In this document: piece by piece, positions 1-64,000 of the stretch
Layout of the letters: each line of letters starts with the position of its first letter
Position numbering within the stretch: the stretch's first letter is position 1
Origin: a virus
Length of the DNA stretch: 64,000 bases
Virus record (IMG/VR): IMGVR_UViG_3300044977_000070
Location: 1-64,000 of that record
Direction: 5' to 3' (one strand)
The notes under the pieces: generated by a model
Database searches by the model: none
Told to the model about the DNA's origin: nothing
What the model saw: the letters and a program-made list of their open reading frames with translations, nothing else
Made by a program: the position numbers and the translations under genes

Positions 1-49
1 GTAGCGACAGCGTCGCCTATCACATTGCCGACCGTTCGGAGACAATCCA

Positions 50-421
50 ATGACCCAACCCAGCCCAGATGACCTGCCGCAAGGACCGTACGAGGTCTTT
101 AAGTGTGACGACGAGAGATGGGGATGGGATGTCGAAGACAAAGACGGACGCTTGATTGCACAGAATTGCACGGAGCAATTCGCCCGCGCCATTGCCGCGA
201 TACCGGAGCGGATGGAGCAGATCAATCAGCTTGCCGCCCAATTGATTGAGGCAGAAAAGTACAGCGGCTGGCATCAGCAGGCTGTGTTGGAGATAGAACG
301 CCTCCGCACGGAGAAGGCGAATCTTTGGGAGGCGCTGGAAGACTTGCTCAACCTTAAGCAAGGTTGCCATGAGAGGGCCGAAGACATTCTTGCCAAGGTG
401 AACGAGACGGAGGGGAAATGA
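50..421 (+). CDS. hypothetical phage protein
   Basis: 123-aa ATG ORF. Its stop overlaps the next start (ATGA at 418-421). No diagnostic motif. Ends in NETEGK. Confidence 0.45.
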   Translation: MTQPSPDDLPQGPYEVFKCDDERWGWDVEDKDGRLIAQNCTEQFARAIAAIPERMEQINQLAAQLIEAEKYSGWHQQAVLEIERLRTEKANLWEALEDLLNLKQGCHERAEDILAKVNETEGK

Positions 422-649
422 ACGCCCAAACTGGGAGTGAGGTGGCGGTTCTGCTAACCATATGGGCTTTGTGCCTACTCGCTATTTGCGTAGCGATAGC
501 ATTGGTCCCCATCAAAAGAGGCTACAAGCCAGAGAACGAGACGGAGGCGAAAACGGACATAATGTCAAAGGTAGATGCGCTTTATAAATTTGACGTAGAG
601 ACAGAGAAAGACGCTGTCAAAAACTTGGCGCGATCGAACGAGACGGAGG
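400..649 (+). repeat. three direct copies of the 14-mer GAACGAGACGGAGG
   Basis: Identical 14-mers at 400-413, 534-547 and 636-649. Each is read as N-E-T-E-(G/A) in the frame of the ORF it lies in. Confidence 0.7.
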
Positions 650-666
650 GAAAACCAAGGATTTGA
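418..666 (+). CDS. small membrane protein
   Basis: 82 aa with one hydrophobic helix (VAVLLTIWALCLLAICVAIALV) and a charged tail containing two NETE(G/A)K motifs. Confidence 0.45.
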   Translation: MNAQTGSEVAVLLTIWALCLLAICVAIALVPIKRGYKPENETEAKTDIMSKVDALYKFDVETEKDAVKNLARSNETEGKPRI

Positions 667-730
667 CAAGTGATTGAATCTAAAATATGGTTCCGAACCA
701 TGTCCGTACACGAACATGGGCGGAAAAATC

Positions 731-1213
731 ATGCCGCATTGGATTGTCGCCAAGACCAAGGGCAATAGAGAGCGATACGCGGCCGAGAACGTCCACCGTC
801 AAGGTTATGAGTTTTATCTTCCAATGCTGGTTTCGTATAGGGGACGAGGCAGATTAAAGCATGCCATCGTCACTCCCGTATTCCCGTCTTACCTGTTCGT
901 GCAGATCGAGGACACATGGAGGTTCCTATTAGGAACGTTCGGCGTAACCTCGATAATCCTTAATGGCAAAGCCCCTGCTATCCTCCCTTTATCTGTAGTA
1001 ACTGCTTTGAAGAAACGGGAGGACAATGGGTTTTATAGTCCGGCAGAAATGAAGCAGGGAAGTCAAATCAGGATAAGTTCAGGAAGCTTTATCGATACTT
1101 TGGGCATATATCAGGGCCAGAGCGCAAAGGAACGAGCCCTCATCCTTATGGAGTTTTTGGGTGGGAAGAGGACGGTGGAGATCGATAATGAATGTATTGA
1201 GTTGGTAGCATGA
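731..1213 (+). CDS. NusG/RfaH-like transcription antiterminator (NGN + KOW-like)
   Basis: The ORF is open from 674; the likely start is the ATG at 731. The N-terminus (HWIVAKTKGNRERYAAENVHRQGYEFYLPM ... VTPVFPSYLFVQ) parallels the RfaH/NusG NGN pattern (W-Y-x..G-x-E ... P-L-F-P-x-Y-L-F-V). The C-terminal GSQIRISSGSFIDTLGIYQG looks like a KOW motif. Confidence 0.7.
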   Translation: MPHWIVAKTKGNRERYAAENVHRQGYEFYLPMLVSYRGRGRLKHAIVTPVFPSYLFVQIEDTWRFLLGTFGVTSIILNGKAPAILPLSVVTALKKREDNGFYSPAEMKQGSQIRISSGSFIDTLGIYQGQSAKERALILMEFLGGKRTVEIDNECIELVA

Positions 1214-1410
1214 TGGAAGATTTGAATTTTGCAGTTCCCCCGGGAAAGTGGGAGGTCAATGCCGAGGGCGATATCTGCATTATGACGCATGACGGCAAGA
1301 AGGTATGTCTTCATGTGCTCAAACCGACGCCGGAGTATGATACATCCAAGGAACTCGTAATTACCATCAAGGCCCATATAAGAGAGACTATTGAGTTAAT
1401 CGCACATTAG
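1210..1410 (+). CDS. hypothetical protein
   Basis: 66-aa ORF with an ATGA overlap to the upstream gene. Confidence 0.4.
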   Translation: MMEDLNFAVPPGKWEVNAEGDICIMTHDGKKVCLHVLKPTPEYDTSKELVITIKAHIRETIELIAH

Positions 1411-1459
1411 GTTTTGTGAATATTCGACTACAGAGTTATGGAATGAAAAGCACCCATCG

Positions 1460-1789
1460 ATGGGTGCGGTAGCTTTTGGAGGAAGGATGATTGCCAAAGC
1501 CCCATGGTGGGTTGATATGGATTCCATTGATAAGCAATGGCGGGATTCCGTTTCTATTAAGGACGCAGAAGGCGGGCATGTAGCGCATTTGACGAGAGGT
1601 TATGAAGGGGACGAGGGTGAAGGCGGCCCCTCCTTGGCGAATGCTAGGCTTATTGCCGCCGCCCCCGATATGTTGGCAATGTTGCAGCAAATATATGAGT
1701 TTGCTGTTACGGACTCTGCCAGTGTATTCTCAATGATACTGATTCAAAAGATGTGTCATGCCGCCATTGAGAAGGCAACTGGAAGTTAG
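1460..1789 (+). CDS. hypothetical phage protein
   Basis: 109-aa ORF; the start may be the internal ATG near 1487. It contains ANARLIAAAPDMLAML, a motif common in small phage proteins of unknown function. Confidence 0.45.
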   Translation: MGAVAFGGRMIAKAPWWVDMDSIDKQWRDSVSIKDAEGGHVAHLTRGYEGDEGEGGPSLANARLIAAAPDMLAMLQQIYEFAVTDSASVFSMILIQKMCHAAIEKATGS

Positions 1790-1802
1790 CAAGTAAATCA
1801 AC

Positions 1803-2216
1803 ATGATAGACAAAACTAACCCGGCTAAAAATAAGCAACCTGGAACCTTCAAAGAAGGAAACAGGGTTGGTATCGGCAATAGGGGGTACACGAAGTCCCG
1901 CCGTAGCCAGAAGCGAATTATTAGCGCTGCCCTCGAAATGGAGTTGCAGAAGCGGATTAGATTGGGTGATCACAAATCGGCTCTTACGTTGGGACAGCAT
2001 ATTGCTAAACGACTTGGAAGGATTGCTGCATTTGGGGAAGATAAGCATGCAGTCAGGGCCATTGCGGAAATCATGGATCGTATTGAGGGTAAAGCAACGC
2101 AGCGTATTGAGCATGCGGGTGATCCGGATCAGCCCGTGCAGATGATTACTAGGGAGATGTCCCCAAGTGAGGCATCCCGCATTTTCACGGGTATGTTGAG
2201 ACGTGAGAAGAAATAG
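1803..2216 (+). CDS. putative terminase small subunit
   Basis: 137 aa lying upstream of the large terminase. The basic N-terminus (PGTFKEGNRVGIGNRG) and the DRIEGKATQRIEH motif resemble DUF5681-type small terminases. Assigned from memory only. Confidence 0.45.
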   Translation: MIDKTNPAKNKQPGTFKEGNRVGIGNRGYTKSRRSQKRIISAALEMELQKRIRLGDHKSALTLGQHIAKRLGRIAAFGEDKHAVRAIAEIMDRIEGKATQRIEHAGDPDQPVQMITREMSPSEASRIFTGMLRREKK

Positions 2217-2258
2217 GGCATTCGATTGCTGAGATGAAATAGGCGGTCGAAGAAAGGG

Positions 2259-2321
2259 CGGTGTCGGCAGATTGTTTCTCCTGGTCGTTTCCTCCCCTTG
2301 GACGACAAAAGGCCGACACCG
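2259..2321 (+). terminator. long hairpin followed by a T-run (member of the TG(C/T)CGGCA-arm family)
   Basis: CGGTGTCGGC (2259-2268) pairs perfectly with GCCGACACCG (2312-2321) across a 43-nt loop, and is followed by TTTT. Confidence 0.4.
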
Positions 2322-2331
2322 TTTTCACTCA

Positions 2332-2553
2332 ATGAATGATCCCAGGTACAGACGTTGCACGATCCCCGGTTGCGATTATTGCGAACCCTGGTATGCGCCT
2401 GTTCATGGTCACTTCATAGACGGGCTTTTTGTTTGTCTCACGCATTCGATGCGTATTGATAGTTCGAATAGGCCTAGCAAGATTGTCAGACGAGACGAGG
2501 TCCCTAGTGGAAATAACGTTATTCAGTTCAGGCGGCGTCGAGCCCGCATTTAA
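2332..2553 (+). CDS. small Cys/His-rich protein
   Basis: The ORF is open from 2272; an ATG at 2332 follows the hairpin. Contains CTIPGCDYCEPW...H..CLTH. Confidence 0.3.
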   Translation: MNDPRYRRCTIPGCDYCEPWYAPVHGHFIDGLFVCLTHSMRIDSSNRPSKIVRRDEVPSGNNVIQFRRRRARI

Positions 2554-2661
2554 GGTGACGACGATCAAGGCGCCTCATTTTCAGGTTATGCCGCAATGCA
2601 TAATTTGGAATAGCCGGTATTTCTTCAAATCGAGCCCGAGCGAATATATTGAGGGCGTCGT

Positions 2662-3081
2662 TTGGACAGCATGGCCGCGCTAATGTCATTCATCTCCAAG
2701 CGCAGGGCCTACACCCCCGAACAACTCGCCCTCGCCCATCAGATGATGGAGCAGAAACACCCTTGGCGCCAAATAGCGAAGACGCTGGGGGATCAGAACG
2801 ACAACTCGATCCGCAGGCAAATCGAGCCTGGGTATCGCGAGAACCGCAATCACCAACAACGCCTCAATAGCGCACGCAGACGGGGCGAGATCGTCAAGAA
2901 GGCGTCCCAGTACAAGAATCCACGTGGTTTTACGCACAAGCCGGGACAAAGGATGGAACCCCCCGCTTTCCTGTGGGAAGAACGCGCACGGGCGCTCTCA
3001 GGGGACGTCACCCCTAATCATGTATTGCTGGGCGACCCCCTTCCCGGACGATCCGCATTGGACAAGAGGAATTCTGTATGA
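2662..3081 (+). CDS. putative helix-turn-helix DNA-binding protein
   Basis: 139 aa. YTPEQLALAHQMMEQKHPWRQIAKTLG looks like an HTH. The C-terminus carries LGDPLPGRSALD. Confidence 0.4.
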   Translation: MDSMAALMSFISKRRAYTPEQLALAHQMMEQKHPWRQIAKTLGDQNDNSIRRQIEPGYRENRNHQQRLNSARRRGEIVKKASQYKNPRGFTHKPGQRMEPPAFLWEERARALSGDVTPNHVLLGDPLPGRSALDKRNSV

Positions 3082-3413
3082 GTTTTCGTATTGGACAAAA
3101 GGTTATTTGTGTTTCTTGTGAGTGGGATAATATTTGGTTGAGGATTCGCGCTTTCTTTTTGCGTCCTCCCCCCGGCGAGTTAGTTGTGGGCGAGATTTAT
3201 ACGGTGGCGAATATCATATGGGACGAGGAGCATCCGGATGCTCCCTGGACTATAGAGGTTATTGAGTCCCCATACCCAGGAAATAGATGGTGGGAGGCCG
3301 GCTGGGATCCGAAGTGCTTCCGCCCATTAGTTGAACGCAAGACCGATATCTCAGTTTTCCAGAAAATTCTTAAAGGTGCATCGAAGGTGAATGTTCACGA
3401 ATGCTTGACGTAA
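3078..3413 (+). CDS. hypothetical phage protein
   Basis: 111-aa ORF with an ATGA overlap to the upstream gene. Confidence 0.45.
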   Translation: MSFRIGQKVICVSCEWDNIWLRIRAFFLRPPPGELVVGEIYTVANIIWDEEHPDAPWTIEVIESPYPGNRWWEAGWDPKCFRPLVERKTDISVFQKILKGASKVNVHECLT

Positions 3414-5131
3414 CTAAAGAACCGTGGCCGCCGGTAGAATCCTATCAGGAGGTATTCGCAGATCGGCAATGGCGGTTAATGAAAATGCGACAAACGTCGA
3501 ATGGCGTCGCAGCCGCAAAGATCTTTTATAGGACAAGGCCTCTTCAGTTCATAAAGCATTGGGGTGTCTGCGTCGAACCCCGGGATGCGTCAGGCGGCAT
3601 TAATGCGCTTACCCTTCTCCCGTTCATTCCGTTCAGAAAACAAGTTGAGTTGATAAAATTCCTCCATGCGCTCGTCCAGGAAAGGGAGAGCGGTTTGGTG
3701 GAAAAGTCGCGTGATATGGGAGCTACATGGACCTGCGTTCTTTTTGCGGTTTGGCTTTGGTGTTTTTGGCCAGGCGCTGTCATCGGCTTTGGATCGCGTG
3801 GTTCGGACGAGGTTGATCAGATTGGTAATCCGAACTCGATCATTGAAAAGGTGCGTATTGCGATTCGTGCAATACCTGAAGAGTTGTTACCGATAGGATT
3901 CGACCTGAAATACCACATGCCGTTCATGCGCATTATCAACCCGGAAACGAACGCCATGATAAATGGCGACGTGGGCGACAACATTGGACGAGGCGGCCGC
4001 TCATTAGTTTATTTCAAGGACGAGAGTGCCCACTACGTTCACCCCGAGCTCGTTGAGGCGGCATTGTCGGAGAACGCGGCGATACAGGTCGATTTATCTT
4101 CGGTGCATGGCATTGGGACGGTCTTCCATAGACGCAGAGAGGCGGGCGTCGAATGGGAGCCTAATGCTGAATTGCCCAAAGGACGTACACGTGTATTCGT
4201 CCTTGATTGGCGCGATCACCCCGGCAAGACGCAGGAATGGTACGATACCAGACGACAGAAGTTCGAGGATGAGGGGCTATTACACATATTCGCGCAAGAG
4301 GTCGATCGTGATTACTCCGCTTCCATGGAAGGTGTTATCATCCCGGCCCAATGGGTTAAAGCCGCCATTGATGCCCATATCAGAATCGGTCTCAAGGATG
4401 ACGGTTTGTGGGGAGCAGGCCTCGATGTGGCTGACGAGGGCGGGGATACTAATGCGATTACTATACGAAAAGGAATTATCTGCAAGGAAGTCGGGGAATG
4501 GGGTGCGAGAGACCCAGGAGTGACGACAAGGAAAGTCATTGCGGCTGTTCAAGATATACTCCCGTTGGAGTTGCAATACGATTGCGTTGGTATTGGCGTT
4601 GCCGTCAAATCAGAGGTTAATCGTCTTTTGGACGAAAAGCTTATTCCAAAGAAACTCCGCCTCGTGCCATGGAACGCCGCCGCCTCGCCGCTGTGGAAGG
4701 ATAAGCGGGTTGTTGAGCATGATAACAGTTCCCCTCTCAATGAAGATTTCTATGAGAATCTCAAGGCACAGGCCTGGTGGCAGGTAAAACTGAAGTTTCA
4801 GAATACATGGCGCGTGTTCAATGATCCTGAATACAAGTCGGGTTGGAAGGCGGAGGATTTGATTTCCCTAGACTCCAAATCCATTGGTCCTGTAATGCAT
4901 AAGTTGGTTAAGGAATTGTCGCAGCCGGTATTCACGCAATCGAAGAAACTTAAATTATTGGTAGACAAGAAACCACAGGGCGCCAAATCCCCTAACCTCG
5001 CGGACTCGTTCGTCATGGCGTTTTGGCCGGCTCAGGAAAAGCGGCCGCTCGTCGTATCGTCAAATACGGTGCAACGGGCCATGCTCCCCAATAAGTATTC
5101 TCTCAACCGCGCTATGATGGGTAGGAGATAG
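3401..5131 (+). CDS. terL: terminase large subunit
   Basis: 576 aa. ATPase-like KSRDMGATW segment, GGRSLVYFKDESAH, and a nuclease-half pattern (LDVADEGGDTNAI). Size and position are typical for TerL. Confidence 0.88.
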   Translation: MLDVTKEPWPPVESYQEVFADRQWRLMKMRQTSNGVAAAKIFYRTRPLQFIKHWGVCVEPRDASGGINALTLLPFIPFRKQVELIKFLHALVQERESGLVEKSRDMGATWTCVLFAVWLWCFWPGAVIGFGSRGSDEVDQIGNPNSIIEKVRIAIRAIPEELLPIGFDLKYHMPFMRIINPETNAMINGDVGDNIGRGGRSLVYFKDESAHYVHPELVEAALSENAAIQVDLSSVHGIGTVFHRRREAGVEWEPNAELPKGRTRVFVLDWRDHPGKTQEWYDTRRQKFEDEGLLHIFAQEVDRDYSASMEGVIIPAQWVKAAIDAHIRIGLKDDGLWGAGLDVADEGGDTNAITIRKGIICKEVGEWGARDPGVTTRKVIAAVQDILPLELQYDCVGIGVAVKSEVNRLLDEKLIPKKLRLVPWNAAASPLWKDKRVVEHDNSSPLNEDFYENLKAQAWWQVKLKFQNTWRVFNDPEYKSGWKAEDLISLDSKSIGPVMHKLVKELSQPVFTQSKKLKLLVDKKPQGAKSPNLADSFVMAFWPAQEKRPLVVSSNTVQRAMLPNKYSLNRAMMGRR

Positions 5132-5134
5132 ACA

Positions 5135-5404
5135 ATGGCAAACATAGTCAACCCCGTCGTGAAGCCTACCAAGGAAGGGGCTGTCGATCGTGCAACGGCC
5201 GAGGCAGCAAATCCTTCCGGGGGTGGTCCTGTCACCGAGAGCACGGTGGGGTGCTATATCCAAGGCGTGGATAAGCGCACAAATACGACGTTTACCCGCG
5301 CGTTCGCCAATCTCGCTGCTATGCAGCAATGGCTGGCGACCGACCCTAGCGCCGCCAATTATGATTTCGCATCGGGCGTCGTTGGCCCCACCAAGGGCTT
5401 TTAA
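5135..5404 (+). CDS. hypothetical protein
   Basis: 89-aa ORF directly after terL. Confidence 0.45.
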   Translation: MANIVNPVVKPTKEGAVDRATAEAANPSGGGPVTESTVGCYIQGVDKRTNTTFTRAFANLAAMQQWLATDPSAANYDFASGVVGPTKGF

Positions 5405-5437
5405 CGGGTAAAATAACAGCGGTGTAGCGTGGTAAAC

Positions 5438-5464
5438 GCCCCTCCCCCTATCCTGGGGAGGGGC
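5438..5464 (+). terminator. GC-rich hairpin
   Basis: GCCCCTCCCC (5438-5447), a 7-nt loop, then GGGGAGGGGC (5455-5464). There is no clear T-run. Confidence 0.35.
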
Positions 5465-5494
5465 CATCCCCGTACCGCAACGTAGGAGGCTTCA

Positions 5495-6493
5495 ATGGAT
5501 GTGGCATTTGTTGGGCGTCGAGGGGGGCGGGGTAGCGATCGGGCAGGGTCCCGGGACCTCGCTATGGATAGCAATGAGGAAATGGCTTTCGGTGAAAAGG
5601 AAACCGAAGATGCGTTTAGTCGCAAGGCGCGAAGCGCGCTGCGCAAAAAAAGAGAGATAGCGCGTGGCGAACGATCTAGCGGCGCATCCAATAAAGCCAA
5701 TATGACCCCGGAGGAAGAGGACGCTGAGTTGGATCGTTTGTATGGCCCAATCGAAGAGGAAGAAGGCAAAGACAGTCTTGGCGGGCAGTTGCAGGAGTTG
5801 GAAGACCAACTCAAGGCCGGACAGATTACGCAGAAGCAATATGACCGCTATATTATGAAGTTGGAAAATCCTGACGCCGTGATTAATTATGAGCCGTCTG
5901 GATATGAGAAGTCGGGCACCGAGGCGCGCGAGACGGCCGCCGGGCATGATGAGGACTACGACGAGCACGAAACTGAGGAAGAGATTGACAAAGAGTTCGC
6001 AGACGACGAGATAGACGACGACAAAGAAGACGAGGCGATGGACGCCGAGGACGACTACGATATGGTCTCGCGGGGTCTTGACGAGCCCAACTTTACCGGG
6101 CGTCGAGGCGCGCGTGGCACCATAAAAGCCCCTGCCCGCGATATGGACGATTACTCGGTGGAGACGAAGAAGAACGAACTTAAGCAAATGTTGCGCGACG
6201 GCATTATCAGTCCGCAGGAACATGATAAGCAGTTGCGCGAGATTCTCCCTTCTATCAACTTCAAATCCGCTGGCGCTGTACGGGCGAAGGATGTTGAGGG
6301 CAGACGCGGCGGACGAATCTCCGACAGGGCGGGCTCGCGCGATATGGCAAGCGACCCCCCTGTCTCCGAGGCGCAGCGTCGTGCCATGTTCGCTGCAAAG
6401 TCAGGTAAATCCAATATTGGCATTCCGCAATCTGTCGGCAAAGAGTTTGCCGAGGCGGATCCAGGTGGACACCTCCCCGAGAAGAAAGAATAA
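5495..6493 (+). CDS. acidic head-associated protein with internal GRRGGRxSDRAGSRD repeats
   Basis: 332 aa, preceded by an AGGAGG ribosome-binding site. Very rich in D/E. The 15-aa motif occurs at aa 7-21 and aa 269-283. The C-terminal SEAQRRAMFAAKSGKSNIGIP resembles DUF3008-type motifs. Confidence 0.6.
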   Translation: MDVAFVGRRGGRGSDRAGSRDLAMDSNEEMAFGEKETEDAFSRKARSALRKKREIARGERSSGASNKANMTPEEEDAELDRLYGPIEEEEGKDSLGGQLQELEDQLKAGQITQKQYDRYIMKLENPDAVINYEPSGYEKSGTEARETAAGHDEDYDEHETEEEIDKEFADDEIDDDKEDEAMDAEDDYDMVSRGLDEPNFTGRRGARGTIKAPARDMDDYSVETKKNELKQMLRDGIISPQEHDKQLREILPSINFKSAGAVRAKDVEGRRGGRISDRAGSRDMASDPPVSEAQRRAMFAAKSGKSNIGIPQSVGKEFAEADPGGHLPEKKE

Positions 6494-6496
6494 CAA

Positions 6497-7150
6497 GTGT
6501 TCACCCTTCTATGCGGGATGCAATCGGAGGCCGAGGTCTTCCAGGGCCATGACGGCTTGCAAGTTCTTTATGGAACATCCCGCAATAACCTCGCGTCCCT
6601 CATTCCCAAGGATTGCATGGGGCTGATTAGCGCTGGCACGGTCGGTGGGTTGTTGCCGTCATTAGGGCGTGGAGATCTCGTTCTTGGCAATGTGGTGGTT
6701 GTTGCGGATGGAACAAAGTTCCTAACGGATGGCATTTGGTTGTCTACCGTGGCTGCCAAAGTCGCTCATATGGATCACCACTTTAGTCGCATTTATTCGG
6801 ATACGAATACCATAACCCAGACGCCGGTCCAGAGAACAGCGCTCGCCCAATTGCATGATGTGGCGGTAGATGACGAGGAGAGTTGGGCGGTTGCCCGAAC
6901 GGCAAGGGCCTTGGGATTGCCTTTCATTGTCGTGCGGGCCGTGTCCGATCAATGGGATCAGACGTTGCTTCCGGATGATTCCAAGGCCGTGAATCCGGAC
7001 GGCACAGTCAATGTCGGTCCCCTGATTCCGGACTTCTTTGAGAACCCGGTGGAGGCCTTGTTGGAGGCAGAGGGATTGCAGCAGGCGTTGAATACCCTGC
7101 GTACGGCATTCTCTTTGTTGGGTCCGACATTCAGCTTCCCAGGAAAATAG
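6497..7150 (+). CDS. PNP_UDP_1 family nucleosidase/phosphorylase (MTA/SAH nucleosidase- or HpnG-like)
   Basis: 217 aa with a GTG start. ISAGTVGGLLPSLGRGDLVLG and AVDDEESWAVARTARALGLPFIVVRAVSD match the SAGxxGGL and (E/D)xE...PFxxxRxxSD blocks of MtnN/HpnG-type enzymes. Confidence 0.7.
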   Translation: MFTLLCGMQSEAEVFQGHDGLQVLYGTSRNNLASLIPKDCMGLISAGTVGGLLPSLGRGDLVLGNVVVVADGTKFLTDGIWLSTVAAKVAHMDHHFSRIYSDTNTITQTPVQRTALAQLHDVAVDDEESWAVARTARALGLPFIVVRAVSDQWDQTLLPDDSKAVNPDGTVNVGPLIPDFFENPVEALLEAEGLQQALNTLRTAFSLLGPTFSFPGK

Positions 7151-7158
7151 GCACGTTC

Positions 7159-10098
7159 ATGGGCAAAGTCGTACGGATGCGCCTCCGCAATAAACCTGTG
7201 GAGCAGGAAAACGCGCCTAAAAAGAAGAAGGTCGAGCGCCGCAAGCTTAACCTTCACAATATGATGATGGCGGTAGCGCGCGCGAGACAGAAGGAAGTCC
7301 CGCGCGTAATGGTCAATCCGTTCCGTCTCCCCCAGTTCCCTCCCAGCTCCACGCCAAAAAAAGACACGGGGATGGCGCTGGACGATGTCTTCGGGGATAA
7401 CAACGGCAATGATTGGTCATGGGCAGGGAGCGCCTTTCTCAACGCTGTCGGATCTGTTTATCAGGAAGGGCTCGTTTTCCCGGGTTATACCTATCTCGCC
7501 GAGCTCGCCCAGCGTGCGGAATATAGGGTCATTGCCGAGACGATTGCCGAGGAATCTACCCGTAAGTGGATTAAGGTTACGTCTAATGACGACGAGGACG
7601 ATAAGACGGAACGCGTCAAGGAGCTGGGCGACGCATTGGATAAGTTGAATGTCCGCGATTGCTTCCGCAAGGCATCTGAACTTGATAACCTGTTTGGACG
7701 CGCCCACCTTTATGTCGATATCCGCGATCCCGCGACGGACGAGGGCAAGAACACGACGGTTATTGACAGGGCCGAGTTGCAGACGCCGATCGGCAACGGC
7801 AAGGACGATATTTCCAAGTCAAAGATCGGCAAGGGGTTTTTCAAGCGATTGAAGGCAGTCGAACCCGTCTGGACATATCCTACTAACTATAATGCGTCCG
7901 ATCCGTTGACGACGGATTGGTACGAGCCGGATATGTGGTACGTCATGGGCAAGCAGATTCATAAGACGCGTCTGCTCAAGTTCGTATCGAGGGAAGTTCC
8001 CGATATGTTGAAGCCCGCCTATGCGTTCGGCGGGTTGTCCATGTCGCAACTTGCGAAGCCCTATATCGACAATTGGCTGAGGATCAGACAATCGGTCGCC
8101 GACATTATCCAGGCGTTCTCGATTTTCGTGCTTTCGACGGACATGTCTGAGGTTATGTCCGAGAGTAGCGACGCCTTGTTCCATCGCATCGACCTTTTCA
8201 ATGCATTGCGTAACAACAAGGGACTTATGGTTCTCAATAAGGATACCGAAGAGTTTCTAAACGTCGCCGCGCCATTGGGCACATTGGATTCGTTGCAGGC
8301 GCAGAGTCAGGAACATATGGCGGCCGTCAGCCGCATTCCGCTCGTCAAGTTGCTGGGAATTCAACCTGCGGGATTGAACGCCTCGTCCGAGGGCGAGATT
8401 CGAACCTTTTATGATCATATCCATGCTTATCAAGAACGGTTCTTCCGTCCTAACCTGACTGTCATTATCGATATGACCATGCTGTCCTTGTGGGGCGAGG
8501 TAGACGACACTATAAACTTCGAGTTTGTGAAGCTTTGGGAACTTGACGAGGCGGCCGAGGCAACGAAGCGCAAGACCGACGCAGATACGGACATCGAGTT
8601 GATCCAGGCTGGCGTCATATCGCCCGAGGAAGCGCGCAAGCGGATCGCCAATGATCCGAATACGCCTTATCAGTCATTGGACGTGCATGATTTGCCCGAA
8701 CCTCCTGACCAGGGTATGGAAGGGGGAGAAGGCGGCCCCGAGGATCCGGATGGCAATGGCGGCGGACAGGAAGGACAAGAGAATGTTGAAGAAGAGGGAA
8801 CCCAAGGCGGCGGTCCCCCTGCTAGTGCTAGACCCCCAGAACGATCAGCTGATGGTAGTAGACGACGGGGGTTTCGAGATATGGGATCTGGCGTCGAAAA
8901 CGTGGAAGAAGACCCAGCCGAACTTGACGAACACGCCCCGCTAGAGGGGGAAGAGGGGGAAGAGGGGGAATTCGCTTGGCCGCCTGAAGAATACGTAGAC
9001 GAGGGGTGGGAGGAGGAGGGTGACGATTACCTTCCCGAACCTTCGATGGAAGAGGACTTCGAGGATACGCACCAGCCCGAGGCCGAGACAGAACCGCACG
9101 CTGGATTGCGTGGCGAATATGAGCGTCAACGTGTTCCGGGCGGTACTGCCTCGACTGAGAGTGATACCGGTTGGGAAGGTCAAGCCTATATGGAAGACCC
9201 CACCCGTGGCAGTAACGAGGCCGAGCTGAGATCCAGAAGTCGCTACAACAATGGGCAGGGCAGGAATCGTCCAAAGTTCTATACGAATGAATACAATGCC
9301 CTGGTCAATTTGAACGAGGAGGACGACAAGCGCGTCGCCTCCTTGCGAGACCGTGGGTATATGGCCCCACGCGAGCGGCGTGCGCGCCCCGCAATAGACG
9401 AGAATACATCCTCCCTGCAACGCGCCAAGGGCGAGACCGGTGATCCTGGGGGCGCTAGGGGCTCTTTCGTCAAAGGCACTATGCCTATGGGCTGGCCTAA
9501 GAAGAAAAGCATCCCACGTCGAAAATTGAACTTGGACGAATTTGAAGAAGGCAAACATCCACGTGATCAGGTAGGCAAGTTTTCTAAGACCGTGACTTCA
9601 GGGAACAGAAGCCCCCTTGAGACGAAAGCCGAACAACGTGGGAGAACAGGCAGACCTCTTAGACGTAAGAAGCTTCCTATTGGAACTGAATCGCATATAA
9701 TGAAACGTGCCGAGGAGCGGTTGACGGAAGGTCCGAGGGTTGTTGGGTCCAAACAGGAACAAGAAGCGACTTTGCGCAAGAATTGGGAAGAGTATGGTCC
9801 AGAGCGGGACTACGATTTTGATAATTTCAAAACATGGGATAAGGAAGCCGAGATTTGGAATAAGGAACATCCAGGTAATCCTATTCCAGAAAATTATGTA
9901 TTTGGAAGTAACCGTGAGTTTGAGGAATTTTTCGATAAGAAGCATTTGGAAGGGAAAAAGAAACCCTATCCCGGCGCTAAAAAGGCTAATGAGTATTTTT
10001 CCGATGATCCCGAAACTTGGAAGTATACGGCGTTTACTTCAGCGCGGCAGATGCGTAATGCAAATGAGGAAATGGTACCTAGAGAAAAAATCCAATAG
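7159..10098 (+). CDS. portal protein (DUF1073-like) with a charged C-terminal extension of about 470 aa
   Basis: 979 aa. The first 500 aa or so show portal-like blocks (WYEPDMWYVMGKQIHKTRLL, GGLSMSQLAKPYIDNWLRIRQS). From about nt 8690 the sequence is low-complexity and rich in E/D/G/R/K. Confidence 0.8.
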   Translation: MGKVVRMRLRNKPVEQENAPKKKKVERRKLNLHNMMMAVARARQKEVPRVMVNPFRLPQFPPSSTPKKDTGMALDDVFGDNNGNDWSWAGSAFLNAVGSVYQEGLVFPGYTYLAELAQRAEYRVIAETIAEESTRKWIKVTSNDDEDDKTERVKELGDALDKLNVRDCFRKASELDNLFGRAHLYVDIRDPATDEGKNTTVIDRAELQTPIGNGKDDISKSKIGKGFFKRLKAVEPVWTYPTNYNASDPLTTDWYEPDMWYVMGKQIHKTRLLKFVSREVPDMLKPAYAFGGLSMSQLAKPYIDNWLRIRQSVADIIQAFSIFVLSTDMSEVMSESSDALFHRIDLFNALRNNKGLMVLNKDTEEFLNVAAPLGTLDSLQAQSQEHMAAVSRIPLVKLLGIQPAGLNASSEGEIRTFYDHIHAYQERFFRPNLTVIIDMTMLSLWGEVDDTINFEFVKLWELDEAAEATKRKTDADTDIELIQAGVISPEEARKRIANDPNTPYQSLDVHDLPEPPDQGMEGGEGGPEDPDGNGGGQEGQENVEEEGTQGGGPPASARPPERSADGSRRRGFRDMGSGVENVEEDPAELDEHAPLEGEEGEEGEFAWPPEEYVDEGWEEEGDDYLPEPSMEEDFEDTHQPEAETEPHAGLRGEYERQRVPGGTASTESDTGWEGQAYMEDPTRGSNEAELRSRSRYNNGQGRNRPKFYTNEYNALVNLNEEDDKRVASLRDRGYMAPRERRARPAIDENTSSLQRAKGETGDPGGARGSFVKGTMPMGWPKKKSIPRRKLNLDEFEEGKHPRDQVGKFSKTVTSGNRSPLETKAEQRGRTGRPLRRKKLPIGTESHIMKRAEERLTEGPRVVGSKQEQEATLRKNWEEYGPERDYDFDNFKTWDKEAEIWNKEHPGNPIPENYVFGSNREFEEFFDKKHLEGKKKPYPGAKKANEYFSDDPETWKYTAFTSARQMRNANEEMVPREKIQ

Positions 10099-10176
10099 GC
10101 CGAATTGGCGAAGGAATTTCATGACCGGGTTGAACTTGTTATTCTTGCGACGACAGAACGCATAAAGGAAGAACTC

Positions 10177-10473
10177 ATGGCGTTGGAAATCAAGGGGCTG
10201 GGCAACGTCGTCGCCGACGCTAAGAAGCAGATTGCAACCCTGCGTTCGGAATCCGCAGGACTCAATAAGGACATTAAAGAGTTTGTGCAGTCGGTGCAGG
10301 AAGTACGCAAGCAGGTGAATGCAGCGCATGACGATCTCAAGTTTGAGGCAGCGACCTTGGGAAACATGCCCCCTTCCGAAGAGGAAGGTATGAAAGAATC
10401 GCCAAACAGCTTTCCGCCCTCGCAGACGGGCTCATCTGGTAGCGCGCCCTTTCGTGACGGAGGAACAGCTTAG
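10177..10473 (+). CDS. hypothetical coiled-coil protein
   Basis: The ORF is open from a TTG at 10105. The ATG at 10177 has an AAGGAAG ribosome-binding site 5 nt upstream. Confidence 0.4.
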   Translation: MALEIKGLGNVVADAKKQIATLRSESAGLNKDIKEFVQSVQEVRKQVNAAHDDLKFEAATLGNMPPSEEEGMKESPNSFPPSQTGSSGSAPFRDGGTA

Positions 10474-10531
10474 GCAATCGTTCTACACGAGCCCCGCTTT
10501 GCGTAGACCGAGGAAACCGAGGGTTTATTAA

Positions 10532-10945
10532 ATGATGCGATTAGTTGCAGCGGCCTCTGCCGTCGTCCTCAGTTCAATCCTTTCTTACAATGTGGGTTGG
10601 AAAAATGGGCGCGATGATACGGGTTGGAAGCCGATTGACTTCGCGGTATCAGCCGAAGACGGGTCGCCATGCCAATACATGTTGGCCGATCCTCAGTTCG
10701 ATGCCGTCAAAGGCAAATTCGGTGGGAATACCCTCATTATTGGCTGCAAAGGGGCGCCTGACTTTCGGTTCGATACTCGCGGCCAGAAATATGCTGATAA
10801 GATCGAGATGAAAGAGAACACCGTTATCGTGCCTTCGGAAGAAATAGGGCGCTGGCAAAATTTCGCTCGGGAATACCGGCTCACTGATCAACCGCAAGGC
10901 GGACCGACTGGTCCCCATATGATGTTTACACTAGATTGGCATTGA
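10532..10945 (+). CDS. secreted or membrane-anchored protein
   Basis: 137 aa with a hydrophobic N-terminus (MMRLVAAASAVVLSSIL). Confidence 0.45.
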   Translation: MMRLVAAASAVVLSSILSYNVGWKNGRDDTGWKPIDFAVSAEDGSPCQYMLADPQFDAVKGKFGGNTLIIGCKGAPDFRFDTRGQKYADKIEMKENTVIVPSEEIGRWQNFAREYRLTDQPQGGPTGPHMMFTLDWH

Positions 10946-10995
10946 ATTCCCTTCCTTTCGCTCCCCAGGCATACACCAGAGGGGAAGGGAAAACG

Positions 10996-11062
10996 AGGTG
11001 CCGGCATGTGTGCCACTTGGAAAGCCGCATTCCGCGTGGATGAGCACAATATGTCGGCACCT
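10996..11062 (+). other. long hairpin element (TG(C/T)CGGCA-arm family)
   Basis: AGGTGCCGGCAT (10996-11007) pairs with ATGTCGGCACCT (11051-11062): 12 bp including one G-U pair, with a 43-nt loop. The loop sequence resembles that of the element at 11446-11507. Confidence 0.4.
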
Positions 11063-11085
11063 CCCATTAAAATAGGAGGGAGGTA

Positions 11086-11427
11086 GTGGTCTTTTCATTT
11101 GGTAACTGTGAGACGGAAGCGGCGGCGCTAACCCGTTATAACAGTTTGGTAACGAAACTTAACTCGCTAGGCACGCAGATAGCGGCGCTTGGCACGCAAC
11201 TGAGGACAATCATGACCGACATTGACAATCTGACAGCAGCAATTACCGCACTCCAAACGGCTGTTACTGGCGCTGTTGCGGCGATCGAGACGGAGTTGCA
11301 GACTATTGCCAACGCGAATACCGGCAATAACCCGGCGATTGCTGCCGCCGTGACGAACATCCAGAACCTTACCCAGTCGCTCGTGACCGAGACGGCGAAG
11401 GTAACGCCGCCCACGCCCTCCCCTTAA
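11086..11427 (+). CDS. hypothetical coiled-coil protein
   Basis: 113 aa. GTG start with a GGAGGGAGG ribosome-binding site. Heptad-like A/L/T/Q-rich sequence. Confidence 0.45.
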   Translation: MVFSFGNCETEAAALTRYNSLVTKLNSLGTQIAALGTQLRTIMTDIDNLTAAITALQTAVTGAVAAIETELQTIANANTGNNPAIAAAVTNIQNLTQSLVTETAKVTPPTPSP

Positions 11428-11445
11428 CGAAGGGGGTTTGAGAAA

Positions 11446-11507
11446 GGTGCCGGCATATTTTTCACATGGAAAGTCCGCAGTCCTGTGAGCGTTCAAGTGC
11501 CGGCACC
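11446..11507 (+). terminator. long hairpin followed by a T-run (TG(C/T)CGGCA-arm family)
   Basis: GGTGCCGGCA (11446-11455) pairs with TGCCGGCACC (11498-11507) across a 42-nt loop, and is followed by CCTTTTCATTT. Confidence 0.4.
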
Positions 11508-11537
11508 CCTTTTCATTTGCATTTTAGGGACTCATCC

Positions 11538-11792
11538 ATGAAAGTTGTGATTCCGGCATTGGTCGTGTTTCTTGTGAGTACGGGGGCGGCATCTGCCCAG
11601 TACTACCCGCAGTTCGCGCGGCGTTACTACGATCGCAGCGCCCCGCGGTACTACCAACCCCCGCGTCAGTATATGCCGCCCCGATATGCGCCGCGTCCGA
11701 ACTATGCGCCCGGTGGTGGGTATGATTGGAGTTGGGGCGGGGGTAATCGTGCCTACACGGGCGGACGTCCATATTGGGGAGGTGAGTGGTGA
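11538..11792 (+). CDS. small secreted Tyr/Pro/Arg/Gly-rich protein
   Basis: The ATG at 11538 gives MKVVIPALVVFLVSTGAASA|QYYPQF..., a Sec-type signal peptide. The mature part is rich in Y, P, R and G. Confidence 0.55.
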   Translation: MKVVIPALVVFLVSTGAASAQYYPQFARRYYDRSAPRYYQPPRQYMPPRYAPRPNYAPGGGYDWSWGGGNRAYTGGRPYWGGEW

Positions 11793-12760
11793 ATAATTTA
11801 TCCGAATTGTGGGGCGGCCCATACCCGCTGGCCATTAGTGACGTTCCGCCGACGCAGGTAAAAGTTTGGTTTGATTCCACGGATCTCATGGTTTGGAATT
11901 GGCAGAAACTGCAATGGCTGCCAGTATTCGCGTCCGTCACTGTCGGCGCAACCCCGCCTACGGCGATCGGCGCGCTTTATATTGACCTGAGCAACAAACT
12001 GTGGGTTATGGTCGATGACCTATGTGAGTTGACCGAGCCTATTATTGGTTCCCCTCCGGCGATTAATGGCGCTGCGTTTGTTGCATCCTCTATACCTCCA
12101 CTGAACCCCACTGCGGATACCTTGTGGTTCAAGCCAGAATCACAAAACCTATTCCTCTGGAATAGTTTTATCTGGGTGCAGATAGGACGTCGTGTTCACC
12201 GCACTGTTCGCACTGGGAACTATTCCGGGACCTGGAATGCCGGCGGCAATCGCTCTCAGGCGACGGCAGCGGGGGGTATTCTGTATCTTTCGGGCATACG
12301 CGGGATAAACCCGCTCACGCAACAACAGTTGCCCGGACCAGGACCGGGCAACACGCCGGGCACAACTCCACCAAACAATGCCCCCAACGCTAACGCGCGG
12401 ATCATCCAGATTTACCAGAACATCAAAACAATCGCAGAGGCAGAGGGATTGACTTTGTTCGATTGTAAGTGTTTGGTGACGTCTTTGACGAGCGCCGCCT
12501 ATATCGGCCCGACGGCGACACTTGAGGCACTGCCGCAGTTTTGGGGTAATGGTCCCTATCCTCCGCGTACGCATCAGGTTTGGTTGCAAATGTCGGGCTC
12601 GGATACAGAGGCCGAGTTTCCCATTAAGGGCTGGCCCCCGCGTGGGGATATCGTCGAGATACAGGCTGAGTTTTGGATGGGAGGCGCCGGGAAGAAACGC
12701 CCTACCGACGAGAGCGAGGCTCTCAAACATTCTTCTTGGATGAGTGTATCGCGTGACTAA
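11786..12760 (+). CDS. fusion of a Trp-repeat N-terminal region with a RidA/YjgF-like domain
   Basis: 324 aa. The N-terminus has repeated units (VWFDSTDLMVWNWQKLQW, LWFKPESQNLFLWNSFIW). The C-terminus (GGILYLSGIRGINP ... IIQIYQNIKTIAEAEGLTLFDCKCLV ... PPRTHQVWLQM ... GDIVEIQAEF) follows the RidA pattern. Confidence 0.55.
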   Translation: MVNNLSELWGGPYPLAISDVPPTQVKVWFDSTDLMVWNWQKLQWLPVFASVTVGATPPTAIGALYIDLSNKLWVMVDDLCELTEPIIGSPPAINGAAFVASSIPPLNPTADTLWFKPESQNLFLWNSFIWVQIGRRVHRTVRTGNYSGTWNAGGNRSQATAAGGILYLSGIRGINPLTQQQLPGPGPGNTPGTTPPNNAPNANARIIQIYQNIKTIAEAEGLTLFDCKCLVTSLTSAAYIGPTATLEALPQFWGNGPYPPRTHQVWLQMSGSDTEAEFPIKGWPPRGDIVEIQAEFWMGGAGKKRPTDESEALKHSSWMSVSRD

Positions 12761-12769
12761 TCGCGTTGC

Positions 12770-12967
12770 TTGGTTCTTTGTGATACTTGCCATATTTGCA
12801 GCCGCCATACTTGGCTCATGGTTGGATACGATTTGGCGGCTGCATATGCCTGCTCTAGCCGTCCCTGGATGCGCACTGTGAAAGAGCTTGAGAAGCCTGC
12901 GGATGCGTATCGCCCGCCGCGGGATGACATTGCCAACGATGTGCAGAGCAGTGTGAAGTTGTGTTGA
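12770..12967 (+). CDS. small protein ending in QSSVKLC
   Basis: The ORF is open from a TTG at 12770; a shorter version would start at the ATG at 12869. Its C-terminal heptapeptide is identical to that of the next ORF but uses different synonymous codons. An alternative 42-aa transmembrane ORF (GTG 12753 to 12881) overlaps its 5' part. Confidence 0.4.
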   Translation: MVLCDTCHICSRHTWLMVGYDLAAAYACSSRPWMRTVKELEKPADAYRPPRDDIANDVQSSVKLC

Positions 12968-13012
12968 TGCTTCGTCGAGATCGCGAGACGAAAGTCTTCG
13001 GAACCCCAGTGG

Positions 13013-13297
13013 ATGCCCTTTGGGCATCATGCCAGCTTGCGGCTTTTACGGGGCGGCAAGACGCGACCTGAGATGAAGAAAGCATTCGCCTTTTGGATAC
13101 GTCGAGAAGCCTGCAAAATGGCAGCTACGGCGATTCAAAATCATCACGACGAAGATAGCCTTGCTCCAAGGATTTGGAGCTTAACGGTTTTCTTCGAAAG
13201 ATACATGTGGTTCGGCGCAGAAGGCACCCAGGATGAATTTGGGCCCAAGCCCCCAGTCGAATTGAATAAACATCAATCAAGCGTGAAGTTGTGCTGA
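13013..13297 (+). CDS. small protein ending in QSSVKLC
   Basis: 94-aa ORF; the start may be the ATG at 13073. It has the same C-terminal QSSVKLC as 12770..12967. Confidence 0.4.
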   Translation: MPFGHHASLRLLRGGKTRPEMKKAFAFWIRREACKMAATAIQNHHDEDSLAPRIWSLTVFFERYMWFGAEGTQDEFGPKPPVELNKHQSSVKLC

Positions 13298-13316
13298 GGT
13301 AATCATCTTGAAAAAC

Positions 13317-13469
13317 ATGATCGGAGTTGCGGCCGTGCTCTTGGCGGGCACGGTTTCCGCCGACGCGCAGTATTACCGCCAACCCTATTCCTATCCAGGC
13401 CGGGGCTATTACAGCGGCGGCAGCCACTACAGCGAGCGCTACGGGCAATATTATGCGCCGCGCTATTAA
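13317..13469 (+). CDS. small secreted Tyr-rich peptide (not in the supplied ORF track)
   Basis: Hand translation gives MIGVAAVLLAGTVSADA|QYYRQPYSYPGRGYYSGGSHYSERYGQYYAPRY*, 50 aa. The signal peptide plus Y-rich mature part resemble 11538..11792. Confidence 0.5.
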   Translation: MIGVAAVLLAGTVSADAQYYRQPYSYPGRGYYSGGSHYSERYGQYYAPRY

Positions 13470-13490
13470 GTTGCTTCCCTACGGGGCCAA

Positions 13491-14276
13491 TTGGTGAAAG
13501 AAAAGATTTTAGCGGCGTGTCACCCGAACTGTGGGGTGGAGGCCGCCTATAGGAAGGCGATACTCAAGCTCGTTGAAGAGATGGGAAAGTCTTTCTCTTA
13601 TTGGCTGGTTAAGGCCTATAAGAACAGTGACCCCGAGATGGCGCAGGACGCCAATGCCGCTCAGGCAATGAAGGCCGCAATCAACAAATTAATCAAGCGG
13701 TGGCAGAAGCGTTTCGACTATGCCGCCCCGCGCCTCGCCAAATGGTTTGCACTGAAGGCGTCGAAACGGTCCGATAGCGCCCTTATGCATATTTTGCGCA
13801 AGGGCGGAATCTCGGTAAAGTTTAAACCGACCAAGGCGCAAAAGGAAATTCTGCAAGCGACGGTCGAGGAGAACGTCGCCCTTATCAAATCCATTCCGCA
13901 GAAGTATCACCATGCCGTCGTCCCGCTCGTTATGAATAGCGTGAGACAGGGCCGTGATCTCAGTGAATTGACAAAGGAGCTGCAAAAGCAGTTTAAGGTC
14001 ACGAAGAATCGTGCCGTCCTGATAGCGCGGGATCAAAACAATAAGGCGACAGGCGCGCTTACCCGCGCAAGGCAAATGGAAATGGGTATCAAGGAGGCGG
14101 TATGGCTGCACTCTGGCGGTGGACGCAAGCCCCGTCCTACCCATGTAAAGAATAGCGGCAAGCGCTATGACGTGAACAAGGGTTGGTACGATCCCCACGA
14201 AGGGAAGCGAATACACCCTGGTGAGCTTATCAACTGCCGCTGTGTATCGAAGTCCGTCATTCCGGGATTCATGTGA
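13491..14276 (+). CDS. head morphogenesis protein, Mu F / SPP1 gp7 family
   Basis: 261 aa. The C-terminus (RIHPGELINCRCV) matches the MuF hallmark (H-P-x-C-R-C), and ARDQNNKATG lies upstream of it. It sits after the portal gene. Confidence 0.82.
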   Translation: MVKEKILAACHPNCGVEAAYRKAILKLVEEMGKSFSYWLVKAYKNSDPEMAQDANAAQAMKAAINKLIKRWQKRFDYAAPRLAKWFALKASKRSDSALMHILRKGGISVKFKPTKAQKEILQATVEENVALIKSIPQKYHHAVVPLVMNSVRQGRDLSELTKELQKQFKVTKNRAVLIARDQNNKATGALTRARQMEMGIKEAVWLHSGGGRKPRPTHVKNSGKRYDVNKGWYDPHEGKRIHPGELINCRCVSKSVIPGFM

Positions 14277-14288
14277 GGAGTACATATC

Positions 14289-14534
14289 ATGATCGGCTTA
14301 GCAATCAACATCCTATGGTTCTTGATTGGACTTATTGTTCTTCTCGGCATAGTTTGGCTGGCGTTGTATGTCGTCAAGTTATTCATGCCGATTCCTGACA
14401 AGATCGAACTAGCGATTTGGTGCATCATCTTTATCCTGTGCTTGATCGGCGCTCTGACTCTTCTATCGGGAAGTGGCGGCAATGTTCACTTCCCGCGTCT
14501 TGGCAGCGTCCCGGTAATAGTGCGTCTTGCATAA
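14289..14534 (+). CDS. small membrane protein (2-3 TM helices)
   Basis: 81 aa, strongly hydrophobic (ILWFLIGLIVLLGIVWLALYVV...). Confidence 0.45.
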   Translation: MIGLAINILWFLIGLIVLLGIVWLALYVVKLFMPIPDKIELAIWCIIFILCLIGALTLLSGSGGNVHFPRLGSVPVIVRLA

Positions 14535-16832
14535 ATGTCCAAGGTTGCTGCTCACGTGCCGCTGCGCAAGGCAGCGAGCCCTCAGCCTGTTATCAAGAAC
14601 AAGATACACAGGCCGATCCCTCACCGTCCCCACGCCACGTTGCCGGGCGGTAAACCGAAGAATCCCAACATCCAACGCCCCGAGAAAATGGAACGCCCTG
14701 CCATAGACACGGCTGTTGCTGCGACGATTACGCCGCCGCCCTCGTCTGTTCCCACGGCTGGGAAGAAACCCGTCACCAAGGAAAAGCCGCATGAGCCCGC
14801 GCCGTCCTTGGGCAGGGATAGGGAACCCGAGGCGGCGGGACTCATTCTGCGGGCCTGGGCGACAGGGAATGCGTTGTGGATCAAGCGTGGAAAGAAGGGC
14901 GATCATGTCGGCGAGTGGGCATTCCCGGGTGGAGGCATTGAAAAAGGGGAGTCGCCAGTTATTGCAGCTATTAGAGAAACTCGAGAGGAAACAGGATTTA
15001 TCAATGAGTCAGAGGAAACGCCTTCTCATATTGGAACGTTCAATACTGGGGATGTTGAGTTTGCCCTTTATGAGTTGAAGGTAAACAACGAGTTCATTCC
15101 GACATTGAATGACGAGAGTGACGCCTGGGCGTGGGCGCCGTTGGATGATCCGCCGCAACCTGTCCACACTGGGTTGAAGAAAAGCAGCGTAACTGGGGAT
15201 TCTTTTTTCAAGGACGGGCGGAAGTATTCAGACGAGGATGAATATGATTCCGAAAGGGAACAGGAAGAGATAAGAGCAAAGAAGGCTCAGGACAAGCAAC
15301 TCGCCGACGACGTGGAAAGCACAGGCCCCGCCTCCCCCGAGAAGATCGAGGCTATCAAGCGTGCCGTCTATCAGGCAGCAAACGAGCTCGGATTCCCTAC
15401 CGATAAGATCAAGATTGTCAATAAGTCGGAGCCGCACGATATCGCAACTATGTTCGACCCACGCGGCACGAAGGCGAGTTATGATTTCGATACGGGCGAA
15501 ATGATTTTTTATCCGCCCGGGTTGAAGAGCGACAGGATGGAATATATCCTGCCGATCTTCCGGCATGAATTAATGCATATGAAGTTCGAACAGTTCCTTA
15601 AAAGCCTGAAGACGAATCCGCATTTGCAGCGGTCATACGAAAGTATTATTAGCGATCCTTACAGTTTGTATGTAGGCGCGCGGGATGTTTCCAACTATGC
15701 GGACGTGTCATTCGAGCGGTATCGTCATGGCGACTCCCAACTCAAGGACGCGTTGCACGAGACGCTTGCCGACATGGTGAAATACGATCGCAAGAATACG
15801 CGCAGCAAGCCGCTCAATGCGCTTTATGCTCTCGTCGAGGAGAGTTCGAAAATGAATAAGCAGGCCAAGGACGCAAATATTCTTTTTGAGAAGGGCGGCT
15901 TTTATATTATTGGAACACCACAAGGTGGTTATGAGGTATATCGTAATGAGGGAGTTGCCGCCGTACGGGTGGCGCAGATTGGAAAAGGCTTCCCCAATGC
16001 GTTTGAACGAGCAAAACAAGAAATAGACCGTCGTGCAAAAGACAGTGCTATGGACTCTGATTACGAGGAAGTCGCGCACAACGGACGCCTCCCACGACTG
16101 GAGGCGCGAACATTCGGCTCGTTTGTTGGTCCTGTTATCAAGCCAAATCGCGGATCGTTCAAGGCAACGCCCGAGACGTTACATAGGGGACAGTTTGCTG
16201 GCGACGCAAGACTTTACTATCGCAAGAAGGTCGAGTCTGTCATTGCCATGGATAAGTCGCGTGTCGTACTGATCCGTGCAGAAGGCAATTTGAGATTCGC
16301 TCGCCTCGCCCTTGACGAAAGCATGCGGTCATACGACTTCGACGGTCGTTTGCATGTAAAACTTGCGAATATTAGTAAGGCGACAGTTAATCCATATGTC
16401 GGCAATGAAATCCCCGACTTTAAGAAACTTGGCTTGGATCCGAACAAGATTTATTACCTCTATCGTGATCCCGAAGAGTTGGAGAAGGGCGCCGCTACAT
16501 TCAACCTGCTTCCCTTGCTTTCAGAACACCAACCTGTTACGGCTAATACCCATGATCAGAAGCTTGTCGTGGGGTCGACGGGAACAGACGCAAATTTCGA
16601 AGCGCCGTTTTTGCGTAACAGTCTCGTCATTTGGCCGGAGGCGGATATCAAGAAGATCGAGAAGAACGATAAGCGGCAAATTTCGTGTGGGTATCGATAC
16701 ACGCCCGACATGACGCCGGGGGTTTCCCCTGCGGGCGAACGATACGATGGGGTTATGCGGGATATAGTTGGTAACCATGTCGCTCTCGTTTCAGAGGGAC
16801 GCGCCGGCAAAGACGTAACGATTGAGCAGTAA
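14535..16832 (+). CDS. Nudix hydrolase + HExxH region + DUF2213-like (prohead protease/scaffold-type) fusion protein
   Basis: 765 aa. Complete Nudix box GGIEKGESPVIAAIRETREETGF (nt 14931-14999). HELMH at nt 15564-15578. The C-terminal 200 aa or so (NPYVGNEIPD ... LLSEHQPV ... GNHVALVSEGRAG) resemble DUF2213 phage proteins. Confidence 0.72.
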   Translation: MSKVAAHVPLRKAASPQPVIKNKIHRPIPHRPHATLPGGKPKNPNIQRPEKMERPAIDTAVAATITPPPSSVPTAGKKPVTKEKPHEPAPSLGRDREPEAAGLILRAWATGNALWIKRGKKGDHVGEWAFPGGGIEKGESPVIAAIRETREETGFINESEETPSHIGTFNTGDVEFALYELKVNNEFIPTLNDESDAWAWAPLDDPPQPVHTGLKKSSVTGDSFFKDGRKYSDEDEYDSEREQEEIRAKKAQDKQLADDVESTGPASPEKIEAIKRAVYQAANELGFPTDKIKIVNKSEPHDIATMFDPRGTKASYDFDTGEMIFYPPGLKSDRMEYILPIFRHELMHMKFEQFLKSLKTNPHLQRSYESIISDPYSLYVGARDVSNYADVSFERYRHGDSQLKDALHETLADMVKYDRKNTRSKPLNALYALVEESSKMNKQAKDANILFEKGGFYIIGTPQGGYEVYRNEGVAAVRVAQIGKGFPNAFERAKQEIDRRAKDSAMDSDYEEVAHNGRLPRLEARTFGSFVGPVIKPNRGSFKATPETLHRGQFAGDARLYYRKKVESVIAMDKSRVVLIRAEGNLRFARLALDESMRSYDFDGRLHVKLANISKATVNPYVGNEIPDFKKLGLDPNKIYYLYRDPEELEKGAATFNLLPLLSEHQPVTANTHDQKLVVGSTGTDANFEAPFLRNSLVIWPEADIKKIEKNDKRQISCGYRYTPDMTPGVSPAGERYDGVMRDIVGNHVALVSEGRAGKDVTIEQ

Positions 16833-16942
16833 ATAAGTTTTATTAAATCATAGAAATATGACTACCAAAAAGTAGTTATATAAACCGCTTGCGTGCGTAG
16901 TGTAACGCCAGCAAATACTCTAACTGAAGAAAGGAGCGTATC

Positions 16943-18310
16943 ATGGCAAAGACCATGACGCGCCAAGCAGCACGTACAATCGCGGCTGTCGTGCCTTTCG
17001 TTAAGGCGAAGCTGGCGCAGGACGAAGCGGTTGATTTCACGAAGTTGCTTGCGGGCGTCAAAGCGGAAACGTTTACCGACCAGAAGCCAAAACTCCTGGA
17101 AGGAATCCGTAAGCTCACCAAAGGCAAGTTGGCACAAGACGCCTCTATTGGCGAACTTGCTGAGATGCTCGACCTTCTCGATTCTCATGGCGTCGAGCAG
17201 GACGAGGACGTATCAGAGGCGCAGCACGAAGCCATGATGGCAACGGCTCAAGGAAAAGGAGACCGCAAGATGCGAGGACGACATGCTGACGATCGGCGTC
17301 GTCATGCTGATGACCGAAGGCGTGCAGACGATCGCCGGCATGCCGACGACGAGCACGAGGATCACGAGGAGGTGGATCGGACGTCCCAGGAGTTCCATGG
17401 GGGTGGTGGGGAGGATCGTCGCCGAGGCGCTCGTGACCGTCGCGCCGATGACATGAACCAGGGTGAGATTGAGCGTGAGCACCAGCCCTTCCGCGAGGGC
17501 GAGGATATGGGCGAGCCGGACGATTATGACGATCCGACTGAGTTCACCATGAAGCGTCGGGACGCGGCGGACGAGGAAGAGGAAGAGGAGTTCGAGTCCC
17601 CCGGCGAGAAGTTGGAAGACCTGGGTGCCGAGACGGGCGAGGATGATTTCGAGGCTGGGCAGCCCCATGCCGAGGAGACGCGCAGCAACGAGTACGAGTG
17701 GCGCCGCGGCTCAATGAAGGGGCCCGTCACTGACAAGCGTCGGGGAATGGACAGGCGACGCGGCATGGACAAGCGCTATGCGGACGATCGCCGGCATGCG
17801 GATGACAGGCGCAAGGGCATGGACAAGCGTCGGGCCGCCGACAAGCGTGGGCGGGCCATGGACGAACCCCCTCCGTTCAAGGGACGCCCGAATCCCGGGG
17901 GATCGATGGACAAGCGTCGGGCCATGGATCGCCGGGGCCACGCCCAGGACGCTAGGGAAACGGTAACACGCGTCGAAATGGAGGCCGCCATCCAGGCCGC
18001 GGCAAAGGCCGCCACCGCACGTGAGAGGGCGATACGGGACGCAGAACGTCGGGTCCAGCCGTATATCGGCAACGTCAATATGTCATTCGACAGCGCAAAC
18101 GCTGTTTACGAGCATGCGTTGAAGCTGTTGAAGATTGACACCAAGGGGGTGCACCCCTCTGCCTTCCCGACCCTGCTCAAGTATGCCCAGAAGCCAGGCG
18201 CCAACAACTCCAACCCGCGTCCGGCCATGGCGGCTGACTCCATCTCCCGCAACGGGACGCAATCCTTCTTCAACATGTTCCCCGACGCACGGCGGTTGCG
18301 TATCGGTTAA
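16943..18310 (+). CDS. putative scaffolding protein with Arg/Asp tandem repeats
   Basis: 455 aa with an AAGGAG ribosome-binding site. It lies between the DUF2213-like gene and the capsid genes and is highly charged. Confidence 0.5.
   Translation: MAKTMTRQAARTIAAVVPFVKAKLAQDEAVDFTKLLAGVKAETFTDQKPKLLEGIRKLTKGKLAQDASIGELAEMLDLLDSHGVEQDEDVSEAQHEAMMATAQGKGDRKMRGRHADDRRRHADDRRRADDRRHADDEHEDHEEVDRTSQEFHGGGGEDRRRGARDRRADDMNQGEIEREHQPFREGEDMGEPDDYDDPTEFTMKRRDAADEEEEEEFESPGEKLEDLGAETGEDDFEAGQPHAEETRSNEYEWRRGSMKGPVTDKRRGMDRRRGMDKRYADDRRHADDRRKGMDKRRAADKRGRAMDEPPPFKGRPNPGGSMDKRRAMDRRGHAQDARETVTRVEMEAAIQAAAKAATARERAIRDAERRVQPYIGNVNMSFDSANAVYEHALKLLKIDTKGVHPSAFPTLLKYAQKPGANNSNPRPAMAADSISRNGTQSFFNMFPDARRLRIG
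17273..17941 (+). repeat. in-frame short tandem repeats (HADDRR and MDKRR types)
   Basis: RGRHADDRRRHADDRRRADDRRHADD (about 17273-17350) and KRRGMDRRRGMDKRYADDRRHADDRRKGMDKRRAADKRGRAMD...MDKRRAMDRRG (about 17732-17941). Confidence 0.8.
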
Positions 18311-18383
18311 GCGTTCGAGCGGCAAGTGACGGCGCTGGTAGTGTGGCGACGGCATAAGCAAAGACGATAAGGAGAAGTTTTCA

Positions 18384-19355
18384 ATGCCGTTTCCAAACCA
18401 AGTTAATGTGCAACCGGGGCCTGCCGTAGAAGGCGACTTCGCGAGCACAAACCCCCGCTATACGGTTGACGCAGGTCCGGGTGGACTCGTCGCCGGTCCG
18501 GCGGGCGTCACGGTTGGTCGTTTTGCGTGGGTGTCGGATCTGACTATCGACACGGACAACGCGCCGGCTACCGCCAATAACTTCGGCACCGGGATGCCCG
18601 CGGGCTTCGTCCACCGCGAGCAGCAGGGCCTCAACACGACCTATCTTGCCGAGGCAAGCATGGTTGTTCCGCAAGGGTTCCCGATCACGCTATTTAATGG
18701 CGGCGACTTCTGGGTGAAGAACGCCGGCACCACACAAGCGCTCGTCGGCATGTATGCCTATGCGAACTATGCAGATGGTCGCGTGACGTTCGGCGTTAGC
18801 AATCAGGCAAATATTGGTCTGAACTCGATAAACACCGCGTCTGTCACCGGTACCATTGCCGCAGGCTCTATCAACTTCTCCGGATTCATTTCGGGGAACG
18901 TCCTCACCGTTACGGGCTCCGTATCGGGCACGATCGTTGTCGGCGGCACGCTCACGGGCGGCACCGGCATGGCGGCCGGCACCCAGATCATTGGGCAGTT
19001 GTCAGGAACGCCGGGAGGTGTGGGCACGTATGCCCTCAATATCCCGGAGCAGACCGTTAACAATGGATCAAACTCCGTTATTATTACGGAGACGTACGGC
19101 GTCTTGAACGTCACAGCGGTGACGGGAACGGTAGGTGTCGGCGACGTCTTGTCGGGAACGGGGATAACCGTAGGCACTACAATCACGGCGTTGGGCACGG
19201 GTTCGGGAGGTACCGGGACGTATATCGTCAATATCACCCAGACCGTGAGTTCCTCCACTTGGACTGTGGCGACCAACATACAAACCAAGTGGATCGCAAT
19301 GTCCGCAGGCAATGCCGGCGAACTTGTGAAAATAAGTAACGCGGTCTATGCGTAA
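18384..19355 (+). CDS. capsid decoration/cement-like protein carrying two copies of a ~60-aa Gly/Thr-rich domain
   Basis: 323 aa immediately upstream of the major capsid gene. The N-terminus is [24 protein letters not shown]. The two inserted domains are at nt 18870-19061 and 19089-19253. Confidence 0.5.
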
Positions 19356-19389
19356 CGCCGCCGCGCTTGAACCTACGGAGTAGCCCACA

Positions 19390-20490
19390 ATGAACCTTCA
19401 AGAAGCAATGTCAGCATGGCAAAGTCATTTGCCGATGCTGCGCGACCGCGGCGTCAACTTTGCCACCGGCGCGCAGCCATCCGCCTACACGCCGGATGAG
19501 TTCCGATACGACGTGAACCTCGCCATGGACACGATCCCGGCGATTATCACGACAGCGAACTCGTCCGTGCCTGCGTTCCTCACTACCATGATGGACCCGC
19601 AGGTATTCAAAATCCTGTTTGCCCCGAATAGGGCCGCGATCATTCTTGGCGAACAGCGCAAGGGCACCTGGTTGGATGAGACCGCCATGTTCCCGACCGT
19701 TGAGCACACGGGCGAGGTGAGCTCATACGGTGACTTCAATGAGAACGGCCGCACCGGCGTCAATACGGTTTGGCCCCAACGGCAGGCGTACCTGTTCCAG
19801 ACAATCAAGGAATACGGGGACCGCGAACTCGAACGTGCGGGCCTCGCCAAGATCAATTGGGTCGGGGAAATCGATATCGCCTCCGCTACCGTGATCAACA
19901 AGTTTACCAACCTTGCCTACTTCTACGGGATTGGGGGCTTGCAAAATTACGGCCTGCTGAACGACCCGACCCTGACCGCGGCTCTTACCCCTGCCGCCAA
20001 GGCGAACGGGGGCACCAAGTGGTTCACGGCGTCGGGCTCGATCAATGCGACGGCAAACGAGGTCTATAACGACATCCAGGCGATGTTCTACCAACTCGTC
20101 CTGCAAACGTCGGGCCTTGTCGAGGCGGACAGCAAACTCGTGCTGGCAATGTCGCCGCAATCGGAAGTCGCTTTGACAGCAACCAATTCGTTCAACGTGA
20201 ACGTATTTGATTTGCTGAAAAAGAACTTCCCAAATATCCGGTTCGAGACGGCAGTGCAATACGGCGTCATCTCGTCCTCGAACCCGCAGGGACAGGCGAC
20301 AGGCAATCTCGTCCAGCTCCTTGCGGAGGATATCGAGGGGCAGGACACGGGGTATTGCGCGTTCAATGAGAAGATGTACGCGCAGCCGATCGTCCGGCAC
20401 CTGTCCAGCTATCGACAGAAGGTCGTGGCGGGAGTTTGGGGAGCCGTGATAAGGCAACCTTTCGCAATCGTCTCCCTTTTGGGGGTCTAA
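19390..20490 (+). CDS. major capsid protein (DUF2184-like)
   Basis: 366 aa. Position (after protease/scaffold) and size fit, and the sequence style recalls DUF2184-type capsid proteins. No search was done. Confidence 0.7.
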   Translation: MNLQEAMSAWQSHLPMLRDRGVNFATGAQPSAYTPDEFRYDVNLAMDTIPAIITTANSSVPAFLTTMMDPQVFKILFAPNRAAIILGEQRKGTWLDETAMFPTVEHTGEVSSYGDFNENGRTGVNTVWPQRQAYLFQTIKEYGDRELERAGLAKINWVGEIDIASATVINKFTNLAYFYGIGGLQNYGLLNDPTLTAALTPAAKANGGTKWFTASGSINATANEVYNDIQAMFYQLVLQTSGLVEADSKLVLAMSPQSEVALTATNSFNVNVFDLLKKNFPNIRFETAVQYGVISSSNPQGQATGNLVQLLAEDIEGQDTGYCAFNEKMYAQPIVRHLSSYRQKVVAGVWGAVIRQPFAIVSLLGV

Positions 20491-20503
20491 GCGAAATGAG
20501 AAG

Positions 20504-20525
20504 GGGCGGGGTCAATGCCCCGCCC
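20504..20525. terminator. bidirectional intrinsic terminator between convergent genes
   Basis: GGGCGGGG (20504-20511), loop TCAATG, then CCCCGCCC (20518-25). T-rich tracts lie on both sides in the respective transcript senses. Confidence 0.6.
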
Positions 20526-20551
20526 TTGTTCGAAACGCAATGAAACGAAAA

Positions 20552-20737
20552 TCAATAAGTCTCTTGTATCGCCTCGATCAGTTTGCGTGCGAAAGGCTGA
20601 CGCGTCACGTCCCGAAACGATCGCGGATAGGCAACTACGTATTCGCCGATGGCGTCGTGTAGGGCCTGTCGATCCTCCGGTGATGCGTTCTCGATGATTA
20701 CTTGCAACGCCATTGCGATTTTGTCGGACGCGTTCAT
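20552..20737 (-). CDS. hypothetical protein (minus-strand cassette gene 5)
   Basis: 61-aa ORF, last gene of a 5-gene minus-strand block. Confidence 0.45.
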   Translation of the reverse strand: MNASDKIAMALQVIIENASPEDRQALHDAIGEYVVAYPRSFRDVTRQPFARKLIEAIQETY

Positions 20738-20752
20738 TTCGATTTCCTCCCT

Positions 20753-20968
20753 TCAGGCAACGTTATCGCGCTGACGACGCATCGCGCATTCTGCCTCTCT
20801 ATCGTACGCCTGCTGGGCGTCGCCGCTGTAACGGCCATGCCCGATCGAGATAGCGCCGTCTCCGCCTCCGACATATTCGTAAAAGCCATACGCAAAGGTA
20901 GGCATCTCGTGATACGGCGCGTAGCGCTCGATCTCTTCATTCGTCAGTTTCAACATTGTCGTTCCCAT
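20753..20968 (-). CDS. hypothetical protein (minus-strand cassette gene 4)
   Basis: The ORF is open to 21061. Likely start is MGTTMLKL at 20968 (GAGAGG upstream) or the ATG at 20956. Confidence 0.4.
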   Translation of the reverse strand: MGTTMLKLTNEEIERYAPYHEMPTFAYGFYEYVGGGDGAISIGHGRYSGDAQQAYDREAECAMRRQRDNVA

Positions 20969-21153
20969 CGATGAAGACCTCTCGTAAAACCGGGTATGTC
21001 GCGGCTGTGTTTGCTCACCGTTGCGCTGAAGACCCCCGGACGACGTTGTGCGGCATACCATTCACGACGTGCGTCGTCCTGCGACGCAAACTCACGGATG
21101 ATTTCTTGTCCGTTCTCGTCCAGCGTAAGACGGTAATACCTGGGATCGGTCAT
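20950..21153 (-). CDS. hypothetical protein (minus-strand cassette gene 3)
   Basis: 67 aa with a G-rich Shine-Dalgarno upstream. Confidence 0.4.
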   Translation of the reverse strand: MTDPRYYRLTLDENGQEIIREFASQDDARREWYAAQRRPGVFSATVSKHSRDIPGFTRGLHRWERQC

Positions 21154-21172
21154 TGTCTTTCCCCTCCCCCTT

Positions 21173-21373
21173 TCAAACCTTCACCACCTTGTTCTCGTGA
21201 TACGTCTTCACGTCTGCAAGGAACTTTCGAATCCCTGTCATGTCGTGTCTTTCGAATCCATCCCATTCCATATGATTGCTCTCGGCAATGTATTCCTTGA
21301 CGAGGTCACCGAGTTCCTTGCTGTCCAGGTTTTTAATGAATGTCTCGAACTCTGTCTCTGCACGAATGATCAT
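21173..21373 (-). CDS. hypothetical protein (minus-strand cassette gene 2)
   Basis: The ORF is open to 21397. The ATG at 21373 (MIIRAETEF) is preceded by AAGGGGGG. Confidence 0.4.
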   Translation of the reverse strand: MIIRAETEFETFIKNLDSKELGDLVKEYIAESNHMEWDGFERHDMTGIRKFLADVKTYHENKVVKV

Positions 21374-21386
21374 GTCGTTCCCCCCC

Positions 21387-21560
21387 TTATTCGGCAACCG
21401 ACGGCAGATGCAGCGAACCGATAATCATTCCGTACCAGGTGCAGCAAAGCGTGAAGCACAACAATGCCCAACCATCGCTATTGGCGACTGCGGCGAAGCT
21501 GGTGATCATCAGCGACAGAATGAACCAAATATGGATAAGGATTTTTGCCAAGGTCTTCAT
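21387..21560 (-). CDS. small membrane protein (minus-strand cassette gene 1)
   Basis: The ORF is open to 21584. The ATG at 21560 (MKTLAKILIHIWFILSLMI...) is preceded by AGGAG at an 8-nt spacing. Two hydrophobic helices. Confidence 0.45.
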   Translation of the reverse strand: MKTLAKILIHIWFILSLMITSFAAVANSDGWALLCFTLCCTWYGMIIGSLHLPSVAE

Positions 21561-21584
21561 TTCGTCGTCTCCTCTCGTTTCCAT

Positions 21585-21647
21585 GGGTTTAAATATAGCA
21601 CGCTTTTAACTTAAGGCAATAGGAAAAGCGAAAAGAAGTTAAAAATA
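21585..21647. promoter_or_regulatory. AT-rich divergent intergenic region
   Basis: 63 nt, markedly AT-rich (TTTAAATATAGCACGCTTTTAACTTAAGG...AAAAATA), between the minus-strand cassette and the resuming + strand genes. No confident -35/-10 pair identified. Confidence 0.3.
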
Positions 21648-21953
21648 ATGGGCGATACAGTCACGATTGCGTGTAAGTTACGCAATGGGCTCCAAATCGG
21701 CGGAATCGTCGTCCGGGGCTATTTCCAGGCAATCGGGGAACCCATACCCCCGGATTCGCTATATGGATATGCTCTTACGGAAAACTTTCCTAAACAGGCC
21801 TGGGACGAGTGGCACGCCCTTATGCAGGACGAGCCGCTCGTGGTCGGTAATCACGTCATGGCCGCCGAGTCCAAGGACGCCATTCGGCAATTGATCGCAC
21901 AACGGGTCGGGTATCGCAAGCGCGTGCTTGGCACCAAGGCCTACGGGGGTTAA
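21648..21953 (+). CDS. hypothetical protein, paralog of 22311..22889
   Basis: 101 aa. TVTIACKLRNGLQI and YGYALTENFPKQAWDEW match TVTVACKLPNGLILRI and NGYALTPNIPKEFWDIW in the paralog. Confidence 0.5.
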   Translation: MGDTVTIACKLRNGLQIGGIVVRGYFQAIGEPIPPDSLYGYALTENFPKQAWDEWHALMQDEPLVVGNHVMAAESKDAIRQLIAQRVGYRKRVLGTKAYGG

Positions 21954-21956
21954 CAA

Positions 21957-22298
21957 ATGGCACTCAATTCTTTCGCGTTTACGAACTCCTCGAATGCCTC
22001 GATATCGACGACGCCCCAAGCGTTTCAGGTGTCGGGTCCGACGATCCTCGTGACCAATATCGGCAATAACGTATGCTATGGGTCTTGCGGGGGTTCGGCA
22101 TCGACGACATTAAACCCAGCTGCTCAGATTTCCGGACAACCTGTCGGCGGGACGGGTGGGGGTAACTCGGGAGTCGGCGTCAATGGAATCCCGATCCCGC
22201 CTGGACAGCAGGTTATCCTTGCGACGGGCGGCAACGCATGGTTATGGCTCGCTACAGAAGTCGGGGTTACGGGTGTTAATATAGCAAACGGTACATAG
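21957..22298 (+). CDS. hypothetical Gly-rich protein
   Basis: 113-aa ORF. Confidence 0.45.
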   Translation: MALNSFAFTNSSNASISTTPQAFQVSGPTILVTNIGNNVCYGSCGGSASTTLNPAAQISGQPVGGTGGGNSGVGVNGIPIPPGQQVILATGGNAWLWLATEVGVTGVNIANGT

Positions 22299-22310
22299 GA
22301 GTAAAAGCAA

Positions 22311-22889
22311 ATGGCTGAGAGACGAATGTTGAAACAGGTCCCGCGTAAGCCAATGGGCAATATCGGGGCGAGACGTGCGGGCAGGGAGGAGGCAGTACGC
22401 ACTGTTACCGTCGCCTGCAAATTGCCGAATGGGCTTATCCTGCGAATCTTTGACTTCGTGAACGAGCCCGAGCCTGGTCCCGGAGGCGTGCGCATGGTGC
22501 CGGTGGCAAAGCCCCGGGAACAGCGTTTCGTCGTCAAGGGCAATCGTTTGCCGTTCGGCACCGTCCCTGACTTCCAAATGACGGCGAACAATAATGGCTA
22601 CGCCCTCACCCCGAATATTCCCAAGGAGTTCTGGGATATTTGGGCGGAGCAGAATAAGGACGCCGACATAGTTCGCAATAAACTCATATTCGCCTATGAG
22701 CGGATGGCGGACGTCCAGACCGTCGCGAGGGAAAACGAGAAGCGACGATCCGGGCTCGAACCCCTCGATCCTGCCAATCTGCCCATGCGACAGGTCGCTA
22801 CCGATGAGCAGACGGCGAAGACATTGAAAATCGACGCCAAGGAACCACGTCCGATCAATCGCGGCTCGCGCACGGACGAGGCGGCATAA
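22311..22889 (+). CDS. hypothetical protein, paralog of 21648..21953
   Basis: 192 aa. Shared blocks are listed under 21648..21953. Confidence 0.5.
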   Translation: MAERRMLKQVPRKPMGNIGARRAGREEAVRTVTVACKLPNGLILRIFDFVNEPEPGPGGVRMVPVAKPREQRFVVKGNRLPFGTVPDFQMTANNNGYALTPNIPKEFWDIWAEQNKDADIVRNKLIFAYERMADVQTVARENEKRRSGLEPLDPANLPMRQVATDEQTAKTLKIDAKEPRPINRGSRTDEAA

Positions 22890-22908
22890 AAGAGAAAAGG
22901 AGTAGGTC

Positions 22909-23358
22909 ATGGGCGTTGCCGTAAATTTCGACTACAATGGCTGGATCCAGGCATACCCCAATTTTAGCTATGTGCCGATCGAGCTCGCGCAGACATATTT
23001 CAACATAGCGACAAGTTATCTCAGGAATGACGGCGGGGGCGTCGTGAACAACCCCGTCTATCAGGACATGTATCTGAAGATGATCATGTCCCATCTCGCG
23101 CAATTATTGGCGCCGGATGCCCAGGGACAGCCCGCGTCCTCGATCGTAGGGCGTATCACGAATGCAAGTGAGGGGTCCGTTAGCGTCGCATCCGAGATGA
23201 GTGGGCCGGATGCCGCGGCATTTTGGTACCAGACGAAATACGGCGCCATGTTTTGGAACGCCACTAAGCAATACCGCACTATGCGTTGGAAACGGGGACG
23301 GGTGCGTCGTATCGAGCCTTGGTTCGTCCCGGGTGGTCCCTTTGGGCCGGGTTGGTGA
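22909..23358 (+). CDS. head-tail connector protein (DUF4054-like)
   Basis: 149 aa. FDYNGWIQAYPNFSYVPIELAQTYFNIA ... MSHLAQLL ... GRITNASEGSVSVA follows the DUF4054 pattern. Confidence 0.65.
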   Translation: MGVAVNFDYNGWIQAYPNFSYVPIELAQTYFNIATSYLRNDGGGVVNNPVYQDMYLKMIMSHLAQLLAPDAQGQPASSIVGRITNASEGSVSVASEMSGPDAAAFWYQTKYGAMFWNATKQYRTMRWKRGRVRRIEPWFVPGGPFGPGW

Positions 23359-23372
23359 ATAGGAGAGTAGTC

Positions 23373-23573
23373 ATGGCACTATCAAATCAGGTCACGCAAA
23401 TCCAATCCATTCTGGCAAACATCCCACTGCCGACGCTTATCAGTTACCTTCAGTTAGTCTCAGTTATAGAAGGTACTGTCGCCAACAGCTCCGGGACGGT
23501 CACGATCGGCGGCGTCGCTTTGACGAACTATCAGTATTTTCAACTGGGCGAAGTGCTAGGGATCGTGTGGTAG
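23373..23573 (+). CDS. small hypothetical protein ending in FQLGEVLGIVW
   Basis: ATG at 23373 with an AGGAG ribosome-binding site; 66 aa. Confidence 0.45.
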   Translation: MALSNQVTQIQSILANIPLPTLISYLQLVSVIEGTVANSSGTVTIGGVALTNYQYFQLGEVLGIVW

Positions 23574-23574
23574 C

Positions 23575-24099
23575 ATGGATCAGATCTTTAAGTTGGGGGA
23601 AGTTTTAGGTCCGGCGGGTCCGGTGGGGGCCTTGGAACGTCCCCCCTCTGAAAAAAGGGAACGTAAATACTTGCCGACGTTCTCCGACCTCGTCGACCGC
23701 CTCACTATCTCGCAGATGAAGGCGATCTTTATTCCCGAGCGCAAGCGGGAGTATGTAGAGGAGATGGATTTGATCCTCCACGATCTCGACCTTATTCTTG
23801 AGGAAGGGGACGTCAGGCTGAATGCCCATGCGATCAAAGCCATTATCGTCATTATGCTGACGAATAGATTCATTTGGGAGAACGAGTCAAAAGCACGTGA
23901 AGGTGGTAATGAGCAGGATCAGCTACTTAAACTGACACACTCAATCAATGGGGTGCGAAATACAGCGAAGAACCAGCTCGCCGCTGTTATGGGTGGTCGG
24001 CACGACTACAAGATAGATGCCTTTGCAGCTAATCTGCCGACTGAGTTTAAAGCATGGGATATTTTCAATGATGGACGCGACGGTGAGGTTTCTGGATAA
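23575..24099 (+). CDS. hypothetical protein (first gene of the accessory island)
   Basis: 174 aa. The N-terminus is MDQIFKLGEVLG. The helical middle part, with NRFIWENESKAR and INGVRNTAKN, vaguely recalls DUF4254. Not verified. Confidence 0.45.
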   Translation: MDQIFKLGEVLGPAGPVGALERPPSEKRERKYLPTFSDLVDRLTISQMKAIFIPERKREYVEEMDLILHDLDLILEEGDVRLNAHAIKAIIVIMLTNRFIWENESKAREGGNEQDQLLKLTHSINGVRNTAKNQLAAVMGGRHDYKIDAFAANLPTEFKAWDIFNDGRDGEVSG

Positions 24100-24391
24100 G
24101 GGCAGGGGCGCGACGTGCGCGCCTAATCCGAAATATCCCAATGGCGTTGTCGTTGACATGTCGCGGGGGTTCGCCAAGAGATGTGGTTTCAAACTTCCTT
24201 ACCCCGCCCCCCGTTGTGGTGTCATGTATGTAGTATGTAACAAGTGTGGTGTGAGCGTCGGCATTACGGTTGCCGGGCGCCCTGACGATCCGCATACCGT
24301 GATCATTGGATGTCATGCCAACAAGTTCATGTTGATAGAGGACTTAGATAAGAATGAAAAAGCTTTTAACAGTTTTCTTTCTTCTAAGTAG
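24068..24391 (+). CDS. Cys-rich hypothetical protein
   Basis: The ORF is open from 24017; a plausible start is the ATG at 24068. Contains several Cys (CAPNP, RCG, CNKCG, GCH). Confidence 0.3.
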   Translation: MMDATVRFLDKGRGATCAPNPKYPNGVVVDMSRGFAKRCGFKLPYPAPRCGVMYVVCNKCGVSVGITVAGRPDDPHTVIIGCHANKFMLIEDLDKNEKAFNSFLSSK

Positions 24392-24704
24392 CTCAGCACT
24401 CGCTTTTGACAATGGGCAATATGGGAACGTAGACCCGAAGATTCGGGATTGGTTCAAGGGCGTTCGTAGTCCGAACGGTGTTCCATGCTGTGACATTGCC
24501 GATGGGCATTATACAAGTTGGCGTAAGTCGGAAACCGTTGGGTACGAGTTTGATGTGCCAATAGAGGGCGAGTGGGTTCCTGTGCCACCGTCCACTATCG
24601 TCAAGAACGCCCACAATCCCACGGGCGATGCCATTGTTTGGTATGTAAGGCAGACGCCGGGGGGTTGGTATATCCGGTGCTTCGTACTTGGGAGTGGCGC
24701 GTGA
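24354..24704 (+). CDS. secreted hypothetical protein
   Basis: 116 aa. Signal peptide MKKLLTVFFLLSSSALA; contains a CC pair (GVPCCDIADGHY). Confidence 0.5.
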   Translation: MKKLLTVFFLLSSSALAFDNGQYGNVDPKIRDWFKGVRSPNGVPCCDIADGHYTSWRKSETVGYEFDVPIEGEWVPVPPSTIVKNAHNPTGDAIVWYVRQTPGGWYIRCFVLGSGA

Positions 24705-25330
24705 AGTATTTATTGACTGCCGAGCAGCTTATTGGATTTGAGAAGACTATTGCCGATGCTTACAACTCGGGCGTCATTCGTGCGCCGGTGCATTTGTCGG
24801 GCGGCAATGAGGAACAACTTATCAAAATATTTAAGGACGTGGATGAGCAGGATTGGGTGTGCAGTGCATGGCGGTCGCACTATCACTGCCTACTGAAGGG
24901 AGTTCCTACGCAAACCTTTATGGAGGATATTTGGGCAGGAAGGTCGATTACGCTTTGCTATCCCGAGCAACGCGTTATTACGTCCGCGATCGTCGGCGGG
25001 ATCATTCCGATTGCCCTTGGCATTGCACTTGGGATCAAGCGACAAGGCGGCACCGAAAAGGTTTGGTGTTTCGTCGGCGACATGACGGCTGTCGGTGGGG
25101 CTTTTCATGAAGCCCTGAACTACGCGGTTGGTTCTGATCTTCCTATTAAGTTCATTATCGAGGATAATGGAAAATCTGTGGGCACGGATACGAGGGATGC
25201 GTGGGGTCCTGACTCCAAATCGGTTTTGGATTTGTATGATTATGAGTTTCCATATTCGAGTTATATTTATTATTACCAGTATGAATTGCCATGGCCCCAC
25301 GCGGGCGCTGGAAAATGGGTTGAGTTCTGA
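24701..25330 (+). CDS. thiamine-diphosphate enzyme, E1-alpha-like (PP-binding) subunit, short form
   Basis: GTG at 24701 overlaps the upstream stop (GTGA). The ThDP motif is GDMTAVGGAFHEALNYAVGSDLPIKFIIEDNG (GDG-x25-NN type). Confidence 0.62.
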   Translation: MKYLLTAEQLIGFEKTIADAYNSGVIRAPVHLSGGNEEQLIKIFKDVDEQDWVCSAWRSHYHCLLKGVPTQTFMEDIWAGRSITLCYPEQRVITSAIVGGIIPIALGIALGIKRQGGTEKVWCFVGDMTAVGGAFHEALNYAVGSDLPIKFIIEDNGKSVGTDTRDAWGPDSKSVLDLYDYEFPYSSYIYYYQYELPWPHAGAGKWVEF

Positions 25331-25332
25331 AA

Positions 25333-25515
25333 ATGGCAAATCATGTTGCGAAACGTATATGGACTTCTGATGGGCTTTGGGCCTATGAGTATGGAAGTGA
25401 CGGAAGTCTTATGAATATTATCCCGAGGGCCTATGTATCTGAGCCTGCGGATGAGGAAGTGGTTTCTGGCAGAAGTGCCGTCGAAGCCGTGTCAGTTTCA
25501 CAGAATGGCAATTAA
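25333..25515 (+). CDS. small hypothetical protein
   Basis: 60-aa ORF between the two ThDP subunit genes. Confidence 0.35.
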   Translation: MANHVAKRIWTSDGLWAYEYGSDGSLMNIIPRAYVSEPADEEVVSGRSAVEAVSVSQNGN

Positions 25516-26043
25516 ATGTCCGCATATTTCGATCGTCTTTGCGAGGCCATGGAATTGCTGGCGCAGCAGCCGCGCGTCCTGTTCATGGGGCAGGCGGTGG
25601 CATGCCCCGGTACCGGCATGAGTAGGAGTTTCAAGAATGTTCCTCCCGAAAGTTTGTTGGAATTGCCCGTCGCCGAGGACATGCAGATGGGCCTTTCTAT
25701 CGGTTATGCTCTCCAGGGTGGTTTCCCCGTCTCCATTTACCCACGTTTCAATTTTCTCCTGCTCGCAATTAACCAACTCGTCCTCCACCTCGACAAAATC
25801 CCGATTTACAGCAACGGGGGGTACAAGCCCAAGGTCATTATTCGGACGGCTGTTGGGGCGGAGACGCCGCTCTACCCGGGTGCGCAGCATGTAGGGAATT
25901 ATTGCGACCCCTTGCGTCTCATGTTGCAGAAGGTGGAGGTGATCGAGTTGCAGGAGGAAAGTCATATCCTCTCTGCGTACAGGTATGCAATTACGAGAAC
26001 GGATCGTTCTTTTCTTCTGGTCGAGCATGCCAGCAAATATTGA
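25516..26043 (+). CDS. thiamine-diphosphate enzyme, E1-beta/transketolase pyrimidine-binding-like subunit, short form
   Basis: 175 aa. LPVAEDMQMGLSIGYALQGGFPVSIYPRFNFLLLAINQLV parallels the E1-beta block (P-x-x-E-x-x-x-x-G-x-x-x-G-x-A-x-x-G). There is no C-terminal transketolase_C domain. Confidence 0.6.
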   Translation: MSAYFDRLCEAMELLAQQPRVLFMGQAVACPGTGMSRSFKNVPPESLLELPVAEDMQMGLSIGYALQGGFPVSIYPRFNFLLLAINQLVLHLDKIPIYSNGGYKPKVIIRTAVGAETPLYPGAQHVGNYCDPLRLMLQKVEVIELQEESHILSAYRYAITRTDRSFLLVEHASKY

Positions 26044-26051
26044 GGCGGCTA

Positions 26052-27248
26052 ATGGAAAGTTTTGAAATGGCAGCATCCAAGTGGTGGTATCCAACTGGCT
26101 TTGCGGCATGGGGGGACGAGGAACGACACGCGATCAATTGCGTCATGAAGAGCGGCCGTTTCACGTGTGGCGAACGCGTCGCGGCATTCGAGGAGGCCTT
26201 TGCCAGATATCATGGCCGCAAGTACGGGATCATGTGCAACTCGGGTTCGTCTGCGAACCTTCTCATGATTGCGACTTTATTTCATTTGCAGAATAGGCCA
26301 TTGCAGCGCGGTGACGTTGCGCTTGTCCCGGCCATTGCTTGGTCGACCACCTATGCCCCGCTAGTGCAATATGGGTTGCATATTAGTTTGATGGATTGCG
26401 ATGCCACATGGAACGCCAATACATTTTATAGGCCTTGTCGGCTTGTTGTTGGGTGTTCCATTCTTGGCAATCCCGCCGATTTGTCTAATCTTGCTTATCA
26501 TGCCGGTGAATGTGGCGCTTATTTCATTGAGGACAATTGCGAGAGCTTCGACGCACGATTGCCTGCCACTAATGGCGATGTATCGGCCTATGGCGACTTT
26601 GTGGGGGTGTGCGGGACATATGGCGTCATGTCCTCGTTCTCGTTCTTCTACTCGCACCAGATTTCCGCGATCGAGGGCGGCATGGTACTGACGGACGACA
26701 AGGAAATGGCGACGCTGTGTCGAATGCTGCGCGCGCATGGCTGGTCAAGGGATGTAGAACCCCCTGCTCATTTCGACCAGGAATACGACTTCCGCGTCTT
26801 TGGGTACAATGTTCGCCCCCTCGAATTGCACGCGGCAATAGCGCATGTTCAGCTGAGTAAGCAGGTCGAGCATAAGCGTCTTCGTCAGCAGAATATGAAA
26901 CTGTTCCGTGAGCTGACGAGGGGGCTGCCGATCAAGCACCCGACGCCTTATGGCGACATGAATCCATTCTGTCTTAACTTCATAGTGGATCACAATAGGG
27001 ACGGCGTGCAGCTGGATAATAGCAAACGCGCCGATCTTGTCCGCGCCTTGCGTGCCGCCTCGATAGATTGTAGATTGCCGACAGGCGGTTCCTTCCGCAA
27101 GCATAAGTACGGAAGGATTGCGCGACACCAAGAAACGCCCAACGCCGATCGTATCCACGACACAGGTCTTTTTCTAGGAAATGGCGCACTTGATCTCTCC
27201 GAGAGGATTGGTCGGGCGGTAGCCATTATGAAGGACGTTCTTGCATGA
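26052..27248 (+). CDS. DegT/DnrJ/EryC1/StrS-family PLP/PMP enzyme with His at the Schiff-base Lys position (ColD/E1-type sugar 3-dehydratase candidate)
   Basis: ATG at 26052; the ORF is open from 25902. NSGSSANL and SFSFFYSHQISAIEGGMVLTDD: where aminotransferases of this family have Lys, this protein has His (codon CAC at 26655-26657). Confidence 0.65.
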   Translation: MESFEMAASKWWYPTGFAAWGDEERHAINCVMKSGRFTCGERVAAFEEAFARYHGRKYGIMCNSGSSANLLMIATLFHLQNRPLQRGDVALVPAIAWSTTYAPLVQYGLHISLMDCDATWNANTFYRPCRLVVGCSILGNPADLSNLAYHAGECGAYFIEDNCESFDARLPATNGDVSAYGDFVGVCGTYGVMSSFSFFYSHQISAIEGGMVLTDDKEMATLCRMLRAHGWSRDVEPPAHFDQEYDFRVFGYNVRPLELHAAIAHVQLSKQVEHKRLRQQNMKLFRELTRGLPIKHPTPYGDMNPFCLNFIVDHNRDGVQLDNSKRADLVRALRAASIDCRLPTGGSFRKHKYGRIARHQETPNADRIHDTGLFLGNGALDLSERIGRAVAIMKDVLA

Positions 27249-28186
27249 CAACACGAGTTCTTATTACAGGCGGTGCAGGATACATTGGTTCTATTCTTAC
27301 GGAGTTGTTGATTGGTCCTCCCCATGACATTACAGGTTTTGACGTTGTGGTGGTGGACAGTTTTATGTGGAATCAAACAAGTCTCAATCACCTGTCCTGC
27401 AATCTCAACCTTGAAATCGTCAAGGGCGATTGCCGTGATATGCGGCTTATGGGACCATTGCTGAAGCAATGCGATGTGTTCATTCCGCTTGCGGCGCTTG
27501 TCGGTGCGCCTTTGTGCGAGCAGCGTCAAGAGGATGCACAGACGATTAATTGTGAAGCTGTGGACGACGCGGTCAAGCGCTTGAGTCCGGATCAACGCGT
27601 GCTCATCCCGAATACAAACAGCGGTTATGGGACGGTTCCTGTTGGAGAATGCACGGAGGAAACACCGTCCAATCCGTTGAGCGTTTATGGACGAACTAAG
27701 CAGGAAGCGGAAAACTTCGTTTTGCAGAGACGGAATGCCGTCAGCTTCCGTCTCGCGACCGTGTTCGGCATGAGCCCGCGGATGCGCATGGATTTGCTCG
27801 TCAATGACTTTGTATGGCGTGCCATGACGGACGGTTATGTCGTGCTCTATGAACCCGATGCCATGCGCAACTACATCCACATCCGGGACGTCGCACGCGT
27901 TTTCTTGCATGGGATTACGCAGATTCCCGATGGCGCTTATAATGTCGGACTGTCCACTGCCAACATGTCCAAGGTTGGGTTGTGCAAGGAAATACAAAAA
28001 CAGTTCCCATCTTTCGAGGTCAGAACTTCTTCTTTTGGCGTAGACCCTGACAAGCGGGATTACGTCGTATCGAATGCCAAAATTGAGAAGTCAGGCTTCA
28101 TGCCCAAGTTTGGTCTGGGCGAGGGCATTATGGAGTTGCGCAAGGGGTATCAGCAAATGCGGAGGCACCAGTATGGGAACGTATAG
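27245..28186 (+). CDS. NAD(P)-dependent sugar epimerase/reductase (extended SDR)
   Basis: 313 aa. Rossmann motif TGGAGYIGS and catalytic YGRTK (YxxxK). ATGA overlap with the upstream gene. Confidence 0.75.
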   Translation: MTTRVLITGGAGYIGSILTELLIGPPHDITGFDVVVVDSFMWNQTSLNHLSCNLNLEIVKGDCRDMRLMGPLLKQCDVFIPLAALVGAPLCEQRQEDAQTINCEAVDDAVKRLSPDQRVLIPNTNSGYGTVPVGECTEETPSNPLSVYGRTKQEAENFVLQRRNAVSFRLATVFGMSPRMRMDLLVNDFVWRAMTDGYVVLYEPDAMRNYIHIRDVARVFLHGITQIPDGAYNVGLSTANMSKVGLCKEIQKQFPSFEVRTSSFGVDPDKRDYVVSNAKIEKSGFMPKFGLGEGIMELRKGYQQMRRHQYGNV

Positions 28187-28472
28187 GTGCGCGGGCGCCG
28201 CCGCTGGTTTACTTTTCCTGACATTGCCGGCGTCGGCGACGTTGATTCCGTCCAATAATTGCGTGACATACGCGTGGTTTAGTACGCTTAAAGACAATCC
28301 CGTTGCGTGTCTCGATGTGAAGAGGCATCATATTCACCACGCGCGCCGTCACACACCGCACGTTAGGCTTGCCCTGCACCATCCCGACAAGGCGGTCCCC
28401 GGGTCCGGCAGTGTCCGCGAGGACATTTGGCAAATTATCCACGACATTGGGGTAACGACCCCTGCCCCGTAG
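28173..28472 (+). CDS. secreted His-rich hypothetical protein
   Basis: The ATG at 28173 gives MGTYRCAGAAAGLLFLTLPASA... followed by KRHHIHHARRHTPHVRLALHHP. 99 aa. Confidence 0.4.
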   Translation: MGTYRCAGAAAGLLFLTLPASATLIPSNNCVTYAWFSTLKDNPVACLDVKRHHIHHARRHTPHVRLALHHPDKAVPGSGSVREDIWQIIHDIGVTTPAP

Positions 28473-28559
28473 GGCGTCGCACAGTGCGGTAACGGCGGGG
28501 ACCCTAGGAATGGGTCCCCTTTCCCTTGAAAAACGTCCCATACCGAGGCATTGAGGCAC

Positions 28560-30095
28560 ATGCTTGATTTGTTAATTGTGAACGCGGGAGCAGCTCATGG
28601 TGTGTACGGATCGGATCTTGCTGATTCCCTTATTGCTGTCGAGCCGCCCCTGTGGTGTCGCCTGATTGCGGGGTACGTGCGCGATCATGGATTCTCTGTC
28701 GAGATTATCGACGGGGAGGCAGAGGGGATGTCCCCCGAGAGCATTGCAATCGAGGCGGCATTGGAGGCCCCCCGACTTGTTTGTATCGCCGTTTATGGTC
28801 ACCAACCCTCCGCCTCGACACAGCAAATGGACGCGGCATTGCGAATTGCCGCGCTCATTCATGAGAGAACCGCCGGTCACCAGGCGCAGATTCTCGTCGG
28901 TGGGCATGTCGCGGCCCTTCCCGAGCAGACGTTGCGCGAGAGCAAGGCGACCTTTGCCTGTAATGGCGAAGGACCAGAAACGGTGTTGCGGCTCCTGCAA
29001 AAGGAAAAACCCGCTTTAACACCATCATATGCGGATATTCCCGGCCTTGTGTGGCATTATCCTTATGACTTAACAGGTTCCACTTTCAAGTGGGAGGTTA
29101 TTAACAATCCCCCTGCCGAATTAATCGACGTTAACAAGTTGCATGGCAATGCATGGGATCTTTTGCCCATGCACAAATATAGGGCTCATAATTGGCAATG
29201 CTTCGACAACCTGGACTCCCGACAACCCTACGCGTCTGTCTACACGTCGCTTGGTTGTCCTTATGCGTGCTCTTTCTGTTGCATCAACTCGCCGTTCGGC
29301 AAGCGTCTTTATCGGCCGCGCAATCCAATGGCGGTCGCGGGGGAGATGCAGTTTCTCTACGAGAATTACGGAGTCAAGACATTCAAGATAGTGGACGAGA
29401 TGTTCGTCCTCAACGAGAGGCATTATCTTGGAGTAGCGAAGGAGATAATCAACCAACTGCCGGCGCACGAGCTGAATATTTGGGCCTACTCCCGCGTGGA
29501 TACGGTCAAGTCGGACAACCTGCCGATCCTCCGCAACGCGGGGTTCAAGTGGCTGGCGCTGGGGATCGAGAGCGAGAGCGCCTACGTGAGGGACGGGGCG
29601 AACAAGCGATTGAAGCGGGACGATATAGAGGAAGTCGTGCGGAAGATTCAGAGCTACGACATAAACGTCATAGGAAACTTCATATTCGGTCTTCCCGACG
29701 ACACCATGGACACGATGCGAGCTACGTTGGATTTGGCGTTGCGTCTTAACTGCGAGTTCGCCAATTTCTACTCTGCAATGGCGTATCCCGGAAGTCCCCT
29801 TTATGACGAGGCCGTGAAGAAAGGTTGGACGTTGCCCGATTCCTGGAAGGGGTATAGCCAACATAACTATGAATGCCGTCCCTTGGATACGCGTCACGTC
29901 AAGGCCGCCGAGGTTCTCAAGTTCAGGGACGAGGCCTTTCAAATCTACTTTCGCAATCCGAAGTACATTGACATGATAGATAGGAAGTTCGGCCCCCGTG
30001 CCGCCCTGCATGTTCGAGATATGACGAAGTTCAAATTGAAACGTCGTCTCATTGAAGAAACCCTCGCACCCGAATACGCGTGCGGAGGGCAGTAG
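28560..30095 (+). CDS. B12-binding-domain (class B) radical SAM enzyme, probable methyltransferase
   Basis: The ORF is open from 28551; the ATG is at 28560. N-terminal flavodoxin-like B12-type domain. CxxxCxxC cluster motif CPYACSFC. LALGIESES and FIFGLPDDT are typical of this class. Confidence 0.75.
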   Translation: MLDLLIVNAGAAHGVYGSDLADSLIAVEPPLWCRLIAGYVRDHGFSVEIIDGEAEGMSPESIAIEAALEAPRLVCIAVYGHQPSASTQQMDAALRIAALIHERTAGHQAQILVGGHVAALPEQTLRESKATFACNGEGPETVLRLLQKEKPALTPSYADIPGLVWHYPYDLTGSTFKWEVINNPPAELIDVNKLHGNAWDLLPMHKYRAHNWQCFDNLDSRQPYASVYTSLGCPYACSFCCINSPFGKRLYRPRNPMAVAGEMQFLYENYGVKTFKIVDEMFVLNERHYLGVAKEIINQLPAHELNIWAYSRVDTVKSDNLPILRNAGFKWLALGIESESAYVRDGANKRLKRDDIEEVVRKIQSYDINVIGNFIFGLPDDTMDTMRATLDLALRLNCEFANFYSAMAYPGSPLYDEAVKKGWTLPDSWKGYSQHNYECRPLDTRHVKAAEVLKFRDEAFQIYFRNPKYIDMIDRKFGPRAALHVRDMTKFKLKRRLIEETLAPEYACGGQ

Positions 30096-30149
30096 TCGTA
30101 CTGCGGTAGTTTTAACTATTCATTTTTAATGCCTATTCTTGTTATTCAA

Positions 30150-30176
30150 AGGAGGCGCTTAGTCGTAGCGCCTCCT
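30150..30176 (+). terminator. intrinsic terminator-like hairpin
   Basis: AGGAGGCGCT (30150-30159), a 7-nt loop, then AGCGCCTCCT (30167-30176), followed by ATTACTTTTAAT. Confidence 0.5.
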
Positions 30177-30215
30177 ATTACTTTTAATCCCCTTCCGTCT
30201 GGAAATTTGGCTGAT

Positions 30216-30761
30216 ATGAGCCTTCTCAAGAACGTCGCGAACCAGAACTTTACGTTCGCGCTTATCAATCCTGCAACTGACGCTGCGATGACCGGCGCGA
30301 CCATTACGGGGTTCGTGTCTAAGGATGGCGGCGCCCAGGCGTCCATTGCGGGTTCGGTTAGCGAGCTCGGCAACGGGGTTTATAACTACGTCCCGACCCA
30401 GGCGGAGACGAACGCTAATTGCGTTAGCTTCATGATGTCCGGTTCGACATCCAGCGGTACGGCCGTCCCTGAGAACCTTATGTTTCTCACGGGCGGGTTG
30501 CATAGGGCGACATCTGGGCAGCATATCACGTTCGGGCTATTCACGACGGCAGGCGTTGCCGATCCTAGCGCGACGGTTACGGTTAAGACTTCTAAGGATG
30601 GAAGTGCTCAGGCAGCCGGTGCGGGAACTGTAACGAATCTTGGTAATGGGCAATACGACTACGCACCGACGCAGGCGGAGACCGCCGGCAGCAATGTGTC
30701 GTTCCTCTTCACGGCGTCAGGTGACGTGCCTGTAAATATCTCGATCTTCACGGTGCCATGA
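30216..30761 (+). CDS. protein with a tandem-duplicated beta-rich domain
   Basis: ATG at 30216. The two halves align (SKDGGAQASIAGSVSELGNGVYNYVPTQAETNANCVSF against SKDGSAQAAGAGTVTNLGNGQYDYAPTQAETAGSNVSF). Confidence 0.5.
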   Translation: MSLLKNVANQNFTFALINPATDAAMTGATITGFVSKDGGAQASIAGSVSELGNGVYNYVPTQAETNANCVSFMMSGSTSSGTAVPENLMFLTGGLHRATSGQHITFGLFTTAGVADPSATVTVKTSKDGSAQAAGAGTVTNLGNGQYDYAPTQAETAGSNVSFLFTASGDVPVNISIFTVP

Positions 30762-32464
30762 TGAAGAAGCTTGCTGCATTGTTGCTGCTTATATTCTTTG
30801 CTTTTATTGAAACTGCGAGCGGGCAGCCAGTTATAACCCCGCCAGTTTTTATTCCGTCGTCTGGCAATGGTACTCATACGTTCACGCTCCCTACTGGGCA
30901 TTCCCTTCATTTCATTTCTACTACGGGCTCGGACTCAAATGATGGTTTGGCCCCAACCTCTGGCGGGGGACATGGGCCATGGCTGACACCAAATCATGTG
31001 ATCGACTGCGGGGACGTAATTCTTGTCGGGCCTGGGTCATACGGGAGCTCCGGGGCTGGTTCCCCGTTCACGGCCGGGAATTGGGGGAATGTATCCAACT
31101 GCCCGTCAACTACTGGTGGTATAGATGGCACTGGCGGAATCTATTTTGCGGTATTCCTGTGCGCCGGATCCGATTTGGTGAGTTGCAATGTAAATGGATT
31201 CGGTGGCAATGCCATCTGGCCAAACAGCACCGCTGGTGGTAATTGGTCAATCCAGGGGTTTCTTGGGACACAGAATGCAAACGCGTCGGATGGCACCTGT
31301 TTCTCAGCCGAAAACGACACGGACAATGGGGGGACAACGACTCCTCTAAACTATCTTGCATGGATGAATAACATTGCCTCAACCTGTGATCTTGGCGGGT
31401 TCGGAGTTGGGTCAGATATTTATCCAATGGGCGCGTGGGACCACGTTGCGGCGGTCGGTAACATTGGCTGGAACACGGCAGTATCGACAGGCGGTGGGGG
31501 CGGTATATGTGGTAGTAATATGTCCCTGATCGTTGCTCCTAGCGGCAGTGATCCAGGGACCCATACCTACACGGCTGGATGGTTCAGTTATTTTGGTAGG
31601 AACTCCGTGACCGGCAACGTGTGCCCGACCGGAAACTTCAATTCAGACGGCGAGGGGTTGATATGGGATTCCATTGCCCTGTCGGGTTATAACCATCAAG
31701 TCGTTGTTGAACAGAGTATAATGTGGCAGAATGGCAGTGCTTGTATCATGTTTTTCCCTGCTGGGAACGTGGCCGGTGATGACAAGGCGCAATATTATGC
31801 ATTCAATAATACTTGCGTAACCAATATGGCGGACCCGCATCATGTCGCCGGCGCGGAACTTTATCTTAATGGGGTGTCACCTACAACGACGGGTGTCTAC
31901 CATATTAACAACAACATTTTCCTAAACCCGTACATTTGCCCCGGAGGAATTGCCACATGTACAGGGGTGCAGGATGGGCAATGCGATCCTGGAAATACTG
32001 GTGTTTGCGCTGCTGCCGTGACGGGCTTTGGTGCAGTGTTGATCACGACCTATTCGTCACTGATCGATATCAGCGGGAATTACATCTTTGACAGCCATGT
32101 ACCGACCTCCAACAGTACTGGAGGCAACAATACATGGGTTGGGGACGCTGGGGGAACCCATTCCTGGGTATTCGGCACCAATACTTATGCTGATCCTGGT
32201 CTAGCGAACATAGCGTCCTTGCCGATTACGGCGCCGAATTGCACTGGGTTTAAGAAGGTTTATGATTGTATGGTAAATGCCGGCGTAATTGCAGCAGTGG
32301 CCAACTCGACAGGCGTCGGCTACCAGTCGCCCGGGCCATGCAAACCCAACCCATTTTACCCGACATGGCTCAAGGGAATGGACCATTTGGAAGCGTCTGG
32401 TTTTACCCTCAATGCGACGATTACTGAAGTGTATGGGAACATTAATCGCCCGTGCAATATGTGA
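30758..32464 (+). CDS. Sec-signal right-handed beta-helix (pectate-lyase-fold) protein, paralog 1
   Basis: 568 aa. Signal peptide MMKKLAALLLLIFFAFIETASG. STTGSDSNDG...PW...GDVILVGPGSY entry motif and NSDGEGLIWDS block. Confidence 0.6.
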   Translation: MMKKLAALLLLIFFAFIETASGQPVITPPVFIPSSGNGTHTFTLPTGHSLHFISTTGSDSNDGLAPTSGGGHGPWLTPNHVIDCGDVILVGPGSYGSSGAGSPFTAGNWGNVSNCPSTTGGIDGTGGIYFAVFLCAGSDLVSCNVNGFGGNAIWPNSTAGGNWSIQGFLGTQNANASDGTCFSAENDTDNGGTTTPLNYLAWMNNIASTCDLGGFGVGSDIYPMGAWDHVAAVGNIGWNTAVSTGGGGGICGSNMSLIVAPSGSDPGTHTYTAGWFSYFGRNSVTGNVCPTGNFNSDGEGLIWDSIALSGYNHQVVVEQSIMWQNGSACIMFFPAGNVAGDDKAQYYAFNNTCVTNMADPHHVAGAELYLNGVSPTTTGVYHINNNIFLNPYICPGGIATCTGVQDGQCDPGNTGVCAAAVTGFGAVLITTYSSLIDISGNYIFDSHVPTSNSTGGNNTWVGDAGGTHSWVFGTNTYADPGLANIASLPITAPNCTGFKKVYDCMVNAGVIAAVANSTGVGYQSPGPCKPNPFYPTWLKGMDHLEASGFTLNATITEVYGNINRPCNM

Positions 32465-32473
32465 GTATTCTGA

Positions 32474-33970
32474 ATGGCTACCAAAACTTTTTATTATCTT
32501 AACACCAATGCCGTAACGCCGAATTTCTACGGTAACTTGCAGGATGGCGGTTCAGCGCCAGCAACTGTACTTTCCACACGATTATCATGGACACCGGCAG
32601 CAGTCACGGCCCCATGTTTCTTCCGAGCACGTTGTGGCGCTACTGCAAACGCGACAGTTCACGCGACCACTTCATTTATTGACGCCGGCACGCCAAATTA
32701 TATTGGTCCGCAAATTGGGACTGGGACCACCAATACAACGGCTGGTGATTGTTTTGTCTCGCCGACCTCTTATCTAGGTTACTTTAATTCGGGTACTTGG
32801 ACCTTCAGCTTCAACTACCAGTCTAATGGCGGCGGTAATTTATCAATATCGATTAAAGCGAGAGTGTGGGCATGTAGGACCGCTAATGGCATTGATCTGG
32901 GCAATTCTACGTCAGGGCCTCGTGAGCTAACTGCCCTAAATGGCACATTGACTTTGGAATCTGGTGCAACTGGCGCAATGACCGGATCGGCCACGAATTT
33001 TCCGATAACCATTACTTGGACTGCCCCGACTATAGCGTTGTATAACGAATACCTATTTTTCCAGTTTGAGTGTCATGACAAAGTTGCTGGAGTATCTGGC
33101 CAAACTGCACAGTTGGTTGTGGGGAGTGGTTCCAATATTACAACCCCGAATTGGAATCCTGTCGCTGATCCATTGTCCGGCCGGCAGTGGGTTCAAAGCG
33201 CGTATTGGAACGGTGGAAGCGCCACTTCTCTAGCACCCGCATTCGCGAATGCTGTCACCTCTGGAAATGCCGTGATGGTTTTTTTTGGTGGTACTCAACC
33301 AGGTCCTAGGCCGACCGTAACTGTTACAGATAATGCAACCCCCGCGAATCTCTATACAGTCGTCACTACAATATGGACTGGCGATAGTGTTGATGGGGGA
33401 GATTTTTATGCTGGTATGGCCTACTGCTTGAATGTCAAAAATGGTCCCACTACTATTACTATTACAACTAGCGTGGCCTTTGGCGGCGTCGGCTGGGCTA
33501 GTATAGATGAGATCAGTGGGATTACCGGAACTTTGGACGGATATGTAATTGGAGATAGAGTTACAATCGGTACGAATCCCGGCTCGTGGCCAGCTGGGGC
33601 TAACAACATAACGACTGGAAATGCGCTTGGGTTCGGTGCTGCGACAACAGGTTATGAGGTCGGCGGTAAATTTGCCACTACGCAAGATGGGGATTTGATT
33701 TACTGCCAAGGCATGTCAGTCTCCGGGTATAATGTTGTGCCTGGAGATACAATATTAATGTGGCCTGGAAGTATTAATCACAACGCCGGATATGGAGGAT
33801 CATTCCTCGGTATTCAAACTACACACAGTTCGGATACTGCGGCAACTGCTGGAATGGGCTATAGCAATGATGAATTTATGCTTGGGGCAATGGCCTTTTC
33901 ACAGGCAAGCACGGCGATTCCTTATGATCCCTATATTTCGCAGCAGCTTGCGTCTATACTGGCTCAGTAA
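32474..33970 (+). CDS. hypothetical protein (beta-rich, two-domain)
   Basis: 498-aa ORF with no diagnostic motif. Confidence 0.5.
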   Translation: MATKTFYYLNTNAVTPNFYGNLQDGGSAPATVLSTRLSWTPAAVTAPCFFRARCGATANATVHATTSFIDAGTPNYIGPQIGTGTTNTTAGDCFVSPTSYLGYFNSGTWTFSFNYQSNGGGNLSISIKARVWACRTANGIDLGNSTSGPRELTALNGTLTLESGATGAMTGSATNFPITITWTAPTIALYNEYLFFQFECHDKVAGVSGQTAQLVVGSGSNITTPNWNPVADPLSGRQWVQSAYWNGGSATSLAPAFANAVTSGNAVMVFFGGTQPGPRPTVTVTDNATPANLYTVVTTIWTGDSVDGGDFYAGMAYCLNVKNGPTTITITTSVAFGGVGWASIDEISGITGTLDGYVIGDRVTIGTNPGSWPAGANNITTGNALGFGAATTGYEVGGKFATTQDGDLIYCQGMSVSGYNVVPGDTILMWPGSINHNAGYGGSFLGIQTTHSSDTAATAGMGYSNDEFMLGAMAFSQASTAIPYDPYISQQLASILAQ

Positions 33971-33981
33971 GGGTTAATCTG

Positions 33982-34317
33982 ATGACTGATTATGTTTTCG
34001 ATAGCGTCCAAGCTGCCCTAAAAGCCGGACTGCTTTCCGGGACGTTGGACGGTATACGCTACGAGCGTATCGACAGGAGCGAAAGCTATACGACGAGTCC
34101 TCCGGCACGGCTCATTATCGACAGCGATGGCGCGGTGTGGGGCCTGGGCAATGAGTACGTTTATAAAAAGGATGGGTATTTGGAGTTCAACGTCCTTCGC
34201 AATGATATTGATACCGGCGAGAACGCCGAGAAGATCGAGTATCGCGGGGGCATCATTTGGATCTATGGTTCGGCAGGTTGGCGTCACTTCTCCAGAAGTA
34301 GAAGGTATTTCATATGA
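33982..34317 (+). CDS. hypothetical protein
   Basis: 111-aa ORF. Confidence 0.45.
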   Translation: MTDYVFDSVQAALKAGLLSGTLDGIRYERIDRSESYTTSPPARLIIDSDGAVWGLGNEYVYKKDGYLEFNVLRNDIDTGENAEKIEYRGGIIWIYGSAGWRHFSRSRRYFI

Positions 34318-34616
34318 GAGGTCATGATTATCATGCGGGACGCCTCGTCCTGACAATTACTGTGATTGCGGTGCTTGTCCAAGCAGCATCCGCGCAATCC
34401 TACCAGTATCCGAGTTATCGGAATTACGAGTACTCCGAAGACCGTAATCCAATGCAGGGCGGCGGATACTCCAGCCGCGGCGATATCTGGTGGTCCGCGC
34501 CGCCATCCAGAAACTACACACCGTACCCGTATTACCCCAACATCCGGCGCCAGTATCAATACCAAGACTACTACAACCCGGGACGTCCGTTCCTCCCAGG
34601 AATAAACTACAGATGA
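34314..34616 (+). CDS. small secreted Tyr-rich protein
   Basis: 100 aa. LVLTITVIAVLVQAASA|QSYQYPSYRNYEY...; same AxA-Q-(Y/S)-Y junction and Y/P/R/G-rich mature part as 11538 and 13317. Confidence 0.55.
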   Translation: MRGHDYHAGRLVLTITVIAVLVQAASAQSYQYPSYRNYEYSEDRNPMQGGGYSSRGDIWWSAPPSRNYTPYPYYPNIRRQYQYQDYYNPGRPFLPGINYR

Positions 34617-34662
34617 CACGCGCCGGATAGGCCTTCGTGGCGGATCAAGGAAGTAGCCCAGG

Positions 34663-35847
34663 ATGAATGATATCCGCGCGAAGGTAAAAGGGAAGACGAT
34701 TGAGAACTTCCGCGGGTTCGATGGTACGCATGGCGTCGATCGTGCGAAAGCGTTGGCCGAGTGGGGAATGTTGGACGACGCGTTGAACGTGATCAATACA
34801 TGTCTTGTGCTTCAATCCGGAATGGATATCGCCTTGTTCAATCGGGGCGTGATACTTGCCAATATGGGACGATATGAGGAGGCCATCCCCGACTTTAACG
34901 ATGTGGTTATGTATCAGAATACGAATAAGACTCCCTCTGCTCATAAAGAGAATGCTATCTATGCGCGAGGTCTATGCAACCTTGCGCTTGGCAATCTTGA
35001 GGATGGGTTTCGGGAATACGAACCGCGTCGCCGCCATCTCACTGAGTTGCCTAAGCGACCACACTATACGGGTGCGGAGGATCTAAAGGGCAAGACGCTT
35101 TTCGTCGTTGGGGAACCTACGTGTTCCGAGAACTTGTTGTTCTCTCGTTTCCTGTCAAAGGTTCATTGTGATATTGCTTTTGCCGTTCCCCCTGCCCTGC
35201 AACTCATGTTTCACTGTTTCCCCGGCATTCGTCTCGTCAAGCATATGGACACGATTGGTTATTATGATTATTGGTGCACTTTAATGTCGCTTGCCGTGAC
35301 GTCCAAGGCGACTATGGAGACAATTCCACAGATTCCAAAGTTCGCGCTTCCTCTCGACAATACGATCCGCTGGCGCCCTGATATGGGGATTATGCAGTCC
35401 CGTCGTGTTGGTCTTTGTTGGTCGGGGCCGGAATGCCATGACAATGGGGATATGCCGCTTGAACTCATGTCGCCCCTCTTTGATTTGGAGGGCATCGAAT
35501 ACTTCTGCTTCCAGGACGAGGTGGTGGTAAGTGATCAGCCGGCATTCGATCGGCTTGACATATGGAATATGGGAAAGAAGTTTAAGAATTATATAGACGC
35601 CGCGTGCGCTCTCAAGTCAATGGATTTGTTGATTACGGTCGACAATGCCATTGCGCACATAGCCGCGACTCTGAATATTCCTTGCTGGGTTTTATTGCCG
35701 AAGTATAAGACGCATTGGTTGTGGGCAAGTAAGAAGAATGTTTGCCCGTGGTATCCTTCCGTACGCATATTTAGGCAGTATAAAGACGGCGATTGGTCAA
35801 CCGTAATCACGGAAGTCCAGAAATCCCTCGTCGAATTCTGTCATTAA
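34663..35847 (+). CDS. TPR-repeat + glycosyltransferase family 9-like fusion
   Basis: 394 aa. The N-terminus has TPR-like helices (RGVILANMGRYEEAIPDF..., ARGLCNLALGNLEDGF). The C-terminus (VGLCWSG ... MDLLITVDNAIAHIAATLNIPCWVLLP ... CPWYPSVRIFRQ) matches the heptosyltransferase-type GT9 signature. Confidence 0.7.
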   Translation: MNDIRAKVKGKTIENFRGFDGTHGVDRAKALAEWGMLDDALNVINTCLVLQSGMDIALFNRGVILANMGRYEEAIPDFNDVVMYQNTNKTPSAHKENAIYARGLCNLALGNLEDGFREYEPRRRHLTELPKRPHYTGAEDLKGKTLFVVGEPTCSENLLFSRFLSKVHCDIAFAVPPALQLMFHCFPGIRLVKHMDTIGYYDYWCTLMSLAVTSKATMETIPQIPKFALPLDNTIRWRPDMGIMQSRRVGLCWSGPECHDNGDMPLELMSPLFDLEGIEYFCFQDEVVVSDQPAFDRLDIWNMGKKFKNYIDAACALKSMDLLITVDNAIAHIAATLNIPCWVLLPKYKTHWLWASKKNVCPWYPSVRIFRQYKDGDWSTVITEVQKSLVEFCH

Positions 35848-35914
35848 AGCCCCCAACGGTGCGGGGTAGTGTCCGCGCTTCCTTCCACTTGAACATGCAT
35901 TAGGAGAAATACGC

Positions 35915-36409
35915 ATGTCCAGAGAGTTCTCGGTAGGAGGTGACGGCCTCACGATTACGGGTGCAAGCACGCTTGTATTCGTAAACCCTCACGCCGCGCC
36001 CGATCCAAACTTGTATATCTTGCGTCTGTGGACGTCCCAGTCCGGTACCTCCACGTCGGCTATGCAACGCGTCCAAGTCGAGACGCAGGCGGCGTTATTC
36101 CCAACCCTCACCTCGGCGACCCCGCAGCATTTGAAAACTGGAGATTCCATTGCCTCGATCATTGTCGGTGGGACGGCCGGCGCTGCGGGCACTGCGGGGA
36201 TCAATGCCAGCGCTGAGCTCAATGGCACCAAGACTGTTATGTACGGCGATAACTTCAACAATCTAAATGGGTATCTTTGGGTGCCCACCCCACGCGAGCA
36301 GATATCCTTGGCTGCGGGCTTTACCTCGGGATTGGGCCTGTTCCTGCCCTCGGCACCCGGCACGCTCACAGGATGGGCGGCTGGATGCAACTATGCAGAA
36401 GACCAATAA
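35915..36409 (+). CDS. hypothetical protein
   Basis: 164-aa ORF with an AGGAG ribosome-binding site. Confidence 0.5.
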   Translation: MSREFSVGGDGLTITGASTLVFVNPHAAPDPNLYILRLWTSQSGTSTSAMQRVQVETQAALFPTLTSATPQHLKTGDSIASIIVGGTAGAAGTAGINASAELNGTKTVMYGDNFNNLNGYLWVPTPREQISLAAGFTSGLGLFLPSAPGTLTGWAAGCNYAEDQ

Positions 36410-36452
36410 GTCATATCTGCCCGTTGTAATCTTTCAATAGAGGAGTAGAAGC

Positions 36453-36845
36453 ATGTCTTCACCATTTGTCGAGGCGCATCAGTTCAAGGGCGTCTCCCCA
36501 GATCCCGCCAAGGCCGAGATGGCGAACCGCGAGCTCGCCAAGCCTCGCGAGCGTCGTGACCCGCCATTCAATACGTTGGAGGGCGAGGATATGTTGCGTA
36601 AGATGTTGCAGCCGCCTCCGTATGACGGAAATCAGTCCGTATACTTCAAGGACGGAACGTCTTTCGACATCCAGGAGAAGCAGGGTCGTCAATATCTCGT
36701 GCTGCCGCGAGAGAATAAGCAGGTTGTGCACCAGCATGTCAATGTTGGTGAGTGGGTGTGTCAGCTTCCGTCCGGCAAGTTTATTAAGTTGTCGGATCAG
36801 GACTATCGGGCAATGGTCGGCGGGCCGACGTCTTCCGGCGTATAA
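36453..36845 (+). CDS. hypothetical protein
   Basis: 130-aa ORF with an AGGAG ribosome-binding site. Confidence 0.5.
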   Translation: MSSPFVEAHQFKGVSPDPAKAEMANRELAKPRERRDPPFNTLEGEDMLRKMLQPPPYDGNQSVYFKDGTSFDIQEKQGRQYLVLPRENKQVVHQHVNVGEWVCQLPSGKFIKLSDQDYRAMVGGPTSSGV

Positions 36846-36864
36846 CGCCTGAAAGGAAACTAGC

Positions 36865-39225
36865 GTGGGAATCTTCTACAACCCACCGCACCAAACTTCC
36901 TATCCGAACATAGGGGGTCAGCAACCGCTGACCCCTTCGAAGATTGCTGCCAATCCTGCAACCTACTTTGGTCCTTATAGTAGGAAGGGAATTTCCGACG
37001 CCGTGCAGACGGCGATAAATGATAGTTGGTACAATCCTTCAAATCCTTTCATTACGCTTCTTCTTGATGGTAATACAGAGCCCTACCAAGGTGCCGAACG
37101 TGTACCGCCAAGCGGACCAACGCCTCCGCTTCGTTCACAACAAGTCATTTATGATTCCTGGAACTATCCGCAGAATCCATTCGTTACTTTGATTCTAGAT
37201 AACAATGCTGAGCCTTATCAAGGCCCTACTTTGACACCTGCTATAACGGCTCCGGCGCCCCCTGCGATTCTTGCATTTGAGCCTACTCAACTTTTGTCTA
37301 TCATAGCAGCATACACTTCTAACCCCTTTTTGACTTTGCTTCTTGATTCCAACTCTGAGCCATATCAGGGGGCAGAACGAATACCACCGAGCGCCCCGTC
37401 GGCGTTTTCTCCCTTTGTCCAATCTCTTCAGGCTGTTTATAATTCGTGGCTCCCGTCAGATCTAATTCTGCTTCTTGATATCAGTACGGAGCCATATCAG
37501 GGACCTATTCTTCCGCCTCCGAGTGGGTTCACCCCTCCTCCGTTGTTTCCGTGGGCAATCTATAATTCCTGGAACTTTCAACCATTCTTTACACTTTTGC
37601 TTGATTCCAACACCGAGCCCTATGGCGCGCCGCAAACGATTCCTCCGAGTGGGTTCACGCCCGCCCCGACATTCCCCTGGCCGATCTATCACTCATGGAA
37701 TTATCCTCTAAATCCATTTTTGACTTTACTTCTCGATACGAACACGCAGCCGTACCAGGGGCCAGTTACCCCTCAGCCCCCGGTTGCGAATCCTCCGCCC
37801 CCGACTAATATCACTCAAATCTTAAGTCTCTATCAGCCGGAACCTCTTACTGTCTTTATATTGGAGATTCCGACTACTCTCATTACCTTCTTTCCCCCGG
37901 TTATTGGGAGTTCCGTTCCCGTAGCCGTCTTGGTTGCATGGCAACTCTATCAATATGCTTTGTACCAGCAGGCATTTCATGCTGCTACATTGCTTCCTGT
38001 TCCGACGCCTCCGCCTGCCGTGTCTAACTACAATGCCGTCATTGGGATATCGAATAGTTGGATTGCTGCAAACTACGCTTTGTATCAGCAATCGCCTCCT
38101 GTCAAGATTCCGTTCCCGCCGCCAATCAAATCTAACTTCAACTCGTTCATTCCGATAAACAATGATTGGCTCGCTGCGGGTTATGTCATTTATCAACAGT
38201 CGGGGCCGATCGCGGCTGATGTCCCTGTCCCGACACCTCCTCCTCCAGGTGCCAATGCGACGGCGACCCTTCCGGGACGTTTTCAATATTCTGACTTTAA
38301 TGTCCCGCCCCTGACGTGGATGGGTGCAGAACAGCCGCACACACCTTCTAAGATAGTGGACGTCCTGCCGCCGATCACGAATCCGCCCCCGGGCGCGAAC
38401 GCTATTGCGGCGTCTCCCGTTCGCCTTTGGTATGGCGATTACAACCCCCCTCCGCCGGTGTGGATGGGGGCGGAACAGCCCTGGACCCCGAATAGGCTGG
38501 CGGACGTTTTACCCGTCCCCACCCCTCCCCCTGTCGTCACAGCGACAGCGATCCCGCAGACGATTTATGGGACGTGGTATTACCAGCCGCCTTTGATCCT
38601 GTTGCTGGGACCGGGCAAGCAGCCTTTCTCTCCTGCTCAACTGACACCCCCGAGCGGCGCCGCCGCCCCGACGCGCGTCCCCCAAAGCAATGCAATGCAG
38701 GCAATTCTCGCCGCGTGGGAATGGCAGACGGTTGGCAGTCAGCCGCAGACGCTCCCATTGTCCATTCAACAGGTTGCGAAGCCGTTTCTTGCCCCGCCGT
38801 CGATCCAGGCGATCCTGGATAGTTGGCGCCCTGCGCCGCCGCCTTTGCCACCCCTGTCCCTTATTGCGGCGAGCATCTTTACCTTTCCGTCTCCACCTCC
38901 TGTCATAGGAAGCAGGGTTCCGGCGGCCGTTCTCGACGCGTGGATTCCCCCAGACCAAAATTTATATCAGTTTCAGCCCTCCACGACTATTTCCCCGACC
39001 CTTCCTATTCCAACGCCACCGCCTGTCATAGGGTCTTCAGTTGCCCAGGCCATATTGGATTCGTGGTACTATCAACCTCTGCCGTTGCCGCAGTTCTCCG
39101 GGTCTGTGACGGTTGGGCCTGTTCCAATCCCGATAGAGATCATAAGGGCGACTGTCACCGTGACGGCACAGTCTGCGGCTACGCTTATTAGGACATACGG
39201 CGCAAATGTAAAGTTGGACACTTAA
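36865..39225 (+). CDS. Pro-rich multi-repeat protein
   Basis: 786 aa with a GTG start. About 12 (I/V)(Y/L)xSW units, six of them followed by NPFxTLLLDxNTEPYQG and PPSG(F)TPxP linkers. Confidence 0.6.
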   Translation: MGIFYNPPHQTSYPNIGGQQPLTPSKIAANPATYFGPYSRKGISDAVQTAINDSWYNPSNPFITLLLDGNTEPYQGAERVPPSGPTPPLRSQQVIYDSWNYPQNPFVTLILDNNAEPYQGPTLTPAITAPAPPAILAFEPTQLLSIIAAYTSNPFLTLLLDSNSEPYQGAERIPPSAPSAFSPFVQSLQAVYNSWLPSDLILLLDISTEPYQGPILPPPSGFTPPPLFPWAIYNSWNFQPFFTLLLDSNTEPYGAPQTIPPSGFTPAPTFPWPIYHSWNYPLNPFLTLLLDTNTQPYQGPVTPQPPVANPPPPTNITQILSLYQPEPLTVFILEIPTTLITFFPPVIGSSVPVAVLVAWQLYQYALYQQAFHAATLLPVPTPPPAVSNYNAVIGISNSWIAANYALYQQSPPVKIPFPPPIKSNFNSFIPINNDWLAAGYVIYQQSGPIAADVPVPTPPPPGANATATLPGRFQYSDFNVPPLTWMGAEQPHTPSKIVDVLPPITNPPPGANAIAASPVRLWYGDYNPPPPVWMGAEQPWTPNRLADVLPVPTPPPVVTATAIPQTIYGTWYYQPPLILLLGPGKQPFSPAQLTPPSGAAAPTRVPQSNAMQAILAAWEWQTVGSQPQTLPLSIQQVAKPFLAPPSIQAILDSWRPAPPPLPPLSLIAASIFTFPSPPPVIGSRVPAAVLDAWIPPDQNLYQFQPSTTISPTLPIPTPPPVIGSSVAQAILDSWYYQPLPLPQFSGSVTVGPVPIPIEIIRATVTVTAQSAATLIRTYGANVKLDT
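37003..37779 (+). repeat. six divergent in-frame repeats of about 40-50 codons
   Basis: Repeat core SW-x(2-6)-PF(I/V/L/F)TL(L/I)LDxN(T/A/S)EPYQG is seen six times. Confidence 0.8.
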
Positions 39226-39561
39226 ATGGCCTTGTTCAAGACTATAATCTTCTATCGCGGATCGACAATTATTTTCCTGACTACGTTCACGGATCAGAAT
39301 GGCAATGTCATTCAACCGCCGTCAGGTCAGGTAAGCGTCAATTTCAGCTCACCGTCTGGACAACAGACGGCGGTTATCAACATGCTCCCACCCGGGTCAT
39401 TTGGAGGGGACCCGACGCAGTGGTATGCCGCCTGGGATAGTCGCGGCGCCAACCCTGGACAAGTGAACTGGTCGGTGCATTCCGGGGTACCGACGCCCGT
39501 CGTTGTGGCGGACGGGTGGTTTCAGTTGAACGCCAATCCTGCGAACTTAATCTCGTTCTAA
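39226..39561 (+). CDS. hypothetical beta-rich protein
   Basis: 111-aa ORF that abuts the upstream stop. Confidence 0.45.
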   Translation: MALFKTIIFYRGSTIIFLTTFTDQNGNVIQPPSGQVSVNFSSPSGQQTAVINMLPPGSFGGDPTQWYAAWDSRGANPGQVNWSVHSGVPTPVVVADGWFQLNANPANLISF

Positions 39562-39571
39562 CGGAGGGGTT

Positions 39572-41779
39572 ATGAGATCGATTTTAGCGTTCTTGCTTCT
39601 TCTATGTTGCGCTGCGAACGCACAGTCGCCTATTACGATGGGCGACACGACCATCGAGGCAGTTAACGACGGCGACAATGGCGGTTTGCTTATTGCTCAA
39701 AAAGCAACGCTCTCGCAGACCGCGGTTCTTCAATCGATCTCATTTTATGTACGTGTTGCGCGCGGTAATCTTGTCCTTGGCGTTTACGATGCGACTGGGT
39801 CTGGTGCAGGTCCCGGCAAGCTTATTACTCAAGCGGCGGCTTTCACACCGCACACAGGCTGGAATACTGTTCCTACGGAGAAAACTCCGACTCTGGCACC
39901 GGGCACCTATTGGCTTTCCTATCACCCGCAAAGCAATTCGCTTGGTTTTCAAAATGCCCTTGGTACAGGTACCGAGGTGCACGTCACTCGCTCTTATAAC
40001 GTTGTAATGCCAGCGACGTTCCCGAATTACGGAGGGGTGCGCGGGTTCTATAATGATCAGTGGTCATTCTATGCGACGTTGGATACTACGGCCCCGCCGC
40101 CCCCTCCTCCGACAAATGGAGTTTGTGGACCGGCTAACGACGCCCCTACCGCGAGTGCGCCGACTACAAACCTCTGCACCGCGGGGTCGGCGACCACCGT
40201 TATGGGGACCGGCCCTTGGACATGGACATGCGTCGGCGCCAATGGTGGTACTACGGCGAGTTGTTCAGCGCCGGTTGGTAATCCTCCACCGCCTCCAGCA
40301 GTTCAAGTTCCAGGACCAAGCCTTGCATTATTTAACTCGCCTTATTATCAATGCAATGCAAACTACTATGTTGCTTCGAATGGCAGCGATAGTAATAACG
40401 GTTCTCAGGCAGCGCCATGGTTGACTTTGCAACACGCGGATTCGGCGAATGTAGGTCCCGGCGCGTGTATCAACATTGCCCCGGGCACTTATGATGGCTT
40501 CACTGTCAACAACGGAGGCAGTGCAGCATTGGCGGGTGGTTATGTAGTCTACCGCTGCACCACGATGGACGCCTGCAATATCAATGGCAATGCAGGGCCG
40601 AACGGCAGTGGGGCCATCTCGCTTGGATATGGCGCGAACACAGTCGCAAATTATGTAATGTTCGATGGACTAAACTTGGTTGGGCAGGCGAATCCCTTCT
40701 ACTCGTGGGGTTTGGCGACGAATAACCCGACGAATACGCCGGGCTCAGGTACAGTTGGGAATCACCACATCTGGGTGTTAAATAGTACTATTACGAACTT
40801 TGGCCAGGCCGGCATTACGTTCGGCAATGGCGACTTCAACTACGCCATTCATAACAAAAGCTATGGTAACTCAAATCTGCAATGTGATGCGCAGGGATCC
40901 GGCATTGGCATTGTGGTTGCAATGGCTGTTCCGGGTTACACGCCAACGGCGGACGATCAGAACAATCCGAATCCAATGATTGGTTCGTTAGTCAATCCAA
41001 ATACTCTTTCGGGCGCATCCGACGGGTACTTCCACAACGTGATCGCATGGAACGTTGTGTTCAATAATGCTTTGACTCAGTGTGGGACTGTATCCAACCC
41101 ATACGACACGGATGGGAATGGAATCATCCTCGATACTCTCACAATTGATAACGACAACGGCAGTTATAAAGGACAGACGTTGATTGACTTCAACGTGGTT
41201 TATAATAACGGCGGTGGTGGGGTGCATGTATTCCATAGTGCTTACGCCACGGTTGCTAATAACTCCTGCTACAATAACTATATCGACCCGGCGAACCAGG
41301 GCGAGGGCGGTTGTATCGACGACGCGAATGGTTTTGCAAACACCTACCTCAACAATATAGCGATAGCGATTCCTGCCCCGCCGCCATCTGGAGGCTGTCA
41401 ATACAGCACACCCCCCTATCCAATGTGGGACAGCGCGCTGCTCCTGTCGCCGTCCGGTTCGCCGATCGACGTGACTGCTAGCAATATCACGCAGAGCCGC
41501 GGGGCTGGTGCGCCTGGGTGCTACGGCGAGATAGCCGAGTTTGATAATGGTTTTGGCATGGATCCGTATTCGACGACGTCCAACCTCGTCTCCACCGACC
41601 CACAATGGGTAGATGTTGGGACGGTCTCGGCGGGCACCGAAAGTACGCCACCGTCGGGAACAAACTTCGCTTTGCAACCGACTAGCCCCGCGATTGGTTT
41701 TGGTGTGACCAAGCCTTATCTGCCGGCGCAGTCGGTTGACGTTGGGGCCTGTCACCATTCCCTCACGTCGTGTCCCTAG
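39572..41779 (+). CDS. Sec-signal right-handed beta-helix protein, paralog 2
   Basis: 735 aa. Signal peptide MRSILAFLLLLCCAANA. YYVASNGSDSNNGSQAAPWLTLQHA...CINIAPGTY and DTDGNGIILDT blocks. A Cys-containing GVCG...W-W-C module precedes the helix. Confidence 0.6.
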   Translation: MRSILAFLLLLCCAANAQSPITMGDTTIEAVNDGDNGGLLIAQKATLSQTAVLQSISFYVRVARGNLVLGVYDATGSGAGPGKLITQAAAFTPHTGWNTVPTEKTPTLAPGTYWLSYHPQSNSLGFQNALGTGTEVHVTRSYNVVMPATFPNYGGVRGFYNDQWSFYATLDTTAPPPPPPTNGVCGPANDAPTASAPTTNLCTAGSATTVMGTGPWTWTCVGANGGTTASCSAPVGNPPPPPAVQVPGPSLALFNSPYYQCNANYYVASNGSDSNNGSQAAPWLTLQHADSANVGPGACINIAPGTYDGFTVNNGGSAALAGGYVVYRCTTMDACNINGNAGPNGSGAISLGYGANTVANYVMFDGLNLVGQANPFYSWGLATNNPTNTPGSGTVGNHHIWVLNSTITNFGQAGITFGNGDFNYAIHNKSYGNSNLQCDAQGSGIGIVVAMAVPGYTPTADDQNNPNPMIGSLVNPNTLSGASDGYFHNVIAWNVVFNNALTQCGTVSNPYDTDGNGIILDTLTIDNDNGSYKGQTLIDFNVVYNNGGGGVHVFHSAYATVANNSCYNNYIDPANQGEGGCIDDANGFANTYLNNIAIAIPAPPPSGGCQYSTPPYPMWDSALLLSPSGSPIDVTASNITQSRGAGAPGCYGEIAEFDNGFGMDPYSTTSNLVSTDPQWVDVGTVSAGTESTPPSGTNFALQPTSPAIGFGVTKPYLPAQSVDVGACHHSLTSCP

Positions 41780-41942
41780 TAATCGGCGGAGAATCCGCTG
41801 TATCCGCAGACGGGACGGTTTCCTGTCATGAGTAGAAATGCTTTCGGAGGCTTTGGGCCTAGCCGGGCTCTCTCTCTCTTGCGCGTCGTCCCGCCGTTGG
41901 ATTGGGTACCGGCGGCGGGACATATTCATTTAGGGGGCACAA

Positions 41943-42590
41943 ATGGCAGTTTTAGATTATCATGAGCATTTAATTAGTAGCGACGTTATCGTGTTCGCCT
42001 TCGCTAGTGGGGGCAATGAGTTCTCACAGCACTTCGGGCATTTTGAGTTTGGCAATCTTCTACGCAAGTTGAAAATCGCGCATGTCCTGCTTAGGGACAG
42101 CACGGATAGGTGGTATCAGCACGGTGTTATTGGAATTGAAACGAAGAACGCCGTCGTCACTTATATAAAGGAGAGGGCTCGGGAATACCCGCGCGCCATT
42201 TCTATTGGCGTATCGTCGGGTGCCTATGCTGCCTTGATGTATGGACAACATGGACTTCGAGAAACAGGCGACGAAATCATAGCGATATCGCCGATCACGG
42301 GTAAAGGCGACGCCGTGAAGCCGGATTTTGACCTACAATGGTGGCGGCATATTGAGCATGGTCCGGAACATCCCCCGGTTCCGGATTTGAAGTTGTTGTT
42401 TCCGAAAGGCCCCATCCCCACAACTAATGCCTATATCAGTGACGGCGATGGCACATGGCTTGACCGTAAGATGGCTGAACGGATCGGGATCAAGAATATT
42501 CACCTGATACCGGGGTACACCCACGCCGCCCTCGCGCGCCATATGCGTGATATTGGTATGCTGGAAAAACTAATAAGAGGAAAAGAATGA
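41943..42590 (+). CDS. alpha/beta-hydrolase-like protein
   Basis: 215 aa with a GxSxG nucleophile elbow (GVSSG) after a beta-strand. Confidence 0.4.
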   Translation: MAVLDYHEHLISSDVIVFAFASGGNEFSQHFGHFEFGNLLRKLKIAHVLLRDSTDRWYQHGVIGIETKNAVVTYIKERAREYPRAISIGVSSGAYAALMYGQHGLRETGDEIIAISPITGKGDAVKPDFDLQWWRHIEHGPEHPPVPDLKLLFPKGPIPTTNAYISDGDGTWLDRKMAERIGIKNIHLIPGYTHAALARHMRDIGMLEKLIRGKE

Positions 42591-43336
42591 ACGATGCTGA
42601 ATATATTGAGTTGCTCAGGGCGTACGATAAGAATGAACCCTACTTCGGGCATGTCATGCATGCTGACCAAGGGCACCATAGATTTCAGCATTTCCCAAAA
42701 GTTGTTGAGTGCGCGAGAAAGGCGGTTGGTAGGGACACCCTCGATATCCTTGAGATTGGTTCGTGGGCCGGCGCCTCCCTGGTTGCTTGGGATAAGGCGT
42801 GCGAATCTGATTGCAAGCTTACGTGTATCGACCATTGGATGCCTTATTTGGAAGGCGCAAAGCCTCCGGGCGCTGCCGACATTATGACCGAGGCGGCTGT
42901 ATCGGGGTCTATTTTAAGGTTGTTTTGGCACAATGTTGGGACGTGTGGGCTGCTTCCCCGACTGCGCGTCTTTAAAGGATTCTCACGGGATATTTTGCCG
43001 ACGTTAGCCCCAAATTCATTCGATATTGTTTTTATTGATGGGAACCATCTCTATGACAGCGTGAACCACGATATTGTGAATACGAAGTCATTACTGCGCA
43101 ATGGCGGCGTCATGTGCGGCGACGATATGGAACTGCAGTTCCATGAAGTTATGGACAAAGGGATGTATCGTTCCGCATTGCAGCGCGGACTAGAATGCGT
43201 GCGTGACGGCAGCGGCCCAGGATATCACCCCGGTGTGACGGAGGCTGTTCATTGTAACTTTGGTTATGTGCAATCTTTTGATGGGCTGTGGGTACGACAG
43301 AAGGTGGACGACAAGTGGGAAGATACGAGGTTATAA
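42587..43336 (+). CDS. class I SAM-dependent methyltransferase
   Basis: 249 aa. Motif I is DILEIGSWAGAS. FDIVFIDGNHLYDSV is typical of the Methyltransf_24 / TylF-CmcI-like group. Confidence 0.6.
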   Translation: MNDAEYIELLRAYDKNEPYFGHVMHADQGHHRFQHFPKVVECARKAVGRDTLDILEIGSWAGASLVAWDKACESDCKLTCIDHWMPYLEGAKPPGAADIMTEAAVSGSILRLFWHNVGTCGLLPRLRVFKGFSRDILPTLAPNSFDIVFIDGNHLYDSVNHDIVNTKSLLRNGGVMCGDDMELQFHEVMDKGMYRSALQRGLECVRDGSGPGYHPGVTEAVHCNFGYVQSFDGLWVRQKVDDKWEDTRL

Positions 43337-44239
43337 ATGCACGCTTTGTTTCTTGTTACTCATACGGCTGATTGCGAGAAGAACTGGCAATCATGGAATT
43401 GTATCGGCAACACATGTCAGGTTGAGCAATACGACAATCGCCCGCATGGCAATCAGGACGAGATTGTTGCCCTTGCGAAGTATATAAAGCCGGACGTTAT
43501 CGTTTATATCGGCGCGATTGAGAAGTATCATAGGCGCCCTGTCCTGCTTCCTGACGTTCTCAAGCGATTGCGGGACGTCGCCCCCTCGATCCATATCGTC
43601 GGCGACGCGTCGGACAAACCATGGTGGCCCTGGCTTGACCTTTACGATAGGGAGGGGTGCTTCTCGGTTCAGGTTTCCATTGATGGTAGTTTTGATACGC
43701 CGCTGGCGACGAGCCCTACCGGCATGATCAAATTGACCCCGACCGATCCGACCCCGTTCCTGTCGCTCTCGTGGGAGGCGAAAAAGGTCTTTTGCGGCAT
43801 GGCGGGGGGATTGGGACATACCGAGCGCAAGATGTTGGTTCAGTATTTGACCATGGCGGGGGTTCTCGATTGGCGCAAGGACATGTCCTTCCATGGCATG
43901 GCGCAGTTCCTCGCTGATTGTAAGCTTGTCGTCAACTCGCCTATGAACGGCACGGGCGATTCCGTCCACGTCAAGGGACGGGTAATCGAGGCGGGGTGGG
44001 CCGGCGCCTGTTTGCTTGAAAGGAATAACCAATGCACGTCGCATTGGTTCGACGATAGCCTTTATCTCAGGTACCGGTTTCCGAATGACGCACGCGAGCA
44101 GATCGAATGGGCACGCGCGCATGATGCGGAGATTGAGTACATGGCGATGCGTTTCCATGGGGTGGTGAAAGAAAGACACCACCCCAAGGTTTTTTGGCAG
44201 GACGTTTTAGCAAAGGCGGGAGTGTTGCAGAATGCTTAA
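43337..44239 (+). CDS. glycosyltransferase-like protein (GT-B C-terminal half, CgeB-like)
   Basis: 300 aa. VHVKGRVIEAGWAGACLLE resembles the conserved K-x-R-x-x-E-x-x-x-x-G segment of CgeB/GT1-like proteins. Confidence 0.4.
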   Translation: MHALFLVTHTADCEKNWQSWNCIGNTCQVEQYDNRPHGNQDEIVALAKYIKPDVIVYIGAIEKYHRRPVLLPDVLKRLRDVAPSIHIVGDASDKPWWPWLDLYDREGCFSVQVSIDGSFDTPLATSPTGMIKLTPTDPTPFLSLSWEAKKVFCGMAGGLGHTERKMLVQYLTMAGVLDWRKDMSFHGMAQFLADCKLVVNSPMNGTGDSVHVKGRVIEAGWAGACLLERNNQCTSHWFDDSLYLRYRFPNDAREQIEWARAHDAEIEYMAMRFHGVVKERHHPKVFWQDVLAKAGVLQNA

Positions 44240-44996
44240 CGGTAAGGAAAAGGCGCTGACGGAACTTCAGCAGAACGGGATCGCATTGGCGCCGACGCAG
44301 TTGGATAAGATTGCAGACGTAAATAATTACTTAAGGGGGTGTCCGGTTTATAATGCGCACGTCAAGGCAAAGGCCTCTGCTACTATGATCCAATACGCAG
44401 CTGTGATGGCAGCGGAATGGCCAATGTTTTGTATTGATATGCAGGACGCAGTCGTCGCCCCTCATCTATTCGAGCTCATGGTTGATTACTATGATTTCGC
44501 TCGAACCTATTTCGGAGGCGAACAGCCGATTCTCTATTCCATGAACGCATTTTGGACGCAGCCCGTGAAAAGCGGGTTGCAGTATATGGATACGCACGGG
44601 TGGCATAGAGACGCAGACGATCGGAAACAACTCGTCATTTTCGTCTACGGGACGGATGTCGAGAATGAGTTTTCCGACGGCGCGCACCTCTATCAGATTG
44701 GAACGCACAATGTCCCAGACGATAAACTGGGACGCGATTTCCGTTCGCCCCCTCCCCACGTCGTTAAAACGGTCATGGGGAAGGCGGGAACGGTGTTCCT
44801 GTCCGATACCCGCGGCGTGCACATTGGGCGACGCCCGAACAAATTGCGGATGTTGTGCTGGGGCAGATGGGGGGTGAGCACCCCTCCGCAGAGCTACGGG
44901 TGGGATAAATTGAAACCGGTGGACAAGGCCCTGCTAGGGGGTCGATACCCCTCCAGACCCGAGATTCAGGACGCGGTGCGTTTTGTGGTGCAATGA
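44232..44996 (+). CDS. Fe(II)/2-oxoglutarate oxygenase-like (PhyH-type)
   Basis: 254 aa. GWHRDAD (HxD), a distal GVHIGRRP (H...R), and GTVFLSD just before it. Confidence 0.45.
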   Translation: MLNGKEKALTELQQNGIALAPTQLDKIADVNNYLRGCPVYNAHVKAKASATMIQYAAVMAAEWPMFCIDMQDAVVAPHLFELMVDYYDFARTYFGGEQPILYSMNAFWTQPVKSGLQYMDTHGWHRDADDRKQLVIFVYGTDVENEFSDGAHLYQIGTHNVPDDKLGRDFRSPPPHVVKTVMGKAGTVFLSDTRGVHIGRRPNKLRMLCWGRWGVSTPPQSYGWDKLKPVDKALLGGRYPSRPEIQDAVRFVVQ

Positions 44997-45047
44997 GCGT
45001 ATAATCCCCCGGGTGGGGCGATTTGTCGCGTATCGCGTGCGGTAGCA

Positions 45048-45584
45048 ATGGCAAGCGTCACGGGCGGACAGAAAGCGGCGGTTATCCTTGCGGAGATCGG
45101 CGCCCGAATAAAGAATGCCGAGTTCGTCCGCGTAGGTTTCCTGGAAAAGGCTAAATACCCGGACGGTAGACCTGTGGCCATGATTGCGGCGATACAGGAG
45201 TTCGGGGCGCCCCGCGCGAAGATTCCGCCCCGTCCCTTCTTCCGCAATATGATAGCGAAGCATAGTTCGTCATGGCCCCAGGCTGCGGCAAATCTTCTCA
45301 AAGCGAACAACTACGATACGCGTCTCACCCTAAATATGGTTGGAGATGCGATAGCGGGGCAGTTAAGACAATCTATAGTCGATACAACGGCACCCCCGTT
45401 ATCTCCGGTTACACTTATGCTACGGAAAATGAAGGCACAGAATCCGGGTTTACGAGTTTCTAAGCGGGTGGTGTGGGAGGCAGCCCGTCGGGTGAGGCGG
45501 GGCGAGAGTACAGGCGGGGCCTCTATTAAACCCTTAGTCGAGACGGGGCATATGCTTCAGTCAATTTCCTGGGAGGTACGATAA
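45048..45584 (+). CDS. HK97 gp10-like neck/tail-completion protein
   Basis: 178 aa. IAAIQEFGAPRAKIPPRPFFRNMI matches the gp10-family E-F-G ... P-x-R-P-F block. Confidence 0.6.
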   Translation: MASVTGGQKAAVILAEIGARIKNAEFVRVGFLEKAKYPDGRPVAMIAAIQEFGAPRAKIPPRPFFRNMIAKHSSSWPQAAANLLKANNYDTRLTLNMVGDAIAGQLRQSIVDTTAPPLSPVTLMLRKMKAQNPGLRVSKRVVWEAARRVRRGESTGGASIKPLVETGHMLQSISWEVR

Positions 45585-45605
45585 TGTATAGATTGCGGGG
45601 GTATC

Positions 45606-45857
45606 ATGAGGCCATTGCACAACAAGGAACGAGTGTCCCTTCTACGTAGAATTGTAGTTGATTCTTTTCTTGAAGGGAATGACGAGGCTTGGGTGGCAGC
45701 GACGCAAGAGTTGCGTGGTATACTGAAGGCGGAAGGTCTCGCGCGCAAGAACGCGGCAAAGGGGGACGGACCGGACTTCTACCACGATCGCGGAAAGCGG
45801 CAGAGGAAGAAAAATACAACCCCAAATGTTAAACCTCTAATGGAAAGGAGTATTTGA
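45606..45857 (+). CDS. hypothetical basic protein
   Basis: 83-aa ORF. Confidence 0.35.
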   Translation: MRPLHNKERVSLLRRIVVDSFLEGNDEAWVAATQELRGILKAEGLARKNAAKGDGPDFYHDRGKRQRKKNTTPNVKPLMERSI

Positions 45858-45880
45858 CTATGTTATTCGTAGTCAATATG

Positions 45881-45918
45881 AGTTGACGGGGGCGTCTTAA
45901 TTGGCGTCCCCGTCAACT
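45881..45918 (+). terminator. strong hairpin
   Basis: AGTTGACGGGGGCG ... CGTCCCCGTCAACT forms a 14-bp stem with one mismatch and a 10-nt loop. The T-tract is weak. Confidence 0.5.
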
Positions 45919-45941
45919 CTTCAGAGAAGTTCAATCACAAT

Positions 45942-46853
45942 TTGATGGGGCAGCGAAGTCTTGAAGACGTGGTCGGTATTTTCGGTCACCAGCTGCGCGC
46001 CTTGGGACATGAGTGCATTTGGGACCCGTCGAATGCCAAGTTCCTAGACCAGTCGTCGGGGATCAATATCATTGTCGAGGGGTTCACGCCCGCGTCCGTT
46101 GCCGCGATCGCCGAGGCCTACCGTAGCGGCGCGCGCTTCCTTTGCCTCGCGACGGAAGAACCAATCGAGGGAAAGGGATTCAATCACGGCAAGGAACGGG
46201 AGATGGTCGAGCGGCAGAAGGTCTTCCCATATGCCATGCCCTATTTCGAGGGCGTCCTCCACCTCGTTCCCGGCAAGCATGTCACCGATTGGTATGGGCA
46301 GTTCAAACCTGCTGCCTATGTCGATCTTGGGTATGCACGAACGTTGGAGCGTAAAAACCCAATGATAAAGCCGACCTTTGACTTTGGTTTTTATGGATCG
46401 CTGACGAAACGCCGTCTAAAGATACTCAAGCAGTTGGCGAAGAAGATCGGCACAGATAAGGCCGTCAGGCTTGTTACAGACTTTACGTCTCAGGACGAAC
46501 GCGACGCCGCAATGGCGGAAGCGCGGGTTATCATTCAGATTCGCAAATATGACGAGATGGGGCTGGTGTCCTCGTCTCGTTGCAATACGGCGCTTATGAT
46601 TGGACGTCCTATAATTGCCGAACCTCATGAGTTGTCCAAGCCGTGGGACGAGGTAATCAAGTTCTGCGATACAATTGATGACATGCTGTCGCAGGCGATC
46701 ATGATGCGCATTGCTTGGGAAAGCGCATGGCGAAAACAGTTCGATAAGTTCAGGACATTGTTCTCGCCCGAACGTTGCGTTGGCGAGCCATTCCGGCAGA
46801 TCGGCATGGACCTGTCGAAGAAGCTTCCCGACGTGAAGACGGTAGCGGCATGA
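45942..46853 (+). CDS. glycosyltransferase-like protein (GT-B C-terminal-like)
   Basis: 303 aa with a TTG start. FDFGFYGSLTKRRLKILKQL and GLVSSSRCNTALMIGRPIIAE resemble GT1/exostosin-like C-terminal halves. Confidence 0.35.
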   Translation: MMGQRSLEDVVGIFGHQLRALGHECIWDPSNAKFLDQSSGINIIVEGFTPASVAAIAEAYRSGARFLCLATEEPIEGKGFNHGKEREMVERQKVFPYAMPYFEGVLHLVPGKHVTDWYGQFKPAAYVDLGYARTLERKNPMIKPTFDFGFYGSLTKRRLKILKQLAKKIGTDKAVRLVTDFTSQDERDAAMAEARVIIQIRKYDEMGLVSSSRCNTALMIGRPIIAEPHELSKPWDEVIKFCDTIDDMLSQAIMMRIAWESAWRKQFDKFRTLFSPERCVGEPFRQIGMDLSKKLPDVKTVAA

Positions 46854-47065
46854 ACTGTCCGGATTGTTTTGGCAGGGGTTTTATTATCGATCGCCGGCAA
46901 CGGGCATATTTTGAGGAAGAGAACGAGTTTGCTGCTGTGTATAATCCCTGTCCCGAATGCCATGGGACAGGGATAGTTCATTGTTGCGAGGGTTTGCAGG
47001 AGCAGCCCGATGCCTGTCAACACGAAGATCAATCACAACATTCACACAATGCGGAACTTCGTTGA
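46850..47065 (+). CDS. mini protein with two DnaJ-type CxxCxGxG zinc knuckles
   Basis: ATG at 46850 (ATGA overlap). CPDCFGRG and CPECHGTG. Confidence 0.5.
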   Translation: MNCPDCFGRGFIIDRRQRAYFEEENEFAAVYNPCPECHGTGIVHCCEGLQEQPDACQHEDQSQHSHNAELR

Positions 47066-47213
47066 GTGTGAGCAGGGCAGACATTATACGATTACGGCAA
47101 TATCTCAAGTCACAGGTCATAAGATCACGCGCACGTTCCTGGATTATTACGGCCTGGAAGCGTGGCTTTCCACGTACGAAGCGACGCAGATCGAGATCCT
47201 GAATATCACATGA
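47010..47213 (+). CDS. hypothetical protein
   Basis: 67-aa ORF. It overlaps the upstream gene, and the start is uncertain (alternative ATG at 47049). Confidence 0.3.
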   Translation: MPVNTKINHNIHTMRNFVECEQGRHYTITAISQVTGHKITRTFLDYYGLEAWLSTYEATQIEILNIT

Positions 47214-47455
47214 GCAAATCTGGACGGTGGGGAGGCCGCGGCAGCGATCGCCGTGGCCTCGCGCTTGACGCTGACGATGCTGTTGGCCTCGCACGAAACC
47301 CCAAGGGCGTGCAGTTCCGTTGCGGGATGTGCGAATATTTCAAGGACGGCGTTTGCCAAAATCCGCACTCGAAATTGAACGGGGTCGAGGTGGATGCTGT
47401 AGACGAATGCTGCAATAAGTTCCACCATCCTGGAATGCAGGTAATCATCCCATGA
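47210..47455 (+). CDS. small Cys-rich protein with an N-terminal GRWGGRGSDRRG motif
   Basis: ATG at 47210 (ATGA overlap). CGMCEYFKDGVC ... DECCNKFHH. Confidence 0.45.
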   Translation: MSKSGRWGGRGSDRRGLALDADDAVGLARNPKGVQFRCGMCEYFKDGVCQNPHSKLNGVEVDAVDECCNKFHHPGMQVIIP

Positions 47456-47922
47456 ACTTGCACAAGATTGCCTCAGGAGTTATCTCCGCTGTCAATCCGA
47501 TGGAATGGATTGTCGTGATCTCGTCTAATGGATACACGACGGGGTCTGACGGCAAGCGCGTCCCCTCCTATCTTCCCGGCATCCTTGCCTCTGCACAGGT
47601 GCAGCAATTGACAGGTCGCGATCTGCGCCAGCTCGAAATGATGAATATTCAGGGCAGCGATCGCAAGGTTTATATAACCGGATTCGTAGACGCGATTACG
47701 CGCCTGACAAAGTCAGGAGGTGATTTGATAGTGCGCTTTGACGAGTCCGTGTGGTTGACGACGCATGTTCTGGAGCAATGGCCGTCATGGTGCGCCGTTT
47801 CTGTGACTATGCAGATTGACAGCGCGCTTGCGCAAGCGGCTGTGTCCTCCGCAAAGCAAATCTTCCTACCTATTGGGTTGGATTATTCGCAAGGTCCTAT
47901 GGGATCTCAATACGGAATGTAA
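47452..47922 (+). CDS. putative neck / head-tail joining protein
   Basis: 156 aa. Assigned mainly by position and by general resemblance to small myophage neck proteins. Confidence 0.35.
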   Translation: MNLHKIASGVISAVNPMEWIVVISSNGYTTGSDGKRVPSYLPGILASAQVQQLTGRDLRQLEMMNIQGSDRKVYITGFVDAITRLTKSGGDLIVRFDESVWLTTHVLEQWPSWCAVSVTMQIDSALAQAAVSSAKQIFLPIGLDYSQGPMGSQYGM

Positions 47923-47926
47923 AGCC

Positions 47927-48571
47927 ATGAAAAAAGTTTTACTACTGGGCAGTGCGCTGCTTTTGTTGCTTGCAGCAGGGGCGGCGATTGCAACCAATGG
48001 TACGATCGCTGTGCGGGACGGCACAGCGCAGATTTGTACTACTAACCCCACGCAGTGTGGGGCAAGTCACAACTTTTCTGTGACTATTGATGGTCTAGGT
48101 AATTACAATTGGAACTATGCTATTGTAGACGGAGGAGGGTCCGGGGCTACTGCAACGGTTAAGCAGGCCTCGGCAGGAGCATTACCCACGGATAATGCTC
48201 AGACCGTTCTCTCTCTGCCGAGCCCCGCTTCAACAACTAACTATTCAGCGGTGATACAGGCAGCATTGACATATCAACTCCTAATGCCCGCTGGTTCTCG
48301 TCAATCTATTTACATCAAAAATAATCAAACAACTGGCACCGACGTTTGCTACCTACTTTATGGAAGTAATGTCACTAGTCAGGTGGTTCCCGGAAGTACA
48401 CTAACTTCGAATAACTTGATGATTGGTGGAAATATGATTTCGGCCGGAGGGGCGTCAGATATACTCAATCCTGGGCAACCCTATTTGCGTACTTACCCCC
48501 TCGTACCGAATGACCCGATTTATGTGGCCTGCTCAACTATGGGGGACACGATTTATGCTTCTGCTCAATAA
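47927..48571 (+). CDS. secreted hypothetical protein
   Basis: The ATG at 47927 gives MKKVLLLGSALLLLLAAGAAIA. 214 aa. Confidence 0.5.
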   Translation: MKKVLLLGSALLLLLAAGAAIATNGTIAVRDGTAQICTTNPTQCGASHNFSVTIDGLGNYNWNYAIVDGGGSGATATVKQASAGALPTDNAQTVLSLPSPASTTNYSAVIQAALTYQLLMPAGSRQSIYIKNNQTTGTDVCYLLYGSNVTSQVVPGSTLTSNNLMIGGNMISAGGASDILNPGQPYLRTYPLVPNDPIYVACSTMGDTIYASAQ

Positions 48572-48584
48572 GGGATTATTTGTC

Positions 48585-51437
48585 ATGTCAGCGCTGGTCC
48601 GAGTACTCCTTTTGCTATGTGTAATGGGGTCAATTGCATTGTCGCAGTCGCCCCCCGCAGAGGTTCCAGGTCCCAGTGCGGCAAAGCTCGCGAATCCTGT
48701 TTATGGCGCAGGTATTGGTTTACTTTATACGTGCGTCACCAATTATTATGTCAATGCCAGTACCGGCAACGATTCCAACCCAGGCACCCAGACGCAGCCT
48801 TGGTTGACTATTCAACATGCCGATACCGTCCCGAGAGCTCCCGGGGATTGCATAAATGTTGCCCCCGGCACTTATACGTGGACTCATTCATTCATTCCGC
48901 AGAATGGTGGCAACCTCTCGGCGCCCACAGGTTATGTTACCTATCGCTGCGAGACGCTAGACCAGTGTTTTATTCTGTTTGATGGAACCTTTATGGGGTC
49001 CAATGGTCAAGCAGTTATCGGCTTTGTCAAACCATACTTCATATTCGACGGATTCGACGTCGATGGCGGCGAGCAGTTCATGTATGGCGGGATCGCCACT
49101 GCATGTTTTGATGCGGGTCTTAACGACCTTGGCGGCACCGGCCATCACATCTGGATTCTAAACAACAATGTGCACGGATGCGGCATTGGCTGCATCGGTC
49201 TGAGTGACAGCGAATATTTCTTCATGATCCATAATAACGCGTCGGATTGCGCGTTTACGGATCAGTTTGAAGGCTCTGGCATAGGTCTGGTTGCCCTGAA
49301 GCGTCTCGGCGATAACCTCAATCCATATCCACCGTATACGCCGACTGCAGCCGATCTCGCTTTCGCTCCGTTTACCAATATGATGTCCTGGAACCGTGTA
49401 TTTAACAATGGTTGCACGGTGTGCCTGGGCATCCTCAACACGTTCACGACGACAGCAAACACCCACAGCTCGACGACGATAGACAACATTGCCAGTCTTG
49501 GTACCTCGGCGAGCTTTACCGGCTCTATCCCCTCGGGGATGCAGATTCTGACAGTGACCGGGATCACGGGCACCATCTCGCCAGGCGACCAGATTTTCGG
49601 CGCAGGAACATTCCAGACCACGTTTATATATCCGTATGGGACAGGGGGAACCACCGGTACGGGCGGGAATGGCACTTATTTCATTAGCGTTGTCTATCCT
49701 ACCGGATTTAGCGGCGCGCTGACATCGACTACACTTGGGGAAGGCGTTCTCATTACCGGACCCGGCGTCCAGCCGTTCACGTATATCAGCTCCATAACCG
49801 GCAATACAGCCACGGTGACGCGTCCGACGCTCACGACACAGTCTGGGGCGAGTCTGAACTTCATCGCCCCTGGTGCGGGCCATACGGACGGCAATGGCAT
49901 CATCAACGACACATGGTGCGGAACGCCATGCGGAGGTACCGGAACCGATCCCTACAACTATCCCGACCATCAGACGTTAGTCAGCTTCAACGATGTGCAG
50001 TTCAACGGCGGCCGTGGGATGCACAACTTTGGCGTCAATTACGTTACGACAGCCAACAATTCATTTTATCACGATGGCCTCGATCTGTTTCTGGCTGGCG
50101 CTATAGGCGAGTTGAGCGAGGCGGGTGGGAATAACAATAGTTGGTACAGCAACGCGGCCTTCGCCACTCAGAACCTCGTGACAGATTGCAATTTCTCCGG
50201 TGTTCCGTGCAATTTCTGCGTTGTGGCTGGTGATGGCAGAGGCGCTGACGTAGGAACCAAATGGTTCAATAATGTTGTCTTCGGACCGGCTGTAGGCGGC
50301 ACGTGCGTCGCGCTATTCAATAATGATGCAACGTACTGGGTTCCTACTAACAATAAAGGCGATATTGATCCAAAGTTTATTGATGAAACCAGTGATACAG
50401 TTGGGAATTTACAACTCCAATTCCCCGCCTCACCTGCAATAAACTATGCCAATTCCCATGCATTCTACTTTTTGCCAAAGGGAACGAGTGATTCCGGAGC
50501 ATATCAGACTGGCGGTATACGAATTGTAAATTATGTAGGTTTGTCGCCAGATTTCACGAGCGATGTCGGGTACTATACGACGCCGCCAATTCCCACGCCT
50601 CTTAGTTGTGCGCAGGCGACGGCGTTTTTGATAAGGGCTGCGACGGTCGCCTCAATTGATCGGGTTCATCACGACGCCTACTCAGATCTTATTTGCGGAA
50701 TGGTGAATGATGGCACATGGTGCGGATCGTATTATGATGTCTTCTATATTTTTGCGACGGTGAACTCCGCATTAGCTCAGTTCAATCTTTGTTCGGATAC
50801 TAATTATAATGCGATCCTTAATGGGAATCCGGCCTTCACGCCGGATAGAGGCTTTGCCGGAGTTAATCAAAGTACCACTATTTACATTGATCCTCAATTT
50901 AATCCAAGTACGGTGGTTGGTGCGAATTATTCTCTGAACTCTGCGCATGTTTCCGTATGGAGTTTAACTAATACAATTGATTCCAATCCCGCATATGCAG
51001 TAGGCACATCTCCCCAACTAGGTTTCTTTAGTGGGATAACGAATCTGATGCCGAGCGAACCGTCCGGCACCGGATTTATCAACCCTTATGCGAATGTGAA
51101 CAATACGAACTTTGGTTTTTTCGGCCCTTCACAGCCTTTGTCCAGCTCGGTCGGGTATTATGTGGCAAATTTATCCGGCACAACGATCACCGAGTACAAG
51201 AACGGGGCGAGCTTATTTAGTTACACTAATATGCCTACTCCCGTGCTATGTAACATATTCATTCTTGCTAATAATAGTTGTAGTGCTGGTGGGCCTTCTG
51301 CAGAAGGCGGGTCATCTCTCACGATAGCGCACGCAAGCATAGGTTCCGATTTTTCTGCCGTTGTTGGTTCTGTTTGTCATAGGTTGGACGCTTATCTTGT
51401 AGCGGTTGGCAATACCAGTCAAATAGGGGCATGTTAG
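48585..51437 (+). CDS. Sec-signal right-handed beta-helix protein, paralog 3, with an internal insertion and a C-terminal extra domain
   Basis: The ATG at 48585 gives MSALVRVLLLLCVMGSIALSQ. YYVNASTGNDSNPGTQTQPWLTIQHA...CINVAPGTY and HTDGNGIINDT blocks. There is an insertion of about 150 aa (nt 49431-49877) relative to paralog 2. Confidence 0.6.
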   Translation: MSALVRVLLLLCVMGSIALSQSPPAEVPGPSAAKLANPVYGAGIGLLYTCVTNYYVNASTGNDSNPGTQTQPWLTIQHADTVPRAPGDCINVAPGTYTWTHSFIPQNGGNLSAPTGYVTYRCETLDQCFILFDGTFMGSNGQAVIGFVKPYFIFDGFDVDGGEQFMYGGIATACFDAGLNDLGGTGHHIWILNNNVHGCGIGCIGLSDSEYFFMIHNNASDCAFTDQFEGSGIGLVALKRLGDNLNPYPPYTPTAADLAFAPFTNMMSWNRVFNNGCTVCLGILNTFTTTANTHSSTTIDNIASLGTSASFTGSIPSGMQILTVTGITGTISPGDQIFGAGTFQTTFIYPYGTGGTTGTGGNGTYFISVVYPTGFSGALTSTTLGEGVLITGPGVQPFTYISSITGNTATVTRPTLTTQSGASLNFIAPGAGHTDGNGIINDTWCGTPCGGTGTDPYNYPDHQTLVSFNDVQFNGGRGMHNFGVNYVTTANNSFYHDGLDLFLAGAIGELSEAGGNNNSWYSNAAFATQNLVTDCNFSGVPCNFCVVAGDGRGADVGTKWFNNVVFGPAVGGTCVALFNNDATYWVPTNNKGDIDPKFIDETSDTVGNLQLQFPASPAINYANSHAFYFLPKGTSDSGAYQTGGIRIVNYVGLSPDFTSDVGYYTTPPIPTPLSCAQATAFLIRAATVASIDRVHHDAYSDLICGMVNDGTWCGSYYDVFYIFATVNSALAQFNLCSDTNYNAILNGNPAFTPDRGFAGVNQSTTIYIDPQFNPSTVVGANYSLNSAHVSVWSLTNTIDSNPAYAVGTSPQLGFFSGITNLMPSEPSGTGFINPYANVNNTNFGFFGPSQPLSSSVGYYVANLSGTTITEYKNGASLFSYTNMPTPVLCNIFILANNSCSAGGPSAEGGSSLTIAHASIGSDFSAVVGSVCHRLDAYLVAVGNTSQIGAC

Positions 51438-52165
51438 TTTTGCCTCATCTTTCAGTAACCCAATCCAATATCCAGACGGCGCTCATTTCGTTCCTTGCCA
51501 GTGCTATGCCGTCAGGCATGGAGATCGTCGAGGGGCAGGACAATCGCGTTCCCGAGCCGGTTGGGCAGGATTTCATTGTCTTCACAATCATGCGTCGCGA
51601 TCGTCTATCGACGAACGTGGACGCCTTTGCGGACTGCGCATTTACGGCCTCGATCTCCGGAAACATTATGGATGTCACCGCCGTCCAGATAGGAACGGTC
51701 GCCGCGGGCAATCTCGTATTTGGTTCTGGGATTGCGGTAGGCACGAGGGTTTCTGGGACGTTGACAGGAACGGGCGGTATCGGGACCTATCTTGTCAGCG
51801 TTTCGCAGACGATCGGTTCCGAGCAAATGGCGGCGGGATCCTTTACGGCATTGCAGGCTGTGAATGCCATGATCCAGATCGACGTCCATGGGCCGAATAG
51901 TTCGGATAATGCGCAGATAATAACTACCTTATTTCGAGATGACTACGCCTATCAAATAATGCGTCAATCTGGATTCGACGTTGCGCCGCTTCACGCGGAC
52001 GACCCAAAGCAGATTCCATTTATCAATGCCGAGCAGCAATATGAGTATCGTTGGGTGATAGAAGCGCATATGCAGGCGAACCAGATAGTGCTGGGAATCC
52101 CGCAGCAATTCTTCGACGTTGTGGACCTAAACGTGGAAAGCGTGACGGTCGAGTTCCCAAATTAA
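51431..52165 (+). CDS. putative tail terminator/neck protein with the inserted Gly/Thr-rich domain
   Basis: 244 aa immediately upstream of the sheath gene. The N-terminal IQTALISFL...VEGQDNRVPEP pattern is typical of tail-terminator-like proteins. The insert is at nt 51641-51820. Confidence 0.45.
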   Translation: MLVLPHLSVTQSNIQTALISFLASAMPSGMEIVEGQDNRVPEPVGQDFIVFTIMRRDRLSTNVDAFADCAFTASISGNIMDVTAVQIGTVAAGNLVFGSGIAVGTRVSGTLTGTGGIGTYLVSVSQTIGSEQMAAGSFTALQAVNAMIQIDVHGPNSSDNAQIITTLFRDDYAYQIMRQSGFDVAPLHADDPKQIPFINAEQQYEYRWVIEAHMQANQIVLGIPQQFFDVVDLNVESVTVEFPN

Positions 52166-52177
52166 AGAGGTTCCCTC

Positions 52178-53899
52178 ATGACAATTCCGGCTTCACAACT
52201 TGTCCAAGTAAATCCGAGCGTCCTGTCTGCGGGCGGCAACGCGCTTAATATCACAGGACTCATGCTGACGCAGAACACGCGCGTTCCGATCGGCAGCATT
52301 GTCAACTACCCCACGGCACTTGCCGTATCGGAGGAGTTGGGGGCGAGTTCCGTTGACGCGGCCGCAGCCGCCATTTACTTCGCTGGTAATGACGGGAAGA
52401 CACAGACGCCCGGCTCGCTGCTCGTCGCCCAGTTCCCGACTGCTGCTGTCGCCGCCTATTTGCAATCGTCCAGCCTCTCGGGCGTATCGATTGCAACGTT
52501 GCAAAGCTTCAACGGGGCGTTGAATGTCACGATTGACGGGTATCCACGATCGGCGTCGATTAATCTCTCCGGGGCCAATACGTTTTCCCAGGCGGCCGCG
52601 ACGATCCAGTCCGCCTTGAACGCCTCCCTCCCCGTCGAGGCCACGGCCACGGCGTCCATAAACAACGGTACGTTGACGGTAACGGGGACCCTGACAGGGC
52701 TGCTCGCTGTCGGGCAAACCGTTACAGGATCGAACACCCCAGCTGGGACTATTGTCCTAGCGCAGCTCACCGGTGCCTTAAATGGCACCGGCACGTACAG
52801 CGTCACGGCAACGGGGACGATCGTCGTCTCGCAGACTCTCACGTTCACGGCAACGGCGTTGTCCGTCACCTTTGACAGCGTAACCAACGCTATCGTAATT
52901 CAATCGGGGATTACGGGGAATCCAAGCACGGCGGCCTATGCGTCCGGGACGCTCGCAACTGATTTGTTACTGACGCAGGCGCTAGGCGCTGTCTTGTCTC
53001 AAGGAACGGTTGCGGCGACGCCGGCGGCGTTCATGGCAAATATCATTCGCCAGAATCAGAACTGGGCGACGTTCTTCCTCAACTTTAATCCAGATGCCTC
53101 GGGCAATTCGACGAAGCTTGCTTTTGCTGCATGGGTTGCGACGACGAATAGTCGTTACATTTATCTTGCAGGCGACAACGACGTGACGCCGACCTTGTCT
53201 ACGAATGCCCCAACCAGTCTTGCACAGTTGGTGGAGACGGCAAACTACAGTGGCGTGTGTGCGATCTATGATCCGAGCTTCTATCCGATAGCGGCCTTTG
53301 TTGCAGGAACCGCCGCCTCTATTGATTTCAATGAGCCCAATGGGCGGATAACGTTCGCCTACAAGTCACAAGGCGGGTTGGTGGCGAGCGTGACGGACCT
53401 TGTTGTCGCCGACAATCTGTTGGCGAATGGCTACAACTTCTATGGGGCCTATGCTACGGCAACCACCCAGTTCGTCTTCTTCCAGAATGGCAGCGTCAGC
53501 GGCCCATATCTGTTCCTCGACTCCCTGGTCAATGCCATATGGTTGACGGCGCAGTTGCAACAGGCATTGGTGGAGCTCCTGGCTGCTATCAATTCGATTC
53601 CGTACAACTCGGTTGGCTTTGGATTGATTGAGGCGGCCTTGGGGAGCACGATCCAGCAAGGCCTAACGTTTGGCGCATTTGCCGCGGGCGTTACTCTGTC
53701 ATCCACGCAAATTGCGGAGGTCAATAGCCAGGCAGGTGCGAACGTCGCCCCGACGCTACAGCAACGCGGCTGGTATCTGCAAGTCCTTGACCCTGGTCCT
53801 GCCGTGCGACAAGTACGAGGCTCGCCGATCTGCACGTTCTGGTACGTGGATGGCGAAAGCGTGCAACTAATCAACTTGTCCGATATCAAGTTGAACTAG
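52178..53899 (+). CDS. tail sheath protein (DUF3383-like)
   Basis: 573 aa. The N-terminus (IPASQLVQVNPSVLSAGG) and gene order (sheath, tube, chaperone, tape measure) fit. Contains the Gly/Thr-rich domain at nt 52649-52843. Confidence 0.6.
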   Translation: MTIPASQLVQVNPSVLSAGGNALNITGLMLTQNTRVPIGSIVNYPTALAVSEELGASSVDAAAAAIYFAGNDGKTQTPGSLLVAQFPTAAVAAYLQSSSLSGVSIATLQSFNGALNVTIDGYPRSASINLSGANTFSQAAATIQSALNASLPVEATATASINNGTLTVTGTLTGLLAVGQTVTGSNTPAGTIVLAQLTGALNGTGTYSVTATGTIVVSQTLTFTATALSVTFDSVTNAIVIQSGITGNPSTAAYASGTLATDLLLTQALGAVLSQGTVAATPAAFMANIIRQNQNWATFFLNFNPDASGNSTKLAFAAWVATTNSRYIYLAGDNDVTPTLSTNAPTSLAQLVETANYSGVCAIYDPSFYPIAAFVAGTAASIDFNEPNGRITFAYKSQGGLVASVTDLVVADNLLANGYNFYGAYATATTQFVFFQNGSVSGPYLFLDSLVNAIWLTAQLQQALVELLAAINSIPYNSVGFGLIEAALGSTIQQGLTFGAFAAGVTLSSTQIAEVNSQAGANVAPTLQQRGWYLQVLDPGPAVRQVRGSPICTFWYVDGESVQLINLSDIKLN

Positions 53900-54059
53900 C
53901 GGCATCCGCAATAAGCAAGCTTCCTACTAGGCAAATAATTCCCGAACCAAGCCCCCATAGGAAAGACCATATTGGGGGGAGTTGGAAAGCATAGGGAATG
54001 CCTGCGCCAATTAAAAGCGCGATAATAAAACCTAAGCCAATGGTGCCGATTCTTCGCAT
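53886..54059 (-). CDS. small membrane protein on the opposite strand
   Basis: ATG at 54059, preceded by AAGGAG at an 8-nt spacing. MRRIGTIGLGFIIALLIGAGIPYAF...; two hydrophobic helices. Confidence 0.45.
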   Translation of the reverse strand: MRRIGTIGLGFIIALLIGAGIPYAFQLPPIWSFLWGLGSGIICLVGSLLIADAASST

Positions 54060-54095
54060 CAATGGTTCTCCTTTACTGTTCAAAGGATCATACCC

Positions 54096-54530
54096 ATGGC
54101 CACCTTAACTTCAGCAAATGCCGTCGTTCTAATCTCCGTCGCCTCCCTGTTCCCGACGCCGCAACAGCTCCAGGGCTTCGCCGCGGATGACGTGACGGAC
54201 ATCGACCCCCTGGACAATGCCGAGCTCGTCATGGGCGTTGACGGCATTCTATCGGCGGGTTTCGTGTTCATTACGATCAAGCAGGCAATCACGCTCCAGG
54301 CAGACAGCGCGTCCAACTTCATATTCGATAGTTGGTATCAAACGCAGCAGCAGGCGCGGGACCTGTTTCCGGCGACGGGACTCATCATCCTTCCTGGATT
54401 GCAAACGAAGTGGACCCTGTCAAACGGGTTCCTATCGAGTTATAAGCCAATGGGGGACGTCAAGCGGTACGTGCAGCCCCGCAAGTTCGAGATTACGTGG
54501 CAAACCATATCACCGTCAGTTACAGGATAG
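54096..54530 (+). CDS. tail tube protein (DUF3277-like)
   Basis: 144 aa directly after the sheath gene. LQGFAADDV..D block. Confidence 0.55.
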   Translation: MATLTSANAVVLISVASLFPTPQQLQGFAADDVTDIDPLDNAELVMGVDGILSAGFVFITIKQAITLQADSASNFIFDSWYQTQQQARDLFPATGLIILPGLQTKWTLSNGFLSSYKPMGDVKRYVQPRKFEITWQTISPSVTG

Positions 54531-54533
54531 GAC

Positions 54534-54986
54534 ATGGCAAGAAAGGTAGTTGACGTTACGATTACGGACGAGGGACGGGACAAGAATAAGTGTTTCGTGC
54601 TGACCGAAATGCCGGCCTCGCAAGCAGAGAAATGGGCAACGCGCCTCCTGCTTGCCGTTACGCGGGCGGCAAAGGCGGGGTCTGGCGTCGAGATCCCGGA
54701 GAATCTGGAGCAGTTGGGAATGGCGGGCGTCGCCGCATTGGGCGTCAAGGCCTTGGCGGGGGTTGCAGCGGACGATATCCTGCCGCTCATGGATGAGATG
54801 TTTCGCTGCGTCCAGATTCGACCCGATCCTATATCGCAACCCCTTATTGTCCGTCCGCTTATTGAGGACGATATCGAGGAAGTACAAACGCGGCTCAAAC
54901 TGAGAGCGGAGCTAATCGCCCTCCATACGGGTTTTTCCTTACCCGGCTTCCCCTCGATAGCGATTCCGGCGAAGCCGCTTCTGTAA
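54534..54986 (+). CDS. tail assembly chaperone (short, in-frame product)
   Basis: 150 aa between the tube and tape measure genes. Confidence 0.6.
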   Translation: MARKVVDVTITDEGRDKNKCFVLTEMPASQAEKWATRLLLAVTRAAKAGSGVEIPENLEQLGMAGVAALGVKALAGVAADDILPLMDEMFRCVQIRPDPISQPLIVRPLIEDDIEEVQTRLKLRAELIALHTGFSLPGFPSIAIPAKPLL

Positions 54987-55183
54987 CGTTCGCCCCTTAC
55001 AGAAATGTCCCGTCTTCCATTGCGACCCTCATCTCGACAGAAATGGCGACGCTGCACGAGTTGGACACGGTCTACGGCGTGGAGGACGTTTACGACATGC
55101 TGGAAATAATCACGGTAGACGGCGAGAACCGTCGTCGCGTGAACAAGATGCAGGAACGTAAGCGTGGCAACCGTAATCGATAG
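54534..55183 (+). CDS. tail assembly chaperone, -1 frameshift extended product
   Basis: The -1 frame encodes ...SVTFAPYRNVPSSIATLISTEMATLHELDTVYGVEDVYDMLEIITVDGENRRRVNKMQERKRGNRNR*. It overlaps the tape measure start, as in the G/GT and E/E' paradigms. Confidence 0.5.
54929..54935 (+). other. candidate -1 programmed ribosomal frameshift heptamer G GGT TTT
   Basis: In the zero frame the codons are ACG GGT TTT (T-G-F). The -1 frame is open from 54866 to the TAG at 55181-55183. Confidence 0.55.
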
Positions 55184-56630
55184 CTTAATAATAACTCTAG
55201 GCCTGGACCCTAAAAACTTTACGCAGGGTCAGAGACAGGCGGTAGCGCAGCTTGCTCAGTTCCAAGCCCAGGCGACAAAGTCAGCAAAGGATATCGAGGA
55301 CACCACTAGACGAGTTACGCAGTTCTTCTCCTCTATGCATTCCAATGCTGTTAGCCTCTTTTCCGTAGTCCTCGGAGCGTCGGGATTGGAGGAAATGGCG
55401 CGGAGGATCGTTACTAGTGCATCTTCGATCGATAAGCTGTCCAATCGTTTCGACGTCTCCGTTCCCTTCATATCGAAGTTTGGCAATGTTGTTAAGCAGG
55501 TCGGCGGGAACGTCGAGGAGGCACAGGGGTTTGTCTCTCAATTGGCAGACGCCCTGAGTCAGGCGAACCTTAGCCTTCCCTCGGATTTGTTTATTAAGTT
55601 GCAACAGTTGGGGACAATTGCAGGAACGTCTATTCTTGCAAGGAAGGGCGGTAGATACGACGTTGAGCAGACGATAAAGAACCTTGCAGAGGCGGTTACA
55701 CGGGCGGGGCCTGACGTACGCAACCTCATAGCGACGCAGTTGGGAATTTCGCCCGGCATATTCGAGGCTATGCGTAAACCGGGTTTTGCCGCCCGTCTTG
55801 GCGCCGCTCCCGGGTTCGATAAGAAGTTGGCGGATGCCGCGCAAAAGTTGGTTGAGGCATTCAACACATTGCAAAACCGGTTGACGATAATAGCAGCGAG
55901 GATGTTGGATGATTTGCTTCCCGCACTAACCCAGTTCGCCGATCTTTTGGATAAAATAGTGAATCTCACGGGAAAAGGCCTCCTTGAGAAATTAGGGCTT
56001 CCATTACCCTCGGACGAGGCTCCTTCTGTTTTATTTGATGTTCCTGCTTTTCTTAGACGTCATGGAATGGAGAAGCTTGGTGACCTCCTTGAAGGAAAAG
56101 GAAGGGAGAAGGGGGCCACATTCCAGGAGAGATTTGGGTTTGGTACACCTGCGCCGAAATCTGGCGCCTCTCTTGGTGATGTGCCACTAGCTGCCCTCGC
56201 TACAGGACTAAAAGATATTCCGGGATTCCGTGTGACATCGACAACGGGAGGGCAACATGCCGGCCGCGCGCATGGCGAAGGACGGGCAATGGATTTCGTC
56301 GTCGACCCCAAGTACTACGACTCCATTGTCTCCGAGCTCAGGAAACGGTTCGAGAAAGAAGGGCTGACCGTCATAGATGCGTCGAAGAAACCTGACAGCA
56401 GATTTTGGACAGGTCCTCATATTCACCTTGAGTTCGCGACCAAGGCGGCTATGGAACGCTTCCAGGCCGCGCAGGGAGGGGGGCATCATACCGAGAATTC
56501 CTCGGAAACGCATATTGGCGAGATTAATGTACATGCCCCGACAGGCAACGCGTCCGACATTACGAAGACGATTGACCAAACGATCCGACGCAACTCGTAT
56601 TCTGATAGTGCGGATACCGGGTTTGAGTAA
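55164..56630 (+). CDS. tape measure protein with a C-terminal M15-like peptidase motif
   Basis: 488 aa with a GTG start. Helical N-terminus. C-terminus has FRVTSTTGGQHAGRAHGEGRAMDFVV and GPHIHLEF (H..D ... H.H pattern). Confidence 0.65.
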   Translation: MATVIDSLIITLGLDPKNFTQGQRQAVAQLAQFQAQATKSAKDIEDTTRRVTQFFSSMHSNAVSLFSVVLGASGLEEMARRIVTSASSIDKLSNRFDVSVPFISKFGNVVKQVGGNVEEAQGFVSQLADALSQANLSLPSDLFIKLQQLGTIAGTSILARKGGRYDVEQTIKNLAEAVTRAGPDVRNLIATQLGISPGIFEAMRKPGFAARLGAAPGFDKKLADAAQKLVEAFNTLQNRLTIIAARMLDDLLPALTQFADLLDKIVNLTGKGLLEKLGLPLPSDEAPSVLFDVPAFLRRHGMEKLGDLLEGKGREKGATFQERFGFGTPAPKSGASLGDVPLAALATGLKDIPGFRVTSTTGGQHAGRAHGEGRAMDFVVDPKYYDSIVSELRKRFEKEGLTVIDASKKPDSRFWTGPHIHLEFATKAAMERFQAAQGGGHHTENSSETHIGEINVHAPTGNASDITKTIDQTIRRNSYSDSADTGFE

Positions 56631-57553
56631 TGGCCTTTGTTAAGCGTCAACTATCGGCTTCCTTTCAATTGACGCCCGGGACCGGAAGCGCATCCACGCA
56701 GTTCGCTGAGAGCGGGACGGACACAGCTGCCCTTAGCAATTTGCGCATGTCGGCAAAGATTTCCATACAGGGACTTCCGGGAATAGCCGAGCTCAATCTA
56801 ACAGTTTATGGAATGACTTTATCTTTGATGAATCAGTTGAGCACGTTGGGGAAGCAAATAAACTTTATTCGTCCGGCTAAGGTCATCGTGCAGGCGGGGG
56901 ATGCGCAGTCTGGAATGTCTACTGTCTTCCAGGGCGACGTCCTCAATGCTTGGGGGGATTTTCAACAGGCCCCGGACGTTCCTTTTCATGTCTATGCGCG
57001 CGGCGGTTATGTGGGCGGCATTCAGAAGACGGACCCTGTATCTTTTAATGGATCGACAGATGTCGCCAATTTTATGGGACAATGCGCCTCTAAAATGAAC
57101 CTGACTCTTGAGAATAACGGCGTTAATCAGAAGTTGAACAGTCCCTACTTTTGGGGGTCCCCCCGTGCGCAGGCGCAACAATGTGCGGACGCTGCCAATA
57201 TCAATTGGACGATCGATCAAGATAAACTCGCGATATGGCCAAAGAGCGGTAATCGCAGCGGCGGTGCAATCATGGTAGCGCCGGATACCGGGATGATTTC
57301 TTATCCGACGTTTACGAATGCGGGTATCCTGGTTAGAACCATATTTAATCCACAAACAAAACTTGGTGGACAAATTCAAGTCCAGAGTTCGTTGCCGCGT
57401 GCTAATGGCACTTGGACTGTATTTGCAATGGACCATGATCTTGAGTCTCAAGTACCGAAGGGACAATGGTTCTCGACTCTCCAGTGTTGGAATCCGAGCC
57501 AACAGGGGAACAGCGTTCCGGCAACGGGCGTGGGCGGCATCGCGACGGGGTAA
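56630..57553 (+). CDS. baseplate/tail hub-like protein
   Basis: 307 aa, first gene after the tape measure (TAATG overlap). Assigned by position. Confidence 0.4.
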   Translation: MAFVKRQLSASFQLTPGTGSASTQFAESGTDTAALSNLRMSAKISIQGLPGIAELNLTVYGMTLSLMNQLSTLGKQINFIRPAKVIVQAGDAQSGMSTVFQGDVLNAWGDFQQAPDVPFHVYARGGYVGGIQKTDPVSFNGSTDVANFMGQCASKMNLTLENNGVNQKLNSPYFWGSPRAQAQQCADAANINWTIDQDKLAIWPKSGNRSGGAIMVAPDTGMISYPTFTNAGILVRTIFNPQTKLGGQIQVQSSLPRANGTWTVFAMDHDLESQVPKGQWFSTLQCWNPSQQGNSVPATGVGGIATG

Positions 57554-57555
57554 CA

Positions 57556-58152
57556 ATGCCATTCGTACCATTCGATCCCGGCGTCCCGCCACTGACGTCC
57601 TATGCGCCGCTTGGGGTTATTACTCTGCTTACCCAGGACGCATTGGCATTTCTCGGCGCCCTCTTCGGACCGCCATGGGGGATCTTCCTATCTGGCGTGC
57701 CGATAATCCAGGCAGACAGTGTAGTTAGCTTTGAATACAGACAGGAATGGACCGTCTCCGATTACCCCGTTGAGCAGGGGGCGTTCGAGACATACGACAA
57801 GGTGGAGTTGCCATTTGAGGGCAAGTTCCGTTTCTCCGCGGGTGGGTCCGAGGTCGATCGCTTCGCATTATTGCAAAGTATCGCGGATATCGCGGACAGC
57901 GTCACATTGCTGGATATCGTCACGCCGGAGCAGGTTTATCCCAGTATCACGATCTATCACTATGACTATAGACGTACGGCGACGAATGGCGTTGGGTTGT
58001 TGCAGGTGGATGTGTGGTGCAGAGAGGTTCGAGTAACTACGACTACCGCGTTCTCTAATACGCAACAACCGTCGGGGGCTAATGCGCAGGGGACCGGCAA
58101 CGTGCAGACGCAGACCCCGACCAACACCCAATCCAGCGAAGAGTTTCAGTAA
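57556..58152 (+). CDS. baseplate-associated protein
   Basis: ATG at 57556; the ORF is open from 57466. 198 aa. Assigned by position. Confidence 0.4.
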   Translation: MPFVPFDPGVPPLTSYAPLGVITLLTQDALAFLGALFGPPWGIFLSGVPIIQADSVVSFEYRQEWTVSDYPVEQGAFETYDKVELPFEGKFRFSAGGSEVDRFALLQSIADIADSVTLLDIVTPEQVYPSITIYHYDYRRTATNGVGLLQVDVWCREVRVTTTTAFSNTQQPSGANAQGTGNVQTQTPTNTQSSEEFQ

Positions 58153-58491
58153 GTGCAAGTTATCCCTTTACTAGCCGTACCTTCGCAAACGCTCACGGTG
58201 ACATTGAATGGACAGGCATGCCAAATCAATGTCTATCAAAAGTTGTATGGACTATTTCTTGACTTGTATGTCTCCGGCCTGCCGCCGTTCCCAAGTCCTA
58301 TTCTTAGCGGCGTTCTTTGCGAGAATGTGAACAGACTTGTGAGGAACTCCTACTTCGGGTTCCTAGGCGATCTTGCTTTCTTGGACAATCAGGGAACGAG
58401 CGACCCCTTCTACACGGGCCTTGGAACGCGTTATAGTCTTATCTATTTGGAACCGGCTGACCTCCTAACGAACGTAAACTCCCTGGATTGA
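58153..58491 (+). CDS. baseplate-associated protein
   Basis: 112 aa with a GTG start abutting the upstream stop. Confidence 0.4.
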   Translation: MQVIPLLAVPSQTLTVTLNGQACQINVYQKLYGLFLDLYVSGLPPFPSPILSGVLCENVNRLVRNSYFGFLGDLAFLDNQGTSDPFYTGLGTRYSLIYLEPADLLTNVNSLD

Positions 58492-58492
58492 A

Positions 58493-59149
58493 ATGAGTGA
58501 CGTATCTGGATATGGGCAGCAACAGCCCACCGATATTGTAGACGACTACAATACCATTTCATTTATTATCAAACGGCACCTCGCGCGTCTTCGTACGGCG
58601 ACACCTGTCAAGGTTATCTCTTGTTCTAATAGCGGCGGCGTATCGCCGATCGGCACGGTTGTCGTGCAACCTCTCGTCAACATGTTGGATGGGCAAGGCA
58701 ACTCACAGACGCACGGGAATATCAATAATATCCCTTATGTTCGTCTCCAGGGCGGCAGCAACGGGGGTGTTATAAGCGACCCTGTTGCGGGAGACATGGG
58801 CCTGCTCCTCGTCAGCGACCGGGACATATCCGCCGTTCAATCCTCCCAGGCCGCAGCAAACCCCGGTTCCTATCGTCGCCATGACCTCGCGGACGGCATT
58901 TATATCGGCTGCATATTCGCCAAGGCGCCGTCAGTTTATATTCAGTTCGACGGGCAGGGAAATATCAATATCAATGCCGGGTCGAATAAGTTGAATATAA
59001 CGGCGGACACCGTCGTCGTTACAGGAAATATCACGGCGACGGGATCGATAACGGCGGGTCAGGGCGGTGGGGACAGCGTCGGTCTTCAAACGCACGTCCA
59101 CGTTGACCCGCAGGGCGGAAATACCGCCCCACCAACGGCAGGCACATGA
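58493..59149 (+). CDS. baseplate assembly protein V / central spike-like
   Basis: 218 aa. VVVQPLVNMLDGQGN ... GDMGLLLVSDRDIS ... QTHVHVDPQGGNTAPP follows the gpV/gp45 pattern. Confidence 0.6.
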   Translation: MSDVSGYGQQQPTDIVDDYNTISFIIKRHLARLRTATPVKVISCSNSGGVSPIGTVVVQPLVNMLDGQGNSQTHGNINNIPYVRLQGGSNGGVISDPVAGDMGLLLVSDRDISAVQSSQAAANPGSYRRHDLADGIYIGCIFAKAPSVYIQFDGQGNININAGSNKLNITADTVVVTGNITATGSITAGQGGGDSVGLQTHVHVDPQGGNTAPPTAGT

Positions 59150-59499
59150 ATACACTCTTGCTTGATCTACAAACGGGCGACTTGGTAGTTGACGCCAATG
59201 GCAATATTGCAATGGCGACTGATCCCTATTCCCTAGCGCAGGACGCCGCGTCTGCTATCAAGTTGTTTGCAGGCGAGTTGTATTACGATACGACGCAGGG
59301 CGTCCCATACCTTCCCGGGATTCTCGGAACCCTGCCGCCCGTGTCATTGTTGAAGAACGAGTTTGTGGACGCCGCCCTGACTGTTCCTGAAGTGGTGTCG
59401 GCTCAATGCTTCCTTTCCTCTATTACCCCTCAACGAATACTTAAAGGCCAGGTACAAATCAAATCAAGTTCCGGCGTGACAGCCACAACGCTGTTCTAG
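59146..59499 (+). CDS. baseplate wedge protein (gp25/W or DUF2634-like)
   Basis: 117 aa. DLQTGDLVVDANGNIA ... AQDAASAIKLFAGELYYDTTQGVPY. Confidence 0.45.
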   Translation: MNTLLLDLQTGDLVVDANGNIAMATDPYSLAQDAASAIKLFAGELYYDTTQGVPYLPGILGTLPPVSLLKNEFVDAALTVPEVVSAQCFLSSITPQRILKGQVQIKSSSGVTATTLF

Positions 59500-59510
59500 G
59501 AATTCTTTGA

Positions 59511-60956
59511 ATGACCAATGTCCCTACTATCACCTTAGGTCCAAATGGGCTTCAGTCCCCGCCTGAGTCGGCGATCCTCGCTGGCACTGAGGCCGATATC
59601 AACGCCGCGTTCGGCGGCGGTCTCAATATGCAGCAGACGACGCCGCAGGGACAACTCGCTGTCAGCGAGGCAGCGATTATCGGTAACGTCTATAGCCAAT
59701 TCATTGCCCTTGCAAATATGTTCGACCCCGCCTTTGCGCAGGGCAGGTTCCAGGACGCGTTGGCGCGCATTTACTTCCTGCAACGTCAGCCGGCGTTGCC
59801 GACTACTTTGACTATTCAATGCAACGGATTGCCGGGCGTCACGATCCCCGTTAACGCACAAGTACAGGATCAGGCGGGCAATACGTACGTCAATACGACG
59901 ACGGGAAGCATCTCGAATTCTGGTAACGTTGTCCTGACATTTGCCGCCCTTGTGGCAGGCCCTACCGCGGTTCCGTCCACCGTCACGATCTTCCAGGCAA
60001 TCCCAGGCTGGGATTCCGCAACCGTCCTCTCCGGCATCCTAGGGCAGAATGTCGAGACCCGTTCCGCCTTCGAAACCAGGCGGCAGGAAGCCGTCGCTGC
60101 AAATTCGGTAGGCCCTAATGCGGCGATACGTGGCGCTGTATTGCAACTTCCTGGGGTTATAGATTGCTATGTAACCGATAACTCGACTAATGGAACGGCG
60201 ACCATTGGCGGCGTCGTTCTTCCTCCAAACTCACTTTATGTCGCTGTCGCCCAGGGGACGGCGTCTAATTCCACTGTCGCCCAGGCGATATGGTCGAGGA
60301 AGATTCCCGGCACCTCGTATTATCCAGGCAACGTCACGACCACTGTTCTTGACCAAAGTTCGGGATATTCGCCGCCCTTTCCATCCTATCAAGTCACGTA
60401 TCAAATTCCAAACCCATTGCCTATATTTTTTAATATCACTTTTGTTGCCTCCACTCTCATACCGTCAAACGCGCAGGCTTTGGTCGCAGCAGCCCTAATC
60501 AATGCGTTCGCCGGAGGCGACGGCGGACCCGCCGCCAAGATAGGGAGTTTGTTGCTGGCGTCCCGCTATGCGGAACCAATAATAGCCTTGGGGACGTGGG
60601 CACAGATTCGGACGCTGTTTATCTCCTCGCCCAATACAGCAGGGGCAACTATCGTTGGTTCCATTAGTGGGACCACGTTGACGGTAACATCGGTATCGGC
60701 GGGCACCATTGCTGTCGGTGAGCTCGTTGCCGGCAGCGGGCTAGGTGGGACAGGAACGGTTCTGCCCGGCACCTCTATTCTATCGCAGTTGTCGGGTGCG
60801 GCGGGAGGCACCGGAACGTATGGCGTCAGCAACTCGCAGACTACTCTGTCCGGAACCCTGACTACTACATCCACCCTCAATTCAAGTCAAGTTCAGTGCA
60901 ATATCAATCAAATCCCGCAGTTGTTTGCGGCTAATGTGTTTGTAAGTACATCATGA
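59511..60956 (+). CDS. baseplate J-like protein with the inserted Gly/Thr-rich domain
   Basis: 481 aa. FAQGRFQDALARIYFLQRQPA...TIPVNAQVQDQAGNTY fits Baseplate_J. The insert is at nt 60642-60851. Confidence 0.65.
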   Translation: MTNVPTITLGPNGLQSPPESAILAGTEADINAAFGGGLNMQQTTPQGQLAVSEAAIIGNVYSQFIALANMFDPAFAQGRFQDALARIYFLQRQPALPTTLTIQCNGLPGVTIPVNAQVQDQAGNTYVNTTTGSISNSGNVVLTFAALVAGPTAVPSTVTIFQAIPGWDSATVLSGILGQNVETRSAFETRRQEAVAANSVGPNAAIRGAVLQLPGVIDCYVTDNSTNGTATIGGVVLPPNSLYVAVAQGTASNSTVAQAIWSRKIPGTSYYPGNVTTTVLDQSSGYSPPFPSYQVTYQIPNPLPIFFNITFVASTLIPSNAQALVAAALINAFAGGDGGPAAKIGSLLLASRYAEPIIALGTWAQIRTLFISSPNTAGATIVGSISGTTLTVTSVSAGTIAVGELVAGSGLGGTGTVLPGTSILSQLSGAAGGTGTYGVSNSQTTLSGTLTTTSTLNSSQVQCNINQIPQLFAANVFVSTS

Positions 60957-61612
60957 CCGGACCTCCATATCCTCCGATATTGCCCGGTAGCAATGCTATC
61001 GGGTCGTTTCAGATCGGCATTAGTCCGATCGGCGATATCCCTCTCTTTAGTTTTTGGGAAACGATCATATCGCAGTACGCGAACAGTCCTATCCTAACCG
61101 GCATAATTCAGGACTTCTTCCAGGCGATAGATCAGACCGCGGACATTGATAATTTTTTTGACCAGATAATGAATATTGATACGGCAATAGGATATGGCCT
61201 GGATTTGTGGGGACGCATTCTCGGGGTTACTCGTGTAGTTGAGGTCTCGTCTGGGATCACCTACTTCGGATTTGAGCAGCAAGAAGGCACGACGCAGGGA
61301 TGGGATCAAGCTCCTTTCTTTCTGGGCAGTACTCTTAATAATAATGTCACGCTATCCGACGATGCATTTCGAAAACTTCTATTCGCGAAGGCATTGGCGA
61401 ATATTACGAATGGTTCGATTCCTGCACTCAATCTTATCCTACGCACGTTGTTTACAGGTTATGGCGGCAACGCTTATGTGACGGATAATGGCAATATGTC
61501 CATGACCTATACATTTGCTTATACCCTTTCCCCTGTAGACGCCTCGATCGCCATATCATCCGGGGTTCTGCCGAGACCGGCGGGCGTTGCTCTTACCTTC
61601 GTTCAGTTATGA
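60953..61612 (+). CDS. baseplate wedge/tail-fibre-connector protein (DUF2612-like)
   Basis: 219 aa. ISQYANSPILTGIIQDFFQAID...IDTAIGYGLDLWGRILGV. Confidence 0.6.
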   Translation: MTGPPYPPILPGSNAIGSFQIGISPIGDIPLFSFWETIISQYANSPILTGIIQDFFQAIDQTADIDNFFDQIMNIDTAIGYGLDLWGRILGVTRVVEVSSGITYFGFEQQEGTTQGWDQAPFFLGSTLNNNVTLSDDAFRKLLFAKALANITNGSIPALNLILRTLFTGYGGNAYVTDNGNMSMTYTFAYTLSPVDASIAISSGVLPRPAGVALTFVQL

Positions 61613-61621
61613 GGCCATAAG

Positions 61622-62692
61622 ATGCTTGCGAGCGCTGTTCCTGTAAAATTTGGGGTGGTGTGGGCGGCCGACGCCGCGCCGCAATTTAACAACACGCCGA
61701 TTCCTGTTCCGTCTCAGCAGGGCATTACGCCGGGCAGGGCGTCATTTACAGACGGGTTTCCCCCCGTCACCTTCCTACCGACGACGGGGGGCGGGGTACC
61801 GCCGTTCGGCGACGACGCGAACGGCATTCTCAATATGATGTCCGCCTGGTGTCAGTGGCTCGCCGCCGGCGCTGCGCTTGTCCCTACTTATGACGCTGCG
61901 TTCGCGTCCGCCGTAGGCGGCTATGCGGGCGGCGCTATTGTGCAATCGGCGAGTGGGTTTGGGAGCTTCTGGGTTAGTGAGGTGGATAATAACACAACCA
62001 ACCCCGACACGGGCGGTGCGAATTGGGCGCCTTTTAATATATTTGGGACGGCAACAACCGGCGACGTTAAGGCGACTTTTAAGTCTGTCGCTGACGTTGG
62101 TTGGGTCATGATGAATGACGGGTCTATCGGCAGCGCGTCTTCTGGCGCAACAAGTTATGCCAATGCTAACGCCTCGGCATTGTTCACCCTGCTTTACAAT
62201 AATATTGTAGACACCTGGGCGCCTATTCAGACTAGCGGCGGGGCCGCTACTACGCGCGGCGCGCAGGGAACGGCAGCAACCGCGTTTGCTAATAACTGCC
62301 GCCTCGTCCTGCCGAAGGCTCTTGGGCGCGCAATGTCAAGCTCCGGGATACCGAGTACGGGCGGTGCCTCCAAGGCGCTTGGGCAATCTGAGGGCGAGCA
62401 GGCGCACACCCTGATCATTCCGGAAATGCCGTCGCATAATCACGCCGATGCGGGGCATGTGCACTCGGACGCCGGACATGTCCATGGATTCCCGGGTGGG
62501 GCGGCTGTGCCGACCTTTAATAGCGGCGCCTCCGTTGCTAGCGGCCCTGCGGGTGTCGTGGCAATTACCCAAACGGCATCCGGGAGTGCTAACATCCAAG
62601 CCGGGTTCGCTAATATCGAAAATAACGGTGGTAGTGGAGCTCATAATACTATTCAGCCGACCACCTACTTTAACTTTATGATTAAGCTTTGA
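61622..62692 (+). CDS. tail fibre protein with a C-terminal phage tail-collar domain
   Basis: 356 aa. GQSEGEQAHTLIIPEMPSHNH ... GSGAHNTIQPTTYFNFMIKL is the tail-collar (MdpB-like) signature. Confidence 0.75.
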   Translation: MLASAVPVKFGVVWAADAAPQFNNTPIPVPSQQGITPGRASFTDGFPPVTFLPTTGGGVPPFGDDANGILNMMSAWCQWLAAGAALVPTYDAAFASAVGGYAGGAIVQSASGFGSFWVSEVDNNTTNPDTGGANWAPFNIFGTATTGDVKATFKSVADVGWVMMNDGSIGSASSGATSYANANASALFTLLYNNIVDTWAPIQTSGGAATTRGAQGTAATAFANNCRLVLPKALGRAMSSSGIPSTGGASKALGQSEGEQAHTLIIPEMPSHNHADAGHVHSDAGHVHGFPGGAAVPTFNSGASVASGPAGVVAITQTASGSANIQAGFANIENNGGSGAHNTIQPTTYFNFMIKL

Positions 62693-62827
62693 GTTCCACG
62701 AAATCGCGGTGAGGGCATAGGTCGTTATCCACAATACCGACTCACACACTACTATGCTTTCGGGGGCGGGGTTCGTCCCAGTTCTTCCTTGTGGGGACCG
62801 CGAGGCTTCCTTTCAGGAGATAGGGCA

Positions 62828-64000
62828 ATGCAAGTAACAATGAGGCTCAGCAAAAGAAACCGCGCATTTCGCAAGTTTCTTTGCTACACCATTGCTAATT
62901 TCCAAGTCGTCGGAAACGTATATGCGCAGTCGAGCCCCGGTTTGTACTTCGGGCAGGTACCCACGGCCGCGCAGTGGAACTCCTACTTTGCGGCAAAGCA
63001 GGACTTTCCGTTCGTTCTCGGCCCCGGCATTCAACAAAATGTTCCGAATATCCAGACTTCGAACTACACGGCGCAAAGCAGCGATTGTGGAAAAATAATT
63101 GTCGCCAGCGGCGGTTATTTCACTATTACCCTCCCGTCTATCGCTGGAATTCAACCTAATTGCGTGGTCACGGTATATGACGGGGATTCTACGCGGGGCA
63201 AGGCCTTGTCTGGATTCCCCGCCGATTTGAATACCACGCTTTGGCCTCTCCAGAGTTTGCAAGTAGGCGTTCTTGCATCTAACTGGGTCACATTGTCCAA
63301 CCCGGGACGTTGGAAGTTCCCGAGCAATGAGACGATCTTTATCGATAACACGAATGGCAACGACGGGAATGACGGACTCGCATCCGGCGCTGGTGGGGCT
63401 ATTCAAACATTCGGGCGTCTCAATACGATAATCACCAATCAGTTTGATATGCAGGGACATACGCTCACAGCGTCCTTAGCGACAGGCACCTATACTAACT
63501 CTGTTGTGGATTATACGAACGTTGGCGGCGGCGTTGTTAATATCAATGGCAACGGGTCCACCTTGTCCGGGACTGCGACTAATTCGAATGCCTTGGACGT
63601 TTCTGTTGCGCCCGGCGTCGGCGCACTAGGCGTTTCTATATTTTCGGTACAGAGCGCGTCTATCATATGCAGCAATGGCGCCCACGGGTATTTTATTCGC
63701 AATGGTATAGGTCAGATAGGAACAGGGCTTTCTTTTGGCACGTGCGGGGGCGGATCGCAAATTTGGGTGGATAGTCCCTATTCCAAGATGCAACTTACTA
63801 ATAATTATACGATAACGGCAGGAGGCGGGTGGCATCTTACTTCCGCTGGCGGGTTCATTGATTATAACGACAGCACGAAAACCGTGTCTTTGACAGGCAC
63901 GCTGACATACACACAACAGTTCGCCGTTGCCGAGTTTAGTGGGGCCATAGTCTCATTTAACACTTGGTCAGGTTCAGCCATAGGTACGCGTTATTCTGCC
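62828..64000 (+). CDS. tail fibre / beta-helix-like protein, 3' end beyond the window (not in the supplied ORF track)
   Basis: The ATG at 62828 has a GGAGA ribosome-binding site. Hand translation is open for 391 codons to the window edge (MQVTMRLSKRN...IFIDNTNGNDGNDGLASGAGGAIQTF...). Confidence 0.6.
   Translation, partial: MQVTMRLSKRNRAFRKFLCYTIANFQVVGNVYAQSSPGLYFGQVPTAAQWNSYFAAKQDFPFVLGPGIQQNVPNIQTSNYTAQSSDCGKIIVASGGYFTITLPSIAGIQPNCVVTVYDGDSTRGKALSGFPADLNTTLWPLQSLQVGVLASNWVTLSNPGRWKFPSNETIFIDNTNGNDGNDGLASGAGGAIQTFGRLNTIITNQFDMQGHTLTASLATGTYTNSVVDYTNVGGGVVNINGNGSTLSGTATNSNALDVSVAPGVGALGVSIFSVQSASIICSNGAHGYFIRNGIGQIGTGLSFGTCGGGSQIWVDSPYSKMQLTNNYTITAGGGWHLTSAGGFIDYNDSTKTVSLTGTLTYTQQFAVAEFSGAIVSFNTWSGSAIGTRYSA

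Follow-up and report, generated by a model that had tools for sequence, protein, structure and literature searches.

Why does a phage join a Nudix hydrolase to a head-assembly protein, and could the fusion carry the enzyme into the head and on to the next host? The question arises from an open reading frame (ORF) at positions 14535-16832 of the window, i.e., the 64,000-nt stretch analyzed here, which covers positions 1 to 64,000 of IMG/VR record IMGVR_UViG_3300044977_000070 and belongs to an uncultured 110-kb contractile-tailed phage. The ORF runs in a single frame without a stop and encodes a 765-aa protein (P0001), a putative cargo-protease polyprotein. It and the other features given with coordinates below lie on the plus strand.

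Organization of the ORF and its head operon

The surrounding genes are arranged in the order terminase, portal, MuF, ORF 14535-16832, scaffold, decoration protein and capsid protein. The MuF-like head morphogenesis gene (13491-14276) forms the upstream edge of the cargo slot. On the other side, an AT-rich intergenic spacer of 110 nt (16833-16942) ends in a ribosome-binding site, GAAAGGAG, located 6 nt before the ATG of a 455-aa scaffold ORF (16943-18310); no sigma-70 promoter, terminator or repeated late-promoter motif was found in this spacer. A decoration or minor head protein (18384-19355) and the major capsid protein (19390-20490), the presumed substrate of the protease, are encoded further downstream. 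The original prediction of a single, uninterrupted 765-aa ORF between MuF-like and scaffold-like genes is therefore borne out. The scaffold ORF and the portal extension gave no match in Pfam, PHROG or NCBIfam.

From the N- to the C-terminus, the product is predicted to contain a Nudix hydrolase, an acidic linker (aa 219-264, 15189-15326, 32% Asp+Glu), a zincin-like metallopeptidase, a domain of about 60 aa, and a DUF2213 prohead serine protease, and the catalytic motifs of the three predicted enzymes appear intact. The small domain (aa 440-503, 15852-16043) was delineated by a homologue search and an AlphaFold2 model with four strands and a helix. It is also encoded on its own, in proteins of about 62 aa, and it matched no family in Pfam, PHROG or NCBIfam. 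The linker that precedes the protease domain (aa 504-597, 16044-16325) shows conservation with the closest relative only.

The N-terminal region (aa 1-95, 14535-14819) is basic and proline-rich, as had been noted earlier, with 20% Pro and 18% Lys+Arg, and has no family match in Pfam, PHROG or NCBIfam. Its true start is uncertain. No Shine-Dalgarno sequence was found upstream of the ATG at 14535, and the start of the closest relative, P0002, aligns with Met52 of the ORF, encoded by the ATG at 14688. The region may be translated only in part.

The missing Shine-Dalgarno sequence could also be taken to mean that two or three separate genes were fused by a sequencing or assembly error, and a database gene call on the identical sequence (P0122, 326 aa) indeed begins at Met440. 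We regard such an artefact as extremely improbable: all four conserved domains lie in one frame without a stop, and the same N-to-C order occurs in one chain in dozens of independent proteins from metagenomes and cultured phages. The frameshift about which the original prediction had been cautious is excluded because these dozens of independent fusions each lie in one frame.

The Nudix domain

Pfam NUDIX (PF00293) matched aa 101-210 (14835-15164) at 61.9 bits, well above its cut-off of 21.1 (E = 8e-17). When the profile was run against the 110-kb genome, this domain scored 65.7 bits and was the only Nudix found. The complete Nudix box that had been read from the letters, G-x5-E-x7-RE-x2-EE-x-G-F, was located in the translation at aa 133-155 (GGIEKGESPVIAAIRETREETGF, exactly nt 14931-14999). 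Set against the consensus G-x5-E-x7-RE-U-x-EE-x-G-U, GGIEKGESPVIAAIRETREETGF has the catalytic glutamates and a Thr after RE where the consensus has an aliphatic residue. The NCBIfam matches of the Nudix part (MutT, RppH, NudE and NudI) all fell far below their cut-offs, and the sequence appears unable to tell which substrate the enzyme prefers. No Macro, ADP-ribosyltransferase or Acb1 domain was found elsewhere in the phage, the Acb1 search having been run without a positive control.

A predicted prohead serine protease at the C-terminus

The C-terminal domain (aa 598-764, 16326-16826) is DUF2213, now called Pa193_gp24 in Pfam. PF09979 matched it with E = 3e-48 and 164.4 bits (cut-off 22) over profile positions 1-165 of 167, and the matching PHROG 2229 is a head maturation protease. 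Since a search of PDB sequences with the DUF2213 profile retrieved only Pa193 gp24 and no protease, the fold was tested by modeling. The AlphaFold2 model (pLDDT 89.3) gave as best Foldseek matches in the PDB the proteases of KSHV, EBV and HCMV together with T4 gp21. The eight best matches, each of them KSHV protease, EBV protease or T4 gp21, had probabilities of 0.75-1.0, the first six 0.96-1.0, and the fold similarity is weak (E-values of 7e-3 to 9e-2, TM-scores of 0.33-0.48). Three residues are invariant in 26-28 sequences and are kept in Pa193 gp24, in the order His-Ser-His: His665 (16527-16529), a candidate catalytic residue, Ser717 (16683-16685), the candidate nucleophile, and His748 (16776-16778), the candidate third member of the triad.

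The model and the conserved residues suggest that DUF2213 is a maturation protease with an assemblin/T4 gp21-like fold. The original prediction had thus recognized the right domain, and its role can be revised: what was described as a head-assembly domain is itself the predicted maturation protease. The HExxH part, which had been offered as a possible maturation protease, does not fill that role, which falls to the domain with the gp21-like fold and the invariant His/Ser/His. For annotation, this means that DUF2213/Pa193_gp24 proteins are predicted serine proteases, more than scaffolds.

A zincin-like domain of the polyvalent-protein type

The HELMH motif seen in the original prediction is present at aa 344-348 (15564-15578), where about 0.04 HExxH motifs are expected by chance in a protein of 765 aa. 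His344, Glu345 and His348 are invariant in eight homologous domains, and so is Glu409 in HETLAD (15759-15761), the candidate third zinc ligand, in eight sequences. Homologous repeats, an AlphaFold2 model and Foldseek delimit the domain to aa 265-425 (15327-15809). The model (pLDDT 82.5) has the layout of a zincin core, i.e., a helix, three strands, the HExxH helix and the Glu helix, with HExxH on model helix 81-104 and Glu409 on the following helix 149-162. Foldseek placed the minigluzincins selecase and jannalysin at the top of the PDB matches (probability 0.84-1.0, E >= 0.05, TM < 0.5). Among BFVD models, a MuF C-terminal protein came first (E = 6.6e-4), and large polyvalent proteins ranked next. 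Modeling thus points to a zincin domain of the kind found in polyvalent proteins.

No Pfam family, MPTase-PolyVal included, matched aa 219-590 at E-values up to 10, and no PHROG matched the zincin region. We therefore class the domain as one that works like a polyvalent MPTase and forms a separate clade, and leave it outside the Pfam family. A word-based protein search with aa 265-440 gave no match; homologues were collected by an exhaustive HMMER search and scans for DNA patterns. Proteins P0139, P0143 and P0144 contain two or three copies, and proteins of 1067-1940 aa have one copy each. A copy is also found fused to a portal. Portal, MuF or DUF2213 matches adjoin the domain in five of the seven loci L004-L010; in L004 and L007 none of the three was seen within the stretch fetched. 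The pairing with Nudix recurs, fused in P0020 and as a separate gene directly upstream of DUF2213-scaffold in L006. P0098, which has HELEH between Nudix and DUF2213, fails the zincin profile. The zincin domain could set modules free, or it could itself be an effector.

Variable cargo in front of the predicted protease

Among the best 120 database relatives, 84 are Nudix-DUF2213 fusions, as is gp26 of the cultured Burkholderia phage BcepB1A, and comparison thus shows the fusion to be real and recurrent; near-identical DNA was not found in cultured phages. Other relatives have Acb1, an ADP-ribosyltransferase or a ParB-like stretch in the same slot (the last read from the sequence). These domains are known or suspected counter-defence enzymes. 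In the closest relative, the flanks are 69-82% identical and the cargo is entirely different. Many relatives have no N-terminal cargo at all, so this part is dispensable for head assembly.

This dispensability and the high variability of the cargo would also suit N-terminal domains without a role in host conflict, which might form a removable pro-region (restraining the protease or setting its copy number) or be housekeeping enzymes discarded at maturation. We consider this quite unlikely, since a mere spacer would not retain catalytic motifs: the full Nudix box is kept in 75 of the 84 fusions, and HExxH and the Glu are invariant. Moreover, the cargo of relatives includes a known counter-defence enzyme, Acb1.

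Proposed head loading and delivery

From the recurrent fusion, the retained Nudix box and the counter-defence enzymes in the same slot, it is reasonable to propose head loading and delivery with the DNA. This is the best reading of the locus, and the proposal itself goes back to Iyer et al. (2017, 2022). We infer head loading from the fusion and, by analogy, from the presence of Pa193 gp24 in virions (PMC11456595). For the complete scheme, in which the enzymes of the cargo-protease polyprotein are loaded into the head, freed and injected with the DNA, and the Nudix enzyme acts on a nucleotide immune signal, our confidence is slightly better than even.

In this scheme, the protease domain would assemble inside the procapsid together with the capsid protein and the scaffold encoded by the next ORF, pulling the N-terminal enzymes in. 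The DUF2213 protease, possibly helped by the zincin, would then cleave the linkers, and the freed enzymes would remain in the head and reach the next host together with the DNA. There, the Nudix enzyme would hydrolyze a nucleoside-diphosphate-X compound, most plausibly an immune signal derived from NAD/ADP-ribose or another nucleotide immune signal. Acb1, for which anti-CBASS activity is proven, occupies this slot in relatives, and this makes the substrate of the Nudix domain a concrete and testable question. If the proposal is true, many phages, most of them uncultured, have enzymes in the capsid that could disable nucleotide-based immunity ahead of all phage gene expression, and the prohead protease would be a general loading hook besides MuF and portal.

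One observation counts against head loading. The protease domain of ORF 14535-16832 has no covalent scaffold tail, and such a tail would explain recruitment into the procapsid. Protease and scaffold have been split: the scaffold part is now the next ORF (16943-18310) and corresponds to the region following DUF2213 in unsplit relatives. The gene order protease-scaffold-capsid is likewise found in L006, L012, L013 and L015. A split-off scaffold occurs in 11 of 23 (large cargo) vs 4 of 61, an association that ignores kinship. In a quick DUF2213 tree with 17 of 118 branches well supported, the split forms are scattered and are twice well-supported sisters of unsplit ones. A scaffold gene of its own with a strong ribosome-binding site would allow many scaffold copies to be made for few copies of the bulky cargo-protease.

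The enzymes might instead act late, in the producing cell and without injection, if signal-degrading activities are tied to the prohead protease when and where head assembly triggers nucleotide-signalling immunity. Mutations that let phage escape CBASS lie in the prohead protease and the capsid, and the scaffold domain of a prohead protease expressed alone causes CBASS-dependent toxicity (preprint 10.1101/2023.05.21.541620), although the protease in that study may not be of the DUF2213 type. Acb1 in the slot of Nudix and the place of the gene in a late head operon fit this reading too. It nevertheless seems unlikely to us, as a free enzyme expressed late would suffice without fusion, and fusion to a protein enclosed in the procapsid would take the enzyme out of the cytoplasm.

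A broader proposal, which we regard as doubtful, is that the slot N-terminal to DUF2213 acts as an exchangeable cassette whose enzymes all destroy nucleotide alarm signals. Nudix would then be a counter-defence enzyme that can be interchanged or combined with Acb1, joined to the prohead protease-scaffold, which certain CBASS-type systems sense, and acting either on arrival of the DNA or at the site of assembly.

Comparison with known systems

Head packaging and processing have been predicted for the polyvalent proteins (Iyer, Burroughs, Anand, de Souza and Aravind, 2017, J Bacteriol 199:e00245-17; PMC5512222, Peptidases section). Like them, the ORF 14535-16832 product combines multiple enzyme domains in one chain encoded in a virion module, with a zincin-like metallopeptidase as a hub domain and an assemblin-like peptidase at the C-terminus. 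It differs in having just two enzymatic cargo domains and a zincin domain without a Pfam match, MPTase-PolyVal included. It also lacks the linker motif of the 'HPRDxxGKF' type that is usual in its relatives.

Phage Nudix domains fused to MuF, portal or a capsid-processing serine peptidase have likewise been predicted to be loaded into the head and injected (Iyer et al., 2022, Viruses 14:1977; PMC9503650, section 3.5.2). As in those fusions, Nudix is joined here to a capsid-maturation peptidase in a late operon of a contractile-tailed phage, whereas the zincin and the small domain are additional and the scaffold part has been lost.

In T4, a capsid-targeting sequence brings the internal head proteins and Alt into the head, where gp21 trims them (PMC9503650, Introduction). 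The predicted logic is the same here, i.e., entry of an enzyme into the prohead, processing by an assemblin-fold protease and injection with the DNA. In T4, however, a short N-terminal peptide targets the cargo, whereas in the present protein cargo and protease share one covalent chain.

Pseudomonas phage Pa193 gp24 (PDB 9B40), after which Pfam PF09979 is named, has DUF2213 (profile E = 3e-14) followed by scaffold and shares the invariant His/Ser/His, but carries no N-terminal cargo. Its residues 286-326 were seen beneath the five-fold vertices of the capsid in the virion, and the authors call it a putative scaffolding protein only, not a protease (PMC11456595).

BcepB1A gp26, a head maturation protease (COG3566), has Nudix and then DUF2213, with 33-34% identity per domain, and is placed between a MuF-like gene and the capsid gene. 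In BcepB1A, protease and scaffold form one frame with the scaffold as nested gene gp25, whereas in the present phage 110 nt separate the two genes and an insertion adds about 370 aa of cargo. The plain label 'head maturation protease', given for example to BcepB1A gp26, can conceal enzyme cargo.

Domain organization of the cargo-protease ORF

The window covers the first 64 kb of a phage record that measures 110,027 bp, has direct terminal repeats and was judged complete; all large ORFs lie on the + strand. Tail sheath, baseplate, terminase, portal and capsid genes point to a contractile-tailed phage. No cultured phage has a major capsid protein more than 48% identical to its own, and no near-identical DNA over 13400-18400 was found in cultured phages. 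A single open frame at 14535-16832 (+) encodes 765 aa between a MuF-like gene (13491-14276, +) and a scaffold-like ORF (16943-18310, +), which is followed by the genes for the decoration protein and the major capsid protein. This confirms the single ORF of the original prediction, and the Nudix box (14931-14999) and HELMH motif (15564-15578) lie exactly where it had placed them. Pfam assigns NUDIX to aa 101-210 (E = 8e-17) and DUF2213 to aa 598-764 (E = 3e-48), and the C-terminal part matches the PHROGs family phrog_2229, 'head maturation protease' (E = 2e-85). Residues 440-503 (15852-16043) form a domain of about 60 aa with four strands and a helix, for which no family match was found; elsewhere it makes up small proteins of about 62 aa by itself and is part of one 1437-aa protein.

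The sole soft point of the ORF is its N-terminus. The ATG at 14535 lacks a Shine-Dalgarno sequence and is immediately preceded by the stop codon of a hydrophobic 81-aa ORF, and the start of the closest relative matches Met52. The 81-aa ORF (14289-14534) is strongly hydrophobic, with two or three likely membrane helices, and shares the frame of the cargo-protease ORF, with one TAA between them. It is an odd gene for a head-assembly operon.

Candidate protease and zincin-like domains

Modeled with AlphaFold2 from 26 sequences, aa 575-765 gave a mean pLDDT of 89.3. The first eight Foldseek matches of this model among solved structures were the maturational proteases of KSHV and EBV and gp21, the capsid assembly protease of T4, with the HCMV protease at rank 12. 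Probabilities were 0.96-1.0 for the top six; the E-values of the matches were modest (7e-3 to 9e-2) and their TM-scores 0.33-0.48. Throughout the DUF2213 family, the candidate catalytic residues His665, Ser717 and His748 do not vary, and they occur in the His-Ser-His order of assemblin. This modeling suggests that DUF2213 is the maturation protease, a role that the original prediction had considered for the HExxH region. The only PDB relative found by sequence search was gp24 of Pseudomonas phage Pa193, which keeps the equivalents of all three residues. Its authors called it a putative scaffolding protein; in the mature capsid, its residues 286-326 lie beneath the five-fold vertices, and the capsid protein is visible from residue 66 onward only (PMC11456595).

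The HExxH region (aa 265-425) had no match in Pfam, PHROG or NCBIfam, nor in a word-based search. With an exhaustive HMMER search, the domain (about 150 aa) turned up in two or three copies each in proteins of 557-2210 aa, and pattern scans of viral contigs located it in seven loci. Invariant positions are HExxH, the Phe after it, a V-x-x-Y block and the Glu of 'HETLAEM'. In the structural model (pLDDT 82.5), an N-terminal helix leads into three strands, after which come the HExxH helix and, further on, a helix with Glu409; this arrangement matches the zincin core layout of the metallopeptidases in polyvalent proteins (Iyer et al., 2017; PMC5512222). Of the solved structures, the minigluzincins selecase and jannalysin matched best, ahead of anthrax lethal factor; every E-value was weak. 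Among predicted viral structures, a MuF C-terminal-domain protein ranked best (E = 6.6e-4), and large polyvalent proteins, an N4-like virion RNA polymerase and a crAssphage zincin fusion were also matched. Together, these results mark the HExxH region as a genuine zincin-like domain.

Five of the seven loci have the domain in a head module, adjoining a portal, MuF or DUF2213 gene; L004 and L007 showed no such neighbor within the stretch fetched. Locus L006, which has the gene order of the window and head proteins 47-61% identical to its own, carries a 390-aa Nudix-zincin gene, at the end of which a DUF2213-scaffold gene begins. In the relative P0020, Nudix, zincin, DUF2213 and scaffold follow each other in one chain (hhalign probability 97.7). 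These are two recurrences of the Nudix-zincin pair.

A variable cargo slot before the protease

Comparison of relatives suggests that the region before DUF2213 is a cargo slot. A Nudix domain precedes DUF2213 in 84 of the best 120 database relatives, with a full Nudix box in 75, a relaxed one in 6 and none in 3. One such fusion is gp26 of Burkholderia phage BcepB1A (L016, 7935-9671), which has an intact Nudix box at aa 76 but no annotation beyond 'head maturation protease, COG3566'. In Burkholderia phages Bm1 and BCSR129 the Nudix is instead a separate gene between MuF and protease. The 109.9-kb relative L015 likewise encodes its Nudix separately, as a 532-aa protein between MuF and the DUF2213-scaffold gene, together with a homologue of DpdA (PF23859), an enzyme of 7-deazaguanine DNA modification, and a methyltransferase (4132-7999).

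Other cargo occupies this position too. The DUF2213 protease is also found fused to the anti-CBASS nuclease Acb1 (PF23474, E down to 7e-42), which lies between Nudix and protease in P0092 and P0070 (L013, 7001-9775) and occurs without Nudix in P0088. P0021 carries an ADP-ribosyltransferase, and P0005 a ParB-like stretch, as read from the sequence. In the phage itself, neither a second Nudix nor a Macro or ADP-ribosyltransferase gene was detectable. Because Nudix co-occurs with Acb1, its function is experimentally approachable.

Identity between the window and the closest relative, P0002 on locus L012, is 69% for Nudix, 77% for DUF2213, 82% for the decoration protein and 79% for the capsid protein, whereas everything between Nudix and the pre-protease linker differs. 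Fast exchange of cargo between conserved flanks is typical of host-conflict genes. The cargo of P0002 (L012, 1252-4398) includes a second Nudix, a Cys-rich motif and a stretch that by eye resembles a kinase, none of them present in the window.

Proposed loading and site of action

The domain anatomy and comparative pattern best support a reading in five steps, in which loading, cutting and delivery are all inferred. The protease domain would enter the procapsid together with scaffold and capsid protein and take the attached enzymes along; the protease, and perhaps also the zincin domain, would cut the linkers; the freed enzymes would leave the head with the DNA; and the ejected Nudix domain would hydrolyse a nucleotide-derived compound. 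Comparison with relatives partly supports the original prediction. The chief competing explanation is late action of the enzymes in the cell that produces the phage. According to a preprint, mutations that escape CBASS lie in prohead protease and capsid, and a prohead protease scaffold domain by itself can trigger CBASS-dependent toxicity (10.1101/2023.05.21.541620).

Loading into the head is an already published idea, and Nudix-DUF2213 fusions are common. Phage Nudix proteins fused to MuF, portal and a capsid-processing serine peptidase were described, with packaging and injection called probable (Iyer et al., 2022; PMC9503650), and the cargo-protease fits this description as well as that of polyvalent proteins (Iyer et al., 2017). 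Particular to it are the combination of Nudix, a zincin clade without curated model and the small domain, the lost scaffold part, and the cargo swapped relative to the nearest relative.

Separation of protease and scaffold

In most relatives, DUF2213 continues in one chain into about 300 aa that match the next ORF of the window, and the annotation of BcepB1A places the scaffold gene gp25 within the 3' part of gp26. The cargo-protease stops two residues past the DUF2213 profile; an AT-rich spacer of 110 nt and the scaffold ORF, with a strong ribosome-binding site, follow, and the first residues of this ORF align with the post-DUF2213 segment of unsplit relatives. The same ending was found in 15 of the 84 Nudix-bearing relatives. 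In a quick, poorly resolved tree of DUF2213 domains, split forms are scattered and are twice the well-supported sister of an unsplit form. They are more common when the Nudix-DUF2213 insert exceeds 200 aa (11/23 versus 4/61, raw counts that ignore relatedness). Splitting could plausibly allow many scaffold copies alongside few bulky cargo-protease copies. The middle of the scaffold ORF (17250-18000) contains highly charged short repeats (HADDRRR, GMDKRR), with a local G+C of 0.62-0.69 compared with about 0.5 nearby.

About 430 aa at the C-terminus of the portal (7159-10098, 979 aa) form an extension (about 8800-10098) without a Pfam or PHROG match. This tail may be a second cargo slot, since the portal of L009 is fused to the same zincin-like domain, the one such fusion among the loci.

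What the first reader, a model, noticed from the sequence alone, without database searches (positions are those of the whole stretch)
18870..19253. One ~60-aa Gly/Thr-rich domain recurs in at least five different virion-region proteins
**Seen:** six copies share the pattern (I/F)xGSIsG..LTVT.V.sGTI.VG..(V/L).G.G(I)..GT.I...L(S/T)G..GG.GTY.(V/L)(S/N)..QT.

The copies are:
- Decoration-like protein, two copies (nt 18870-19061, 19089-19253): ...[58 protein letters not shown] and ...[48 protein letters not shown].
- Tail-terminator-like protein (51641-51820): SISGNIMDVTAVQIGTVAAGNLVFGSGIAVGTRVSGTLTGTGGIGTYLVSVSQTI.
- Sheath (52649-52843): NNGTLTVTGTLTGLLAVGQTVTGSNTPAGTIVLAQLTGALNGTGTYSVTATGT.
- Baseplate J (60642-60851): SISGTTLTVTSVSAGTIAVGELVAGSGLGGTGTVLPGTSILSQLSGAAGGTGTYGVSNSQT.
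- Beta-helix paralog 3 (49512-49709).

The host proteins are otherwise unrelated, so this behaves as a mobile insert module.

**Established:** Ig-like domains are scattered through phage structural proteins in a comparable way.

**Inference:** the domain is surface-exposed. It could be an adhesion or carbohydrate-binding module, or the acceptor module for the phage-encoded glycosylation machinery. It is Thr/Ser-rich, and all its carriers lie in the same operon as the glycosyltransferases.
Basis: partly seen in the sequence, partly recalled or inferred. Interest (0 to 1): 0.75.

Follow-up and report, generated by a model that had tools for sequence, protein, structure and literature searches.

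The report
Uncharged Gly/Thr beta-domain inserted in virion proteins
A real, previously uncurated ~60-residue all-beta domain that almost lacks charged residues is inserted six times into five proteins of this uncultured phage; it belongs to a very large family found in phage surface proteins, so it is a new example of the known habit of phages to decorate their particles with small accessory domains.

Summary
Six in-frame copies sit at the stated coordinates. They are homologous rather than merely similar in composition: leave-one-out HMM scores are 25-60 bits, against at most 23 bits for shuffles.

- **Fold:** AlphaFold models it confidently as a compact, roughly six-stranded beta domain (pLDDT 91).
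- **Known families:** there is no match in Pfam, NCBIfam or PDB sequences. The only solved fold neighbour is the capsid decoration protein gp7 of Arthrobacter phage Bridgette, and that match is weak.
- **Family size:** it occurs in 6,392 protein clusters, often in tandem (up to 28 copies). Hosts include sheaths, cement proteins, baseplate wedges, fibres, pectate-lyase-like and RHS proteins.
- **Insertions:** in all five carriers it is an insertion. Burkholderia phage PE067 has all four virion homologues (39-49% identical) without it, and a window paralog of the fifth carrier lacks it too.
- **Age:** copies are orthologous by position across relatives, so the inserts are old rather than recently mobile. 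Copy number at the sheath site varies from 1 to 3.
- **Surface chemistry:** outward-facing strand positions are conserved Ser/Thr, and charged residues make up 2.8%.

The most likely role is an exposed accessory module for weak multivalent adhesion to polysaccharides, analogous to Ig-like domains. This is inferred.

The glycan-acceptor idea is weakened. Mesorhizobium and Bosea prophages, and 80 of 80 IMG/VR loci, carry the domain without the window's sugar genes nearby.

The parts
18384..19355 (+). Capsid cement / decoration protein (323 aa). Its beta-tulip-type core carries two inserted copies of the domain ahead of a conserved C-terminal strand.
   Evidence: PF23982 1.2e-20 and PF22758 3.4e-15 over residues 3-167; phrog_2122 3e-43. 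The full-length AF2 model has pLDDT 91.1 and pTM 0.87. Foldseek matches Pam3, T1, FCWL1, XM1 and Pa193 decoration proteins of 142-211 aa. The PE067 homologue is 158 aa and lacks the insert. All 120 of the 120 best-matching homologues listed by the search (55-82% identical) have two copies.
18870..19061 (+). Domain copy 1 in the cement protein.
   Evidence: HMM i-E 1.2e-23; leave-one-out score 43.4 bits against a shuffle maximum of 11.0. Closest to the cement copy 1 of relatives, at 75%, 64% and 59% identity.
19089..19253 (+). Domain copy 2 in the cement protein (the 'ETYG' subtype, with a shorter N-terminal strand).
   Evidence: HMM i-E 7.7e-18; leave-one-out score 39.2 bits against a shuffle maximum of 23.3. 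Closest to the cement copy 2 of the Bosea prophage (74%) and of the 110-kb relative (60%).
48510..51437 (+). 975-aa protein of unknown fold with a Sec-type signal-peptide-like N-terminus (probable start near 48585). It is a paralog of ORF 39572-41779 and carries one domain copy.
   Evidence: No Pfam, PHROG or PDB-sequence match. 37% identical over 311 aa to ORF 39572, with residues about 327-458 as an insertion relative to that paralog. The N-terminal hydrophobic leader is visible.
49512..49709 (+). Domain copy in the 975-aa exported protein; the most divergent copy.
   Evidence: HMM i-E 5.8e-19; leave-one-out score 24.8 bits against a shuffle maximum of 12.8.
51431..52165 (+). Neck / tail terminator protein (244 aa) with one inserted copy.
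   Evidence: PF23961 6e-22 in two stretches, of which the reported one (residues 139-233, profile 56-147) lies downstream of the domain; phrog_1876 likewise. The PE067 homologue (181 aa, 47% identical) lacks residues about 70-135.
51641..51820 (+). Domain copy in the terminator.
   Evidence: HMM i-E 1.8e-25; leave-one-out score 60.4 bits against a shuffle maximum of 11.5. AF2 model of this copy: pLDDT 91.4, pTM 0.76, all beta.
52178..53899 (+). Contractile tail sheath (573 aa, DUF3383 / E217 gp31 type) with one inserted copy.
   Evidence: PF11863 4.5e-110 in two stretches; phrog_205. The PE067 sheath (49% identical) lacks residues about 149-229. Of 120 close homologues, 74 have one copy, 42 two and 4 three at the same site. 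None of 53 more distant metagenomic sheaths has an insert.
52649..52843 (+). Domain copy in the sheath.
   Evidence: HMM i-E 3.3e-21; leave-one-out score 39.0 bits against a shuffle maximum of 13.1. 68% identical to the sheath copy of the 110-kb relative.
59511..60956 (+). Baseplate wedge protein (Baseplate_J, 481 aa) with one copy inserted before the C-terminal segment.
   Evidence: PF04865 2e-14; phrog_6 4.8e-48. The PE067 homologue (412 aa, 45% identical) lacks it. Metagenomic fragments that end in the same 'NINQ.P....AD..V' tail carry the domain.
60642..60851 (+). Domain copy in Baseplate_J.
   Evidence: HMM i-E 4.2e-20; leave-one-out score 42.9 bits against a shuffle maximum of 7.5. 66% identical to the Baseplate_J copy of the 110-kb relative.

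Best explanation
**What it is (shown).**
- The repeat is a genuine, autonomous protein domain of about 58-62 residues, modelled as a compact all-beta unit of roughly six strands.
- It belongs to a very large family that has no curated description.
- In this uncultured E217-like myophage (the window is part of a 110-kb contig), it is inserted into loops of four virion proteins: capsid cement (two copies), tail terminator, sheath and baseplate wedge J. It is also inserted in one signal-peptide-bearing protein.
- The host folds do not need it, because homologues or paralogs that lack it exist for all five carriers.
- The inserts are old and positionally conserved in a clade of phages and prophages of Rhizobiales, Burkholderiales and other bacteria. 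Tandem copy number varies at a fixed site.
- Inward-facing strand positions are hydrophobic and turns are Gly. Outward-facing strand positions are conserved Ser/Thr, and the domain is almost uncharged.

**How it most likely works (inferred).**
- The domains project from the outside of the capsid and tail. By analogy with E217 stoichiometry there would be several hundred cement subunits, each with two copies, plus about 200 sheath subunits.
- They give the particle a dense, hydroxyl-rich, uncharged surface.
- That surface makes weak multivalent contacts with polysaccharide such as host EPS, LPS or capsule, or environmental matrix. This would raise the encounter and adsorption rate, in the way proposed for Ig-like domains such as T4 Hoc.
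- It does not act as a specific receptor-binding site or as part of the assembly lattice.
For: **Real domain**
- Leave-one-out HMM scores against shuffles.
- Only six hits in the six-frame scan of the window.
- AF2 pLDDT 91.4 for the isolated domain; pLDDT 91.1 and pTM 0.87 for the whole cement protein.

**Uncurated**
- No Pfam, NCBIfam or PDB-sequence match for any copy or for the profile.
- No Pfam model covers the repeats in 10 plus 63 representative carriers.

**Large family**
- 6,392 clusters at E<=1e-3 and 1,457 at E<=1e-10; up to 28 copies per protein.
- At least 443 IMG/VR stretches.
- 51 bacterial genome loci across many phyla, 14 of them with E217-like prophage genes nearby.

**Virion-surface and extracellular contexts**
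- BFVD hits at TM about 0.9 in capsid, gp10-like, tip-attachment J, Stf fibre, pectate-lyase and collagen-like proteins.
- PHROG assignments of carriers: cement, baseplate wedge, connector-like and fibres.
- Partner Pfam families include Pect-lyase, Collar, RHS, fn3, PKD and Lectin_C.

**Insertions**
- PE067 alignments for the four virion proteins; window paralog for the fifth carrier.
- Solved cement proteins matching the carrier's core are only 142-211 aa.
- E217 gp24 is a 211-residue beta-tulip that forms a surface protrusion at three-fold axes (PMC10329688).

**Peripheral, not part of the lattice**
- One, two or three copies at the same sheath site in 74, 42 and 4 of 120 homologues.
- One to three copies in other carriers.

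**Surface chemistry**
- G+T+S make up 51% of residues. DEKR make up 2.8%, against 11.7% in the rest of the same proteins.
- Outward positions are 80-94% Ser/Thr across 698 distinct copies.

**Fold neighbour**
- The only solved neighbour is a capsid decoration protein, Bridgette gp7: probability 0.98, TMq 0.67.
Against: - No binding experiment exists, and no binding site was identified.
- There are no conserved exposed aromatic residues of the kind usual in carbohydrate-binding modules. The single invariant Tyr may be buried.
- Model coordinates could not be inspected, so 'outward-facing' rests on strand periodicity. Exposure on the assembled particle rests on analogy.
- The constant two copies in all 120 cement homologues, and the high pTM of the cement model, fit a fixed structural turret as well as an adhesin.
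- The composition and conservation statistics come from copies selected with an HMM built from the six window copies. This favours similar compositions.
- The Foldseek match to Bridgette gp7 has E = 0.35.
Confidence: 0.5

Rival explanations
1. **Glycan-acceptor module.** The conserved surface Ser/Thr ladders would be O-glycosylated in the cytoplasm by the phage's own glycosyltransferase, using an unusual sugar made by the neighbouring biosynthetic genes. The virion would thereby gain a glycan shield.
For: - The window carries a sugar-nucleotide-type block in the same co-directional gene array, between the head and tail genes. It comprises:
  - a TPP E1-like enzyme;
  - a DegT/RfbH-like aminotransferase;
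  - an NAD epimerase/dehydratase;
  - a B12 radical-SAM enzyme;
  - TylF-like methyltransferases;
  - a Glyco_trans_1_2-like protein.
- The block is conserved in the 100-110 kb relatives.
- Surface Ser/Thr are conserved far more than surface residues usually are.
- Virion glycosylation by phage-encoded enzymes is established in mycobacteriophages (Freeman 2023, as summarised in PMC12619734).
Against: - The same domain-bearing cement, terminator, sheath and Baseplate_J occur in a Mesorhizobium prophage with no sugar genes in the structural region. The two-copy cement occurs in a Bosea prophage, also without them.
- None of 80 IMG/VR domain loci has a homologue of the window's sugar genes within about 8 kb.
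- The domain also sits in a signal-peptide protein and in RHS and other extracellular proteins.
- In mycobacteriophages the glycans are at the C-termini of capsid and tail tube subunits, not on a folded insert domain.
- The glycosyltransferase assignment is weak: E = 5.6e-9 to one Pfam family and no NCBIfam match.
- The sugar block could instead serve host-surface or DNA modification.
Confidence: 0.15
2. **Structural reinforcement.** The domains would make specific inter-subunit contacts that stabilise the capsid (turrets at three-fold axes) and the extended sheath, acting as extra cement.
For: - Two copies are strictly conserved in all 120 cement homologues.
- The cement model has a confident fixed inter-domain geometry, pTM 0.87.
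- The carrier is itself a cement protein.
- The only fold neighbour binds capsids as dimers around pentons.
Against: - Copy number varies from 1 to 3 at the same sheath site among close relatives, and from 1 to 3 in other carriers.
- PE067 and 53 metagenomic relatives build the same machine without any copy in the sheath.
- The domain occurs in fibres, tailspike-like enzymes, RHS proteins and arrays of up to 28 copies, where no lattice exists.
- An uncharged Ser/Thr surface offers little specificity for protein-protein interfaces.
Confidence: 0.2
3. **Non-stick or ordered-water coat.** The uncharged, hydroxyl-lined surface would reduce non-productive adsorption to charged particles such as clay or humics, or to decoys. 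Alternatively its TxT-type ladders would bind ice or ordered water, as in ice-binding adhesins.
For: - DEKR content is 2.8%, and T-x-T ladders sit on the strands.
- The family is abundant in soil, rhizosphere and freshwater metagenomes and in prophages.
- One copy gives a sub-threshold match to PF20597, an ice-binding-like adhesive domain: 17.4 bits against a cut-off of 23.8.
Against: - Only one of six copies gives that match, and it is below threshold.
- There is no cold-habitat signal.
- Nothing distinguishes this reading from generic polysaccharide adhesion.
Confidence: 0.1
4. **Artefact.** The similarity would be only Gly/Thr compositional bias in low-complexity linkers.
For: SEG masks four of the six copies completely in BLAST. 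G+T+S make up 51% of the residues.
Against: - Leave-one-out scores lie far above composition-preserving shuffles.
- Conservation is position-specific: G19, G44, G47, G50 and Y52 are at 94-99%.
- AF2 models a confident fold.
- Thousands of homologues have full-length matches.
- Other Gly/Ser/Thr-rich ORFs in the window give no hit.
Confidence: 0.02

Closest known systems
Ig-like, FN3 and BACON-type accessory domains on phage virion proteins (e.g. T4 Hoc; Fraser et al. 2006 from my own knowledge; Hoc and mucus in PMC9271167)
   Same: - Small all-beta modules added to otherwise unrelated structural proteins (capsid decoration, sheath or tube, baseplate, fibres).
- Dispensable for the host fold.
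- Variable copy number.
- Proposed weak carbohydrate adhesion.
   Different: - Shorter: about 60 residues against 80-100.
- No Pfam Ig, FN3 or PKD match.
- Foldseek similarity to antibody Ig domains is negligible: TM about 0.3, probability <=0.04.
- Extremely low charge and conserved Ser/Thr surfaces.
- Mostly inserted into loops rather than appended at an end.
Arthrobacter phage Bridgette gp7 capsid decoration protein (PDB 8ECI; bioRxiv 10.1101/2022.09.09.507160)
   Same: It is the only solved structure with a similar fold: Foldseek probability 0.98, TMq 0.67, 63 aligned columns. It also sits on the outside of a capsid.
   Different: - 17% identity and E = 0.35, and the PDB sequence searches with the domain profile and the cement protein returned no hits at all.
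- gp7 is a free-standing 124-aa protein that binds as dimers around pentons, not an insert.
- Homology is unproven.
Beta-tulip cement / decoration proteins (E217 gp24, Pam3 gp6, XM1 gp53, Pa193; PF22758 / PF23982)
   Same: The carrier at 18384-19355 is a member: Pfam matches above threshold and Foldseek hits. These proteins form trimeric protrusions at three-fold axes (PMC10329688).
   Different: The solved members are 142-211 aa and lack the two inserted domains. The domain itself lies outside both Pfam profiles.
Mycobacteriophage virion glycosylation (Freeman et al. 2023, as summarised in PMC12619734)
   Same: Phage-encoded sugar-related and glycosyltransferase-like genes lie next to structural genes, and several virion proteins could be modified at once.
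   Different: - There the glycans are at the C-termini of capsid and tail tube subunits, not on a folded repeat.
- Here no modification is shown.
- The domain is widespread in phages that lack such genes nearby.
N-terminal beta-barrel of F1-ATPase alpha/beta subunits
   Same: A small six-stranded beta unit; it is the next group of Foldseek hits.
   Different: TMq 0.3-0.5, probability <=0.12, E>=2. This is not evidence of relatedness.

Membership tests
Ig-like / FN3 / PKD phage accessory domains | Match to an Ig-superfamily, Big, FN3 or PKD profile. | tested here: not met
   hmmscan against Pfam at E<=10 for all six copies gave no such family.
Ig-like / FN3 / PKD phage accessory domains | Seven- to nine-stranded Greek-key beta-sandwich fold. 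| tested here: not met
   The model has about six strands in 60 residues. Foldseek to antibody domains gives TMq about 0.3 and probability <=0.04.
Ig-like / FN3 / PKD phage accessory domains | Behaviour: promiscuous addition to unrelated virion proteins, dispensable for the host fold. | tested here: met
Phage cement protein (PF22758 / PF23982), for the carrier at 18384-19355 | Profile match above the gathering threshold. | tested here: met
   74.3 and 56.9 bits against a cut-off of 27.
Phage cement protein (PF22758 / PF23982), for the carrier at 18384-19355 | Fold similarity to solved cement proteins. | tested here: met
   Foldseek probability 1.00 to Pam3, T1, FCWL1 and XM1 chains, with TM normalised by target of 0.53-0.63. 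This covers the core only, not the inserts.
Bridgette gp7-like decoration fold | Significant structural or sequence similarity. | tested here: inconclusive
   Probability 0.98 and TMq 0.67, but E = 0.35 and 17% identity. No hit with the sequence profile.
Carbohydrate-binding modules | Match to a CBM family profile. | tested here: not met
   No CBM family found in the Pfam scan.
Carbohydrate-binding modules | Conserved exposed aromatic platform and demonstrated sugar binding. | not testable with these tools
   Only one conserved aromatic residue, Y52 at 98%. Its exposure could not be inspected, and there is no binding assay.
Ice-binding-like adhesive domain (PF20597) | Profile match above the gathering threshold. 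| tested here: not met
   17.4 bits against 23.8, in one of six copies.
Protein O-glycosylation acceptor of a phage-encoded system | Co-occurrence of the domain with glycosyltransferase or sugar genes across genomes. | tested here: not met
   Absent within the fetched structural regions (10 kb or less either side of the anchor gene) of the Mesorhizobium and Bosea prophages, and from 80 of 80 IMG/VR loci within about 8 kb. Present only in the 100-110 kb relatives.
Protein O-glycosylation acceptor of a phage-encoded system | Glycan attached to the domain. | not testable with these tools
   Requires mass spectrometry of virions.

The most novel reading that the evidence does not exclude
In the 100-110 kb phages that carry the sugar-modification block, the domain would be the dedicated acceptor scaffold of a virion glycosylation system. 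More than a thousand Ser/Thr-laddered modules on capsid, neck, sheath and baseplate would be O-glycosylated with an unusual phage-made sugar, coating the whole particle in glycan. This would be the first folded, modular 'glycan display' domain described in a phage. The domain-only prophages would then either use host enzymes or represent the unglycosylated ancestral state.
Probability: 0.12. Interest if true: 0.8.

Novelty: new variant of a known kind. Interest (0 to 1): 0.55.

Why it matters
- **Annotation gap.** A domain present in thousands of protein clusters from phages, prophages and large extracellular proteins has no Pfam, NCBIfam or PDB entry. Carriers in public genomes are labelled only by their core, for example 'DUF3383 family protein' or 'structural cement protein Gp24'. 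Defining the family would improve the annotation of phage structural modules and of many proteins with no assigned function.
- **Biology.** One phage displaying the same module on the capsid, neck, sheath and baseplate at once suggests that the chemistry of the whole particle surface is under selection, not only the receptor-binding tips. This bears on how phages of soil, rhizosphere and freshwater bacteria move through and stick to polysaccharide matrices.
- **Practical use.** The insertion sites tolerate 60-200 extra residues, which makes them candidate display sites in E217-type phages.
- **Glycosylation.** The nearly charge-free, Ser/Thr-laddered surface is unusual for a soluble domain. 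It makes the glycosylation question directly testable by mass spectrometry.

Tried and rejected
- **Curated libraries.** Pfam and NCBIfam scans of the isolated copies at E<=10 gave only sub-threshold, inconsistent hits: pAdhesive_15, choice_anch_A, Cytochrom_B_N_2 and PsbX. I rejected these.
- **PDB sequence searches.** Searches with the domain profile, the whole cement protein and the 975-aa protein gave nothing.
- **tblastn against cultured phages (INPHARED).** Domain copies gave no usable hit. A local test showed that SEG masks four of the six copies completely and that scores are borderline for a 2.3-Gb database. These nulls say nothing about cultured phages.
- **Profile-based locus search.** The search for related loci with the six-copy alignment failed because no stretch was conserved enough. 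I used a consensus peptide instead.
- **Exact-sequence look-up.** The window's own cement protein was not on record.
- **Alignments to the Bosea prophage.** Terminator and sheath alignments were too divergent (25-26% identity) to place the insert. I replaced them with Burkholderia phage PE067.
- **Literature.** A search for the GGTGTY-type motif returned only degenerate PCR primers. The Freeman 2023 paper is not held.
- **F1-ATPase barrel.** I considered this similarity and rejected it as insignificant.
- **'Beta-helix' label.** It could not be confirmed for the 975-aa carrier.
- **Recent intragenomic spread.** Rejected, because copies group by position across genomes.
Full report

Yes. They lie in five ORFs. 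Four carriers are identified with confidence:

- a capsid cement / minor capsid protein (PF23982 at 1e-20, PF22758 at 3e-15, phrog_2122);
- a neck/tail terminator (PF23961 at 6e-22);
- a DUF3383 (E217 gp31-type) sheath (4.5e-110);
- a Baseplate_J wedge protein (2e-14; phrog_6 at 5e-48).

The fifth carrier is 975 aa and matches nothing in Pfam, PHROGs or PDB sequences. Its N-terminus looks like a Sec signal peptide, and it is a paralog of ORF 39572-41779. Its 'beta-helix' and 'virion' labels are therefore unverified.

The copies are 34-52% identical, with 11 invariant columns. Leave-one-out HMMs score the omitted copy at 24.8-60.4 bits. The best of 2,000 composition-preserving shuffles reaches 7.5-23.3 bits. 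A six-frame scan of all 64 kb finds only these six copies. Other Gly/Ser/Thr-rich ORFs, such as the fibre gene at 61622, do not score. All-against-all BLASTP links the carriers only through the domain. Compositional bias alone is excluded.

**2. What is the domain?**

AlphaFold2, run on an alignment of the six copies plus 33 metagenomic homologues, gives a confident all-beta model for the terminator copy: pLDDT 91.4, pTM 0.76. In the full-length cement model (120-sequence alignment, pLDDT 91.1, pTM 0.87) each copy shows about six strands.

No Pfam, NCBIfam or PDB-sequence family matches any copy or the profile. Foldseek against the PDB finds one plausible neighbour, the free-standing capsid decoration protein gp7 of Arthrobacter phage Bridgette (8ECI): probability 0.98, TMq 0.67, E = 0.35, 17% identity. 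According to the depositors it binds as dimers around the pentons (bioRxiv 10.1101/2022.09.09.507160). The next hits, F1-ATPase N-terminal barrels, are not significant.

Foldseek against predicted viral structures (BFVD) returns near-identical folds, with TM about 0.9 and 40-50% identity. They occur inside very different proteins of uncultured tailed phages:

- P22 gp10-like proteins;
- an HK97 major capsid protein;
- tip-attachment protein J;
- a lambda Stf-like fibre;
- a pectate-lyase protein;
- collagen-like proteins of a giant virus.

**3. How big is the family, and where does it live?**

- A profile search of 1.84 billion cluster representatives finds 6,392 proteins at E<=1e-3 and 1,457 at E<=1e-10. 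Many have tandem arrays, up to 28 matched stretches in one 3,743-aa protein.
- Among 63 representatives, most have no Pfam domain at all and none has a Pfam model over the repeats. The partner families are extracellular or virion-surface types: pectate-lyase-like (4), DUF3383 sheath, cement, tail Collar, RHS, collagen, fn3, PKD, EGF, C-type lectin and the T7 fibre N-terminus.
- IMG/VR holds at least 443 confirmed stretches. In 80 loci I found 138 carrier ORFs:
  - a recurrent gene pair, phrog_12985 with one or two copies followed by phrog_578 ('head closure Hc3') with two;
  - baseplate wedges with three copies;
  - cement proteins;
  - fibres.
- In bacterial genomes the domain appears across Alpha-, Beta- and Gammaproteobacteria, Bacteroidota, Planctomycetota, Acidobacteriota, CPR and others. 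Of 51 loci, 14 have E217-like prophage genes nearby.
- PHROGs contains the domain only as an internal segment of two whole-protein families, phrog_21413 and phrog_38233.

**4. Are the copies insertions, and are they mobile?**

Burkholderia phage PE067 has homologues of all four virion carriers at 39-49% identity, and none has the domain.

| Carrier | Window | PE067 homologue | Evidence |
|---|---|---|---|
| Sheath | 573 aa | lacks residues about 149-229 | |
| Terminator | 244 aa | lacks residues about 70-135 | |
| Baseplate_J | 481 aa | 412 aa | |
| Cement | 323 aa | 158 aa | |

- In the cement protein and Baseplate_J, a conserved C-terminal segment follows the insert. The domain is therefore internal there too.
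- In the 975-aa protein, residues about 327-458 are an insertion relative to its window paralog.
- The solved cement proteins that match the carrier's core are 142-211 aa.
- None of 53 metagenomic sheath relatives at 36-45% identity has the sheath insert. One of them has a copy in the adjacent terminator gene.
- All of the 120 closest sheath homologues carry the domain at the same site: 74 have one copy, 42 two and 4 three. All 120 cement homologues carry two.
- Copies from the window, a 110-kb relative, a Bosea prophage and a Mesorhizobium prophage group by position. Cement copy 1 is 59-75% identical across genomes, cement copy 2 is 52-74%, the sheath copy 68% and the Baseplate_J copy 66%. 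Within the window, copies are only 34-52% identical.

The inserts therefore predate the divergence of these phages. They are a stable trait of a clade, with local tandem expansion, and not something that spread recently in this genome.

One hint of cassette transfer remains. The two sheath copies of the Mesorhizobium prophage resemble cement copies 1 and 2 respectively.

**5. Sequence anatomy**

Across 698 distinct near-full-length copies:

- inward strand positions are aliphatic;
- turns are Gly (G19, G44, G47 and G50 at 94-99%);
- one Tyr is invariant (98%);
- outward strand positions are 80-94% Ser/Thr.

G+T+S make up 51% of residues. Asp, Glu, Lys and Arg together make up 2.8%, against 11.7% in the rest of the same proteins. 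Conserved surface hydroxyls with almost no charge are unusual for a soluble domain.

One caveat applies. The set was collected with an HMM built from the window copies, which favours similar compositions.

**6. Context, and the glycosylation idea**

About 28 kb lie between the head-completion genes and the terminator. The block encodes:

- a TPP E1-like enzyme;
- a DegT/RfbH-like aminotransferase;
- an NAD epimerase/dehydratase;
- a B12 radical-SAM enzyme;
- TylF-like methyltransferases;
- a weak Glyco_trans_1_2 match;
- a TPR protein;
- several large unknown proteins, four ORFs with signal peptides.

The block is shared with relatives of 100-110 kb.

The domain does not depend on it, however:

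- A Mesorhizobium prophage has cement x2, terminator x1, sheath x2 and Baseplate_J x1 with no sugar genes in its structural region.
- A Bosea prophage has the two-copy cement directly followed by head and tail genes.
- None of 80 IMG/VR loci has a homologue of the window's sugar genes within about 8 kb.

In the one established case of virion glycosylation, the glycans sit at the C-termini of capsid and tube subunits (summary in PMC12619734).

The acceptor hypothesis is therefore not the general function of the domain. It stays open for this lineage, at roughly 0.12-0.15.

**7. Most likely mechanism**

*Shown:* an autonomous, uncurated beta domain, inserted in loops of virion proteins. The host folds can do without it. 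The inserts are old, and tandem copy number varies.

*Inferred:* the domains project from the particle surface. Three lines support this:

- E217 gp24 forms protrusions at three-fold axes (PMC10329688).
- Sheath insertion domains are peripheral in myophages (my own knowledge).
- A copy number of 1 to 3 at one sheath site is hard to reconcile with a lattice contact.

With E217-like stoichiometry, there would be several hundred cement subunits with two copies each, plus about 200 sheath subunits. That puts more than a thousand copies on each virion.

The best-supported function is an Ig-like-style accessory module. It would give the particle a hydroxyl-rich, uncharged surface for weak multivalent contacts with polysaccharide. 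Its companions elsewhere fit this reading: tailspike-like lyases, fibres, RHS and lectin-type proteins.

The rivals are structural reinforcement (0.2), glycan acceptor (0.15), a non-stick or ordered-water coat (0.1) and artefact (0.02, refuted).

**8. Novelty and score**

The behaviour, a small promiscuous beta domain on phage structural proteins, is known. The family itself, its fold neighbourhood, its nearly charge-free Ser/Thr-laddered surface and its simultaneous presence on the capsid, neck, sheath and baseplate are not described in any library or paper I could search.

I rate it a new variant of a known kind, with interest 0.55.

Noticed in passing
window 24572-30095 and 41943-46853: A sugar-nucleotide-type modification block sits between the head and tail modules. 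It comprises a TPP E1-like enzyme, a DegT/RfbH-like aminotransferase, an NAD epimerase/dehydratase, a B12 radical-SAM enzyme, Methyltransf_24/TylF, and a weak Glyco_trans_1_2 match. The block is conserved in the 100-110 kb relatives and absent from the smaller prophage relatives. Its target is unknown; it could be the virion, the host surface or DNA.
   Followed up: partly
window 30758-32464, 39572-41779, 47816-48571, 48510-51437: Four ORFs in the late gene array begin with classic Sec-type signal peptides, which is unusual for tailed-phage structural regions. Two of them (39572 and 48510) are paralogs, 37% identical over 311 aa. None of the three scanned without a family hit is explained: 30758, 39572 and 48510 have no Pfam match, and 47816 also had none.
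   Followed up: partly
window 16943-18310: A scaffold-like ORF upstream of the cement gene contains long, highly charged low-complexity repeats such as RRHADDRR and DKRR. The ORF at the same position in relatives matches Pa193_gp24.
   Followed up: no
L140 10511-10870 (Mesorhizobium sp. WSM4898 prophage) compared with window 18870-19253: Tandem pairs come in two subtypes. The second sheath copy of the Mesorhizobium prophage is closest to cement copy 2 (62%), and the first to cement copy 1 (52%). This suggests that a two-domain cassette moved between the cement and sheath genes as a unit.
   Followed up: partly
IMG/VR loci L005-L084 (e.g. L007 6643-7599 and 7602-9461): A recurrent adjacent gene pair occurs in many uncultured phages. 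The first gene is phrog_12985 (unknown function) with one or two copies at residue about 80. The second is phrog_578 ('head closure Hc3') with two copies at residues about 133 and 204. By phmmer these proteins are unrelated to the window's carriers.
   Followed up: partly
P0036 (3,743 aa); L157 (Saccharibacteria MAG contig, 2.8 kb): Extreme tandem arrays of the domain: 28 matched stretches in one giant protein, and 9 copies on a 2.8-kb CPR contig. Whether these proteins are cellular surface proteins or phage fibres was not determined.
   Followed up: no
L001 4151-7321 (110-kb relative of the window): The related 110-kb phage encodes DpdA (7-deazaguanine DNA modification), a NUDIX protein and a Methyltransf_24 protein just upstream of its scaffold gene. 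This suggests DNA hypermodification in this phage group. The equivalent window region was not examined.
   Followed up: no

Follow-up and report, generated by a model that had tools for sequence, protein, structure and literature searches.

A phage-encoded operon whose enzymes most likely convert a host nucleotide sugar into a 3-deoxy, carbon-branched sugar

Five cofactor-dependent enzymes encoded by a tailed phage most likely turn a host nucleotide sugar into a 3-deoxy, carbon-branched sugar. The window analysed here is a 64-kb stretch of the phage DNA, in which the phage structural module encloses the enzyme genes, in agreement with the original prediction that they are phage-encoded. The route that we favour, with somewhat more confidence than doubt, takes an NDP-heptose or NDP-mannose through C4 oxidation, C3 deoxygenation, ThDP-dependent C-C addition at C4 and a radical-SAM step. 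The genes concerned are:

23575..24099, + strand, orf174, a phage-specific companion gene
24701..25330, + strand, ThDP enzyme alpha subunit, PP domain (209 aa, GTG start)
25333..25515, + strand, putative 60-aa ORF in the alpha-beta interval
25516..26043, + strand, ThDP enzyme beta subunit, Pyr domain only (175 aa)
26052..27248, + strand, predicted ColD-type PLP/PMP-dependent nucleotide-sugar 3-dehydratase of the DegT family (398 aa)
27245..28186, + strand, Cj1427-like extended SDR (313 aa)
28551..30095, + strand, B12-binding radical SAM enzyme (rSAM, 514 aa)
42587..43336, + strand, TylF-like sugar O-methyltransferase (Pfam Methyltransf_24 1.7e-18, TylF 3.3e-7)
43337..44239, + strand, glycosyltransferase-like protein, PF13524 (Pfam Glyco_trans_1_2 5.6e-9)

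From the alpha gene to the SDR gene, gaps of 2, 0 and 8 nt are followed by a 4-nt overlap, in which the DegT stop overlaps the SDR start (ATGA). The alpha, beta, DegT, SDR and B12-radical-SAM genes are a single translationally coupled operon, which we read as a nucleotide-sugar tailoring module common to the phage and many bacteria. The 60-aa ORF, missed earlier, shares the frame of beta, the ATG of which comes straight after its stop; homologues were looked for in related loci and found in none. It is missing from the viral locus L087 and from the bacterial loci, where the alpha-beta gap is about 20 nt or less, and this junction holds variable insertions in related phages. The conserved core of orf174 begins at approximately 23659, and a homologue occurs either immediately 5' of alpha or next to the SDR gene in 20 of 80 viral loci but in 0 of 80 bacterial loci. 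The family has at least 8000 matches and is unannotated; searching Pfam gave nothing but a weak DUF4254 match (E = 0.065), and no fold match was found in the PDB for the AF2 model (pLDDT 79), a predicted four-helix bundle. The TylF-like methyltransferase, with a homologue in the related phage locus L091, is a possible tailoring step. The PF13524 protein is a candidate transferase for the sugar product; homologues were found in the related phage loci L088, L091, L103, L104 and L154, and in both Piscinibacter and marine phage contig L173 a PF13524 gene separates the SDR gene from the rSAM gene.

The gene set was found again across 80 bacterial and 80 viral loci; this recurrence, with the invariant catalytic and cofactor residues described below, is far above chance. 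Cultured carriers include Herbaspirillum lusitanum and Piscinibacter defluvii. The complete module alpha-beta-His-DegT-SDR-rSAM was present in 34 of the 39 full bacterial loci and in 26 of the 32 viral ones. The scheme first proposed for these genes omitted the co-occurring B12-radical-SAM enzyme. The gene at 28551-30095 belongs to the conserved set (36/39 bacterial and 26/32 viral full-flank loci). Its product has the cluster motif CPYACSFC at residue 236 and matched the Pfam families B12-binding (9.3e-16) and Radical_SAM (7.6e-14); among NCBIfam profiles the best matches, HpnJ (2.3e-38) and BchE (4.8e-35), were both far under the cutoffs, and the likeness to these proteins is at the family level only.

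The 39 full-flank bacterial loci all contained beta, His-DegT and GHMP kinase genes, together with SDR (37 loci) and nucleotidyltransferase (34 loci) genes. The order was GHMP kinase, alpha, beta, DegT, NTP_transferase, SIS, SDR, GT, rSAM in Piscinibacter and SDR, NTP_transferase, NUDIX, GHMP kinase, alpha, beta, DegT, rSAM, GT2 in Verrucomicrobia. Genes of GDP-heptose synthesis usually adjoin the module in bacteria, where a SIS isomerase often accompanies the GHMP kinase and nucleotidyltransferase; these make up the GDP-heptose route and favour a heptose over a 6-deoxyhexose. In cyanophages a fused alpha-beta lies within heptose gene islands, and some marine phage versions adjoin PfkB kinase and CTP_transf_like genes, an ADP-heptose type of route. 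Since no heptose kinase, nucleotidyltransferase or isomerase is encoded in the 64-kb window, the phage substrate could be a different host NDP-sugar, and its nucleotide carrier may not be GDP.

The SDR has the motifs TGGAGYIGS (residue 8) and YGRTK (residue 148), as originally reported. It matched PDB entries 6vo6 and 6vo8 along its full length (E = 1.3e-87, 51% identity). Entry 6vo6 was identified as Cj1427 by a primer in PMC3546167, the reverse complement of which encodes RAFKMMKV, the 6vo6 C-terminus. Cj1427 is the Campylobacter GDP-heptose C4-dehydrogenase and was isolated NADH-bound; with a ColD-like C3-dehydratase it yields GDP-3-deoxy-4-keto-heptose in vitro, with 2-oxoglutarate and glutamate as co-substrates, 2-oxoglutarate being the oxidant by which Cj1427 regenerates NAD+ (PMC10680097). 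As the sole SDR within the window, the phage enzyme would be needed for the 4-keto group required by a ColD-type enzyme, and this together with the 51% identity to Cj1427 suggests that it is most likely an NDP-sugar C4-dehydrogenase that opens the pathway by making that group, and not the final ketoreductase of the original prediction.

In that prediction a 4,6-dehydratase product, namely a GDP- or CDP-4-keto-6-deoxyhexose from host or phage, was 3-deoxygenated, C2-branched by the ThDP enzyme and reduced by the SDR to a yersiniose-like branched 3,6-dideoxyhexose. The nearest characterised DegT relative, ColD, does naturally use GDP-4-keto-6-deoxymannose, which many hosts make, and the isolation of Cj1427 in the NADH-bound form (PMC10680097) makes a reductase role for a relative possible in principle. 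However, we regard this scheme as quite improbable. The SDR resembles a C4-dehydrogenase and not ColC, YerF or the known branch ketoreductases. A 4,6-dehydratase was looked for in the window and not found, and 35 of the 39 full-flank bacterial loci have a single SDR and no 4,6-dehydratase; 6-deoxygenation is therefore without basis, and the terms '3,6-dideoxy' and 'yersiniose-like' have no support. The bacterial cassettes have GDP-heptose synthesis genes, not GMD. The appeal to ThDP-dependent branching precedents holds for E1-type alpha/beta enzymes, which are documented to add pyruvate-derived C2 branches to keto-sugars (PMC12247030), but not for YerE, which is in a different ThDP superfamily (PMC9306805, PMC12247030).

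The DegT ORF holds SFSFFYSHQISAIEGG, in which the His codon CAC at 26655-26657 specifies His202 (numbered from the ATG at 26052). Alignment with phmmer against the PDB placed this residue in the ColD His188 column, leaving no Lys there, just as had been predicted. The column was fixed by the mutants H188N (3b8x) and H188K (2r0t), that position being their sole difference from wild type 2gms. The match to 2gms reached E = 4.7e-61 with 40% identity, whereas the Fe-S dehydrase E1 gave only 1e-21, and a check for E1-type Fe-S ligands found no counterpart in the phage protein of the Cys-rich insert of E1, RDCYCAPGCDNTC. The best NCBIfam match was RfbH, under its cutoff. All 79 DegT genes neighbouring alpha/beta had His in the catalytic column. 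Homology thus supports assignment as a ColD-type (His) 3-dehydratase, and neither an aminotransferase nor an Fe-S E1. The phage and bacterial-cassette enzymes share ColD as best match and the His, but they may differ in substrate because they are only 26-31% identical.

The two short ORFs upstream are an intact, strongly conserved and functional-looking minimal E1-like ThDP pair. The alpha subunit carries the diphosphate/Mg-binding motif GDM-x25-EDNG, the spacing having been trivially miscounted as x26. It matched Pfam E1_dh (4.6e-15) and TPP_enzyme_C, and PDH E1-alpha TIGR03182 (3.7e-25) over the N-terminal half of the profile only. Its AF2 model (pLDDT 87) best matched human PDH E1-alpha, with a TM score of 0.77 on the query and 0.46 on the target. 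The beta subunit matched Transket_pyr (1.1e-5) and PDH E1-beta NF006667 (1.7e-8, profile positions 9-133 of 327); as previously described, the ORF stops before the E1-beta/transketolase C-terminal domain. In alignments with PDB E1-beta entries, Glu54 (PVAED) sits on the cofactor-activating Glu.

These ORFs are each about half the length of a canonical E1 subunit and are interrupted by the 60-aa ORF, as might be expected of decayed E1 alpha/beta pseudogenes that travelled with a gene of colitose type. The conservation data refute that reading, to which we give practically no credence. Alpha homologues are all about 200 aa with common starts and ends, the short lengths and termini of both subunits repeat across thousands of homologues, and the minimal family comprises 112 clusters (50% identity, E <= 1e-30). 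Asn156, Gly126, His31, Arg58, His60 and His200 of alpha were invariant in 160/160 loci and Glu54 of beta in 157/157, the alpha fold is confidently predicted, and an alpha+beta fusion of 405 aa exists as PHROG 34187.

The pair might instead act elsewhere in the pathway without branching a nucleotide sugar, for example transketolase-like on ketose phosphates such as sedoheptulose-7-P or an octulose-P upstream of activation, or as a plain 2-oxo-acid decarboxylase that deals with the 2-oxoglutarate and pyruvate passing through the SDR/DegT couple. In loci L111, L146, L153, L163 and L170 and in cyanophages, alpha/beta occurs with SIS/GmhA-type genes and without DegT, SDR or rSAM; beta matches a transketolase pyrimidine-binding domain; and 2-oxoglutarate is released by ColD-type enzymes and used by Cj1427 (PMC10680097). 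We consider such a role unlikely, since the closest sequence and fold are 2-oxo-acid dehydrogenase E1 and not transketolase, a phage copy would be redundant beside the host transketolase, and His-DegT adjoins alpha/beta in 39/39 full bacterial loci, which suggests that the pair consumes the DegT product.

In the favoured pathway, the Cj1427-like SDR with tightly bound NAD would oxidise C4 of a manno-configured NDP-sugar. The ColD-type enzyme would then eliminate the 3-OH using glutamate-derived PMP and His202 as acid/base catalyst, giving an NDP-3-deoxy-4-keto sugar and 2-oxoglutarate, the oxidant for NAD+ recycling in Cj1427. Close homologues that have been characterised biochemically support these two steps; the later ones we infer from the fold and the conserved cofactor residues, from gene linkage and by analogy. 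Since the minimal alpha/beta has no E2-docking or regulatory parts, it is a putative free-standing carboligase, which would decarboxylate a 2-oxo acid, by analogy pyruvate, and transfer the acyl-anion equivalent onto the ketone at C4 to give a 4-C-acyl tertiary alcohol, donor, acceptor and carboligase activity all being assumed. The B12-radical-SAM enzyme would methylate the sugar or form another C-C bond, and the PF13524 transferase and TylF-like methyltransferase would attach and decorate it on a virion protein or host surface glycan. The single SDR leaves the new side-chain ketone with no obvious reductase, which counts against this pathway. Hundreds of bacteria and phages carry this uncharacterised set, which makes it a good starting point for finding a sugar not yet described.

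Cj1427 and the phage SDR are of equal length, with 51% identity over 302 aligned residues and common Rossmann and YxxxK motifs, and the SDRs of bacterial cassettes adjoin GDP-heptose synthesis genes as Cj1427 does in C. jejuni. However, Cj1427 feeds epimerases and C4-reductases there. The phage set has neither, and a 3-dehydratase, a ThDP enzyme and an rSAM follow downstream instead; unlike that setting, the phage encodes no heptose-activation genes.

ColD, the GDP-4-keto-6-deoxy-D-mannose 3-dehydratase of E. coli O55, and the C. jejuni HS:5 heptose C3-dehydratase, which accepts the Cj1427 product in vitro (PMC10680097), are alike to the phage DegT enzyme in full-length fold (40% identity to ColD). 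With ColD it has in common His in place of the Schiff-base Lys, the EDNCES and EGG motifs, and neither an Fe-S cluster nor an E3 reductase partner. In contrast to the colitose cluster, the phage context is without GMD and ColC, the partners are a ThDP enzyme and a B12-rSAM, and the substrate is probably not 6-deoxygenated.

The YerE/ErwE family (yersiniose, erwiniose, caryophyllose) shares the proposed reaction type, ThDP-dependent acyl addition at C4 of a 3-deoxy-4-keto nucleotide sugar (PMC9306805). These enzymes are single-chain members of the decarboxylase/ALS-like ThDP superfamily, whereas the phage pair is E1-like alpha/beta; they also differ in using CDP-3,6-dideoxyhexose substrates made by E1/E3 and in having a dedicated YerF reductase.

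Other sugar C-branching enzymes are described as E1-like alpha/beta pairs of the alpha-keto acid dehydrogenase type and are expected, as in the phage, to decarboxylate pyruvate and add to a ring ketone (PMC12247030). This E1-type (alpha-KADH2) class comprises AlmDI/DII of aldgamycin, KbDH-alpha/beta of kibdelomycin and AviB1/B2 of avilamycin, all actinomycete antibiotics, and resembles the phage set in placing a two-subunit E1-like ThDP enzyme near deoxy-keto nucleotide-sugar genes. Its members have full-length E1-like subunits, unlike the phage-set alpha of 209 aa, which covers about 46% of the E1-alpha structure, and the beta of 175 aa without a C-terminal domain. The setting differs from that of the actinomycete class too: the minimal pair is found in the context of surface glycans, in phages as well as in Gram-negative and other environmental bacteria.

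The sugar genes form a compact operon on the plus strand, sited between head and tail genes, and the window comes from the genome of a tailed phage. Besides proteins of the baseplate hub and Baseplate_J types, it encodes the following phage genes:

3401-5131, large terminase
7159-10098, portal
14535-16832, protein with a prohead protease domain
19390-20490, major capsid protein
51431-52165, neck terminator
52178-53899, sheath-like DUF3383 protein

The operon itself consists of:

24701-25330, plus strand, alpha, first ORF of a minimal E1-like ThDP pair (209 aa)
25333-25515, plus strand, small ORF (60 aa)
25516-26043, plus strand, beta, second ORF of the ThDP pair (175 aa)
26052-27248, plus strand, DegT, DegT-family enzyme (398 aa)
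27245-28186, plus strand, SDR, short-chain dehydrogenase/reductase-type enzyme (313 aa)
28551-30095, plus strand, rSAM, B12-binding radical SAM enzyme (514 aa)

No deposited phage has a major capsid protein more than 48% identical to the one encoded here, and no match was found when the DNA of the region was searched against 50,697 phage records. From alpha to SDR the junctions are gaps of 2, 0 and 8 nt followed by a 4-nt overlap, and a 364-nt gap precedes rSAM. NAD, PLP/PMP, ThDP and B12 plus radical SAM chemistries are brought together within about 5.4 kb. The stop codon of the 60-aa ORF abuts the beta ATG. No homologue of this ORF was found, and neither it nor the SDR-rSAM gap has a conserved counterpart in related loci. 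At the alpha/beta junction, related phages carry insertions that differ in size (about 60 to 1000 nt) and bacteria none.

The original prediction placed a His (CAC, 26655-26657) at the catalytic position of DegT, and this was confirmed by phmmer against PDB, in which the residue, His202, fell in the His188 column of E. coli ColD. Since this column is marked by the ColD mutant entries H188N (3b8x) and H188K (2r0t), which differ there from the wild type, His202 is the counterpart of the catalytic His188. DegT matched ColD over its full length (E = 4.7e-61, 40% identity), whereas the matches to E1, the other His-type dehydrase (1e-21), and to the best aminotransferase (about 1e-17) were weaker. 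The check for E1-type Fe-S ligands that had been suggested was run, and the Cys-rich segment of E1, RDCYCAPGCDNTC, lay opposite a gap in DegT. An E1-type Fe-S dehydrase of the RfbH/DdhC class was rejected because this insert has no counterpart; the NCBIfam RfbH match reached 138 bits against a cutoff of 423, and no reductase gene (E3-type partner) was found near DegT. By every sequence test DegT belongs to the ColD family and not to the E1 type, and 3-dehydratase activity is predicted for it. His occupied the catalytic column in 79/79 alignable DegT genes of related loci, and the best match of the bacterial-cassette DegT was likewise ColD (3.1e-50). Identity of the phage enzyme to its counterparts in related phages was 46-72%, against only 26-31% to the His-type enzymes of bacterial cassettes (L003-L086), whereas alpha, beta and SDR were each about 50-55% identical to their bacterial counterparts. 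DegT therefore seems either to have had an origin distinct from that of its operon partners or to have diverged faster.

SDR had been proposed as the final ketoreductase of the route. It matched PDB entries 6vo6/6vo8 over its whole length (E = 1.3e-87, 51% identity) and contains the Rossmann GxxGxxG motif as TGGAGYIGS and the YxxxK motif as YGRTK. Entry 6vo6 was assigned to Cj1427, the GDP-heptose C4-dehydrogenase of C. jejuni, by means of the published primer Cj1427cF918: read as its reverse complement, it codes for RAFKMMKV, the peptide with which the 6vo6 chain ends. On this similarity SDR belongs to the Cj1427 family rather than being a generic reductase, and C4-dehydrogenase activity is predicted for it. 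Cj1427 has tightly bound NADH that is recycled through 2-oxoglutarate, and GDP-3-deoxy-4-keto-heptose forms in vitro when it is combined with glutamate, PLP and a ColD-like C3-dehydratase (PMC10680097). Neither another SDR nor a 4,6-dehydratase was found in the window. Because of its kinship to Cj1427, its being the sole SDR and the lack of a 4,6-dehydratase, the simplest reading is that SDR supplies the 4-keto group required by the ColD-type enzyme. A "3-deoxy" product is therefore supported, and the "3,6-dideoxy" of the original prediction is not. As a ColD-type enzyme makes 2-oxoglutarate from glutamate at each turnover and Cj1427 uses it, DegT and SDR could be metabolically coupled through this compound.

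The predicted ThDP motif was present in alpha, but as GDM-x25-EDNG rather than with a spacing of x26; it agrees with the ThDP/Mg motif GDG-x(25-30)-N of PP-domain subunits. At position 127, 159/160 related loci have Asp or Glu, while Gly126, Asn156, His31, Arg58, His60 and His200 are invariant in 160/160. The part of PDH E1-alpha that alpha matched is the N-terminal half (profile positions 16-179 of 315), and the AlphaFold model of alpha (pLDDT 87) gave TM scores of 0.77 (query) and 0.46 (target) on human E1-alpha. Beta matched solely the pyrimidine-binding domain of E1-beta (profile positions 9-133 of 327), with Glu54 aligned with the cofactor-activating Glu of E1-beta and invariant in 157/157 loci. 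The Pfam domains of the pair were E1_dh and Transket_pyr, on two separate polypeptides. The canonical E1 architecture, with an alpha of 320-400 aa and a beta carrying a C-terminal Transketolase_C domain, was absent from these ORFs of 209 and 175 aa. From these matches the ThDP pair is classed as a truncated, uncharacterised sister family and not as a canonical E1. The short ORFs could also be read as decayed fragments, for which missing cofactor residues would have been a sign; those residues are kept in both subunits at all of the loci counted, and alpha has thousands of homologues, each of about 200 aa and with the same termini (112 clusters at 50% clustering, E <= 1e-30). The pseudogene reading was rejected on the shared lengths and termini and the invariant cofactor residues. 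A fused alpha-beta version is found as PHROG 34187 and in cyanophages P-TIM68 and S-SM2.

The original prediction did not include rSAM. This protein matched PF02310 (N-terminal B12-binding domain, 9.3e-16) and PF04055 (7.6e-14), with CPYACSFC (CxxxCxxC core) at residue 236, and is on its domains a class B (B12-binding) radical SAM enzyme. Its best family matches were HpnJ and BchE, both ring-forming enzymes, at scores far under their cutoffs. To our knowledge, neither the ThDP pair nor rSAM has a reported product or enzyme activity. Between the terminase and portal genes lies one for a protein of the PNP_UDP_1 phosphorylase superfamily (6497-7150, E = 4.6e-10), which could remove the inhibitory by-product of rSAM if it acts as an MTA/SAH/5'-deoxyadenosine nucleosidase.

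In one scan of species representatives (about 185,000 species-level genomes), 311 had a relative of alpha; among them are Verrucomicrobia, Nitrospira, Burkholderiales and Saccharibacteria. Cultured carriers include Herbaspirillum lusitanum, Piscinibacter defluvii and Massilia sp. LXY-6. Co-occurrence in bacteria was counted in the 39 loci whose 10-kb flanks were complete. Beta, a His-type DegT and a GHMP kinase were each present in 39/39, a Cj1427-like SDR in 37/39, a B12-rSAM in 36/39, a nucleotidyltransferase (NTP_transferase) in 34/39 and a SIS isomerase in 11/39; beta, DegT, SDR and rSAM occurred jointly in 34/39. The gene order in Verrucomicrobia was DAO, SDR, NTP_transferase, NUDIX, GHMP kinase, alpha, beta, DegT, rSAM and GT2, and that in Piscinibacter defluvii was GHMP kinase, alpha, beta, DegT, NTP_transferase, SIS, SDR, GT and rSAM. 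GHMP kinase, NTP_transferase and SIS isomerase make up the GDP-heptose route of C. jejuni (PMC10680097), and the presence of these genes in the bacterial cassettes speaks against the 6-deoxyhexose substrate first proposed. Among viruses, 277 IMG/VR contigs carried alpha relatives, and all four partners were present in 26/32 full-flank loci. The first viral group comprises relatives of this phage (capsid protein 61-78% identical) with the layout capsid, orf174, alpha, beta, ColD-like enzyme (46-56% identical), SDR, rSAM, GT and other conserved genes, sheath. The second has the order rSAM, alpha, beta, GHMP kinase, DegT (bacterial type), SDR. In marine phage contigs the set adjoins PfkB kinase and CTP_transf_like genes (ADP-heptose-type route). 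No kinase, nucleotidyltransferase or isomerase, including the GDP-heptose genes GmhA, HddA and HddC, was found in the 64-kb window, which means that this phage must obtain its NDP-sugar from the host. Searches of the literature for this combination of enzymes turned up no description of such a cassette.

The phage-specific companion ORF orf174 (23575-24099, core from about 23659) belongs to a family of about 134-aa unannotated proteins with at least 8000 matches and is predicted to form a four-helix bundle. A profile search against PDB, Pfam on 10 members, AF2 and Foldseek (no PDB fold match) gave no function. The family occurs in phage sugar/heptose islands (L091-L157, L171-L174), adjoining alpha, a Cj1427-like SDR or a PfkB kinase, and no homologue was found in the 80 bacterial loci examined. 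In most related phages orf174 directly abuts alpha; here two small ORFs (24017-24391 and 24354-24704) separate them. One is Cys-rich (124 aa) and has a 53% identical counterpart in phage contig L087, and the other (116 aa) has a signal peptide, a PCCDIADGH motif and a weak match in L103.

Several other genes in the window were noted. In the protein at 14535-16832 the DUF2213/prohead-protease domain (residues 598-764) is preceded by a fused NUDIX domain (residues 101-210), and the NUDIX protein of the Verrucomicrobial cassette weakly matches 14757-14999 (35% identity, E = 2e-6). A 455-aa protein (16943-18310) with long charged repeats of the DDRRR/HADDRR type, whose C-terminal part matches head-maturation protease/scaffold PHROGs, is probably a scaffold. 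Five large Gly/Thr/Ser/Asn-rich ORFs (210, 568, 498, 786 and 735 aa; 30129-33970 and 36865-41779) had no family match except one weak parallel beta-helix repeat; they probably encode fibres or depolymerases and are scattered among the sugar genes. A 394-aa protein (34663-35847) has N-terminal TPR repeats and no homologue in related loci; its C-terminal region of about 300 aa gave no PDB, Pfam or NCBIfam match beyond these repeats, and a role as protein-glycosyltransferase is a guess. Proteins of 254 and 303 aa without family match (44232-44996 and 45942-46853) adjoin a PF13524 transferase and have relatives of 35-63% identity in related phages, between sugar cassette and tail genes. A NusG-like protein (674-1213; PF02357, E = 6e-13) lies at the left end of the window.

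In the proposed pathway, SDR would oxidise C4 of the NDP-sugar and the ColD-type DegT would then remove the C3 oxygen, both steps being suggested by a close relationship to enzymes that have been assayed. The pathway lends itself to direct testing, and homologues have already served to reconstitute these two steps (PMC10680097). In a third step alpha/beta may transfer a C2 unit onto the ring ketone; as the pair has neither the E1-beta C-terminal domain nor the C-terminal half of E1-alpha, it would work outside a dehydrogenase complex, as a free decarboxylase/carboligase. The product of the second step is the acceptor type used by YerE-type enzymes, and the His-type DegT adjoins alpha/beta in every full bacterial locus. 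As a fourth step, rSAM could carry out C-methylation or C-C bond formation. Downstream candidates are the PF13524 transferase (43337-44239) and a TylF-like methyltransferase (42587-43336); PF13524 genes recur beside the cassette in phages and in Piscinibacter. The order of 3-deoxygenation and then ThDP branching in the original prediction was right in spirit, but its SDR role, 6-deoxygenation, substrate class and gene set were not.

A more specific product, which we consider improbable, is a caryose-type carbocyclic C9 sugar built by the conserved set together with heptose-activation genes. A heptose (7 C) and a pyruvate-derived acetyl unit (2 C) would give nine carbons, with the 3-deoxy position from ColD chemistry, the 9-deoxy position from the acetyl methyl (C9) and the C4-C8 bond from the ThDP step; the HpnJ/BchE-like radical SAM enzyme would then close C7 onto the C8 carbonyl to form a cyclopentane ring. 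The atom and oxygen count agrees with 4,8-cyclo-3,9-dideoxy-nonose (C9H16O7), the caryose skeleton. The biosynthesis of caryose has been stated to be unknown, and radical SAM enzymes (Cds, HpnJ) have been implicated in the formation of five-membered carbocycles from sugars (PMC9092360). Among the named matches listed by a protein search seeded with the Herbaspirillum alpha were only Herbaspirillum, Massilia and Nitrospira, and a plasmid search for a link between the cassette and a caryose producer gave no match. If this product were made, phages would carry a route to decorate virions or remodel host glycans.

Branched and deoxy sugars shape bacterial surface antigens and phage receptors. Working out the cassette would give a new nucleotide sugar, possibly higher-carbon or carbocyclic, and would explain the heptose-modifying genes in unrelated phage lineages, myoviruses like this one and T4-like cyanophages. 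Alpha/beta would be the smallest known E1-type ThDP carboligase, of interest for tertiary-alcohol biocatalysis.

E1-type alpha/beta enzymes add pyruvate-derived C2 units to ring ketones of deoxy-keto-sugars in aldgamycin, kibdelomycin and related antibiotics (PMC12247030), and YerE-type enzymes perform the same C-branching chemistry at C4 of 3-deoxy-4-keto sugars (PMC9306805). YerE is a single-chain enzyme of the decarboxylase/ALS type (TPP_enzyme_N/M/C) and the phage pair has E1_dh and Transket_pyr, and membership of the YerE family was rejected on this ground; the pair is not a relative, though the YerE-type chemistry is alike. Likened by description to the E1-type sugar-branching enzymes AviB1/B2, AlmDI/DII and KbDH, the ThDP pair probably shares their mode of action.
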